Numbered from the stretch's first letter, positions 1-64,000 are shown. The stretch is 64,000 bases of DNA from Geosiphon pyriformis uo1 (GCA_016748015.1 JAAOMT010000436.1:486703-550702), one strand, 5' to 3'. Notes: generated by a model not told the origin, from the letters alone. Program-made: numbers and translations.

Positions 1-995
1 TTATATATCCCAGCTAGACGAACCCAATCTTGCTCAGAAACCACCCTTCTTCTTCGAACACCAGAATACACACCCAAGGAACAATTGACCAAAACATGAC
101 CAAATTGTTTACAATGAGCACAACTGGCCAAAGAAAGACCAGCCCAACGCAAACTCACATTCCTGAAAACTGGAATGGTACCAATAGCAGCCAATTTAGA
201 TGCCTCATCACCAAAACAAATTACAGCACATCTATCACAAACATATAAACTAGGGTTATGGCCGATATAACAAGTCTTCCCACCATATGATTCCAACAAA
301 TTGGAGAGGTCATGAGCATTAGTGCCAACTGGAAGAGTATAAAGTAAAGCCCGATGCTGATTCTTCGATACCCACGTTTGTTTATCAATATTTGCTTTTG
401 CCACTCGGACCAAATCCTTTCCCATGAGCACAGACCATCTAGCTGCGACCAAATCAGCCATCTCAGATAATTCATATTCTACCAAGGCTTTTTGCCAAAG
501 ACCAATAAGCTGCACTTTGATTGAAACAATCTTGCCAAACCTAGAGAACACCGCTTCAATTGCTGATTTGGGAAGATCTATTGGAATTTCTTTGACGATC
601 ACCTCCCGATCTGAATGGCTGTTTACTTTTCTTAGATCATCATTTACCAATATTTTTTCACAGATCGCCAACTCTCTGGCCTTAACCAAACTAGACTCAC
701 TTGTGAAAGTTGACCTAATGACTCCAGGAAATTTTGAGGGAGTTGAAGCACCCCCAAAACCGTCAATTTTATAAAAAATCTTTTTGACTTTAAACAACTT
801 ATCATTATTTGACTTTCCAGACACAGCTGACAACTCCACATCTAAAGCGAAAGATTTTACTGGCTCGAAACAATGACACTCTAAACCACATGACTTGGGT
901 GGCGGCAACTGATTGGACCCAACAAATGTGTGAGGAGAGAGTTCCAAAACACTATTGTTGTCGTTTTCCAGGTTGAAAGAAGGTTGTTTCGGCGG

Positions 996-1695
996 TATTA
1001 TGGTTTAAGAATTTAGCAAAAAGAATCATAAAAATAATACAAACTATTCAATCATAATATAGCACAGTAATAATCTTAGAAAGGTAATGATTAACATAGT
1101 AGCAAACACCATCTCGCGATAGTGGCAAGCACCAGTTCACAATAGCAGCCAACACCCACTGGTGATAGCANNNNNNNNNNNNNNNNNNNNAAGAAACCTT
1201 TAAAATCAAAAAGAAATGAAAAAGAATATTTAAAACAGAACTATCACAACCCAAAGTATTAAGAAACTTACTTGTATTATTTATTGAATGAAACTATCAT
1301 TCATCAACTGAATCCCTTGGAAGAATAATCCTTGATCAAGATTATTCACATTGTTACTAATTGATAAAAGCTTTATTGTGAGAATTAGAAAAGCGCTAAA
1401 GACCATTAACATTCTGTGTTTCTAGATTAGAGAAACACATCAGACAATTGCAAGAATAGCCTCAGAGAAGACCCCAGACAGTGGGTAGATTTCAGTTCAG
1501 CCTCTGAGAAGAAGTACATAAACACACACAACAATCAAGAATTAAAGAATAACTTACATCGCAACAGTAAAAAGAAAGCCTTCAGTGTAACAGTGACACT
1601 ATCACACAAATAGAATTGAGGAACTCACAAAAGACTGATTGCAATTAAAGCGGGATATCAGCAATTAAATATAACAAGAAAATCATCCCGTAACA
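996..1695 (+). mobile_element. Gypsy-type LTR (solo LTR or collapsed element; contains an N gap) inserted into LINE ORF1
   Basis: Termini TATTATGG...CCGTAACA (imperfect inverted repeat). 4-bp TSD GCGG at 992-995 and 1696-1699. Removing it restores the ORF1 frame GKPPKQPSF. Homologous to decayed LTRs at 2244-2844 and 9734-10172. Confidence 0.85.
1171..1190. other. Assembly gap (20 N)
   Basis: Run of n characters. Confidence 1.
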
Positions 1696-2699
1696 GCGGC
1701 TTGCCTAAGACATATGTCCTCGTCCTCGTCTTCCTCGGAGTAACGTCATCCATCAAGTCGTTGTTTCCAGAGGCATTGGAATCGATGTAACTAGTTTCTT
1801 CAGCAACCAAGTTTTCCATATTCTCCAAGTCGGACACCTCGCTGATGTTGTTACTTTCGTTCTCCACTTCACTACCCCAAGACGCCTTACATTCACCGCC
1901 ATCAGCCAGCAACAGGTCTGTATACAAAAGTCCAGCTGGAGAATCTACCACAGTACCAGACATGACAGGTTTCCTCACTTTCTTGAAAGAGGCACCACGA
2001 GAGTAAACACTCTCAACGTGAGTCTTCTTCTTAGAGCCTGACTGGGATCCCAACCCAGTCGAAATCAAGCCCGAAACACCAGCAGAAGAGCCAGCCGGAT
2101 CCATAGCCACAAATATAGGTGTGTCTAGAGAAATAATGACGAAAACAAAAGGGAAAAGGTATAAAGGAAATGTATTTCTTTGGCAGAATAACTTTGCTCT
2201 CGGTGTGGCCAGGGGATCGACGAGAGAAAGAAAGTTTATTTTACTTTTATTAATTAGTAATAATATAATAATTTTAATTGAATATTATTTTTTTAAAAGA
2301 TTTAGCTATAAATAATAATTTTATTTAATAAATAATACAAGTAAATTTTTTAATATTTTAGTTTATAATAATTTAGTTTTCAATATTTTTTTATTTTTTT
2401 TGATTAAAAGTTTTTTTGAATATTTATTTTAAAAGTAAAGATCAAAAAATAATTAAAGTAAAAAATTGAAATATGGCAAGATTAAACTATTGGATAAATT
2501 GTTAAATAAATTGTTGTTTTTTTAATATTAAAGCTACTATATATATATATGTTTATAATTCTATAAGAAAACATATTATAATATATTTTTTTAATATCTT
2601 AATCTGATATTTGCTGTTATTACCAGTTGGTATTTATTACTATTACAAACTGGTACTTATTACTATTGTAAAATAGTATTTATTATTATATTAATTATT

Positions 2700-2746
2700 T
2701 TTTTATTAACAAATAAAGTTCAACTGTTATCTAGTACATAAAATCA
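2700..2746 (-). mobile_element. 47-bp 5'-truncated LINE 3' tail inserted in the old LTR
   Basis: Matches the LINE 3' terminus (compare 13814-13870), is absent from the intact LTR copy, and is flanked by the direct repeat ATTAATTATT (2690-2699, 2747-2756). Confidence 0.7.
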
Positions 2747-3149
2747 ATTAATTATTACTTTTCTAAAATTATTACTGTGTTATATTATAATTGAATAATT
2801 TATATTATTTTATAATTTTTTTGCTAAATTTTTAAATCATAATATTATTTTCTTTTTTTAAGATTAAATTCTATTGATATTAAAGTTAAATTTTTATTAA
2901 ATTTTAAGTTGCTATAGTAATTTAATATTGTATTATTAATTTGCTGTTGTAATTCTTGAAATTATAATTGATAAGCTGTTTAATATTATTAATTATTATT
3001 ATGTTTATAGTTAGATTTAATAATATTTTTAACAGTTTTTAAATGCTTTAAAAATTTTGTAAACTGTTTTTAAATAAAATATACTGTTAATTTTTCAAAT
3101 AAAACTTTTTAATTAATAAATTATTGTTTTATCAAATATTTTAATTAAG

Positions 3150-3930
3150 TTTTTTTTTTATTTTTATTTAATTTAATGAGTGAGATCCAAATGCAATCTA
3201 GTGCCTTACATCATACAAATGATCTAAACTAGGAGCAAATCATGCACTTTCTACACGTGACCAGCCACTCGGGCCAGTCAAGACTATACTATACACCTAT
3301 ACGCACAAAAACCAAATCCCCAATACCTGAAAAAAATGGACAAAACTTATGAAACCTGAAACCAACTCCAAAAGTCTCAGCCACACCTAGCAATCTAACT
3401 ACACTAGCTGAAAAAACCATAGACAAACCAGAAACTGAAGCAGGAGTGGAGCTGTCACGTGGAATCAAACCGTGCTTTTCTATAAATGCCCGGTGCCTAG
3501 TGCGGACCAACCAAATGTTATCCCGAAATGCAAGACAGAACTCACGTACAAAATTCACAATTTTACTAGCTCCAACCTCAGAATTTCTGAAAACTAAGAC
3601 AGACTCATGATACCAATTGTTGAAAACAAAGCCCTTATACAGAGCAGCACCAACCCCAACCTTAGAAACACAGGAATCCAACAGCTACAAGACACATGAA
3701 GAAGACCGAAACAGACCAGAAAGAGCCACCCAAGTCGAAGCATGAATGTCCAACAATTGGGCACAACCAGTGGCATCATGAGAACAAGAAAAGACATAAT
3801 CCGAGATCTCAACATTACCACAATACAAACACACTATACTGGGGTATCTTCTATCATACAAACGCTTACACACAGCAACTGGGAGCCAACAATAAAGGGC
3901 CTTCATAAAGTAAATCTGAAAGCCAGCCAT
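3150..3930 (-). mobile_element. 5'-truncated LINE: ORF2 C-terminus (CCHC) + 3' UTR + poly(A)
   Basis: ORFs 3685..3930 (CLYCGNVEISDYVFSC) and 3289..3681 (...FFSGIGDLVFVRIGV*) are homologous to 24071-24679. A T-run lies at ~3150-3166. GC-rich relative to its flanks. Confidence 0.9.
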
Positions 3931-5849
3931 AGTTTTTTAAGTATAATATTTGTATATTTAAATGTTTTCTAAGTATTAACTGAAGTTTTTATAAAAATAA
4001 TTGTTTATTGTTTTTGTAATAAGAAAGTTAATAATTTTTATGTATATCTTATTTTGACAAATAATTAGTATTGGTATTTTTAATATTTTTTTTGTATTTG
4101 ATAATATAATTATATAGTACTAATATTTATAATCATCTGGTATATTTTTTTTAGTACTTTCTTGTTATTTAATTAGACTAAATCTCTATAATTTGTAGTA
4201 ATATTAAAAAATTTGTATTATAAATATATAATAAAATAAACATAACTTTAGATTAAATATTTTAGTTTATGTGCTATATAGTTTTGCTTTATTATATTAA
4301 AGTTTTTACTAATATAAACAATTATATATTCTTTTTTATTATTATTTTTTTGTAAAAAAATAGTTTTAAGTCTAGTTTCAGAGACATTTATGACCAAAAT
4401 AAATTTTTTGTTAAATTTGAATAAATTATAATTGGTAATTTAATGAATTTTGTCTAAGATACTTAAAAGCTTTTTATTATGTTTTAGTTTATTTAAATTT
4501 TACATTCTTGAATAATAGATAAATAAAAAGTTTGGCAATATTTAAAAAGTTTTTTATAAAATAGCAATAGTAAAATATAAGTTCTAAAAAGTTTTTAACT
4601 TCTAAAACATTTTGAGATACTGAAAATTTTTTTATTTTGTTTATTTTTAATGAATCTGAGTTTATTTTATCTTTTCTAACTATGTGTTTTAAAAATACTA
4701 ATTCATTTTTTCCAAAAAAACAATTTTTTAAATTTAATTTAAGTTTAGTATGTTTTAATTTTTTGAAAACTTGTTGTAAATATTGGAGATAATTTATGAA
4801 TTTTGGTAAGAAAACATTTGTATTATTTAAGTAGACAACAATAAATTGTTATAAAATTCCAAAAGAAATTATATTCATTAGTCTTTGGAATATTATAGAA
4901 GTATTTATTAATTCAAATAGCATTATATTAAACTTATAATTGCTATTTTGTGTCATAAATGTTGTTTTATATCTGTTTTTGGATTTATTTTTATTTGTTA
5001 GTATTTACTAATCAAATCAAATATAAAAAACCATTTTGCTTTTCCAAAAATATTAAAAATTTTATTAATTTACAGTATAAGTTATAAATTTTTAATTGTT
5101 TTATTGTTTAATTGGTAATAGTTAACACAAAATCTGATTTTTTTATTTTTTATTTTACTAAAACAACTGGTAAAATTATAGGCTTATTAATAATTAAATT
5201 ATTTCTTTTTTTAATATTGTTTAAATTTCTTCTTTAATAAAATTATGCTCTATTAATAGAATATAATAAGTATATTATTTTTCAAGTCTGGTATTTTTAA
5301 TAAAAATTTAGTATTAAACCAAGTTGGTTCTTCTAAATTGCTATTTTATAAAAATATATTAAAGTATTTTAAAATTAATGCTTTTAATTATTACTATTGA
5401 TTAGAATCTATTATTTTAATATTTAATTTGACCAATTTTTTTGGTGTAAATTAATAACATTTTAATAATTATTGCCAATTTATTGTAGTAAATTTACAAT
5501 AAAGCATAATTTTTAGAAAATTTAAAATTTTTTGTGATATTAATATATTTTCTAATTTTATTTTAAAGTATTCAATTATAATATTTTCCAAAATATAAAT
5601 GAGTTTTTTTATAGTATTTATAATAGAAATTTTTATCTATTAAATTTTATTAGCTAGAATAAAAAGATTAATAAGTTTTATAAAAAATTGTTTACAAGTT
5701 TTTGAATAGAACTTAAATATTAGATTTTTTTTAATTGTTTTTCTTATTTTAATTTCTGATTTTTTATATAATATAAACATAATAAACCACTCAGTTTTAA
5801 TTATTTTATCTTTTGTTTATTGTTTTAATAAAATTCACTTCAATTTTTT

Positions 5850-6230
5850 TTCTGTCAATTTAAAACCAAAAGTTTTTTTCGTTATTTGTACTAAATTTTT
5901 CAATTTTTATTAATAATAAAAAAATTGCTTGTGCAATTTTTTTTTAAACTTAATAATATACAATTTTTTTAAATTGTTTTGCAATAAAACTATCAAATTT
6001 TCAGTGTATTTAAAGTTAATTATTTTTTTTTAATACTTATTTCTTTTTTGTAAAACTTAATTAAATTACTATTTGAATCATTATTTCTGGTAAAATTTTA
6101 ACTGTTATTTTCAGATCAATTTTGGTAATACTTCTGGGCAACAACATTGTAAATTGGTTTTTTGAATAATATAAATCAAATCTAGTATCAATTAGATAAG
6201 TTTTTTTAAGTATTGTTTCTATGTGTCTAT
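5850..6230 (-). pseudogene. dUTPase remnant in the decayed Gypsy element
   Basis: Degenerate match to 30032-30425, including remnants of the RGxxGFGSTG motif (~5850-5885), IAQA (~5927-5938) and the DAGFDL motif (~6172-6192). Confidence 0.65.
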
Positions 6231-9200
6231 TATCAAAGTATTGGATATCAATTTTTTATTTTAGATTAGTATAGACTACAAATTTTTTTGACTCAAAACT
6301 ATTAAATAAGTCTTGTTAATTTATTGATTGATTTTAGTATTATTAATTCTCAATTTTTTTTTTTAAAGTCTTTTTTATATTGACATTTTTTACAATATTA
6401 ATTTTAACATAAAATAAAACAGTTTTTATAAAGATAAATGTTAATCTAAGTAAAATACTATTTTTGTTTTTAACAAGTAAAACATAATTGTTGGTAATTT
6501 TTCTAAAATTTATATATTAAATTGAACATATTGTAATTGACAACTTTGTCAGCTATTTTGGCTGATATTTTTTAATATTATATTTTTTTGGTGGTATTTT
6601 TTTACTTTGGTCTGTATAATTTTGTACAATTTGTTCTTATTATATAAGTAATGCTGTAGTTTTCTTAACAATCTGTTAAATACAGCTTCAAATAACATTT
6701 TTATTTTATTTAATTACAAATAAAAATTGTGTATTAGCAAATTATATCACATGTTTTTTTTCTGCTTAATATATTAATTCAATTATACTCTTTTAATAAT
6801 AGTTTTCTGTAAGTAAAACATAATTTTTTATTTTATTTTTTGTATTTTTTTGGATAACCATCTTTTTTTTGTTACAATAGTTATAATAGTAATAGATAAA
6901 ATTTCTTAAATTTTTATTTAATATGTTGTATTTAATTATAAATAAGAGCTTTTTTTTATAAACTAAATATTTTAACTTTAATTTGTATTGTTGACAGTTT
7001 TTTTATAAACTTATTTAATTTTATTTAAATTTTTCTTTGCTTATTCAAGTTAGTATAGCCAATAGTCTTGTTTTTTGGTTATTAGTTTATAAAAGCTAAT
7101 AAGTTTTAATAATTAATAAGACTGAATTTTTCTTGAATTCAAAAATAAATTTTTAATTGGTGCTGAGTTTTTGGAAATGACTATATATAGCTAGAATTCT
7201 GATATAATAATTATTATAATTAATAAAAAGCTTTTGAATAATTTAATTTAATATAATATTGGCTTTTGTTAACTAATTATTTTCTATTAATGTTTAATAT
7301 TAGATAGTATTTATTACTAATACTTTTATAAGTATTATTATGCTATTAATTTTAAAAAAAAATAAGTTGATTTTATTATAAAACAGCTTAATACTTTTAT
7401 TGACTGTTATGATTTGGAATATTATGATATAATTAACTTTGAAATTCAGTTAATTTACTAGTTAAAACATTATAATACTTTTAGCAAATTTACTATTTAA
7501 AATAAATTTAATTAGAGTATTGTTTATAGTTGTTTTTATATATATAGCAATAATTGAATATTTTTTATTTAATATTGTTTTATTAAACATAACTTTGTTT
7601 TTTTTTAATTCAAAAAAAATGGGTATAAAATTGCTATTTTTAATAATAATTACTAGTAATATAATTTGGCTTAAATTTTAATTTTTAGACAAATTTTTAG
7701 TTTTCATTATGTTTCTATTATTATTGTTTCTAATGTTTAAATTTTTTGGTATATTAAGATAAGTTTGCTAATAATTTTGATAATTTGGATTAACTTACTA
7801 ATTAAATCTAATATAATTTGGGTTTTTCTAAACCAATATATTTTGATTCTACATAGACTAATTTTGGGATTTAAATACTAATTTAGATTAACTATTATAA
7901 GGTATTATTAGTAAGTTCTTTGATTTTAATATATAGTAGAATATTAATAAAATATTAGTATATTATGATTTTTAAATATTTAAGATAGTACATAATAATT
8001 ATTTTCATATGTTTTGTATATTATTTACATTTAATATTAATTAATTAAATGTTTTATATATTTGTAAAAATAGTAGACATGTGTTTTTATTTTGAAGTTC
8101 TAATATAACAAACAATTATTTTAACTGCTGCTAAATTTTTAGTTATGTTTTTAAGATGATTAATATATATTACTTTTTTCTAATTCAAAATAAGATAATT
8201 TTCTATTTTCTTAAAGAGTTTTTTTTCTAATTATGCTATTTTTTTTTAAAGTTTTTGTTTTGTTTTTTTAATTACCATATTAATTATTTGACTATAATTA
8301 GGTTTTTTTTTAGTTAATACAAGAGTTTTGGCAAGTATAATGGCTTTTGATAAAGGATTAAAATAAACAAAATGTATTTTTTTTAAAATATTGTCTTTTA
8401 ATTCTCTAATAAATTGATTTAAAACCTGAGAATTAGTGTAATATTTTTGCTTAATTGTTTTAATTTAACAGTAAATTCGATTAAATTGAGCAAGATATTA
8501 AATAACAGTTTTATTTGTATCTTACTTGATAATATTGAATTTATTTTGCAATTAGATTATGGTGTTTAGATTATTAAAATACTTCAAAAATACATTTTTA
8601 AATTAGACAAAGCTTATAAGTTTTGTTTTTAAGCTTTAATATCACAAGTTAATAGTGTTTTTTAAAAAAAATAATATTTAAATTGCTTTTTAATTATTCC
8701 AGTTGTTTATCTAGATGGTTTTTTGTGTTTTTTTAAGTTATATATATATGTTTATTTTTTTTTTCTCTTTTAAAAGATTTATTAATTATATAATATACAG
8801 TATAATTATTTTGTTATTGTTTTTTGCTGGTAATAATAATAGTAAAATCAAGTTTTTATATATATTTTTCAAAGAAGTTCTATTATTTAAAAATTTTTTT
8901 TTAATTATGAATTTCTTGGTTCTTAAACTGATTGTTTATTTTAGTAACTAGTTTTGTAATTGTTTTTTTACTGATTTTTTTTTCAAATTTTAATTCAAAT
9001 TTTTTTCACAATTTTTAAATCTTACTCTAAATTTTGGTTGAAAAAAAGTTTTTAAAATAGCAATAAATATCTTTTTGTAATTGATATATTTTTTTAATTA
9101 TATTATTTAAGCTTTTTAATATAATTAGAAGTTTTTGGCATTTGTAAAATTAATATAGATAATAATACAATTTTTAATAAAAACTAGATCTTATTATCTA

Positions 9201-10172
9201 AGAAAAAATAATAAGATCTTTTTTTTAACAAATAAAAATATTGCTTTTTTACTGATTATATAATGTTTTTTAGGTATTTAAGTAAATATTCTTAATTTTT
9301 GCTGATTTTTTTTATGATTAATTTTTGGATTGTAAATGTATTTTCTAGTGTTTTTTATAATTATTAAATAATTTTTATTAATATATTGTTCAATTTTATA
9401 ATGAATTTAAACAATAATTATGACTACTGTTATTGTTTTTTTTGTAATAAATTAAGATAAATTTTTATATAATTAATGTTTTATATTATGTAGTTTTTTT
9501 TTCTTTTTTATGTAATAATTTATTTTGGTATTAATATAATAAATAGAAGTATTTTTAATTAGACAATATTTTTTTAGTAGTTTAAAATTATTTTAATATT
9601 GTAAATAAAGAGCACAGCAGAATTTAACTATAGTAAAATTAAAAATTTTTGTTGTTATTTTTGTTTTTTTTTAACAATAAATTATTATTAATTATTATTT
9701 TTCTTTAATTTTTTTTTTATAAGATTCATTAAATATTACAAGATAGTTTTTTTAGTATATTAAATATTAATATCTTGTTTTAATTGCAATCAATCTCTTG
9801 TAAGTTTTTTAATTCTATTTATATAATATTATTATTATTATATTAAAGACTTTTTTTTAATGTTATAATATAAATTATTTTTTATTTTTAATTGTTATAT
9901 ATATTTATGTATATTTTTTTAGAAATTAAACTAAAATTTATTTACTGTTTAAGATTTTTTTTAAAACTATTTTTGCAATTATTTAATATATTTTTCTAAT
10001 TTAGAAACATAAAATATTAATAATTTTTTAATGTTTTTCTTAATTTTTATAATAAAGTTTTTATTAATTAGTAATAATATAAATAATTTTGATTAAAAAT
10101 TATTCTGCCAAGAAATTCAGTTAATAAATAATAATTTTATTTAATAAATAATACAAATAAGTTTTTTAATAC

Positions 10173-11420
10173 TGTTATCTAATAGAAATTAACAAAAATT
10201 AAAAATAATAATATTATAATATATTAACCAATTATTAAATAATAATATAAATAATACAAAGTAATAAATAAATAAAAAATATAACATATATATAATAGTG
10301 TATAAAATATATACAAATACACTCAATTTAACATGATTATAAACAAGTAAGCTAAGAGATACTTATAGTTAAATGGAAAATTTAATAGTTTAGCAATTAT
10401 TTACTAATTAATTAGAATAAACACAATTATATATAACTTAAAATAAAGATATATATTATAGTTTTCTATCTAAAAAACAGACAAACAGAGAAAAAATCAA
10501 TTAGATAAAATAAAATAAAAATTAAGTTATAATTCCAAAAAAACTGTAAAATATATCTTTTTAGCTTTGCATTATTATACTTATTAATATTAAAATTAAT
10601 GAATTGAAAATTTTCTCTCTTTAAAATCTAAGTCTCAATCAAAATCTAAAAAAAATTAACAAAATTTTTCCTTTTTATTGTCAATTTTTATTAACAAAAA
10701 TATAATGTAAATATTTGATACAATAATAAAATACAAATAAAAAAATATTAAGTATATAAAATCATCTAAAATCTATTTATAATAATATTTTAATTAAAAT
10801 TAACTAAAATCTGAAATGATCTTTTCATATTTTAGAAAAATAATTTCTGATTAAAATTATTTTTAAATACTAATTTTGTTAAAAGTTTACTTTTTTTTAT
10901 TTAAATATTTTCTAAATTTATTAAAAATAAGGTACCACTTTACTACAAATAAAAAAATACAAATGTATAATATTAGTACAAAATAAAAAAAATATTTTTA
11001 TAAAAGTCTTAAGAAAAACACAACCAAAAATATAAAAATATAACAGAAATTCTTTTTAAAAAACAAATATAACAAAAATTATCAACAGTAATTTCAACAA
11101 AAACATTACATAATACACTAAACTAAATAAAAAAACATATCAGAAAAAATTATTTAATACTTGCTAAAAATTAAAAAAAACTTACTAAGTTAATTTTTAA
11201 GTTTTTAAATAGTTAAATAACAATAATTTATTAAATAAAAATATAATATTAATCAAACAACATATATTAAAACTAATATACTTATTAATATATAATTATA
11301 TTATAATTGTAGTATTATTTAATTTAGAATATTTTAGAAAAATTTACCTAATTCTATTATTAAGACTTATCTTTATTATAATAACAAAACACAAAAACTT
11401 ATATAAATTGTAATAATTTA
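10173..11420 (+). mobile_element. Decayed LTR-like insertion interrupting the old LTR
   Basis: The old LTR homology stops abruptly at 10172 and a TGTTA start follows. It weakly resembles the reverse complement of the decayed LTR end at ~62130-62361. The right boundary is uncertain. Confidence 0.4.
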
Positions 11421-11430
11421 TTTATTAAAA

Positions 11431-12864
11431 AACAATATAAAGCTCTTTTATATGAAGTTTGCTTTTCAAAAATCTTTGAAAGCTGTTTTTTTGGTTGAGC
11501 TTACAAGCTTTGTTTGCCTAACTACTTTCAAAATTACCAAATTTTTAGTGGTTTCTGAGTCTGGTTCTTTTTTTGCTACTGTTATGCTGTATAATATATC
11601 TTTGAATATATTTGTTATTAATATTAAGACAGTTTTTGATGTGTTTAGTAAAGTTGCTCATATTGTGCTAAAGTCTATTAGCATTTGGCAACATGTAGTT
11701 GTTTATTTTGAAAAACTAGACTATATTGTTTTTGCTTTGACTTATTAATTAATTTTAATAAGTAAAAATAGTATTAGAGTCTTTCTTTTAACAAATTAGA
11801 ATAAAACTATTCTGTTTTATAATAAATTTAAAGCCAAGTTGATCAATTTTTTTTTTAGTTGTATTGTTTTTGAAATCAGTAATATGATTTTTTAAGTTAG
11901 TGATCAAACATATTTAATTTCTTATTTTTCTGATTTTGGTTATCATTTTTGGTTTGTTTTGATTACATTTAAATTTCAAATTGATTTAGATGCTGCTATT
12001 ATTAAAATTAGTATACTAAAAAAGTATTATATTTAGTAGAAAATTTCCAGTTGTTGACACTGTTTTAAGTATTAAAAAATAGGCCATCTGATTATAAACT
12101 ATAAGATTTTTCTATTTTTTTTTTCCAAAATTCTTAAGATGTTTGTTTAATATTTTGTAAATATAAAATTTTATGTTAAGGTGTTTGTTTCTTTGAGTTC
12201 TTCTGAATTTTTTTTATTGGTAATCTTTAATTCTTTTTTTGAGATTGAAAATAATTCTTTAATTTTGTTTTGGCTGGTGTTTTTAGAATCTGATTTGGCC
12301 AAGCTGTTAACTTTAATTGGGTCTATTGTTAAGTTTATTAGCATATTAGTAACTACTTTTAAATAATTTATTAAGAGTAATTTTGTGTCAAGCAGCAAGC
12401 TTAAAAACAAGATTAATAAACTTATAGTGTATTTAAATGCTTTTAGCAAATCTGTTAATAAGTTGGAAAAAAAGGTAATAATATTAAAAACAAAATATGA
12501 CATAGAAAATATTAATATATTTGGTGATTTTAAAGTTCCAGTTGGAATAAGTAATAAGATTTTTGGTAAGTTAATAATACTTTGAAAATTCAAATCTCTT
12601 AAAATTAAGTTTAATTTCATAAAAACAGCTGAGTGACTTGTTGAATTGGTTCTTAGTAGTCTTATTTTGTTTAATGTTGTTTAAAAAATGTCTATTTTAA
12701 ATAAGTTTTTTTGTAAAATATTAGTATAGTATAATCTGAACTGATTTAAGTAACTGGTTACATGTAAAAAATACATAAACTATACATAGTTTAAAATATT
12801 TAGTTTATTTTAAAGTATTAAATAATAAGTAAATCATATTTATTAAACTTTAATAATAAAAAAA
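11431..12864 (+). mobile_element. ORF1-only (HAL1-like) non-autonomous retroelement, 5'-truncated and decayed
   Basis: ORF pieces 11452, 12181 and 12385 share one frame. They give an RRM-like region (IWQHVVVYFEK, compare LINE LWQKAVIEF), a CCHC remnant (C-F-K-Y...GHL, ~12060-12095) and a coiled-coil-like region. The stop at 12727-12729 is followed directly by the LINE 3' UTR and an A-tail. Confidence 0.75.
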
Positions 12865-13813
12865 TTATTAAAATTACAAATTAAAAACTGTATCTAGTAT
12901 TATTATTTTTTAATTTAATTTTTTATAATATTGTTTATTTTAAATTTAATTTCATTTAAAATTAAAATTAATTTATTAATAATAATAAAATAATCTAATA
13001 CTATTTTACAAAATAATTTTTTTTACACTTTATATAATATAAATTTGGCTTAATTAACAAATTTTTTTGTTATAATCTAATAATTATAATTAGATTAATA
13101 TTATTTAACCAACCTTAAACAAAATTAAAATAAATTTTTTAATAATCAATTCTATAGTCTTATTTATATTTTTATTAAAAATAAATATTAATTAGATAAA
13201 TTTTTCAAATTTTAAAAAATAGTAACTTTTAAACCTATTTACTTTTAATGATTAATATTTTTATTATAGTATTTTTTCTATTAACTATTAAAAAATTAAT
13301 ATTTAATATATTAAATTTTTTAATAAATACTTTTATTAAAGTTTTTACTATCTTAAAATCAATTTATTTATTTTTTAAAACAATAAATCAATATTATAAT
13401 TTAAAAAAATAAAAAAAAGCTATTTATTTCTCTTTTTTTTAGTTATATTACTATTAAAAACAGATATTAAGTTTACAATAAAAATGTTTATTTTTTATAA
13501 AATTGTTAAAAATAAAACAAATAAAACAAAAAACTTTTTAACAAAAAATAAAAAAATTGATAATTAATAAGAAAAAAAAGTTTTTTATTTTCAATATAAA
13601 ATTTTAATGTTATTTTTATTTTTATATTAATTAATATATAAATCAAAATTGTTAAATAATTTATATTAAACTTTTTTTTAATAAGTTTTTTAATATTTAA
13701 TAATAAGTAAAATATAAATTAAATTTTTAATTATTTTATAAATTATTTTATTATTTAAAAATTTACAATAAATTTTTTCAAAAAAATATAAATTAATATA
13801 TATTATAATAATA

Positions 13814-13912
13814 TTAACACATTTAATGAGTGTAGCCCAATCGCTATCTAGTACATAGAACCAAACTAAGAGGCTCAAACTAAACGCGACTCACGTACTT
13901 TCTACATGTGGC
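13814..13912 (-). mobile_element. 99-bp 5'-truncated LINE 3' UTR, CpG intact
   Basis: Matches 3171-3260 and 23954-24045. Flanked by the direct repeat ATAATAATA (13805-13813, 13913-13921). Confidence 0.85.
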
Positions 13913-15469
13913 ATAATAATAATAATTATTATTATTTTTAATATTTTTTAATATTTTTTATACTTATTATAATTATAAGTTTTTAAATAAAATTAAATAA
14001 ACTATTATTTAAATAGATTTTTTTTTAACAAAAACAAAATTTGTTTAAAAGTAATTTTAAAAATAAAGTTTTTATTTTTTGTTTATATTATTAAAAATTA
14101 ATTTATTAATTTTAAAAATCTTATTATTTATTAAATTAATTAAGTAATTATAATAACAATATTAACAATATTAACAATAATAATAATAATAATAATAATA
14201 GTATTATCAAAATTTATTTTAAAATTTGAAATAAAAATAATACATAAAATTAAAAATAATTAATTTATATGAAATTATTTATTATTAATTTTTTTTAATA
14301 AAAAATAATAAAAAATCAGTTTATAAAAAACAGATTAAATAATAAAATATTAAAACTATTTTTAATTAAATATTTTTGAATAAATTTTATTTTACTTTTA
14401 AAATTTTTTATTATGATAAAAATAGCTTTAATTTTGATAATTTATAAAAAATTTTATTATAATTTATTAAAAACATAATTAATTAAGATTTTAATAAAAT
14501 AAAATAATTAAATATATTTTAAAATTTTTAATTAATTGAATAATTTATCTAAATAAAATTAAAAAATTTGTACAATAATTAAAAAATAGTTGTAAATGAT
14601 TTATTAATTATATATAATTTTTATAAAACTTTTTTAAAATTATTTTTTAATTTATTTTTTAAGATAAAATTAAATAATAACTTTATATATATTTAAAAAT
14701 TTTAAATAAAAGATCAAAATTTATTTATTAAATATTGTAATAATTAAAAAAATAGTTAAGATAATAAACAATATAATTAAAAAATATTCTATAATTAATA
14801 ATATATATTTATTATTAAATTTTAACTTAATAAAAAACAAATTTTAATTTTAATATATATTTATTAAAAAAATTAGATTTTTTGATAAATAATATTACAT
14901 ATTTAATTAATTTAAAACTTATATTAAAATACAAATTTTAAAAATTAAAAATTTTTAAATTTTTAATATTTTTATTAAGTTTTAATATATAAATAATAGA
15001 TTATTGTTGTTGTTATTGTTATTATTATTGCTAAAAATAATAAAATAATAAACTTGTTTAGTATATTTATATATTATAATTACTAAATTTATTTATAGTT
15101 AATTAATTTATGTATTATTTATAGCTAATAATATTTTTAATATATAATAATATTTTATAATTTATTAAAATAAAAAAACAACATAAATAAAAACTTTGTT
15201 CTTAAAAATTTACTTTTTAAATCTATTATTAATAAAAACTTTAAAGAAATTCTTTTTAAATTTTAATTTATTTATATTTTATATTTTATCTGTATTTATT
15301 TATATTATAAAAAAATTTTATAATTGTAATTTGTATAAAATATGTTAAAAAAATTATTTAAACTAATTATTCTAATATATATATATATAATATACCAGTT
15401 TATATTTTTTAAAAAACTTTATAAAAATTTTTTAAACAATAATAAAGTGGTTAATAAAATAATCAAAAT

Positions 15470-18400
15470 TTTTTTTATTTAGCTTAATAAATAAGATCCA
15501 ATTATTATCTAAGAATATATAACATATATGTTTTATAAATTAAATACAACTTATATATTTATTACATATAATCAATTATTTAGACCAATTAAAACAATAC
15601 TATATATTAGTTATAACTAATATATTATCATTCAAATTTGAATAGAATAAATATTACAAATATGTACCAAAATACACACTTTTATTTTTATTTACACTTA
15701 ACAATACTACTGTTCTATTATATAAACTATCAATGTTACTATGCTTATAAAGTATTATGTTATTATTAACAACTAATAAACTATCTTTTTTTAAAATAGC
15801 TCTGTACTTTGATTTGTATTATCAAATTATAAATATGTAAGCCAATACCAAATTTTTTATAAAAATTACAACATATCTATCAGCCAGTCCAGAATTTTTA
15901 AATACAAACAAAGCTTTATAATATTATTGTATAAGTACAAAACTCTTTATTAAAAAGAAATAAAAATTGTTATTATATTTATTAGTAGATAAATTATGTC
16001 AAACAGCAGAAGAAACAATATCAACACTTATTAAAGATGTTTAATATAATTTAAAATTAACCAGAATCTTAACATAAACAATATTATCCAAACAATACTT
16101 AAAAAAATAGTTAAATACTTTAATTTTATTATAAAAAACACATAATATACTAAAATATAACACATTATACAAATATTTTTTAATAATAATTAGCAAATAC
16201 TTATGCAGAGCCTTTATTAAATAAGTTTACAAACTAGCCAAAAAGCAGTTCATGTATTTAAAAGTTATATAAATATTAGAATGTTATATTTTAAACATTT
16301 TTTTCCAATTGATTTTCCAAATATTACAAATTTTAGTTATATTAGAACTTGAATTAATTTCTTATTTAACATGACACAAAGTTTTGTAAAAATTTCTAAC
16401 ATAATACCAACTATTATAGAATAGTATCTTGTCATATGACTTAATAAAAAGCCTACAAATTACAATAAAAAAAACCAATTAGAAACATAAATATTAGAAA
16501 CAAATATATTAGTATATTTATTATTTATGTTGTTAATATAATTTTTGACTTTTATTTAAAATACTAACAAATTCTTCTTCTTTATGAAATTAACAACTTG
16601 CTACTATTCTATTTACAAACAATTTTTAAAATTAGATAAAACCAATTCTAACTCATTTATACAAGTATATATGATAATTTAACTGTTTAAATAAATAATT
16701 ATATTACTTTGCACAAAAATATAAGTAAATACTAAAAAAATAGTTTTAATTTTAGTCAAATTTAACAACATAATATCATATATTCTAATTTTAATATTAA
16801 AATCAGTATTTAAAAAAAAAACAGCAATTTTTCCAATCACTAAAATAAAACCAAAATTTTTAATAGACTTATCTGTATAAATATTAAACATATTTAAACT
16901 AGAATTTAATACTTTTTTTGTATAACCAATTGAGTTATTATTATTAATACTAAACAAATACATATAATTCAGTTAGAATTAATTACAAATAACAATTATT
17001 TTGTTTTTTAAAAATTAAATAGCTAATTTAAATTACTTAGAAACAGAATTTTTTAAATTTAAATATTTTTAATACTTAAAACACTTTCAATTAAAACAGT
17101 AGTTATTTTTGTCCAGCAATTGCTTTACAAAAACAACATTAAAATGCTTTAAAAACTGGACAATCTCCAAAAAAATTATATTTTCAAGAATATTAAACAT
17201 TGGTATTTTATCAAAAAAACAAAATATATTTAGTAAAGCAGCAGAAAAAAACAATTTACAAAAGAAAAAAATTTTTATAATTCTAACTAAAAAGTTATTC
17301 TTAGAACTAATGTTTAATTTTATAAAATAATATAAAAAATATACTGGTAATTATTCAAAAATCTGTAAATCTAGCAATAAACAAAAAATGCTTTAAAATA
17401 TTAATAATATTTGTAAAACTTATTATTAAAGACATTTTCTCTTTAGTTTATACTTATTTAAAACTTTTTAAGTTATAAAAAAACAGATAATACAAAACAT
17501 TAGTAAAAAAATCACATAAAAAATTCATCTTAATTTTAAGCTCTTTTTAACTAATATATTTTACTTAGAGCAAACATTATTCAAAACAAAACTATATTAT
17601 ATTCTATATTTAATAATAAATTATAAAATTAACAAAACCAAATAACAAAACTGTTTATTAGAAATGATTTTATGTAATACTATATTGAAAAAAATTTAAC
17701 ATCTAATTATGTCTTGGCCAAACTAGATTTTAAAAATTTTTTAGTTGAAAAATAATGCCCAAATAGCAATAAGATTTGTTTATTTTAGTCATAGTAATTG
17801 ATAAGTTATTAATAAGCAAAAAAGTTTTTTCAATCTTTTGGTTAATAAAAATGGTTACAGTTTTATTATTGTTGATAAAAATATTATTAAAATCAAAAAA
17901 CTTACTTGTTATTTTAGAATGTACTATGTTATAAAAAAACTGTTACTTATTTAAATTGTATTATCTATAAAAACACTAATAGCAAAATATAAAAACATTC
18001 TAATTAGGTTTCTATTTGGTTTAAATTAGCTATGAACTTAGAATTTATTTTATATTTACACAAATGTTTATGTCTCTTGATTTTACATAAAAAATATTCA
18101 TAAAAAATATTTTAGAACAGAAAAAAAAATACTTCACTCTAATTTAATTTATTATACATAATATAATCATTAGAAAATTCAAAATTTGTCATCATTTAAT
18201 TAATTTAATCATTGTAAATACTCTTAAAAAAACTAATAAAGCATAAACACATCTTAATTCTAATTATACAGTTATGCAAATGCTATTAGTTAACAAAATT
18301 ATAAGTTTTATACATATTTTGTAAAACCAGTTACAGTTTTTTACTTTTTTTTAGGGCATTTTTTATAATAGAACCAATAGCAAAAACCGGAATTTGTATT

Positions 18401-21400
18401 AATATACTCTTTAAAACTAAGAAATTATCTTTATAGAGAACATTAAAACTGTTATAAGCAAAAAATATTTGGTTTGAAATAATTTTGAACAAGATTTTTT
18501 TAGCTATTTTAATTAACATAATAGATTTAATATTTATTAGTATTCTACTCTAATTATATAACTTCAGAATTATTGAAACCCAAATCTTTCTTTAAAAAAC
18601 AGACATTAAATTAAAGATCAAACATAAGTTCAAAACAACTAAGAAACAACATAATACTTTATTACTATAATGTTTTCAAAACTTATTAAATATATTAAAC
18701 AATCTAACAATTTTGTTATTTGGTAGATCTTTAATTATTTAAACTAGCTCTTTTATATTAATTTTATTTATAATATCAAAAAAATATTATCTTTTATATA
18801 GTTTAGTAAAGAATATTAATAAAACCAAAACTTAAACAATATTTTAGAAATCTAATACTTTTTAGTTCAATTTTTTATAATACTATTCACTTTAGATTTA
18901 ACTTTACCAAGTTTTAAAACCAGCTTTTTACTAACTATCAGATAATCTAAGACAATTTTTTTAAAAAAACACTTTAGTATATTCTTAATTATTTGGTCTT
19001 TGTCTGTGCAAAAATTTTCTATTTGTTTTTAAATTATTTTTTTAATTTCTATTGCTTTAACAGTCTTAAATTTTTAAAGCTTGACAGTATAATAATTTTT
19101 TTTGGCATTTAACAGATATTAAACAATTTTTTTTGATTTTATTATAAGTTTATTCAAAGAAAAAATTTTAGTAGCACTAGATTTATTAAATCTAAACCAA
19201 ATTTGAATAAGATTATTAAACCTAATAGTATTATTCAAAGCAAAAAACTTAAAGATCTTGGAAATCAAAACTTTTAATTTATAAAATTTAAATAATTGCT
19301 TATTTTTTAATCTATTAATTTTATTGAATTAATACTTAAAAAACATTTTCTTAGCTAATCTTACTATTATATCTTTAAAAAAATCTTATATTAAGTTCAA
19401 ATTCTTTGTTTTTTTTTGTTTTACAAAAATTTTTCAATATTAAAAACATCTATAAAAACAAAATATTCTTAAAACAAGTTTATTTTTTTACCAGTTTTTT
19501 TGAATCCAAATTTTTATCAATTTTTGTTTGCATGCTTGTAAACAAAAATAAAATGTCTGTTCACAAGACTTTCCAATTCAAGAAAAATTGAAACAGTCTA
19601 ATAATTAATATTAAAATACTTAAACACATTAAAAACTCTATAATTTACTATTACTAATAAAAAATATTTACTAATTAATATAAAATTAATAGTTTTTTTA
19701 ATGCTTTTTAAATTATTTCAAGTTAAAAATTTGGTCAAAAAACTTTTAAAGAGAGAATTATATAAACTTATATTAATGTATTTTTTAAAACTGGCACTTT
19801 ATTTTATCTTATTTTTATTAAAATTATTTCTTAATACTATATAAATATTGAAGTTAATTGCTTTTTCAACAAAAAAGTTTATAACATCTATCTAATTATG
19901 TTTTTTACTTGTCAAAACATTAGCATAAAGTTCCAAAACTACCACTAAAATATTGTTGCTAAATAACAAATAAACAGACAAAAATTGGTCAAAAATTTTA
20001 AAGATTATATATATATATTGAATAAAAGTATTATTTAAAATTATTATTACATTTAAATTTAAATAACCAAATTTCAAACCAAAAATATAGACTTTCATAT
20101 CTAAAAACTTGTTTTTAATTTAAAGTTTGTTTTTTTAACTTTGTTTCAGAAATAATAAAGACCAAATTGTCAGAATTTTTATATTATCTAATAATATTTA
20201 TTTATTTAGTCATATTATTCATTTTTTTAATATTGTATATTGCAAATTTTCAAATAAAATTAGTTATTAAGATGAAAAAAATACTGAAAAACTCATAATT
20301 AATCTAACTTTTTTAAAACTGAGTTAATAAAAATCTTAAAAACAACTATTTTTAATTTTAGTCTATTTACTTTGATTATTAAAACTTTAAAACTATTTAA
20401 ACTCAAATCTGAAATCTTAGGTATTATTAATAATAATAAAAACAACTCTTAAGACTTATTTACAACTATATTCAAATCCAAACTTGAATCTATTATTATT
20501 AAGACAGTTGAAACAGAAAGTTAAAAAGTAGAAATTAGAAATACCAAAATCACATTATTTAGTTTGTATACAATATCAGATATTTAGTCAGTTAGTAACT
20601 TTAATAAATATTTTAATAAAGCCAAATAAGTTTTAAAAAATAAAACATCTTGTAAAAAACATAGAATTTTATTATTATATAGATACCAAAAAAAAAAGCC
20701 AAAACTAGAACCAGAAAAAACATTAATAAGAATAAAAGTCAATAAAATCACCTAAATTTAAGACTTGTTACCAAAAACAACAGAATGTAAGATAAGAACA
20801 CTTTTTTTAATATATAATTTAATTAACTAAAGACAGTTTTTTTTTTAATACAAACTTTTTATATACTCTTAAAAAAAAAGAAAATAATATATCTAATGTA
20901 TTATATTCCAAAGCAGAATGTTTAAAGTTTTTACATTTTTTATATTAAATTAAATCTAACTTAGTTCAAAAAAGTTTAATATTACCTAAAATCGGCTTAG
21001 TATAAAAAATTAACTCTAATTTTTTTTTAATCCAAAGCCAATCATAGTATAATGAACTTTATTATTATTTTCAAATAATTAATTGATGATACAAGTTTTT
21101 TTGCCAACTTTTTTTAGTAAAATATTAAAATAATAAACTATTATTTTTATAGACAAAGTAAATAAAAGTGCTCTAAAATGATTTTTAAATATCTAAACAT
21201 TATAATTTTTTATAGTTTTGGTTATACATATTGAATTTTTTTCTAATTAAGAACAACTATTTAAATGTTAACCAATCTACTTGGTTTATTTTGGCAAATT
21301 CTATTATAGTCTTCTACTATAGTTTAATTAGTTATAATTAAATTAACACAATTTGTCTAAACTTAATTACTGCAATGATAATTATATTTTTAAGTGTGTT

Positions 21401-22237
21401 TATGAAAATTTTTTTAATTATCACAGCTTAATTTAAACAGAAATCTTGTTTTTTAAGATTATAGTTTACTTTAATGTTCTTTTTTTAGCTAATAATATAG
21501 TTTTTACTATGTTTTTCTTTAATGTAAATATAAATTTAATAATTTTTTTAAATTTTAAAGGAGTAGTAATCTTCTTAAAACTATTAACTATTGAAAAAAT
21601 TGTTCTAATTGTCTAAGTTTTTGCAGTTGCTAATTTGTCTTTTACTGTTAAAAGATTGATATTTAATACAAAAAATTTTTTAACTGCTATTTTTATCTGA
21701 ATTTTAATAATTTTAAAATTAATCTATTTTTTGTTTAAAGAAATATTAAGAAAAAATAGAAAATATCTAATATTTTTTTCTATTTTGAAATTAAGTAAAT
21801 TAAAAAAAAATCACAATCTATATAAGTATTTACTCTTTTAGTTTTAAAAGTAACAGCAGCTGAATTCAAAAAAATTTACTATTAATATCAGCCATAATAT
21901 TATTGTCTTTATTATTATTAAATTTATTATTTATATTTAAATATATACTAATACTAAGACCAAACTTGACTAAAAAAATATTTTTCTTGTTATTAGAGTA
22001 TTTGACATTACCAAAAATAATCTTTTTTTTTTGAAAGAAAAAACTATTAACAAGATTATAAAAAGTCTTTTGTGTATTTTTTTTAAACATGTTATTACTT
22101 AAAGCAGCTTTTAAGTCTATAATAAAAAGATTATTAGCTTAAAAAATATTGAATAAAAACAACAAAAAACAAAAAACTTCTTTTTTTAAAAATTATGTTC
22201 TTTAAAAAATTTTAGATATAAGAAAAAAAAAAGTTTT
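15470..22237 (-). mobile_element. Full-length but heavily AT-shifted LINE (same superfamily)
   Basis: 3' UTR remnant at ~15480-15600. RNase H remnant IYTDKS (16679..16963). RT remnant NFLVLKS...PVFAIGSIIKNAL (18331..18519). ORF1 remnants to ~22100. 5' end AAAAAAAGTTTT at ~22225-22237. Confidence 0.85.
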
Positions 22238-24070
22238 ATCAAAAATTCAATATATATTTTATTTAATTAAAATAATTATATAAAAAATTAAATTAATTAT
22301 TATAAATAAATTTTATAAAAATAAAAAATTTAAAAATATAATTTCTATATTATTAATTTAAAAGTATTTATTAAATTTTATAATTTAGTATTTTTAATAT
22401 AAAAATATAAACAACTTATTATTATTATTAATTAAATTTATATTTGTTTTTAATTTATATTTACTTATTATTTATTTACTCTATATTATTTATTTGTTTT
22501 TTATATTGTATTAATAGTTAAATATTTAAAAAGTTATGTTTATTAAGAATAAAAACTTAAAAAATATTTTTTTAATATATATATTATATAAAATATTAAA
22601 ATACTTGAGTATAAAATTATAATACAATTTGTTAAATATAAAAACATATAAAAATTTTATCAAAAAATTTAATTAATATAAATTGATAAAATAAATTATT
22701 AATTACATATTTTATAATTAATAAATTTTAATTAATTTATTTTTCTAATATAATTTATTATAATTTAAATTTGGATAATATCTTATAATATATATTTAAT
22801 ATTAAAAAAACACAAATTAAAGATCTTAAATTATTTAAAAAAATAACAAAAGTAAAAACAATAATAATAATAATAAAATTAAATAAAAATATATATAAAA
22901 TAATTTTATATATTTTTACTAATAATATTTATAATTTTGCTATATTATTATGAGAATTAATAATAAGAAAATCTTTTTTTTATAATTATTCTTATAATTA
23001 TTTTCTTATAATGAATATTTTAAATAGTTAAAAACCTAAAATTATTTTTTTATTTATTTTATTTTCAATTATTAAAATAATAAAAAAATATTAAAATGTT
23101 AATTTTAAAAATTGTTTTACTGCTAAAAAATTTACAAAAAAATCAAGTAAATTTTCAAATTTTTCGTACAATAAAATCAGATTTTTATATTTAGAAAAAT
23201 ATTTATTTAAAATATTAAAAAATAACTTGATAATAAATTATTTAATAATAATTAATATTCATTTAAAAACAATTTATACAAATCATTTTTTAACTATGCA
23301 AATTATCTATTTTTATATTAAATTATTATTGATTTAATTATTATATAATATATTTAAAAAAATTTCTTAATTTACTTTTTAAAAATAAAAAATTACCATA
23401 AAAAAAGTTAAAATATAATTATATACTTTATATTAAATTTTTTTATTAATTATTTTTATCATATTTATTTTAATATATTAATTTAAAAATAATATATTTT
23501 TCAGACTTAAAATTTTATAATATTTGGAATTTTAATAATAAAAAATGTATTTTAAAATTAAGTTAAATAATTAAATACATTAATTAAACTTAAAACTTTA
23601 ATAAATAAAAGTTAAATTATAATAAAAAAATTTGATTAAATCTTTTAAATAATAAAATACATTTAATTTTAAATATTCAATAATTAAATTTTATATAAAA
23701 ATTTGTTATTTTTCTTAAATAATTATGTAATATTTAAAGCATATTGTAACAAAATTAGACAAAATAAACATTTGATATCACTTATCTAATTTTATTTTTT
23801 GTTTGTAACTTGTTAAAATATATTATAAAAAAATACAGTTTTATTTTTGTCAGATTTATTGATAAATACTAATAATTTTAATAATAGATAATATTACTGT
23901 TTTTTTTATTTTTTGTCTATAATTTTGTCTTATAATTTTTTTTTTTTTATCACATTTATTGAGTGAAGTCCAAATGCAAACTAGTACAATACATCAATAT
24001 ATGATCTAAACTAGGTGCAAATCATGTATTTTCCATACGTGACTAGTTACTCGAGCCAATCAGAATGACA

Positions 24071-24979
24071 CTACACCCCTATATAAACAGAAGTCTTATT
24101 TTTAATACCCGAGAAGAACAAACAACATTTACAATACCCAAAACCAACACCAAAAGCATCAGCAATTCCTAACAACCTAACAACACTAGCCGAAAGCACA
24201 GAGGAAAAACCAGATATAGCTACAGGAACAGAACCATCACGTGGAATCAACCTACTCTTCTCCATAAAAGCTCGGTGTTTAGCTCACGCTAACCAGATAT
24301 TATCCCAGAATACAAGACAGAAATCACGCACAAAAGCCACAATATTCTGGACTGCAACCTTAGAATTCTTGAAGACGGAAACAGATTCATGATACCACTT
24401 ACAAAAAACAAAGCCTTTACATAGAGCTGTACCAACAATAACATTAGAGAAGTGAGTAGACAGCAACTGTAAAACACAAGAGGAAGACCAAAATAACCCT
24501 GAGTGTGATTCCCAAATAGAAGCATGAACATCCGCCAGGTGAGCGTGACCAGCAGCATTAGATGGACAAGAAAAAACATGGTCTGAGATCTCAACATTTC
24601 CACAGAACAAACACGCAACACTGGAATAACACCTGTTATAAATATGCTTATGCACAGCTACCAGAAGGCGATGGTACAAAGCCTTTATAAAATATGTCTG
24701 AAAACCAGCAGTCCGAGCACTAGTAAAACCAGTAATTAGGTAGAAGTCCAGATGTCACACCAAAGAAGATTTGGACCAGTCAATGTTAGCACACAGCCTA
24801 TCTATCATGACCCTGGAACCAGAACCAATCTCCCAACGTGCACGGTGAACAGAATGGAAAATGTCACGAACAAAATGTCTTGAATTACCAGAAACCACAG
24901 AGCCATCAGCCCTCAAAAAATGTTCACTGACCACATGGAGTAGCTGCCAAAAGAAGGAAGCGGCTATCCTAGCAAATGC
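24071..24979 (-). pseudogene. LINE ORF2, 3' part: end of RNase H and CCHC C-terminus
   Basis: Continues A-F-A-R-I-A-A after the Gypsy insertion; CLFCGNVEISDHVFSC; stop at 24071-24073. Confidence 0.92.
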
Positions 24980-25963
24980 TATTACCAGAGGTTTTTGGTC
25001 TCTTCTTAGCTCTTGTATGTTTGTTGTAATGCTGTTAATTCACGACTATAGGAAGTGTTTGAACCTCTGATAACTGAATTTTATCTTCAAATTATCTCCT
25101 ATAATTTGAACTGCTGGACTTATAAGTGGAATGGCCAATTCCATGCCAGTTGCTTTGTGTAGTTACATTGTAGTAAATGTCAACTCTTTCCCAGGAATTG
25201 CTTATCTGGAAGCTCATTAAAAATGTGTAGTTATTTTGCTGTGAAAGTCAATTCTTCTACAGAAATTTCGTCTGTAGGTTACCCTAATGATTATAATAAG
25301 AAAATAAAAATAAAAAAATAAAAAAATGTAAAAGAAAATTGAATTCTGTTTTAAGGAAATTGTTTTCAATCCAGGCCTGGAGTCATTAACAGTTTTATTG
25401 AAATTGGTAGCTAATCAATTCCAAAATGTTAGTTGGGTTTTGAAAATTTTTCCAAATGCAATAATTTAAAGAATTTGGTTTTTTGAATTTATTTGATTTT
25501 TATTTTGTTTTTGTGTGTAAAAGATGATTCTAATTGTTAAATCTAAAACAAGATACATTTTCTCAAAGAAAGAAGCCTTTCTTTTATACAATTTGTCATA
25601 ACACTATTTTATGAACTTGAACTTTGCTCTTTTCTACAATTTCACTGAACTAAAGATACATTTCGGCAAACTACAAGTTATTTTTGCGAATTATTAGATA
25701 TTTTGGTGAACTATCAATTATTTCGGCAAATTTCTCCCAATTTCGGCAAACTTTTTGAATGTTACATAGTTCAGGGTATTGCATGATTGATCATCACAAT
25801 TATTTTTATGTTATGTGCAAATTGGATTATTAATTAAATGATAATTTCAGACATTTTACTAATATAATAAGTGATAATTTGAATGATAATATATGCTAAT
25901 TAATGATAGGAGTTATAAAAATAATTTCATGCTAAATATTATCTCCAATTTCATCTGGTAACA
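24980..25963 (-). repeat. 3' LTR
   Basis: Direct repeat of 33857-34845; element-strand termini TGTTACC...GGTAATA. Confidence 0.97.
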
Positions 25964-26651
25964 TAACCTCCTCCTTAAGACTGAGCTTTATCAAAGTCCA
26001 AGTACTGTCTGTAATTTCCAGATAATAATCCAAAATTATTGAAAAAATTTGGTCTGAAAATTGTTAAAATTTCAGTTCTGTAAGCTTTCCAATGTATTGA
26101 ATCTTCAAAGGTTGTAAAATTGGGTTTTATAGGACGTTTTCACAGGTGTGAAATAAGTCATAAAGTCTAAGAGCAGCTTTTAGTTTATAATGACTTTTTG
26201 TAAATCCAGCTGTTGTCTTGAATTCATTGTGGAGTTGTTTCCGAATAGCTTCTTTTGTGAGGTTTGCTGCTGTAAGCTCCCGTTTTCATTCATGAAGTGT
26301 TTTTCTAATGTAAAAATATCTATATATTGGAGTATAGTTGTAGTTTTCTTCATTAAGACACAGTTGAAGTTTTTGTTGAATAGTAGCATTTGGTGGAATA
26401 CTAATAGAAATGAGCATAAAGTTTTCTCTTAAAGCAAGCTTTAAAAGTTCTGGCAGATGAATTCCAGAATAACTTCTTGTGTTCTTTTTATATGGGTAAT
26501 ATTTTTGTGAATTTGGGGCTAAATTTGTAACTATTTTTGTTTGGGTATAATTAATGTGGTTTCCAGTGATAGTAATGGATAATTCGGATATTGTTTTTAA
26601 AGCTAACATTAGTTTTTGGGATAATTGTTGAATGTTTTGAGGAATAGTCAT
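25932..26651 (-). pseudogene. Gypsy ORF3 of unknown function (240 codons including the stop, three internal stops)
   Basis: ATG at 26651. The same frame continues through TGA/TAA/TAA to TAG 25932-25934, running through the PPT into the 3' LTR. Confidence 0.6.
25967..25976 (-). promoter_or_regulatory. Polypurine tract AAGGAGGAGG
   Basis: Purine run 3 nt upstream of the 3' LTR on the element strand. Confidence 0.85.
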
Positions 26652-29600
26652 TATAAGAGATTTGAAAATAAAAGAAAATTATTTTTGATGTATGGGTTTT
26701 TATGTTATTTTTGTTTTTGTTTTTGTAAGATTGTTTCTGAATTATAAGGAGATAACTATAATTATAAATTTAAGTTAAGTGTTCAAGTTGGGGGTTGTTT
26801 AATGACAACTATTGGTTCTAAGTTTTGGGGAATATCTTCAGGATTGATTAAAGGGGAATGTGTACTAATTTGTGAAATTAATGGTTCAAAATTGTTTCTG
26901 GAATTATAGTGTTTCAAACGATTTCCATGTGCAACTTTTGCTAAGATTTCGTTATCAAGTCTTAGCTTGTATGATCCGTTGTCTAGAACTTCATGGATAA
27001 AGAATGGTCTATCCCATTTATTTTCAAATTTTCCACTCCATTGTTTTTTTGCTTTAGTTCTGTATAAGAGAACTTTGTTTCCAATTTTAAATCTATTGGT
27101 AACTGGAGGCAATTTGTCATTATGCCATTCTTTTTGTTGAGCTTGGGAGTGTTCAATATGGGTGGCTGCTATTCATCGTTTTCCTTCCAATATGCTAAGC
27201 AGAGTGTAGGCTCTTCGCTGAAGTGTTTCCTGGAAATTGTTTTTATTAATTGGTTGTGCTGGATATGTTTCCACTGTAAAACTAATTGGTAATGTTGCTG
27301 TCCTTCCATAAGTTAAATCAAATAGTGTGTGTTTTGTGGTATCTTGTTTTAGTGTTCTGTATGCTAGTAACACTAATGAAATAAAGATATCTCATTCTTG
27401 TTCAAAATTGGTTAAGACTTTGGCTAATGACTCACACAGTGTTCTGTTAAAACGTTTTACAAGTCCATTTGTCTGTGGGTGGTAGGGCAAAAACAGAGGT
27501 CTTTTAACATTGAATCATTCACAAATTTTTTGAATTAGATTGTTTACAAAATGTGTTCCTTGATCAAATAAAAGTTCGATTGGGCATCTGTGTTTACAGA
27601 TAATGTTTTCATAGATGAAATTTGCTACTGATTTTGCATCTGCTCATTGAATGGCTCTGGCTTCAGGCCATTTAGTGAGATAGTCTATGGCTACTGCAAT
27701 ATAACGGTTTCCTTGGTTTGTGATAGGTAGTGGTCCGACTAAATCAATACCAACTCAGTCAAAAGGCTGTCCAACTTTAATTGGGTTTAAAGGTTCTATA
27801 GGGTGAGTTTCTCCTCTTTTTTGACAACTATCACAAGATTTAATGTATTCATGAATGTTTTTTTTTATTTGAGGCCAAAGTAATATTCTAGTGTTCTCTG
27901 AGTGGTGATGTCTTTTCTTAGATGTGCTGATGAAAAGTCTGAGTACATGTTATATAAAATGGTTTTTTTTCATGTTCTTATATTAATCTGAGCAGATTGT
28001 TTGGGTTTTTGATGTTTCGATAATAAATAATGTTGTTGTGTAAGAAGTATTGTTTGGATTGTTGTTGTAACTGACGTTTTTTATTTGGAGACCAATCTGT
28101 TGGCATTGTTAATATCTTCAGATATTGTTTAAGATTGTTGTAGTTTTTGGGGTTCATTGTTTGTTGTTTTGTTATTAATTCAAATGGGTGTTGGTTTTGT
28201 ATTCTAATCTTGCCTTATTCTTGAGAGACAATCAATGTTGGTATGGAGTTTTTCTGGTTTGTGGTGTACAATATATTGGTAGTTGGCTAAAAATCCTGTC
28301 CATCAGGTTTGTTTTGCATTCAGCTGAGTGTTTTTGTTCTGAAGCCATTTGAGTCCAATATTATCAGTGATAATATCGAATTCTTTGGGTCTGAGATAAA
28401 GGTTGAAGTGATGTAGGGCCCAGATTACTGCTGCTGTTTTTAGTTCTGTGGCAGAGTAGTTTTTCTCAGCTGGTTTTAATGTTCTGCTAGCATAAGCAAT
28501 TACTCACTTATTTCTGTTGTTATCTAATTGTGATAAGATGGCACCAAAGGCAGTGTAAGAAGCGTCTGTAGCTAGTCAAAATTAGTTACTGAAGTCTGAA
28601 TAGGCGAGAATTGGAGCTGTTGTCAGCTTTTCCTTGAGAATTTCAAAAGCTTTTTGGTGTTCTTTTGTCCATTTGTATTCGACGTTTTTAGTAGTGAGCT
28701 GGTTAAGGGGTTTTGCAATTTCTGAGAATTTTTTGATGAATTTTCGGTAATAGGATGCTAATCCAATAAATCCTTTCAATTCTGTGGTGTTTTGTGGGGT
28801 CTTGAAGTTCTTGACAGTGCTGATTTTTCCAGGGTCTGGTTTAATTCCATCTTTGCTCACAATGTGGCCAAGAAAGGCCAAACTCATTTTTCTGAAGTAG
28901 TATTTTTCAATGTTCAGTTTCAATCCTGCTTTCTGTAATCATTGAAAAACTTCTCGCAGGTGTTTCAAAAGATGGTAAATAAACATCAGTATTATTGAGA
29001 TAGACAACTACTGATTTCCAAAGAAGGTCTTTGTAAACAACATCCATGAGTCTTTGGAATGTTGCTGGCACATTGCATAATCTGAAAGACATTATGTTGA
29101 ACTTGTAATTTCCTTTTTGAGTGGTGAATGCTGTTTTGGGACGATTTTTGGGGTCCATAGCAACTTGCCAGTATTCACTTTCTAGATTTAGTGTTAAAAA
29201 GTATTTGGCCTTTCCAAGGGCATTCAACATATTATCAATTCAGAGAAGAGGATAGGCATCTTTAATAGTAACACTATTGAGTTGTTGATAATCAACACAA
29301 AATCATATCTTTCCATTTTTCTTTTTAACTAAGACCACAGGTGAGGCCCATGGATTCATTGATGGTTGAATAAGCCTATTGTTGAGCATCTATTGTACTT
29401 TTTTGTGGATAAATTTGTGGCTTTCTGAAGCAACTCAGTAGGCTTGCTGTCACCTTGGTTTGGCATCTTCTGTATAGATTTGGTGTTAAACCAAATTGGT
29501 CTTTCCTAAGTCATTGTTGTCTTCGGCAAAGATATCAGCAAATTCTGCAATTAGCTTTTTGAGCTGGTTTTGTTGTTGTGGTTCAAGTTGTTCTATGTTG

Positions 29601-30031
29601 ATTTGAGATAGTTTTTCCATGACAACATGGTAGTTTTCAGAGCTGGGGTTTGGGTTGATTTTTGGTAGTGAATGTCCAATAATTTCAGAGAAATTGAGGA
29701 CTGTTTGGGGTAATTCTTGTTGAAAAATGTTACTGTGAATGACTCTAATTTCTAAGTTATTTAATAAAACTATGGGATAATTGTTGGAATTATAAAAAAT
29801 AACTCGGACTTTCTTTGTTCCTTCTGAAATATAAATGTTTAGGATCAAGATATTATGTTCTAAGCAGACTTGTTCATTGGATTCAAAAATTTGTTGTGTG
29901 GTTGTTGGCTTTAAGCAGATGTAAATTTCTGGATGTTCTCTAAAGAGTGAAATAGTAATTGGTTGTAGAAGTCGTAAAATCTGGTAAGATTCATTTTGTT
30001 CATTAAGAGCTATGTTTACTGGAACTGTGAA

Positions 30032-30425
30032 TCATCCAGTTGAACCAAAACCTTGGGTTCCTCTTTCACTTTTTCCCAATAGTTCTCTTTGATTGACTAA
30101 TTGTAAACCCAAAATGTTGATTAAGGGTAAATAAATGGCTTGGGCAATTTTTTTGGCATGTTCAATTTTAAATAGCTTGTCAGTTTCATTTTGGAGTATT
30201 ACTGTTATGTCACCAGTATATCCCGCATTGATTATTCTTCCTCTAACATTGATTTCTTTGCTTGCCAGAGAGGACTGGAAGGTGATTTGAATCATTGCTC
30301 TTAGTGGAATTTCGAGAGCAATTTTGAAGTTAATTTTTGTGAGAAATTTGGGTTTGAGAATGAGAGTATTCTTGTCTGGATATCTTAGGTCATATCCAGC
30401 ATTAATTTCATGTGCTTTTTCGGGT
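30032..30425 (-). pseudogene. dUTPase domain within Gypsy pol
   Basis: The five trimeric dUTPase motifs are recognisable: AGYDL, QSSLA (RSS), GRIINAGYTG, IAQAI, RGTQGFGSTG. Confidence 0.93.
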
Positions 30426-33400
30426 TTTATTTCTTGTCCATTGTTGTTGAAGTATTTGAGTTGTAAGGCAGGCTGATTTTTAATAAGATAGATGGATGTT
30501 GTTTCAATTTTTTTTGTTGCTTCAGGTTCACCAAATTCGATTTCATATTTGTCACTTTCCCTGGGTAATGAAATGCTAAGGGCATAGCATTCAGGACACC
30601 ATTGTTAGTCATATGGCATTATACACTCCTCACATAATTTAATGTTCATTTGCTCTAATCATTGAATTTGAGCTTCTTGGGTCGGGTAGGTGTGACTTGC
30701 GATTTGGTAGTATACTTTTACTTCATCTTTATAATCAAATCCAGCTAATTCTAATGTATATTTAATATATTCAGCTTCCTTCATTTAAAGGACATCTTTT
30801 TTGGTTCCTCTATTAATTAAAACTATGGCAAGTTCATAGATCATTTCGGCATCATAGGAGTAGTGATAGAGTTTGCTAAGGGCGCTGTTGTATGTGGTAT
30901 TGAAAGATGTTCCACATTTTACCTTTTCTGCAATAGAAAGAGCATATTGGCAAGTTTGATTGCAGACTCCTCCTCTAAATGTGACATCAATCTAGTCATA
31001 TTCATCAGGAAGCTGCTTTCCACAAGTAAGACAGGGTGTTCTATCCTATTTTCCGCTTCTTTTGATCAAGTGGCCTCATCATTCTCAATGGCAGGCCTTG
31101 CAGTAGTAGTAGGTATGACTTTTATATTCTTCCTCAAGTGAAATACAAGCTCCCATTGACAATAGTTTCTTGTGACAGTCCTTATATTTAAGTGGAATAT
31201 AGGGGCGTCGTTTTTTTGGTTCAGGCTTTGAGTAAGGGATATTCCATCCAGGGGTTTCAGGTTCAGAATGTGAAGTAAAATATTCTTGTTCAGTTTTCTT
31301 GGCCCAATTGGATGTTGATCCAAGAGCCATAAATGTTTTGATTATTGGTTTTTCTTCTTTTGGTTCGAATTCAAAAGCCAGGACTTTTTCGGAGCATTTG
31401 TTGAATGTACCACAAGTGGCAAGTACTCGGGCATGTTGTTCTTGGTAGGAAATTGTTAACTTTTATGTCTCCCAATTCAGATTAGCATTGGCTTTTTGGA
31501 GCCAATCATTTCCGATAAGAGCTTGGTATTGGGAAGCATTCATGACCAGAACTTTGACTGGAATGGTAATTCTGTCAATTGTGAATAGAAAGTTGTCAAT
31601 CTCTCCTACTGGAGTTTTTTTCATGCCATCAGCAGTGACAATGATTGTCTGAGCTGGTTGGTCAACATTTCTTTTTAGCTGTTGCATCAATTGATATGTA
31701 ATGATGCTTCTGGTGGATCTACTGTCTAGGATCAGGCAAATTGGCTTTCCTTCTACTTCAGCTTCTGTGTACATTGCAGTAATGGCTTTTTGCTCATTAG
31801 CTGCTGCATTGCTAAGCAAGAATGATGATTTATTTGCTTCAAATTCGAAAGGGAATATATCTGAAAGGTTGGCATTTTCAGCAATTCTGGCTGGTGGGAT
31901 TGTGGTAGGAATATAAGAAGAGTTTTGTTGTCATGCTGCAGCTCTACCTTTTGAGAGTGCAGTATGGTGAAAATTCTGTTCTTCAGGTATTGTTAAATAA
32001 CTGGGTTGAATGTGATAGTGGTTGGGCCTTAGTTGAGCAGAATTTCAAGGAATCAATTGGTTGTTCAAACTGATTCTATTGTTGTTTACTTGGTATTGGT
32101 TTTGTGGTGTAAATTGATTTTGTGTAATCAATCTTTGAACAAGTACCTGATAATGTGGCATGGGTGATTGTTGGTATTGCTGTTGGATTGGCTATGGGGC
32201 AGGCTGATAATAGTTATTTTGGTATTGGGGTCTTGGTAGATAGTAAGCTGGTAGTGGTGGTTAATAATAAGATTGCTGTGGTGAAGGGTAACATTGATTA
32301 CTCCTATTTTGTTGGTCTCATTGTAGCTTTCTACAATCTCTTTTCCAGTGGCCAGGGATTTCACAATAATGGCAATTCTGAGGCTGGTTATTAGAGGATG
32401 ATATGAAGTTATTTTGATTCCGTCTTTGGGGTGGTTGATATCTTTGGGGTGGCTGTTGTTGTTGATTAGTGAAATAGTTTTTGACTTTCTTTGCAAGTTG
32501 GTCAATTTTCTTTTCAGCTGCTGAGCAAGTTTCTCCAATGGCTAAGTTCATGAGTTTTATACAATTGGCTTCTTCCATGGCCATTTCATATCTCTTTGCA
32601 TGCTGAATGGTAGAGTTTAAATCTTCTGGGGCATGTAAGCAAACCTTTTTAATCAGTTTATCTTTTAAACCAGTGATAAATTGATCCAAAATTTGAGCAT
32701 CAAAATAATAATCATTAGTTTCAAGTTGGTGAATTCATCTGAGAAGTTTGTTGAATTTCTCAATATAAGTTATGACAGATTTGGAGGGTTCTTGTTTGGT
32801 ATTGTGAAAACAATTTCGAAGTGTGATTGAGGTGTTGTTATCAGTGAATTGTTCTAAGAAGGCTGCTTTAAAAGCATTCCAATCATTGAATGGAGTGGCC
32901 AAGTTTTCAAACCATTCTCCTGCTGTTCCTTTGAGAAAGTAGAGAATTGTTCTTAACATTCTGGCAGCATTCCATCCATTTGCATCTCCAGTTTTAGTAA
33001 CTTGGTCAAGCCATTTTTGGGGACTGGTCTTAATGTTTTCTCCATTGAATTCAAGGATTTTTATGATGTATGCTGTCATTTTGTCTTCTTCATTTTCACT
33101 GTCTATTGATTCTTCTTCAGATATTTCAGGGTTGTTTTCTTTGTTCGCTGTTGTCTCAAAGTGTTCACTTCAATTTTCAGCTAGAAAATCAAGGAGATTG
33201 GAACTAGTTTGAAGGGGTTTTTGTTGTCTGGTGGGACTTCTGGGTAATGTAAAATCTTCGAGTCTTGCAAATTAATTTAAGGGTGAATTAGGTGTTTGTG
33301 CTTGTGCAAGTAAAGCTGGAAAAGGTGTGATAGTAAGTGGAAGTTTTGAACTGGTTCCTTGTTCAGGTGTTTGTAAGTGTTTGGCAGTTGTTTTTGGTAA

Positions 33401-33842
33401 TATTGAAGTATTTGGGGTGGTTTTTGAGTATTGCTTCAATTTTTGTTTGCCTTTGTTGCTTGTTTCTGTCTCTGATTCAAAATCAATAGAGTATTGAGAC
33501 TGCACTGGATATGTTTCTTTACAGTACTTGATAATGTTAAAATTAAGTTCTTGAAAGTAAGTGGCAAGTGTTTCACTGTTAAGGTCTTCAGTTCCCAACT
33601 GTGAATAGTGTACTAAATTATTGTAAAGGTTGCTTCTAACTTCTGAGATATTGTAATTTCCAAAAAGATAATTGTTGATGCAGTTTTCAATGTATTGGTA
33701 TACCGATTTCTTGACAACTTCAATTCTGTCTGGAATGTTGAATCTTTGCTTGCAGTGAGTGTAAATTGATTGGTAATACTCTAGAGTTGTTGTGTCTGGT
33801 GTGGTTGCTACTTTAAAGTTGTTTTTGCTGTGTTGTTTCCAT

Positions 33843-33854
33843 GGGAGAGCACCA
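33843..33854 (-). promoter_or_regulatory. Primer binding site TGGTGCTCTCCC (priming tRNA not identified)
   Basis: Starts with TGG 2 nt after the 5' LTR end, complementary to a tRNA 3' CCA end. Confidence 0.75.
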
Positions 33855-33856
33855 AA

Positions 33857-34845
33857 TATTACCAGAGGTTTTTGGTCTCTTCTTAGCTCTTGTATGTTTG
33901 TTGTAATGCTGTTAATTCATGACTATGGGAAGTGTTTGAACCTCCAATAACTGAATTTTATCTTCAAATTATAGGAGATAATTTGAACTGCTGGGCTTAT
34001 AAGTAGAATGGCCAATTCTGTGCCAGTTGCTTTGTGTAGTTACATTGTAATAAATGTCAACTCTTTCCCAGAAATTGCTCATCTAGAAGCTCACTAAAAA
34101 TGTGTAGTTACTTTGCTGTGAAAGTCAACTCTTCTACAGAAATCTCGTCTGTAGGTTACCCTAATGATTATAATAAAAAAATAAAAATAAAAAAATAAAA
34201 AAATGTAAAAGAAAATTGAATTCTGTTTTAAGGAAATTGTTTTCAATCTAGGCCTGAAGTCATTAACAGTTTTATTGAAATTGGTAGCTAATTAATTCCA
34301 AAATGTTAGTTGGGTTTTGAGAATTTTTCCAAGTGCAATAATTTAAAGAATTTGGTTTTTTGAATTTATTTGATTTTTATTTTGTTTTTGTGTGTAAAGG
34401 ATGATTCTAATTGTTAAATCTGAAGCAAGATACATTTTCTCAAAGAAAGAAGCTTTTCTTTTATACAACTTGTCGTAACACTATTTTATGAACTTGAACT
34501 TTGCTTTTTTCTACAATTTTGCTGAACTAAAGATACATTTCAGCAAACTACAAGTTATTTCTGCGAACTATTAGATATTTTGGTGAACTATCAATTATTT
34601 CGGCAAATTTCTACCAATTTTGGCAAACTTTTTAAATGTTACATAGTTCGGGGTATTGCATAATTGATCATCGCAATTAGATTATTTTTATGTTATGTGC
34701 AAATTGGGTTATTAATTAAATGATAATTTCGGACATTTTACTAATATAATAAGTGATAATTTAAATGATAATATATGCTAATTAATGATAGGAGTTATAA
34801 AGATAATTTTATGCTAAATATTATCTCCAATTTTGTTTGGTAACA
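33857..34845 (-). repeat. 5' LTR
   Basis: Direct repeat of 24980-25963, roughly 95% identical by eye. Confidence 0.97.
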
Positions 34846-37800
34846 ATGCATCAGCCTGTTCATTGCCCAAAATGCCTGAGTGACCCTTAATTTTGACCCA
34901 ATTTACATCTAAATTTTTTTTACAAACAATGTTAGCAATATAGCGTCATTTGATCCAACACTGATTTCTAAAGTCCAGACAAGCCAACAAGAATTCAGCT
35001 TTGCATGCATCCAAAGCAGTTTGGCTGTCTAAAAACAAATTAACTGAATGAAAAGAAGGAACACATTCAAGAGCCAGAGCAATGGCCTGCAACTCTGTTA
35101 GCATAGAAGATACCAAGCCAGACACTTCCATTCCCAAACCTGAATTAATGTCTTTAAAGAACACAGCAGCACCAGCTTTCATATCAACAGTATCCAAACC
35201 ACTTAGAGATCCATCTGTATACACAGAAAGATGAGCAGCAACATTAGTGGCCAACAGATCATTACAAACAACACTAAAATCATGAGACAAACAAATATCA
35301 GAAGGAGCATGACCATTCACAAAGGAAGAGCAAGCAGATAAAGAAGCAGCACTATTAAGAAACTGAACAAAGAGATCAAACCAGAAGGGAACCGGACCAC
35401 AGGGGTCCAGCCTTTTCCAGCACTTGAAGGACTTCCAATCATAAATAACATTATTTCAGTCGTAAAGTTGATTCACAAAAGCAATACCATAATGCTTGAG
35501 TGATAAAACACATTTGAAAAAAAAATTTTCACCAAGGACAAGAGACATAGAAGTACTATCACAAAGGTGAAAAGCACTAGCAAAAGAGACATCCAAAGAC
35601 AAATCACACCTAGAAAAAATATGAACCACGCCAGCCAAAAAGTTATTTGAAGGATTGATATTAATATAAACCAAAAACAGCAAAAAGTGATGAGGATGCC
35701 AGCTGAAAGCTTGAAGGTCATGAGACCTGTGGGAGAACAAATGGCCCAAAGTACCAACTGAATTAGCAAAAGCTATAATGGATGCTGATTTACTCTCAGC
35801 TTGATTCTGCTCAAAAGTTTTCAAACTGTACAAAGAAGAATAATAAACTGCGTTATTGGAAAAATCAAGTAGAAGCCCAGACTTAGACTTCAAACATTTA
35901 TGAACCATACAGTCCCATTTGGCACACACACTAATAAAAACAAAGCTGAATTGAGTCCTGTAGCTGATGATAGGAAAAAAAACCACAGAAACCAAGTACG
36001 CAAACTGTTTATCCGAAATCGCTTTCCTTAGGACAAAATTGCCAAAGAACCAAATGTCCGAGTGAGTCTTAGCTAAACTAGGCTTCAAAAAACCCTCAGA
36101 AGACAAAAAAATTCCTAGGTACTGATGAGATTCCCCCTTTTTCACAATAGAAATAAACAAGCCACTGATGGTCAGATAAGGGTTCGCAACCTAACAGTTA
36201 ATAGGAATAGCAACAGTCTTGTCATTGTTAATAAAAATGTCATTGAACCTAAAAAATTCACTAGCAACATTGAGAATGTATTACATCACAGCCTAGCTGC
36301 TGCCAATTCAAATTGTGTCATTGACAAAAGCACCAGCAGCCAAAAATGATGTCAACTTAGCTTGAAGTTCCACATGACCAGTTTTGGAAATAAAATGAGA
36401 AATCAGTTTATAACCACACAAGCTTTCCTGTTTTTTAACCTCGCACAAGAGCAAATCATAAAATATCCACCAAAGAAGCAGTGAGAAAACTTCACCCTGA
36501 TCCAAGCCATTATGGACACGGTAGCCATCAGTTAGGCCAAAGTTTGTCATTACTCTATTAGTGCGACCATTGTGGATGCTGCCAAAAAACCTAATAAACT
36601 GGTTACACATTTTGATTCTGACCAGGCTCTTCTCGAGATGCTTTCAACCAACAGAATTGTAAGCCTTGTGCATATCTTGCAACACCAGCCACAGCTCCTG
36701 GTTCTTCTCCAAGGCATTCTCCATCACAAATCCAATAGCAAAAATAGGCGACTGTGTTGTCGTGCCCTTCAAAACAGAAAAATTGTCCCCACAAAGAACA
36801 TCAAACTTACTGCAAGCCAAAGAGATCCTGTCTAACAGAATCTTGGAAAAAATCTTGTGGGCCATTTTAATCAAAGCAATAGGGCGGATGTTTGTAAAAA
36901 TGCCTTCCTATTCATATGGTTTAGAAATCATGGAGACCCAAGCTTCTTTCCAGGGCCCAGGCACAGACTTCCATTCCAAACAAGAATTCAAAAGCACTAA
37001 AAGCATATCCAGAACTCTTTTGTCACAATATTTCCACAGTTTATTGGAGATTCCAGAAAGACCAGCCGCCTTTCCATCAGGCAAACTCGAAACAACATCA
37101 AACATTTCATTGAAGCCAATTGAACACATCACACCAGAGAATGCACTATCAAAGACATAATCCAATGGTCGGAATTAGTGCACCCAATCATCAGAGATAT
37201 CTGACACCACTATGCACTTCCTAGTCTAGCCTTCCATAATTTCATCAACCTTAGATTTAACCAATTCAGGCTCTAAGACCAACTCATCACTCACAACCAA
37301 ATAATCTAGTACTACTTTACAAAAAGAACATTTTAAAACACTCCTAATAGTACACCCTTTGTCCATTTCAAAACTTTCCATCCTATTCTTAATGGCTCGC
37401 CTGATGTGAGCTTCCCCAGCACACTTAAATTCTAGCAACTTAGAAGAGCAGTAAGACTTCTTTGCCTTAGCCAGCTCAGAGCAAATGGTATCAAAACTAG
37501 AACCCGAAAGGAAAAAAAATTTTACAGATGAGGCACCAACTGAGTCAAGCCTGTCTCACATATTCAACAGCAAAGCAAAATTCCCATCAGAGACCAAGTG
37601 AGAAGATTTCACCAGCTTAGAAACAAGCAGCTCCAGCTTGTGAAATTTAGAAGACACCTTATTAAAAACACTATCAAAACCCTTAACCCATTTTTTTTTG
37701 AATGTCCCACCAGCCAAAATAACCATAATTTTGCAAACAATGTCCCATATCATATCCATATCTGAAAACCTTTCAGCCATAGCAAACGCATCCAAGAACA

Positions 37801-38632
37801 TAGAAGCATTAGCAGTTGAAGCATTTTTGAACTCCAACCACTTCACAGCATTGACATTCTTGATGTCAAACTTCCAATGATCTTTGTTAGTCTGTTTGTA
37901 CAGAGAGAAAAGCTGCATATCTAACAAATCACCCAGACCCACAGAAACAAAAACAGCCTTATAATCAGTATCAAAGAAATCAATGACACTCATCACACCT
38001 CAATTCACAATAATATTAACCAAATTAGAGGAGACAAACACATAATCAATTGTCTTGGTAACACCACAAGAATTGTTCTATGTCGGTTGCTTAGTCAAAG
38101 GGCCCACACCCAAAGAATTGATTAATCCCAAGTCATGGCATTTCTTGAAACTAGTACACTTATGTGAACTATCCTTGTTAAAATCACCACCAAGGATAAC
38201 AAAAAAAGATTTATTCACAGCTTTCATGATCAGAGAATTGATCTCAGCCACTTGAGAAAACCAAACAGTCAGGAAGGCATCAGCATAGAGCCCCAAAATC
38301 AAAACCAAAAGTTTATTCTTGAAAAGTAACCTGATGCAAAGAAGACAACCCGAAACCTCAGAAGTTTTACACATATGTTTGGCCAAAGAGTTGTTCATGA
38401 CAATTGCTACACCAGCACCCACATAGCCAGAGTTCAAATCAGAAGAGAAAACACAAACACCATCAAATTTGGTAGCCAACCATAGACAAGTCTTATCCTT
38501 TAACTTAGTCTCTGTGAAGATCAAAACCAGATTGTTCATATCTCTATGCCATCAAATAATGTTGTCCTGTTTAGCAGGAACATTTATACCTCTAATATTA
38601 CAAGTAGCAATTCTCCAAATAAGACCACTCAT
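34846..38632 (-). pseudogene. LINE ORF2, 5' part: AP endonuclease, reverse transcriptase, most of RNase H
   Basis: APE motifs IATCNIRG, FTETKL, ILGGDFN, TIDYVF, TDYKAV. RT motifs NIRPIAL, LQDMHKAYNSV, GLDQGEVFS, AFVND, YLGIFL. RNase H motifs VYTDGS, TELQAIALAL, FLDSQ, WVKIKGHSGILGNEQAD. Confidence 0.93.
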
Positions 38633-40556
38633 TGGAAAGGAGGTTGTGGGAGCACACCACCAGCCAGAACCAAACTGTTAAAACAAGCAAACAAACTCAG
38701 CACCAAGCAGCAAGACCTTCCAATATATTCTCTAACTTGGTAACATGAAGAGATGCAAACGAGTCCTCTACTGTAGCAGTATTCACAGTCTTATCACTTG
38801 TGACTTCTTCCGAACCCACTCCTATCACTATATCCTCTCCTTGATTCTGTGATGAGGAGGCCACTAGCAGCTGACATTCAGGGCTAGGCTGGGGAACTGC
38901 CAGCACGAGTAAATCCAACTTCTTAGCCAACTCACCAATTTGTCCCGCGAGGCTGATGAGACTGCTTTCAATATTTACCAAATGTTTTTCCAAATCATTC
39001 ACAACAGGAGGGAGAGGTTTACCAACTTTGTTGGAACCAAGAATCAAACCAGCACCATGAGAACTACACACCAGAGGAGCACCAACTACTGATGCCCAAG
39101 TTCTGCCACTAAAAGAGACTGGACGAGTAACAAGTGCCTGCTTCTTCTTATAAATGCTGGCCAAATAAACACAATTCAGATCAGTCACCACCCTTTTCCC
39201 ACAGCTACCAGAATTCCCACTTATTGAACACTTTCCATTAGTATGACCATACTGTTTGCATGTAGCACAGCAAGCCAGAAAAAGACCAGCCCAGCACAAA
39301 CTCACTCCCTTAAAAACCAGAACTGAACCAAAAGCAGCCAATTTGGAAGCTACATTCTCAAAACAAATAATAGCGCATCTATCACACGCATACAAGCTAG
39401 GATTACGGCCAATGAAACACATTTTTCCACCATAAGACTCCAACAAGTCTACTAAATCATGAGCAGTCATGCCAATTAGCAGAGTATAGAGCAAAGCCTG
39501 ATGATGGTCTTTTGACACCCACATTTGTTTGTCACCAACAGCCAAAGCTACTCACACAGAATTCTTTCCCACAAGAACAAACTATTTAGAAGCAACCAAA
39601 CAAGCAACCTCAGCTGATTCAAATTCAATGACAGCTTTTTGTCATAAATCAATCAACTGTATCTTGATTGAATTAATCCCATCAAACTTAGAAAACACCA
39701 CCTCAATTGCCAATTTTAGAAGATCAACAGGAATTTCCTTGATGATTACTTCCTGATCCGAACAAATATTTATTTTTCTAAGATCACTGTTAACAATAAT
39801 ATTTTTATTGACTGCTATTAATTTGGCCTTATTCAGACTAGATTCACTTGTGAATGTTGATCTTATGATCCCAAGAAATTTTGAGGGAATCGAAGTCCTC
39901 CCAAAGCCATCAATATGATAAAAAATTTTTTTAATTGAAATTAACTTATCACTATTAGTCTTTCCAGGCACTTTCAACAACTCTACATCCAAGGCAAACA
40001 ATTTAACTGGTCCAAAGACACAACGTACCAAAACACGTGAAATTGCAGGTAGCAGCCAATTGGATCCAGCAAATTTAGCTCCAGGAAGCACCACCTTAGA
40101 ATTGTTGTCATTCATGCTTACGAAGAAAATTGCTTTGGGTGGCTGTTTCAAAACAAAAGTCCTTGTACGTGTTTTTCTAAAAGTTGCATTGTCTTCTATT
40201 TCATCAGTCTCAGAAGTGTTGGGATTCACGTAACTCGTCTCCTCAGCAACTGTGTTTTCTAAATTCTCAACATCTAATACTTTACTAACACTCATCTCTT
40301 CACTATCTATCTCACTACCCCAAGATCTCTGCAGTCCAGCACCGTCATTATGCAGCATACTCACTGAGAGCAGGCCAGCTGATGAGTCCACAACGCCACT
40401 AGAGACACCAGATAACTTCATTTTCTTGTATGAAGGATTACACAAGTATACACTCTCAACATGCGCTTTAATCATTTTGCTGCCAGACTGGGACCCCAAC
40501 CCAGCTGAACTTGAACCCGAAATGCCAGCAGAAGAGCCCACTGGATTCATAGGCAC
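38629..40556 (-). pseudogene. LINE ORF1 (gag-like: RRM-like regions, CCHC knuckle, coiled coil) with nonsense/frameshift lesions
   Basis: ORFs 39642..40556 and 38697..39545; knuckle CATCKQYGHTNGKC; ends ...PQPPFQ* (TGA 38629-38631). Confidence 0.9.
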
Positions 40557-42377
40557 AAATAGAGGTACGTTTAAAGAAATAATGAAAAGGACAAAAGGAA
40601 AAAAGGGTAAGAAAGACTATCTTTTCGACAACTCCAAGCTTTTGTTGTGGTTAGGGAATCAACAAAAAAAAGAGTTTTTGTCTTATAATTAAGTTATTTA
40701 AATAAATATTTTTAAAATTTTATAAATATAATTATAAAATCATATTTAAAAATTTAATATTATCTAAGTAATTGTGTTTTGATTTTTTTTAAAACATAAA
40801 AAATATTAACAGAAATTACAAAATAATTAAAACAAAAAACAGACACAAATATATTAAAATTAATTTAATAAATTTGTTTACTTTTTTTTATTATTTTTTA
40901 ATCATTAAAAATAAGATTTACATAGCTTAAAATAAAAAATTATCTTTTTTTTAAGTATAAAGTAATATTTTTTAACATAATATTTTTTATAAACTTTTTT
41001 GTTATTATATAACTTAAAAAAAAATTTATATATATTTTTTTAGTACAACTTACAAAAAATTTACAAAATAAACTGAATTAATCAAAATATATATTTACAT
41101 AATTATTAAGTTCATAATTAACAATTTGTATTTTTGTTAATTTTTTTTTTTTTACTTGTAAGAAAGATCTGCCAAAAAGTTATAAGTTTTTGAAAAAAAA
41201 ACTTTTTAATGAAAAAAGTATACAGTGTATATACTTTATAAGTTTTATTATTATTAATATTATTTTCAATTATAAATCATTCTAAATTTATTATTTTAAA
41301 AATTGTTTTAAAGCATAGGATTCAAATTGGTATTTTTAAAGGTTTTAAATATATAACATATAATATATATTTGTATCTTTTAAATTAACAAAAAAACCCC
41401 CCCCCCATTTTTATTTATTTATCTAACTTAAAAAGTTTTTATCTACCAAAAATATATTTAGGATCCCCGAACGTTCATATTTTCAGATCTGTCTATTACA
41501 ACCTCGCAATTCCGGCATTTGTACACTTTGTGACCTCGAATACTTTTTTATGTTACCCACACTAGCTATAAGTCTTGTGCGTATTTTTTAAAAATAAAAA
41601 AATTTCCAAGAAATTAGAATCTTTACCTTGTGTCGATGTGCATTAGCATGTGAATGGATATCTGGTGCTTTTATCGTTCGTTTGACCTCCATATTGAAAT
41701 CCAAATCACCCTGTGAACAAATAGCAATACCATTCTGTGAGCTGTCTCACGACAATAATTTCGTTGGGTAACGGGTGACTGGGATAAAGAGATTAGCTTG
41801 AAATTTTCATTAAAACTAAAAGAGGTTTGGTTGCCCGTTGATTCCTAAAGTAGGTTTTTTAAGCTGGTCGTAATTAAGTTAGAACTCTTAAAAGGTATAA
41901 GTACAACTTGAATCTATTAAAAGAGGCTTAAAGCACTAATTGAATAAAATCCATATACCACAATCCCAGTGAAATATATATATTTTTTTTCCATTTAGAT
42001 AAAAGGTCTATAACTGCAAACAGGTTGAAAATTTTTAAGGAATTTAGATTTTAAGAAATTGAAATTAAATCAAAAATAAATTTCAAAGTAATAAATATCA
42101 ACATATATATTTAATTTTAATTCATAAATAATTCATTTAAAAAACTCTTTTAATTAAAAATTTGAAAATGTCGTCGGGAATATATGATTTTTGAAAAAAT
42201 TATTATTTCATTATAGGTAATCTCGAAAATAAGAAATAAATTTAATGGTTAATTATTGCGCTATCATATTATAATATAGTAGTATTATTAATATTTCTAA
42301 ATTAAATTTCATTGGTTTAATAAAAATCCTTGTTCAACTCTTTAAATTAAGCACACACCAAATTACTGATTCAATTT

Positions 42378-42467
42378 CATCCATATCATCCATTCATCCA
42401 TATTATCCATTCATCCATATCACCCATTCATCCATATCACCCATCCATCAATCAATCAATCAATCAA
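42378..42467. repeat. Compound CCAT / ~18-bp / TCAA tandem repeat just 3' of the long-isoform stop
   Basis: TCATCCATATCA(T/C)CCAT-like units followed by (TCAA)n. Confidence 0.85.
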
Positions 42468-42478
42468 TGTTCTTAAAA

Positions 42479-42749
42479 TCATTCCTCTAAATTCTTTGAA
42501 GATACACAACACAACCAAGGTTTTTTAGTCTTCCTTTTACCTCCTCCGGATGATTCAATGTCTCTGCTGCCTGTCGATTGTTCTATTCCACGAGTTGTCG
42601 TTGTGGTTGTTGGTTGATAAGTTTCTTCATCATTTTGTTTTACATTAAAGTTAGGAGTTGCTGAAAGTTCTGTCGTTTGTGAATCATTTAATGGCGATGT
42701 TGAAATGGTGTACGGTTCGGCACCATTAGCTCGTTTCTCGTTTTCAACA
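42479..42749 (-). CDS. Additional terminal exon of the quinone reductase (long isoform, 293 aa): S/T/E-rich linker ending KRKTKKPWLCCVSSKNLEE
   Basis: Donor GTAAGC at 43139 (phase 2), branch-like GCTAAT, acceptor TTTAG ending at 42750. The frame matches (GT+T = Val) and stays open for 89 further codons. Confidence 0.85.
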
Positions 42750-43135
42750 CTAAATTTATAATAAAATTTGTTTAAAAAATATTTTCACGATAAAATAATA
42801 ATTAGCATTTTCAATTGGAGGATCCAAAAGAAGACAATTGAAAGATTGAGTCGATAAATAAATAGAATTAAATTTTTTGTTTATTTTCGTATATTACTTT
42901 ATTAAAAATGGGTATTCTCTCTATTTGTAATATTTTTATTAGAGTCGAAGGATGATTAGAATAAAAAAAGAAGTTGCCAATTTCGAAAAATAAGAATATA
43001 CAATGATCTCACAAATAAATTCATTAAAATATGACGAATAATCAAAGACTCGAAACTTTAATGTGGAAGGCACTTTGCAAGATTTTCTTGAATACTCGAT
43101 GCGGTATGAAGAGGAAGTTGAGATGGGGACTCAGC

Positions 43136-43299
43136 TTACACTGTCAAGCCTTTGACATAGGTTGATAAAGTTTGAGCGAATCGTTTGCCTTGTACTTGAG
43201 CAATGATTTTTTCCTTGTCACTTGGTTGACGGCTACCATCAGCGCCGGCCACAGTGCCAGCCCCTATTTTGTTATAAAATATAAGATTGATTAGATGCG

Positions 43300-43379
<80 letters not shown>

Positions 43380-44124
43380 TAGGAATAGGAATAATAATAG
43401 GAATAATAATAATAATGATGGTAATAATAATAAAAATGAAAATAGCTTTAAAAGACATACCCCATGGACTACCACCAATAACTTCAGTATTATCCTGAAG
43501 TTCTGGCGTAGAATAACCAAGTGGTGCAAAGTTAATACCCTGATGCACAAACCAAGTGAGAGCAGTGTATGCAGTGGTTTCTTGACCACCATGTTGAGAA
43601 CCAGTCGATGAAAAAATTCCCGCAAATTTTCCTTGAAGAGCTCCGGTAACCCAATGTCCGCCTATTTAAAAATACCAAATATGGAAATTGATCACTAATA
43701 ATATCTTTAGAAAATTTTGAAAAATAACTAATAATTCATCAATGATTACTTACCACAAGCATCAAAGAAAGCTTTTATCTGAGCGGGAACATTACCGAAA
43801 CGTGTTGGAATACCGAACAAATATCCATCAGCTTCCAGAAGCTTAGCCGGAGTAATATAAGGGAGGTCGAATTTTGTACCGTGCATTTTTTTGATGATTT
43901 CATCAGATAGAGTCTCGGGTACTTGATAGATAGTAGCGGTAGAACCGGTACCTGATTCTTCAATTCCTCTCTTCACTTCTTCCGCTAGGATCTTGATATG
44001 TCCGTACAAGGAATAACTAAAAATTCATTTAAAAAAATTATGGATTTAAAATGATTAGAAATCAAGAAATTTCCGAAAAATTTCGAAAGTAGAATAACTA
44101 CATGATTATGTAAATCTTTGCCAT
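43136..44124 (-). CDS. Flavodoxin-like NAD(P)H:quinone oxidoreductase (WrbA/Pst2/Ycp4 family), short isoform, 204 aa. Exons 44124-44102, 44016-43754, 43661-43461, 43263-43136
   Basis: Motifs [51 protein letters not shown]. All introns are GT-AG and the exons sum to 615 nt. Confidence 0.95.
43301..43433. repeat. (ATA)n-based microsatellite in intron 3 of the quinone reductase
   Basis: Long ATA run with variants; the source of the spurious poly-Ile and poly-Tyr ORFs. Confidence 0.95.
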
Positions 44125-47100
44125 TTTTAGAAAATATACAAAAGAGACGTTTAAAAAAGAGGAGGGAAGATTTTTATTTTTTAAGGTTTTTTTTCCAGGA
44201 AACTTTGAACTTTTTGTATATTCAAAGAAATAGAATTTAAACTCGTTTCAGTTAAATACTCGAAATTATTCTTTGCCTGAATGAGTTGAAGTTAAAAAGC
44301 ATGTGGAGGGTTCTTCTCTTTATATTATTAAAATCATGAAAAGCATCCTGATCTTAATGATTTTTTGATTTATAAAAAAAAAATCAGTTGACAAATCAAC
44401 AGAAAAAGGATTAGTGATAGAATTTGTAATCAGTAGAACAGATGAATAATCAATCATTACTAAAATTGTACTTAATAATACCTTCTAAAAATAAAAAATA
44501 AAAAAAATAAATAAACTTTATTCTGAAATCTTACTATTCTGTTTATATATAATTAAGGTTTCGGATGTAAACAATTCCCAGCAGCAATGTCTCGAGCATG
44601 ATGATCAACTTTTTTGGGTTAATTATCAGTTAAAAAACGTTTTCCCTGAAATGGAAGAAGAAGGACGTGTATGAGAACCCCCATTTTTTCATTAATTTTA
44701 TCACGAATTGTGGATTTATAATAATAAAAGTTATAAATTTTCAGAGATTCTGAGGAAATTAATAATACCTAATAATATATATATATATATAAAGTGTTGG
44801 TGATCTTGAAACAAAAGAAGGAAATGAAGAAAATCAATTAAAAACAGGTAGAAATTGGATGATTAATTTTAAAAAAAAAATTGAAAAAAAAAATTGAAAT
44901 TTTATTCAACACAAAATTCCTCAATTCTCAACTGTTTCACAATAGAGATTATAATCAAAAAATTCAAAACTGCGATTCGGCTAATTTATTATCAATCACT
45001 AAGTAATCAATAGGAATTTTTTCTATAATGCGAGAATGAATCCAATATAGCTGATTAATCTCCCCATATCTTTTTACGAGGAAAAGAAGGATTAGAAAAT
45101 GAAACTTTGAAAGTTTATGTCATCAATGGGATATTAATGAGATAAATTTTAATCTCTTTGATCTTAAAGAATTTTTACAGGCTGTAAAAAATTCAAATCT
45201 TATAAAATCTTCTCACATATAATAATGTATTGAAAACCAAATTTATCTTTGAATAAAAATAAACATGAAAAATCTTGACCTTTGAACCTATTTCCCAGTT
45301 AGGTAAGATCAATCGTATCCAATTTTTGAGGTTTTAATTTCAGTAAAATTTTAATAAAATTAATGGCTGTAATAGTATATATGAAATTCTTAAAGATTGG
45401 TCAAATCCAAATAAAGGCCAGTCGATAAATTTCTTCATAAATACGCCCAAACAAAAACATCCCACGCAAGAATTCTTCAGAAATCAAAAGTTTATTTTTT
45501 TTCAGTTATCATTAAGATTTGATGAAATTTTCAGCATCAGCCTAGATTTTTTTGCATATCCAATTAATTTTTAAATGTTTGCCAATTGTGCAAATGTGAA
45601 CAAATGTCTATAAAAATTTTGCAGAGACATAGAATTCTCATGAAACATATTTGACCTTTTGAAGACAACCATTTTTCTCAACTTTTTGATATTGTAATAG
45701 CTTTTTGATTGTTGCATTTCTTGAATTCCAGTTTGAGGGAATTGTGGAAATAAATTCTTTTAAAATAAAAAGTTTTTATATGAACTAATTTTTCTTTAAA
45801 GTTTTTTTTGTCACACGTTGTACCTCTCTCTCCGGGCAAGAAATCATCCGGAGAGTTAAAATGTATTAAAATTGTGTTTAAGGCTACTATTGTTCCCGCT
45901 GGAATATGAAACGCTTAATAATAATTATCAATTTTTACTACTTAGTTATGGTAGCATTAGTGCAGAAAGGAGTTTTTGAGAAATTGGAAAAAAACAAAAC
46001 AAAAAAAGAGTTTTGTTGTTTGGTGAAAAATGTGGGATCAACGTTTATATTTATTTATTTATTTATTTATTTATTTATTGTTTTTAAAAGGTTTGGGAGC
46101 TAAGCAATACTCAGTTTCCTGATGAGTGTTCAGTTCTCGCCTACCCAATTCCTGAACTCGATCGATAATTTGGTAACTTTTTCCACTTCGGTTCATAATT
46201 CCAAAGCTTCATAATCAAAGATCGAACAAGAAACGGAGTATAGTTTAAAGAGTGGAAAACTCTTTATTATCATCCCTTTTGTATTGTAAAAATCATCTTT
46301 TAGATTTTGAAAATTTCCTTTCAACATGAAATGAATTTTTTTTTTTCGATAATAGGATGGATAAATTTTATTGAGAAATTATAAATGACGAAGATTAGAT
46401 TGTATTAGATGGCTCTCGTTGTTTTTGCCCAATTTCCATACTGTAGAAATAAGTTAGAAATTTTAAAGAAAAATTTTAAAGATCAAGGTAAAATAAAGAA
46501 ATTTACAAATAATAAACAAATAAATATGTAATTAATAAATATATTATGAGATATAAGAATAAAAATAAATACTTTTAGAATTACTCAATAAAAATATCTG
46601 AAAACAAATAATTTCTCTAATAATATCTTCGTCTATCATCATCATCATCATCATCATCAAATATCGTTTCATATCAAATCCATTCCAAAACAAAAACAAA
46701 AACAAAAACAAAAAACAAAGCATTTCTTTCAATTGGACATATTGGCCTAAAAGAATATCGTTTTCCTAAATATTTTTATGAGTATGAAAATTAGAATTAA
46801 TAAAGAGAATATGATGTTGATAGAGAAAGCATTATAATGAAAGTAAATTTTTTAAAATCCAATAAATAATTTTAATTTTTTTTCACCTTTTATTATCATC
46901 ATCAATTATTACAAAAAAAGTCAATCAATCAATCAATCCCCAATCAATGGTTGATGATATTTTTAGAAACAAAATATTTTGTTTATTCTGTCAAAAAACT
47001 TTATGAACCCAAACTATTACAGAAATTTAAATGATAGTGATGATGGCGATGGCGACAATTTATGCCATTAGCTAATTGTTTTTAAATTTCTAAAAAGAAC

Positions 47101-47634
47101 CAATGAACATACCTTTAAAATGTAATTGCATTCTATCATATTATTATTAATATATATTTAAAGATAGTTTATATAATATTTTTTTCGGGGATTTGTCCAT
47201 GATAATATGCAATGCATGATGATCAAAAAAATTTTAAATATTTCACAACAGATTCATAGATTTATTATTTAACCAGTAAAATTATGAAATTCATAAATTT
47301 TTGCATTTAGGTAATCTTTTGGTGATAATTTAAAGGATGTCGTTAAACGTGAAGACAATATTTCATAATATTGATCCAATTAAATCTGAAATAATAATTT
47401 TTTGAAGTAATACAAAAGTCAATTTAGATACGTTATTAATTAAATTATTATTTTTTATATAATTAGAAAAGGAAAAAAAATTATATATTAGAATCTCTGA
47501 ATTCTTTTGAATTTTTTGAAATAAGAAAAAAAAAAAATAAGAAAAACTTGATCTGTCCCTTTCACATTAAAACTTAGTTTCTAACTTTTTAGAAAATAGA
47601 AGAAAATAAACGTTTGAAATCAAATCAAATCAAA

Positions 47635-47637
<3 letters not shown>

Positions 47638-47683
<46 letters not shown>
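47638..47683. repeat. Poly(T) tract (~46 nt) 18 nt upstream of the GPCR ATG
   Basis: Homopolymer run. Confidence 0.95.
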
Positions 47684-47686
<3 letters not shown>

Positions 47687-47701
47687 AGTAAAAATATTAT
47701 A

Positions 47702-49836
47702 ATGATTCCCCGAGGAAAGTTCTATATATGCTTAACCCTATTCGGCGTTATACTAATTTTAATACCTACTTTTATGTTTTATACAAGAAAATCACCAATT
47801 TCAATTGAAAAATTATCACCTTTCTCTAATATACCAAATACAAAATCATTAACAATAAGAGCCGAAAAAAATAGAGAAGAAAATATTACCATCATCCCAC
47901 AAATTCCAAAATTTCGAAAAGAAGATCAAAAACTAATATCTCTCATCACTGTTATAATAGCACAAGTACAATTATTAGCAACTTTATTTGTATTATTTTC
48001 TGTTTGGAGAGTATGGAATCAAAATAAGAGACAGCCTTTAACTATGGCTATTAGAGTACCCTTTTATATTGCTTTGGCTGGTACGTGAAATTCAAATGTG
48101 GTTTGATGTGAGAATATGATTCTAAACTTTTTAATTATTATTATTATTATTAAAGAAATTTATATTTCATTCAATAGATTTTTATGTTTATACAGCTGTA
48201 ATGTTGAATCTGGTAAATTATTTCATAATTCATATTTGGATTTATCTGTTAATTAATTTATTACAAATTCGATTCAATTTAATTCAATTCAATTCAATTC
48301 AATTTCAATTCACAGGGATACTCTCTAGTTCATCTCCATCCAATGGGAGAACCATGGTGCAGCCTTTTAGCAGCGTACTCGACTGTTTCTCTAGGATTGA
48401 GTACATGCTTAGTGGGAAGTATTGCTTTGATCACATATTTAAGAGGTATTTAGATCGAGATTGACACATTTAATTTGGAAAAAAAAAAACTTTTTTATTT
48501 TATCTTTTGTTCTTGATATTTTTAGTATGCCAAAAAAAAATTATAAATTTGGGAAGATATGATTTCAAACTTTTCGGATCAATTTTCGGTTTCACTCTAA
48601 TTTTGGCTGTGGTTTCTATACCTAGTTATGGCGCTAGTACTTATTGGTATTTTTATCCCCCTTTTTTTTTTTTTTAAATTTCAAAAACATTTTGGATCTC
48701 TATTTTTAAATTTCTCATTTCCTTTTCACTTACATCAAAGGTGCTTTACAACCCGTAAAAACTTAATCCTCCCATGGATCTCATTAATCCTAAATCTAGG
48801 ATCCTGGGTCTTAACTCTCTTCTGTTACATTCAAATAATACTTGAAATTATTAATACAAAACAATCAAATCAAAGAGATTCAATTCAATTGAATTCATAT
48901 CGAACCCAATCAATTCAACCAGGTTCAATTCAATTGAATTCATATCGAACCCAATCAATTCAACCGGATTCAATTCAAATTAAGTTAACAATGCTCAATT
49001 CAATGGAGAAAATGATTTCTAAAAAGGTTGCGAGCTACGTATCAATATTTTTGATACAGTGGGTAAGTTTGAAATGAGATTACTTTAACGATTTCAATAA
49101 TTCAGATTTTCGTTCCCGATTCTGAAAAAAGAGTCATTAATTTTGAATCATTTAATAAGAAATCAATTTATATAAATGAGAACTTTTTTTTTAATTTAGA
49201 CTCCTGCGATGGTTTATATAATTGGGGAAATTATTGATGTAAGTTGTTCTTTTTCTCACACAAAAAAAAATTTATGCTTTTTCCTTTTAAATCATATAAT
49301 TATTTGATTGAAAACTTTAAATATTTTCAAAAGTACGATCCACCATGGGTATATATTCTAACAGGATGCTGTATAAATCTAGGCGGGTAAGTCTACATAA
49401 TTGTTTGTTTGTTTGTTTTTTTTGTTTTTTGATTTTTTTGATTTCAATAATTTTGTCTAGGAAAATCTTTTTCTAACTTTATAAAACCTTTTTTTAATCA
49501 ATATTTATTAAAATCGTTATTTTGATCGATAATAATAGTCTTGGAAACGCAATACAATTCGTGATAAACGAGGGACTCCGTGACACATTTCACAAACAAT
49601 ACACTTCTCAAACTCTTTCTACTGATCAAGATGAGGGTCGTGGTTTTAATACAAATACTAATATTCCCGTTCTTGGAAAAGGGAGAATTTTATTAAATCA
49701 AGAATTGAAAATACTTCAAAATGAAAATGGTTGGCAAGAGTTAACAGAACTACCAGATGATAATCGTGGAAATCATCTAGAACTGGGTACAAGGATGGAT
49801 GGATTGAAAGTTGAGAATCTTGAATTAGATAGTTAG
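47702..49836 (+). CDS. 7TM GPCR-like protein (cAMP-receptor/Git3-like fungal class), 458 aa. Exons 47702-48080, 48178-48212, 48316-48445, 48526-48646, 48741-49062, 49200-49238, 49334-49386, 49539-49836
   Basis: All introns are GT-AG and the exons sum to 1377 nt in frame. Motifs RVPFYIALAD, WC (ECL1), SIALITYLRVC, YGASTYWC (ECL2), SYVSIFLIQWTP, NLGGLGNAIQF. Confidence 0.88.
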
Positions 49837-51184
49837 TTTGAGAGGTCAGGACGAAAAAAAAAACCAATTAAACATCTAAACCAAACTGATAAATGAAATA
49901 AATGAAATAAATAAATAAATAAATAAAATGTTTTTTTTATTTTGTAATGAATCTTATTGAAAAAAAATATTAATTATTTTCTGGTTTTCAATTTTTAATT
50001 TAATTTATAATATTGTTTAATCTAACTGATTGTTTTTAATTAATTAATTTTTTTTTATGTATTAATAAATATAATCTAATTATTATTTAAAACTATATAG
50101 TCAAAAAAACCACAGTTTACATATTTCTATATATAAGAATAATAATAAAACTTTTTCTTTTTTGTATTTTTATAATTATAACTAAAACAATCTTTTTATT
50201 ATCTAACCAATAAAGTATTTACAATTTTTAAAACTGTTTATAAAAGTGTTTTTTTTTTAAAATAAAATAATAATAAACTAGTTTTCTGTTAATTCTAAAA
50301 TAATATTTTTTATTTTTATTTAAAAATCTTTTTTTTTTTTAAAGTTTTATTAAAGAAATCTACTTAAAATAGTTTTAATGTAGTTTTTAATTAATTATTG
50401 CAAATTTTAAAAGCAAAACAAATTATATTTTTATTTATAATTTTATTTAAATAACTTGTTAACTTAATCTTTAAGTTCAAGTAATTTAATAAAATAAAAA
50501 TAGAAATTAAAATTATTATTTAATGTTTTTTTTTAAAAAATTAATTTGGTTTATATATAATTTTATCAATACAAAATCAGTTTTTAAGAATAATATTAAA
50601 CTATTTATATAAATTTATATTTTAAATCTTATTATTAAATAAAAATTAAATTATTAATTAACATAAAAATTATTTTTATAATTTTAAATTCAAGATATTA
50701 ATTAATTAATTAATTAATTAATTACTATAAATTAATTTAATTTAAAAATTAAAAACTTAAAAAATCTATAATTAAAACTTTTTACAAAAGAGTTAATTTT
50801 TATTATAAAGTAATTACATAAAATAATTAATATAAAATTAGCAATTTAATTATAAATTTAATAACAAAAAAAATCTAAAATATAAATAAATACTTTAAAA
50901 ATAAATTAGTTTATTAAAAATTTAATAAATTAAAAAATAAAAAAAATCTTTAATTATACTTTTTTTAATACTATTAATTAAATTTTGTTTGTTAATTTTT
51001 TGTTTTTTACCACTTTAAAAATTATCAAATCTTTTATAATATTTGTTATTATTTTTGTTTTATAATTGTTTTGTGTAATATTTTATTTTAAGTTTTTGTT
51101 AATAATATTAAAAATATTTTCAAAATTAATTTAAAGTTTTTAAAACTGTTAAAATTATTTTTGTTTATTTAAATATTTTATAAG

Positions 51185-51480
51185 TATAGTCTAATTATTA
51201 TCTAATATATATAAATAAATTAAGAATTTATAATTAAATACAATTTATGTTTTTGCTATATATAACTAGTTTTTTAAGTTAATTAAGACTATATTATATA
51301 CTTATAATAATATTAATACAGCTATTTAAACCAAAAAAATACATATTAACTACTATTATTAACAAAATATATATAATTAAAAATTTTTTAACAATAATAA
51401 TGCTTTTTTTTAACAACATATATGGCCATATATATAATTATTAACTATAGTATATACATAATTATATGATTTATTTTAGT
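51185..51480 (-). mobile_element. Decayed LINE-type 3' end
   Basis: TATATATAACTAGTTTTTTAAGTTAATTAAGACTATATTA is an AT-shifted match to the 3' UTR TACACGTGACCAGCCACTCGGGCCAGTCAAGACTATACTA. Confidence 0.6.
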
Positions 51481-51704
51481 ATTTAAAAGAACAAAAAAAT
51501 ATTAAACAAATTATTAAAGTAAAAAAAATCATTTTTATTATTATTTATTTTTGGACAAAAACAAAAAAAATAATTAAATCTTATAAAAATACATAAATTA
51601 CAATCAACCAAAAATTAAAACATAATTAGAATTGTTTTAATTAATCATTAAAAATATGTAATATTTAAAAATTTAGTTTTAAAAATAAAAATAAAAAAAT
51701 TATT

Positions 51705-54700
51705 TTTTATTTATTTATTTATTTATAAGTAAAGTTCAATTACCATCTAATATAATAAAACTATCTAAAGTTCTAAATTAAATATAATTTATGTGTTTGT
51801 TATATATAACTAGTTATTTAGCTAATTAAAACAATATTATATAATTATATTAATTAAAACCTCCTTAACTACATCTGTATAAAACAGACAACTAATTTTT
51901 AATTTAAAATTAACAACATGACTCTTCTTAATTTTCAAAAAATAAGCAACTTTATCTGAAATCTTAACAGAAAGACCACAAACAATATTAAACATAAAGC
52001 CATTTTTATTTAATAAATTTCTATAATTTATTTTAGCTTAAAGTTTTGAATTAGGCACTTATATTTACTTCTTATAACTAACAATTAAACTTCAAACAAA
52101 CTCAACCAATTTAGATACAACAAGCTTAATATTTTTAAAAGAAGCTTTAACTTTTACCAACCAATTCTTAAAAACAAACTTTTTACACAAAACTATATAT
52201 AAATTAATATTAAAAACACATATAGTCAATAACTAAAAAACTACAAATAAAACCAAATTCACATCAGTCATAAATCTCTAAATAATAGAGTATTTATTCA
52301 ACAGCTTCTGACAAACAGAAAAATTTAAATTGCAAACAAAACTATAATTCAAAAACTCTATCTTATTACAATATATACACAATATATTTGGATAACTACA
52401 ATTATATAAGTACTTTTTAACTGTTATTAACAATCTTCTATGTAAAACTTTTATTAGATATATGTACAAGCCAGTAATAGTTTTGTTTATGTATTCAGCA
52501 CCTATGTAAAAGTTAAAATGCCAAACTAAAACAATATGCTTTCAATTAATATTACTAACATATAAAAAATCTACAATATTGAAATTTGGTTTAACTTCTT
52601 ATTAAAAATGCTTTATAGTATTATTTACAATTCTAATAAAATAATAAATATTGCCAAATACCATCTTACTATCAACTATTAGATAATTTTTTTAATATTT
52701 TCTGGAAGAATAATTCCTGAAAAAATAATTTAATTTGCTAATTTATTAATATGCTTATTGTTTAATACACCTAAATAATTTTTTATCTTGGCCCAATTTA
52801 TAAAAATGCCTTTATTTCTGATCAAATTACTAATATAATAGCACTCTACTCAACATTTATTGTAAAAATCAGGTGCCACTAATTTTAACTTAACTTGATA
52901 TATGTTCAAAAAAATCTAACTGTTAAAATAAATTGTGACTTTAGATAAAATTGAAACATATTTAAAAGCCAAAGCAATAGTTTGCATCTCAACCAAAGTT
53001 GAAAACAACAATCTATAAATTTCTACACCAGCATACAAATTCAGATCAGAAAAATAGGCAGTTGTATTACTAATATTACCAAAAAAGCCAAAGTTTTTAA
53101 TTAAATTATTAATGTAAATTGAAATTTTAGACAAAGATACATCTTTTAAACTCAAATAAATAACATCAAAGTTATGTATATTAGCAATACTTATCTTGAA
53201 AAAATGTTTAAAAGCAGATAAAAAATCTTAAACCAAATTATCATTATTAATAAAATCTAAAACCTGTATAAACCAAAAAAAAATTAAATCTTTAAGATCC
53301 AATTATTTTCATTGACAAAAATTCTTTCAAGTAAAGCATTTTTTATGATTATTTAAAAGTTGGTCTACAAAAATAATGCCAAAACATTTTAAAAATTTAT
53401 AAATTCAAAAGTATTTTGTTTAATCTAAAATATTTAAAATAAAAATATTATGCTTAAAACAAAAAACATTAAGTAAACCAGTAAACAAAAAAATATTATT
53501 GTGCAAAAAAATTTTAATAATACCAACCAAAAAATTGTTTATAGAATTGATTTTCAACTTGATAGAAGATTAAAGAAAATTTTGAGAAATCCAATTTAAG
53601 ATTTACAGATCTAATAATCTGTATTTAAAAAACTGGCCAAAAATATCTTTAGCATTAGCAAAATTTATTATTAATGCTATCTTTTTTTCTATTTAAACTT
53701 GATCAAAAAGTCTCAAACTATACAAAAATAAATAATAAATAGCTTTATTAAGAAAGTTTTTAGGCAAACTGGTTTTAGACTTTAATTTTTTTCTAATTAA
53801 ATAATCTTATTTTTTATATGTATTTTTATTAACAAAGCTAAATTAAATTTTGTATTCAACAATGAACTATAAAACAGCCAAAACCAAATAGAAAAACTGT
53901 TTGTTTAATATAGTTTTATACAAAACTATAAATAAAAAAAACTTTATATCTGAATTTATTTTTTTTAAACTTGGACCAAAAAAACTCTTAGTTAACAAAA
54001 AATACTTAAGCTTTACCAGTCTTTGCAATTAAAATAAAAGACCTAATTATATTTAAAAAAACATTATTAACTCTTAAATTAATTGATATAACTACTGTTT
54101 TATCTGTATTTATTAAAATATCTATAATATTAAAAAATTTGCTAGCAATATTTAAGATGTTCTGTGTTGCTATTCTACAATTGCCAATCCAAATTATATT
54201 ATTTACAAAAGCATTAGCAACCAAATAAAAGTTTAGACTAGTATTAAATTTAATTTTGTTAGTTTTAGCAACAAATTTAAAATTTACTTAATATCTAAAC
54301 AAAAATTTATTTCTTTTTACTTTATACAAAAAAAAATCATAAAAAATTCTTTAAATAAAAGACAAAAAAACTTCATTTTAATCAAGTTTATTATATATCT
54401 TATAGTACTTAGACAAACCAAAATTGGTTATAACTTTATTTATATGATTATTGTAAATATAACCAAAAAATCTGATAAATTTATTACATATTTTTATCTA
54501 TTTTAAACTATTTTTTAGATACAACCAGCCCATTAAATTATAAGTTTTGTGTATGTTTTAAAGCACTAATTAAATTTTTCTATCTTTTTTCAAAGTATTT
54601 TCAATAATAAATTCAACAACAAAAATAAAAAACTGAATTGAAATGATCTTTAAAACTAAAAAATTGTCTTAATATAAAATCTTATATTATTGTAAGTCTT

Positions 54701-57700
54701 AGAAATATAATTAGACAAAAAATTTTCTTTGCAGTTTTAATAAAAACAATAAGTCTGGTATTCATTAAAATGTTTTTTTATTTATATGATTTTAAAAACA
54801 TAGATATTTAGACCTTTTTTTAAGTATTGAAACTAATTTAATTATTAAATACAAATTAAATAAACATAATAAACAATTCAAAACAAACTTGTCATAATGC
54901 TTTCATATCTTATTGGAGATATCAGACAATTTAGCAGCTTTACTATTAGAAAGATTTTTAATTATTGGCAAAAACTTATTAAAACTAATTTGTGATATTA
55001 GATTAGAAAATATATTATTATTAATATAATCAAAAAGTGGAAATTGTTTTTGCCAGTAAAAAAAATAGTAGCTTTAATTGCATATTTTTTGCTCCAATTT
55101 TTTATAATTGAATTAATTTTACTTTTAACTGAATTAAGCTTTAAAATTAATTTACTATTATTAATTAAATAATTTAATATAATCTTTCTAAAAAGTTTTT
55201 TTATTACACTTCTTATTATTTAACTCTTATTGTTAACAAAAGCTTCTATGTATTTGGTAATAATAATTCTAATACAAAAATTATTAATAGCTTTAAATTT
55301 TAATATCTTATAAATTTTTTTAAAACAAGTCAATAATTGTTTAATCAAAATCTTGTTATAACTATTATTAAAAAAAATTTTAAATTTTACTGCCTGATTA
55401 GAATTCAAAAAAATTTATTTGTTGACCAAAACCTGAATTTTTCCTGAATTTTTTAATCACTATGCCTTCAAAATTCTTAATATTAGCAATTTTAGTCTGT
55501 AAAATTTAAAAGATACAATATTTTTGGCCATTCTATTACTTTAGTATTTGTCTTTAAAAAAGCAGCATTAATTAAAGAACATACTACCCTATTAAACAGC
55601 TGCCATATTTCATTGAGATCAGTTTTTTTTTTACAATTATCAAAGTTTTTAACAGTAATTAAAGCAATAGTTAATAACAAACTTCCAAACTTTTTCTAAA
55701 CTTTTTTATTGATTTTGCAAATTTTATACTTTCATTTATTTTTGGTAGTTTGTTTACATACTGAATTAAGTTGAAAGTTAAGAAGTTTTTTTAAACCAAT
55801 ATTTACTGATACAACAAAATAATTAGTATCAAAAAATTTATTTAAACAGTAAATTTGTTAATTAAAAGATAAACTTTAAAAACCATTATTAATTAAAACA
55901 AAGTCTATGTATTTTTTTATCTTTCTAGAATTAAATTATGTAAAAAACTTATGCAATAAAAAACTACTAAAAAAATTAAACAACTTATATTCAAAAATTT
56001 TCTGAAATTTACACTGTAATCAGAATTATTTTTATTGAAGTTACTATCAAAAATTATAAATATATTACTATTTAAAATTTTAGTTATTATTAAATTAACA
56101 TTACAAGATTGGACCAACTTTTTTTTTAAAGTAACATCAGCATATAATCCAAAATAAAAACTAAAAAACAATTCTTAAACAACAAATATATTAACAAAAA
56201 TTAACCAATTATTTTTAATATTTTGTATATATATCTAATAATATTATTGATTATTATTGTAATATTAAAACCCAGATAATTGAAGTCAACTTTCAAAGTA
56301 AAAACTTTAATTCTCTTAAATTTATTTATAATCCAAAAACAACCTTTATATTTTAGTTTTGTTTTTATTATAATAGATATAAAATTATTTTTATTTTTAT
56401 GCCAACAAATAATATTCTTTTGCTTAGCAAAATTGTTTATTTCTTTAATATTATATATAGTAATTTTCTAAATAAGACTGGTTATTAAGAAAAACAAAAG
56501 CCCAAAACCAAACCAAAATTGTTTGTTTTGATTAAAAACACTAAAACTATATCTAATAATTTTTTTATGTTATCTTTTAATTTTAAAAACTTAACAAATC
56601 TAAAAACATCATTTTTGTTACAGTTTTATTGCTAGTGATCATATTTAAATTCTTACTTATTACTATATCTACTTCTTAATTTTGTAATAAAAAAATTATT
56701 AACAATTAATATTTAGAACTAAACTAAAAAACTATTGGCTTAAATATATTTAATTTTTTAGCCAATTTACCAATTTGCTTTATAAAACCAGTAAGACTGT
56801 ACTTAAAAGCAGCAAACTTATTATTTATTTTTAATATAACCAATAGAAAAAACTTTATCTCTATAAAAAAACCAATTTTTAAAAACATATTATGTAGAGA
56901 AAGAAAAAAAATGAAAAACTACCAATAATTTTTACTTAAAAAACTTTACTAAAAAAAACTAAATAAATAATAAAAGCCAAATATTTAATATAAATAATAA
57001 TAAATCTGTTTTTATCTGCTTTTAAAAGAATTTTATAAGAAAGATCATCTAAAAGACTTTTTTACTATTAATATAACTAATTAATATATAATTTAATTTT
57101 TTATACTTAACACATTTGGTCATGTCTAAATAAGACTAATACAGATTAGCACTTTTTAAAATTAGTATGATACTTATAACAGCATTTAGCAAATTAGTAG
57201 AATTAAAACAAATTACCATATATTTAGTCTAGACATATATAATAGAATGATAATGAATCATATATGTTTTCTCACTTACAAATCCAATAAAGTTTTAAAT
57301 ATTATGTATATTTGTTTTTATTAATAGTATATAGAATAGTGCTTTATTACAGTCTTTTGTATTCTATGTTTTTTTGTTTATATTAGTTTTAACAATCTTT
57401 ACAGTATTTTTTTAATTAGAATAGACTATTTTACTATAGCCAAATTAATATAATTAGATTATCTAAATTCAATTACAGTCTTTTGTCATATTCTTATCAA
57501 CTGTATTTTGATTAATACAATTATTTCAAATTTAAATAGTATAGTATACTAATATTTTAATTAATATTTTTTTTATTACTACAGCCTAATTTAAATATTT
57601 AACAGATTTTCTAAAATTAGTATTTACCAAAATATTTGCAGTTCTTGTTTTTTCTATTGTCTATATTAAATTTAATTTAAAAGTAAATAATATACAAATA

Positions 57701-58382
57701 ATATCAACAAATTTTAAGAAAATAAAAGTTTTTTCAAAATTATTAATTCCAAAAAACAAATTTCTGATCATTTTTAATTTTTTTTGAGATAATTTTCTTA
57801 TTATAGCATCTAAATTGATATTTAAAGCAAAAAATTTCTTAATAAACACATTAATTAGATTTTTTTAAAAAAAAAATTACAAAAGCATCTAAGAAAATAT
57901 TTTTTTTATTTTTATTTAAAAACTTAATCTTTTTTAAAGATATGTCTAATATTTTTTTGGTCACCAATCTAAATTTTTTAAGTGTTTGGTTTAAGTTGTT
58001 TTTATCTAAAACATTTTTTTTATTATAATTTACACTGGTTTCTTCTATTAATATTATTGGATTTAATAGTATTATTAATCTTAAATCTTCAAAAACAACC
58101 AACTATTTTTTTGGCAAACAACTTTTTATTAATAATATTATCTTTCAAAGTACTACTTTTTCTCTTTTTTTTTGGAAAAAATATTTCTGTTAACAATACC
58201 AAAACCAAAATTTCTGGCAGATTTCTTTATAATAGTAATACTAAGACCAACAATAGTCTTATAGTTAAGCAAAAATGATTTAAATTTATCAAATTGAATA
58301 GTATATATTGACAACTAAAAAACTTTTTTATCAAAATTAAAATTCTTTGATAATTATTAAAATAAACAAAAAAAAAGTTTTT
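51705..58382 (-). mobile_element. Full-length, heavily AT-shifted LINE
   Basis: 3' UTR remnant ~51725-51840. CCHC remnant LCIYCNKIEFLNYSFVC. RNase H remnant (52916..53155). RT ANAFVNNIIW. APE remnant (55917..56171). ORF1 KFFALNINLD...GINNFEK. 5' end AAAAAAAGTTTT. Confidence 0.88.
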
Positions 58383-58835
58383 ATAAAAATTATAAAAGAA
58401 TTTATAAAAAAAACATAATTAAAATATTTAATTTATTAAATAATATTATTAAAACCATATTTTTAATAAGTAATACTTTTTATTATTTGATTAATATTAT
58501 AATAAAAACAAATTAGATAATAAAATTAATAATTTATTTAATAAAATAAGATATAATCTAAAATGTTAATAATATATGTTTAAAGAACCAGAAATAATAA
58601 AAAATTAAAAGATTAATAATAAATATATAACATAATTTAAATATTAATAAGAAATATTTAAAACTTTAAAATAATAATAATTAATTGTTTCCTATAAAGC
58701 TATAAAAAAAGTTGGCTTAATATAAAACTAATGCTTTTTTTAGTTTACAAAAAACTGTATATATAATTAAATTATATAAGATTTATATATTATATTAAGA
58801 TTATTTTAAATATATTAATTATTTATTTTTTTATT

Positions 58836-58866
58836 AGTCATTTTAACGAGCAAAGCCCAACTGCTA
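58836..58866 (-). mobile_element. ~30-bp LINE 3'-terminal remnant
   Basis: CATTTTAACGAGCAAAGCCCAACTGCTA resembles CATTTAATGAGTGTAGCCCAATCGCTA (13820-13846). Confidence 0.5.
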
Positions 58867-59299
58867 ATTATTTATATACATTAAATTAATTAATTTAGTT
58901 GTAAACTTACTTACCATATTATTTTCAAAAGTTAATAATTTAAATAATCAGATTTAAATAATTAAATTTAAAACTGTAATTATATAATATTAATATTAAT
59001 TGTAATTATAATTAATATAATTAAATATAAATTAATTAATTATATTTTTTGATAATTATTTTTAAATAATAATTACAAATTTGAAATATTAAACTACATA
59101 AATAGAAGCATATAAAAATTTTAAAGCATAATAAAGTTTATTATTATTAAATTATATATATTAATTGTTAATTTTTATTGGTGTTTTTTAATTTGTCAAA
59201 AAAAAATTTGTATTTAATTTAATTAAATAACTAAATTATATTATATTTTTTTGTTGTTATTAAGTTGATTGCTAATTTTTTATTTTTTATTTGCAGACT

Positions 59300-61200
59300 A
59301 ATTTTGTTAATTAAACATAATAATATAAGTCTTTTTTATAGTATGTTTTGTAATTTTTGTATTAAAAACCATAAAATCTGCTGATAATACTATATAAATC
59401 AAAATTAACAATTAAAGTTTTATTAATATCCAATAATTAAACAATATTATTTAACAAATATACAATAATATTATAAGAACTATATAAAACAAAAAATCTA
59501 TTATTAATTAAATTACTCTTTTTTATTATTAATTTATACTTAAACTTATATAACTAAATTTTTTTTCTATAATTTTCTACTAAGTATTAAATAAATATAA
59601 TCATAGACAGTTAAACTAATTTGATTTTTTTAAAAATCAATACTTTTATACAAAGTTATATATATTAAGTTATTTAATATATTAAAATCTAATAATTGTA
59701 TTACTAAAAAAACAAAAACAAAATATCTAATTAAAAAACCCAAAATTTCAAAATTTTTTTTAATAATTTTAAATAAATATTAATATCTAATTTATACATA
59801 AAATATAATCCAAGAATTCAATTTTTCTATAATAAAAATAAATCATTTTAGTATATTATCTATTATATAAATATTTTTTAATAATAATAAAAAATTATTT
59901 GTAAACAGCTTTTATAAAATAGATATACAAGTTAGTCATAGGTTTATTAATAAAATTCAAGCTTATATGTAAATTTAATTGTTATATTACAAATATATAA
60001 TGCCAATTAATATAATTAATTATATTATAAAGAACAATTTTAATATTAAAACTAGTTTTTTACTTAGTATTTTCAATTAATTAATAAAATAATAAGCATT
60101 TTCTAAAATAGTCTTTTTATCAATTGAAATTAATTTTTCTAAATTAAAACCAGAAAAAAAATATTAAATAAGCAGAAGCACTAACCAATTTATTAATAAT
60201 TATATTATCTATTATACTTAAATAATTCTTAATTTTAAATTACAATATTAAAATGTTTTTATTATATATAAAATTAAAAATCTGTTTTTTTTTAATTTAA
60301 CAGTTATTATAAATATTAAGCTTAAGCAAACCAAGTTCTAAAACACAAAAATCAAATAAAATCTAATTGTTTAAATAAATATTAATTATACAGAAAAAAA
60401 GAATATACTTAAAAACTAACAAGATAACTTATAGTTCAATATGTATCAATAATATCAATTTAAAAATCTGTATACTAATATTTAGACCAAGCTTATCAAA
60501 AAATACAATATTATTAATAATAATATTACAATACTTTAGTTTTTTTAACAAATTATTCATAAAAATATTAATAACTAATAGTTCTGTTTTTGTTAAATAC
60601 TTTTTAACTACTAATAAATCATATATTTTAACAACTAATATTATAGCAAAAAGACAAATCAATTTTATAAACAAATTTGTTTTAATGAAAATAAGTAATA
60701 ACAATAAACTAGTAAAATACTAAATTCTTAAAATCAAGTTTTTTTTATTGATAAAAAGTTTTTTAATTAAAAATATTGTCATGTTTATTTAATAATTGTT
60801 ATTTAAAAGCCATATTAAATTTTCTTAAAAATTAACAACATTAAAATACAAATTTATATCCAAAATATTTAAAATTAAAATGTTATCTGTGTTTAAAAAC
60901 ACCAAAAAAACAGAGTTAATTAATAAAACATTACAGTTTAACAAAATTTTAATTATACTAACAAGAAAATTGTTAATTAAATTAATATATAACTTAATAA
61001 AATAAAAACAAAATTTATAGATTTGTAATAAAAAACTGATTTATAATACCAAAGACATTTAAAAAAAAATCAGAAACACAATCTTATTTTCAATTTAAAC
61101 TTGTTCAAATAACTTAAAATTATATAAAAAAATAATATATAACTTTATTTAAAAAAATCTGTCTTATTTTTTAAACTTTTATGTATTATTGTATTGTATT
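59300..61200 (-). mobile_element. Decayed retroelement-like fragment, possibly an endonuclease region
   Basis: Residual coding-like base pattern. ORF 60429..60704 is faintly similar to an APE C-terminal region. Family not assigned. Confidence 0.3.
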
Positions 61201-61949
61201 TTTAATACATATTTTTAAAAACAAAGTTAATTATTATTTGTAATTAACAATAGATTAAATTACAGCAAAAACTAAATGCAAAAACTATTTATTAAAAATA
61301 GTTTTCTTCAAAACCATATTAACAAAAAATTTGATATTAAAATATATTTTGAAAAAATTAAACTTGAAAAGTTTATAGACAAAAAATACTGTTATAAATA
61401 AACTTAGTAAAATATAATTATAATTTTTGGTGCTTGTAATTTAATAATAAAAGCAATATGAGAATTGAATAAATTGGCTTTAATTATATTATAAGTTATT
61501 AATTTTTAAAGGTTTTCTTGTTTTTGAAGTTTTTTTTATTAAATTCTTTTGTTATAAGACACAAAAATATTGTTTTTTTAATTGTATAACTATTGTTGTG
61601 TTTTCCTCCAAGCTAGTAAACATAATTATTAAGATTTAGTATTGTCTTTTTACTTTTTTAGTAAGTTAACAAACTAAAGTTAATATTTAAATCTAAGAAA
61701 AACTTTTTTTTTACCAAACTATTATAAAGTTTATTCTTAAACAGTCGATTTTCAATGTTATTACTCTACAAAAAAAAATAAAAAAAATTAGTATTTTATT
61801 AATTGTAATAATTAAAAGTAATTAATTTAGTTGTTTAAAATTTTAAAAGCATTTATACTAATAGCATTTGGTCTAAAATGAAAATAAAAGCAATAATTAA
61901 TTTGATTCAAAAATCAGAGTGTTAAAATTATGTACTTTGTAAATTTAAG

Positions 61950-64000
61950 TAATAATATTTTTATATAATTAATACAGAATATAAAAAAATAAAATAAAAA
62001 ATTATAAAACTAAAGAAAAACTATTTAAAAAGAATTAATTTGTATTAGATTTGTTTTTTATTTATTAAAACTATATTTTTTTATACATATTTTTTAATTC
62101 TACAAAATTGTTTTTAATTGTTTATTATTGTTAACTATTATTTATTATTTTAGTTATTGTTTTGTTTTTTATATTATAATTAGTTATTATATATTATTAT
62201 TAATTATTTTGTACTATTTTATATTATTATGTATTATTATGTATTATCTTAAGTTATTTTGTATTATTTTGTATTATCTTATATTATCACGTTTTTTTAT
62301 ATTATTATATATTAATTACATTTTTTTAATAGGTTTAAATTGGTTTTTTTATTCAGATAATATTATTTTTTCTTTTTAAAATTAAGCTTTTACAAAATTA
62401 TATGTATCTTTAAAAATTGTTCTTTTAGTATAGTATTTAATTATCATGTTAAATATTGTTTTTTGTAGTTCTTTAAACCGAGAATTTGTTATTTATTTTA
62501 TATTTTTAATTGTAATAGTTTTCAATAAATTGTTTAATAATATGATTGAATAATATTTAAATATTGAATATAATTAATATATTATTTTGTAATATAGTAT
62601 TAAGTTGTTTCTTTTAACAAATTTTTTTATTTATTTAAAAGCTTTTTTATTGAATATTTATTTGTTGTTATTTATGTATAGTGTTTATAAATCCAGTTTT
62701 TTGCCAATTTTAAAAAACTAATATATTAATAAAAATTTTTTTTTATATCATGAAAATTTTAGAAATTTATTTTTTAGTATTTAGTTTTATAACTAAGTTG
62801 TATAAAACTTTTTTGATTTTTTTTATTGTTTAAAACCACATAGCTTTTTTTTTAATTATTTATAAAGATAAAAATATTCAGTTTTAGTTAAATTTTTGTT
62901 TATTTTTTCTTTGCTTGTATTTTTGTATTATATATCTTTTCTATTAATTGTAATTTTTATTGATATTGTAAATTATTAAATTGCTAAAAATAGTTTTTAT
63001 AAAAGTTTTAAGATTTTGTCTAAGAAGTTTATGCTAAAAATGTTTTAAGCTTTTTTTCTCATTTTTTTTAGTATTTATATATCTAATTTGTGTAATTCAA
63101 ATTTTTATACATGGACTAAATTTAATTATAATGATTAGTTTCAAATTTTGTGTAATATTTTTAGGTCTGATTAATAAAATTTGTGTTTTTAATTAAAGTA
63201 TAAATAATAACAATTTTTGTGTTGTATAATAAAGTTTTAAACAATTTTTATATACAGTTTTCTTTAAAATTCTGTTTTCTAATTGTAGTTTATAAGCTTT
63301 ATTGCTAAAAACTTTGTATATGTAAAATAGTCTATCCTATTTTAGGTCAAATTTTTTATTCTATTGTTTTTTAGCTTTAGTACAATATAATAATACTTGG
63401 TTTTTAATCTTGAATTCAATTAGTTAGTCCAGTAAACAATTATTATGTCTTTTTTTTGTTATTTTTAAGAGTTATTAAAATTGTTAGCTGTTATTTTATA
63501 ATTGTTTTCTAGTGTTTCTATAAACTGGTATGTTTTTTGGTATAAAATAACTTTAAAGTTCTCTTTAATAATTGTTTTTGTTAGAAAAAAAGATATTTTT
63601 AGTTTAATAAGCAGAATGATTTTTTTTATAGACTAATTTAAAAAATGTAAATTAGATAGTATTTTGCTTTAATGTTTGGTATATAAATAATAATAATAAA
63701 GATATAAATAAGTTCTATTCTTATATCTTATTTTTGCTAAAGCTTTGTATAATGTTTGATTAAATTATTCTATTAATTTGTTTGTTTAAAAATAATATAA
63801 AAATAACAAAAATTATTTTATTCTATATTATTTACTTAGTTTTATCAAAGTACTATTAATAAAATAAGTTTTTTGATTGAATAATAATTTTTTTAAACAT
63901 TTATGTTAACAAATTAGATCTTGATATATAAACTTAATTATTGTATTGGTATTTACAACTTGGATGACTTAGGCTTTTGGCCATTTTGTAAGATAGTTTA
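61950..64000 (-). mobile_element. Decayed Gypsy 3' portion: LTR end (~62361), PPT remnant, post-integrase region, integrase core
   Basis: 63655-63720 aligns with integrase 27335-27400. The sequence after 62361 resembles PPT-CTTAAGACTGAGCTTT (25964-25990). The left boundary is uncertain. Confidence 0.65.

Follow-up and report, generated by a model that had tools for sequence, protein, structure and literature searches.

In transposable elements (TEs) of Geosiphon pyriformis, both strands decay by C-to-T change (C>T) at a rate tens of times that of other substitutions. The changes were followed in a window of 64,000 nucleotides of isolate uo1 (JAAOMT010000436.1:486703-550702), meaning the whole stretch that was analysed, and in other copies of an element found there. 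They have a distinct spectrum, direction and sequence context, reach across the element family, are spread in a clock-like manner and, by composition, spare host genes. The likely cause, with a probability of roughly 0.5, is steady deamination of cytosines within silenced repeats that are probably methylated whatever their sequence context. As far as the literature was searched, a non-CpG, repeat-confined C>T signature is new for Glomeromycotina, and it is likely to reflect steady methylation-linked decay, not classic RIP.

Twin LTRs of a young Ty3/Gypsy element

A young Ty3/Gypsy element inserted in a LINE was used as the recorder of decay; the element itself is ordinary and is not the novelty. 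LTRs, a target duplication and the order PR-RT-RH-INT mark it as Ty3/Gypsy, and it shares with dUTPase-bearing Metaviridae the order gag, protease, dUTPase, RT, RNase H and integrase together with a PBS-like site, a polypurine tract and a target duplication. Both LTRs belong to one insertion, because the duplication ATGC stands at either end. No tRNA gene was found in the 64-kb window. The features are as follows.

23936..40675, minus strand: LINE hosting the Gypsy insertion (endonuclease-like region, RT-like region, RNase H; 13-bp direct repeat at both ends)
24976..24979 and again 34846-34849, unstranded: 4-bp target-site duplication ATGC flanking the young Gypsy element
24980..25963, minus strand: 3' LTR (984 bp; plus strand ends TA...CA, a decayed 7-bp terminal inverted repeat)
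25086..25110, unstranded: 5-bp micro-inversion (25096-25100) within a 10-bp perfect inverted repeat
25964..25976, minus strand: polypurine tract preceding the 3' LTR
26783..27949, minus strand: integrase, interrupted by TGA stops, one at a conserved Trp
28200..29690, minus strand: reverse transcriptase and RNase H, with stops at conserved Arg (TGA) and Gln/Glu (TAA) positions
30035..30604, minus strand: dUTPase domain
31466..31930, minus strand: aspartyl protease, the query of the Geosiphon gene-model search
32318..33169, minus strand: gag (Retrotrans_gag, zinc knuckle), interrupted by stops
33839..33854, minus strand: primer-binding-site-like stretch, beginning TGG, 2 bases past the 5' LTR
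33857..34845, minus strand: 5' LTR (989 bp; 94.1% identity to its twin)

Global alignment of 24980-25963 with 33857-34845 gave 47 transitions (27 A/G and 20 C/T), one transversion (25736 C / 34613 A), one 5-bp indel (after 25798 / 34676-34680) and one micro-inversion (25096-25100 CTCCT versus 33973-33977 AGGAG, flanked by perfect 10-bp inverted arms), in agreement with the first-pass annotation, which had claimed roughly 45-50 C/T or G/A differences and one each of the other three events. Its examples of CpGs hit on opposite strands are present at 25068-9 and 25142-3, such pairs totalling four, and its remark that many changes are non-CpG holds for 32 of the 47, the other 15 being CpG. With C/G assumed to be the older state, the hits per cytosine were 15/28 at CpG and 32/263 elsewhere (CpT 17/95, CpA 11/119, CpC 4/49), a rate about six times higher at CpG, and both strands were hit in both LTRs. 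Non-CpG C>T reached 0.059 per C per copy, other substitutions taken together 0.001 per site, a ratio of 58 (lower bound 16). The chance of at most one transversion among 48 changes is P = 9e-8 at a transition/transversion ratio of 2 and 2e-5 at a ratio of 3 (3e-5 and 9e-4 for non-CpG sites alone), but at a ratio of 10 it rises to 0.06 (0.19 for non-CpG sites alone).

Older copies, family-wide spectrum and sequence context

Direction of change was read from a second LTR family and from older elements in the window:

996..1695, plus strand: young LTR of the second family (32% GC; 4-bp duplication GCGG; assembly gap 1171-1190), sitting in another LINE
2244..2844, minus strand: old 3' LTR of the second family (12% GC; CpG absent)
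2845..9733, minus strand: old Gypsy interior (about 15% GC; RT detectable by tblastn; younger LINE fragment inside at about 3150-3930)
9734..10173, minus strand: old 5' LTR of the second family (10% GC; against the young copy, 100/142 G:C sites lost and 6/431 transversions)
15450..21700, minus strand: old LINE (17% GC; CpG o/e 0.04, TpC 0.76, GpC 1.55)
51650..57900, minus strand: old LINE (18% GC; CpG o/e 0.0, TpC 0.75, GpC 1.91)

When the old LTRs of the second family were compared with the young one, G:C was lost at 163 of 242 sites and gained at 5 of 534, with 13 transversions in 776; most of the loss falls outside CpG, and it is heavier after a 5'-T (69/86) than after other bases (85/138; p=0.005). 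At 14 of the 16 A/T sites that the contig table shows in the left LTR of the young Gypsy element, most of the family carries G/C. Loss of G:C increases with copy age, and LINEs decay like Gypsy elements. An earlier C>T reading is thereby borne out, the changes being directional and on both strands. A "near-total" loss of G/C in collinear old copies was overstated, with about 40-70% of G:C sites lost and 10-18% GC remaining; the collinear decay itself stands in the second LTR family. That family is the only clean test of collinear decay, because old Gypsy and LINE copies mostly represent different subfamilies (54-63% identity; transversions at G:C sites 14-30%), and comparisons of young with old interiors, which mix subfamily divergence with decay, were used for direction only.

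The protease segment matched 638 gene models, of which the best 120 were analysed, all 120 named Geosiphon. Among amino-acid changes in 83 other copies, C>T/G>A were counted at 1237/14679 opportunities, T>C/A>G at 140/22273 and transversions at 264/95045 in copies that share ancestry, the events being not fully independent, and C>T per opportunity was 30-90 times the transversion rate. At clean non-CpG sites, filtered for hidden CpG, 724/9657 were hit (7.5% per copy; 82% of 224 sites), which is more than passive deamination confined to CpG would give, and the strands were alike (C 351/5556, G 373/4101), unlike the one-strand G>A of APOBEC-type cDNA editing. The near-exclusive C:G to T:A transitions expected of RIP are thus found throughout (47:1 in the LTR pair; 163 versus 5 and 13 in the old LTRs; 30-90 fold in other copies). 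Contigs aligning to one LTR numbered 8880, the Gypsy family being still very abundant, and 98 of the 105 variable places in contigs matching it were transitions; the window may itself derive from run X1, which does not count as independent, and runs X2-X4 yielded 7, 1 and 0 LTR contigs, which is too few. An unrelated metagenome Gypsy family also showed transition-only decay in broad context (15 transversion columns of 1175), and metagenome relatives (55 loci) were too short for twin LTRs. The high transition/transversion ratio of the locus pair L005/L030 was dropped as a decay signal, being largely third-position and synonymous.

All contexts are hit, with an approximately twofold bias towards a 5'-T. 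The rate in other copies was 0.119 after T as against 0.045-0.084 after other bases (site-level p=9e-8), in the order 5'-T > 5'-C > purine, and the LTR pair gave 16/88 versus 16/175 (p=0.045). A TpCpA peak (0.164) was set aside as largely possible hidden old CpG; after filtering, 3 sites were left at 0.104.

Canonical RIP places same-strand hits in bursts per round, leaves loads uneven across copies and hits duplicates in close linkage harder than unlinked ones. It depends on RID and is set off when homologous repeats pair before meiosis. CpA preference, its hallmark, was not seen in other copies (CpA 0.061, CpC 0.090, CpT 0.069). No strand-coordinated runs were detected in 77 copies (same-strand neighbours 0.45-0.47 versus 0.49-0.50 when shuffled; strand heterogeneity p=0.93), and loads were Poisson-like (dispersion 80 versus 73+/-11) in this set of called open frames, from which heavily mutated copies are trimmed, lowering dispersion and power. 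In the LTR pair alone, neighbouring non-CpG hits tend to share a strand (21/30; strand shuffle p=0.01, label shuffle p=0.07); gone in the 77 copies, such runs were rejected as a general feature. The LTRs were hit at 6% per copy, and the interior showed 5 TAA/TAG versus 53 CAA/CAG in rough frames, with some stops probably off-frame and all parts high-copy. The RIP composite index exceeded 0 in 31 of 64 one-kb windows, and the strict index cut-offs were passed by 2 of 64. As in a Dim2-type process, C>T is the dominant change in TEs and extends to non-CG sites; the CpA specificity with CG spared is absent, CpG being hit about six times as often as non-CpG and CpA unfavoured.

A host gene island as control

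41400..49900, unstranded: host gene island (GC 21-28% outside exons; CpG o/e 0.67-1.5; TpC 1.05-1.36)
42542..44009, minus strand: WrbA-type flavodoxin gene (exons exactly match Geosiphon pyriformis gene model P0121; 76% and 72% to Ambispora proteins)

The gene-model and Ambispora matches agree with the prior view that the host is a Glomeromycotina fungus. Four-fold sites of WrbA are 27/103 G+C (26%) and its introns 155/754, and the TE spectrum implies an equilibrium GC of 1-7%, far below host introns (p=1e-33) and four-fold sites (p=2e-9); this control is one of base composition, not of mutation rate, so that host GC could also be kept up by selection or biased conversion. Where the island ends on the right, adjacent 500-bp bins drop abruptly from 28% GC with 10 CpG to 11% with none. 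TpC and CpG are retained in the island and depleted in old TEs, in which GpC is enriched, and the WrbA core showed no shift toward AT-coded residues relative to Ambispora. Confinement to repeats, which RIP would also show, is seen here through the composition of this island only. Judged by composition, the decay thus appears to be confined to transposons and the gene island to be spared. The cytosine mutator proposed in the first-pass annotation is supported in part: the changes reach well beyond CpG and the gene island next door is spared, but CpA preference, runs and load spread are lacking, so that a reading as RIP proper is not supported, and poorly repaired deamination of broadly methylated cytosine may be at work in place of an active mutator.

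Cause and meaning of the decay

Under steady deamination, a DNMT1/DNMT5-type enzyme would maintain CpG methylation in repeats, with weaker non-CG methylation coming from a DIM-2-type enzyme. Deamination of 5-methylcytosine, or of an intermediate bound to the enzyme, would then give T, and the resulting T:G mismatch would be poorly repaired. The process may run in vegetative nuclei, with neither meiosis nor repeat pairing, and would end as RIP does in dead, AT-rich, still collinear relics. Such machinery is plausible because the available text of PMC8298701 gives the AMF clade DNMT1, DNMT2, DNMT5, DIM-2 and RID (the accessible part of PMC13297926 is at odds with it, tabulating RID for Ascomycota only), in Phycomyces, which has DIM2, TEs are methylated at CG and CHH sites (PMC11258239, in part), and Dim2 lifts mitotic C>T more than tenfold in Zymoseptoria tritici (PMC8016269, in part). 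On our best reading, this Dim2-dependent mitotic mutator may serve as a working parallel with another context preference; it is described in the portion consulted as over 95% C>T, TE-confined and over 98% at CpA with CG spared. C>T dominance, TE confinement, hits at non-CG sites and independence of bursts or meiosis are shared, whereas in Geosiphon, of another phylum and with a putative enzyme, CpG is hit most, CpA does not exceed CpC/CpT and a 5'-T bias is present. Two points therein count against steady deamination: CG, spared in Zymoseptoria, is hit most here, and the 5'-T bias matches neither reported DIM-2 preference (CpT in Neurospora, CpA in Zymoseptoria), recalling TpC deaminases or UV instead.

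A rather unlikely competitor is conversion of unmethylated C in repeats to uracil, either spontaneous or through a host deaminase that prefers TpC, left unrepaired in closed chromatin, with CpG decay as a separate methylation-driven layer. APOBEC3- and DddA-type enzymes favour TpC, the 5'-T bias recurs in three data sets (LTR pair, old LTRs, other copies) and old TEs are TpC-depleted and GpC-enriched, but the bias is only about twofold with every context hit, the same-strand clusters expected of action on single-stranded DNA were not seen, and the enzyme is hypothetical. Somewhat less probable again is a weak true RIP, dependent on RID or DIM-2, with repeat pairing in rare sexual or parasexual cycles, few hits per round, many rounds and relaxed context. 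The RIP-like end product with its positive composite indices, the RID reported for the AMF clade (PMC8298701, in part), the strand runs within the LTR pair and the broad-context decay of the metagenome family would suit it; the lack of CpA bias, strand coordination and load overdispersion, the few windows passing strict cut-offs, closely linked LTRs that seem no harder hit than the interior, and a family still so abundant would not.

A genome-wide C>T mutator (e.g. through lost uracil or T:G repair), with genes seeming spared via selection, biased gene conversion or recent onset, is improbable. The island is AT-rich as well and the control compositional, but introns and four-fold sites lie far above the TE equilibrium, the dinucleotide pattern is reversed, the right edge is abrupt, the WrbA core is unshifted, and two thirds of the cytosines in old LTRs are gone, a loss that host introns would share. 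UV damage to dipyrimidines that is preferentially fixed in heterochromatin, where repair is poor, is more improbable still. Geosiphon has a photosynthetic partner and lives on the soil surface, all 32 non-CpG hits of the LTR pair lie in dipyrimidines (purine-C-A 0/60, p=0.0002) and the 5'-base order in other copies would fit; the dipyrimidine-only pattern nevertheless fails at purine-C-A in old LTRs (33/50) and other copies (57/1044), and CC>TT tandem changes numbered 0 among 47. Hardly credible is that the LTRs were unlike from the start, through cDNA editing during reverse transcription or assembly error. Retroelement cDNA editing does yield transitions, but both strands are hit in LTRs and other copies, a symmetry that in the main refutes it, loss rises with age and LINEs decay likewise, while assembly errors would be neither transition-only nor CpG-biased.

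Other published systems, compared here through partial texts, differ from the decay in Geosiphon in several respects. RIP in Neurospora and other Pezizomycotina is likewise transition-only on both strands and leaves AT-rich collinear relics and sharp gene-island borders, but CpA preference, strand-coordinated runs and load overdispersion are lacking in Geosiphon, whose family is very abundant. In basidiomycetes and early-diverging fungi, hypermutation of methylated TEs at CpG (Clutterbuck 2017, PMID 28438577, cited in PMC11451569) shares the fastest decay at CpG, with CpG o/e about 0 in old TEs and about 1 in genes, whereas two thirds of LTR-pair changes and most old-copy G:C loss in Geosiphon fall outside CpG. 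RIP-index signals in Entomophthorales (PMC11105155), where something like RIP is likewise claimed for a TE-rich genome from outside Dikarya, come from dinucleotide indices only, whereas direction, rates and contexts in Geosiphon come from aligned copies. In the sections available, one survey found RIP-like signatures in ascomycetes only (PMC12543289; Geosiphon was absent from the 12 of its 19 supplementary files searched), and PMC8647823 reports CG methylation on Rhizophagus TEs and RIP signatures not detected in Gigaspora or Mucoromycotina. No report of such decay in Geosiphon or other Glomeromycotina was found in the partial texts searched.

More tentatively, the decay may be the work of an active, continuous repeat-targeted cytosine mutator with TpC and CpG preference in vegetative nuclei, a genome defence reaching the end of RIP with neither its CpA signature nor bursts at meiosis. 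Strict RIP indices would largely miss it, and it is perhaps a Mucoromycota-wide early form of DIM-2/RID. Because strand bursts are lacking, the C>T decay should not be taken to show that these fungi have sex. If an ordinary clock is assumed, TE ages in this genome from LTR dating and Kimura landscapes would come out many times too high, and many Geosiphon "hypothetical proteins" are decayed TE copies, as the 638 matches to one protease segment, the best 120 all named Geosiphon, indicate. With a measurable C>T process in an early-branching glomeromycete, the DIM-2 and RID reported for AMF have something to explain, and the origin of RIP becomes testable outside Dikarya.

Decayed retrotransposons and the host gene island

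Decayed nested retrotransposons make up most of the window, GC being below 20% in 67 of 128 500-bp bins, and the LTR content of Geosiphon pyriformis is given as 41.2% in the available portion of PMC11952901. The analysis concerned the following features:

24980-34845, minus strand, Ty3/Gypsy element with remnants of gag, protease, dUTPase, RT, RNase H and integrase
about 41400-49900, gene island, the single one of the window

The Ty3/Gypsy element was found in the interior of a LINE; a 4-bp target duplication accompanies it, and it also has a polypurine tract and a PBS-like site. Its dUTPase domain (30035-30604) deserves mention, as this genome may be under strong uracil or deamination pressure, and about 250 bases (27950-28200) separate RNase H and integrase, the frames of which differ. 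Since the target duplication is common to the twin LTRs (24980-25963 and 33857-34845), they derive from a single insertion, and because reverse transcription is known to yield LTRs that are identical at insertion, these two were identical at the start. One end of both LTR families (24980 and 996) is TA and not TG, the terminal inverted repeat having decayed there. In the young element this end is common to the two LTRs; either an already altered parent was still copied and integrated or the change occurred in parallel in both. At 25549, 25570, 25609 and 25858, letters common to both LTRs differ from the family majority, and the parent element had therefore changed before copying.

In the gene island, the exons of a WrbA-type gene exactly match gene model P0121, which its sources label Geosiphon pyriformis, and the gene matches Ambispora proteins at 72-76%; the host belongs to the Glomeromycotina, Archaeosporales. 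P0121 (38081-44024) joins the WrbA exons to in-frame bits of the adjoining dead LINE, its splicing bypassing the LINE stop codons, and this fusion is probably an annotation artefact. A short host-like ORF piece with a P450-like look (45681-45914) and a host-like, membrane-protein-like multi-exon gene (47618-49836) were also observed; Pfam returned no match for two pieces from these regions.

Differences between the twin LTRs

The first-pass annotation had claimed that the differences are almost all transitions, many of them non-CpG, and both claims were borne out: comparison of the LTRs gave 47 transitions against 1 transversion, together with a 5-bp indel and a 5-bp inversion. A perfect 10-bp hairpin (25086-25110 / 33963-33987) encloses the inversion in its loop, and hairpin loops are the usual setting for template-switch inversions. 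With C/G taken as the older state, 15/28 CpG and 32/263 non-CpG cytosines were changed (Fisher p=1e-6), including 5/45 CHG and 27/217 CHH; the rates at CpA, CpC and CpT were not significantly different (p=0.10). Changes fall on both strands and in both LTRs. The direction of change was tested with contigs from run X1, a run from which the window itself may derive; 8880 of these contigs match the LTR, with transitions at 98 of 105 variable places. Among 40 of the 109 rows of the polarity table, 16 had A/T in the left and G/C in the right LTR, and the family majority was G/C at 14 of these, the remaining 2 being CpG sites. A single T>C gain was found, at 25577. After correction, non-CpG C>T amounted to 0.059 per cytosine per copy and the CpG rate to about 0.38; with 2 other substitutions in 1958 site-copies, the ratio of non-CpG C>T to other substitutions was 58 (lower bound 16).

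In the pair, non-CpG changes form same-strand runs (21/30; p=0.01 and 0.07 in two shuffles), and none of its 60 purine-C-A sites was changed. Considered as general features, neither persisted in larger sets.

Older copies and other copies in the genome

The second LTR family comprises a young copy (996-1695) and two old copies (2244-2844 and 9734-10173) bounding an old Gypsy interior. Across three alignments, 776 columns in all, in which a young-copy stretch of about 115 bases was counted twice, 163/242 G:C sites had changed to A:T, 5/534 sites had changed in reverse and 13 transversions were seen. Old LINE and Gypsy interiors, which represent other subfamilies with many transversions, changed in the same direction at 38-67% of G:C sites. 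The loss of G/C proposed for older copies is large, but not near-total as had been suggested, since they retain 10-18% GC. An assembly gap (1171-1190) interrupts the young copy, which may therefore conceal a collapsed interior, or the copy may be a solo LTR.

A protease segment query returned 638 proteins, the best 120 of which all carry the Geosiphon name. These 120 were aligned to the window, and the 534 codon columns with at least 20 copies each drew on 83 proteins (103 alignments). Columns in which the window differed from the majority, or in which the majority fell short of half, were excluded, and so were 125 ambiguous and 238 multi-step changes. This set is a protein-level inference from the best-scoring, stop-free models, whose copies share ancestry. 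Per opportunity, C>T/G>A reached 0.084, T>C/A>G 0.0063 and transversions 0.0028; because many transversions are shared subfamily variants (87 distinct), the C>T : transversion ratio is bounded at 30-92. When sites possibly hiding an old CpG were removed, 224 sites were left, 82% of which were hit; taken over all copies, the changes at them numbered 724/9657 (7.5%), with rates by 3' base of 0.090 (CpC), 0.069 (CpT) and 0.061 (CpA), and by 5' base of 0.119 (T; site-level p=9e-8), 0.084 (C), 0.067 (A) and 0.045 (G). Among the 77 copies that offered 60 sites or more, neighbouring changes showed no same-strand excess (0.45-0.47 vs 0.49-0.50 in 500 shuffles), strand ratios were homogeneous (p=0.93) and loads were near Poisson (80 vs 73+/-11).

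A distant Gypsy family on metagenome contigs (L036, L038, L045, L051, L053 and L055; 32-38% amino-acid identity to the query) also shows transition-only decay (e.g. 200:7, 169:3) in broad context, CG > CA > CT > CC.

Origin of the decay

The C>T excess is two-stranded, clock-like, higher at CpG than at non-CpG sites, 5'-T biased and, by composition, confined to TEs. A mutator acting genome-wide is improbable: the TE spectrum applied everywhere would bring neutral DNA to a computed equilibrium of 1-7% GC, and WrbA holds G+C at 27/103 four-fold sites and 155/754 intron positions, although this control is the composition of one island and not a single-copy mutation rate. CpG o/e is 0.67-1.5 and TpC 1.05-1.36 in the non-coding island, vs 0-0.06 and 0.65-0.78 in old TEs; four-fold-site GC is 12% (5/40) in one island ORF and 47% in another.

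The decay resembles RIP in outcome, and the RIP composite index exceeds 0 in 31 of 64 one-kb windows, strict cut-offs being passed in 2/64. However, two tested features of RIP, CpA preference and same-strand bursts with uneven loads, fail here, so the decay is not classed as RIP, and weak recurrent RIP is unlikely; nor is it plain CpG decay. A TpC deaminase or unrepaired uracil, set beside the 5'-T bias, is a doubtful but somewhat better candidate. UV is very unlikely, and cDNA editing or error, beside an excess on both strands, is scarcely credible.

CG hypermutation in some lower fungi, reportedly described by Clutterbuck in 2017, may bear on this decay. Among the works it covered, a literature search turned up no account of TE hypermutation outside CpG in Glomeromycotina. 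In the portions available, PMC8647823, citing others, gives the RIP signature as undetected in Gigaspora or Mucoromycotina, PMC11105155 suggests index-level RIP in Entomophthorales, PMC12543289 finds signatures in ascomycetes only (its abstract, one section and 12 of 19 supplements do not mention Geosiphon), and PMC12210899, PMC7862722 and two preprints contribute nothing on Geosiphon pyriformis. RID is given for Ascomycota only in parts of a 2026 review (PMC13297926). A methylation-linked origin finds some published support: sections of PMC8298701, citing another study, attribute all five methyltransferase types to AMF; excerpts of PMC11258239 describe CG and CHH methylation on Phycomyces TEs and those of PMC8016269 a Dim2-driven mitotic C>T in Zymoseptoria.

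The decay is real and, for at least one family, genome-wide. We give about an even chance (roughly 0.5) to broad-context methylation of silenced repeats followed by unrepaired deamination. Against this reading, or unexplained by it, are the strand runs of the LTR pair, its untouched purine-C-A sites, the RIP indices and the 5'-T bias, which differs from the DIM-2 preferences described in the literature portions available. Under the methylation reading, DNMT1/DNMT5 together with a DIM-2-type enzyme would methylate silenced repeats in broad context, and the methylated cytosines would deaminate and stay unrepaired.
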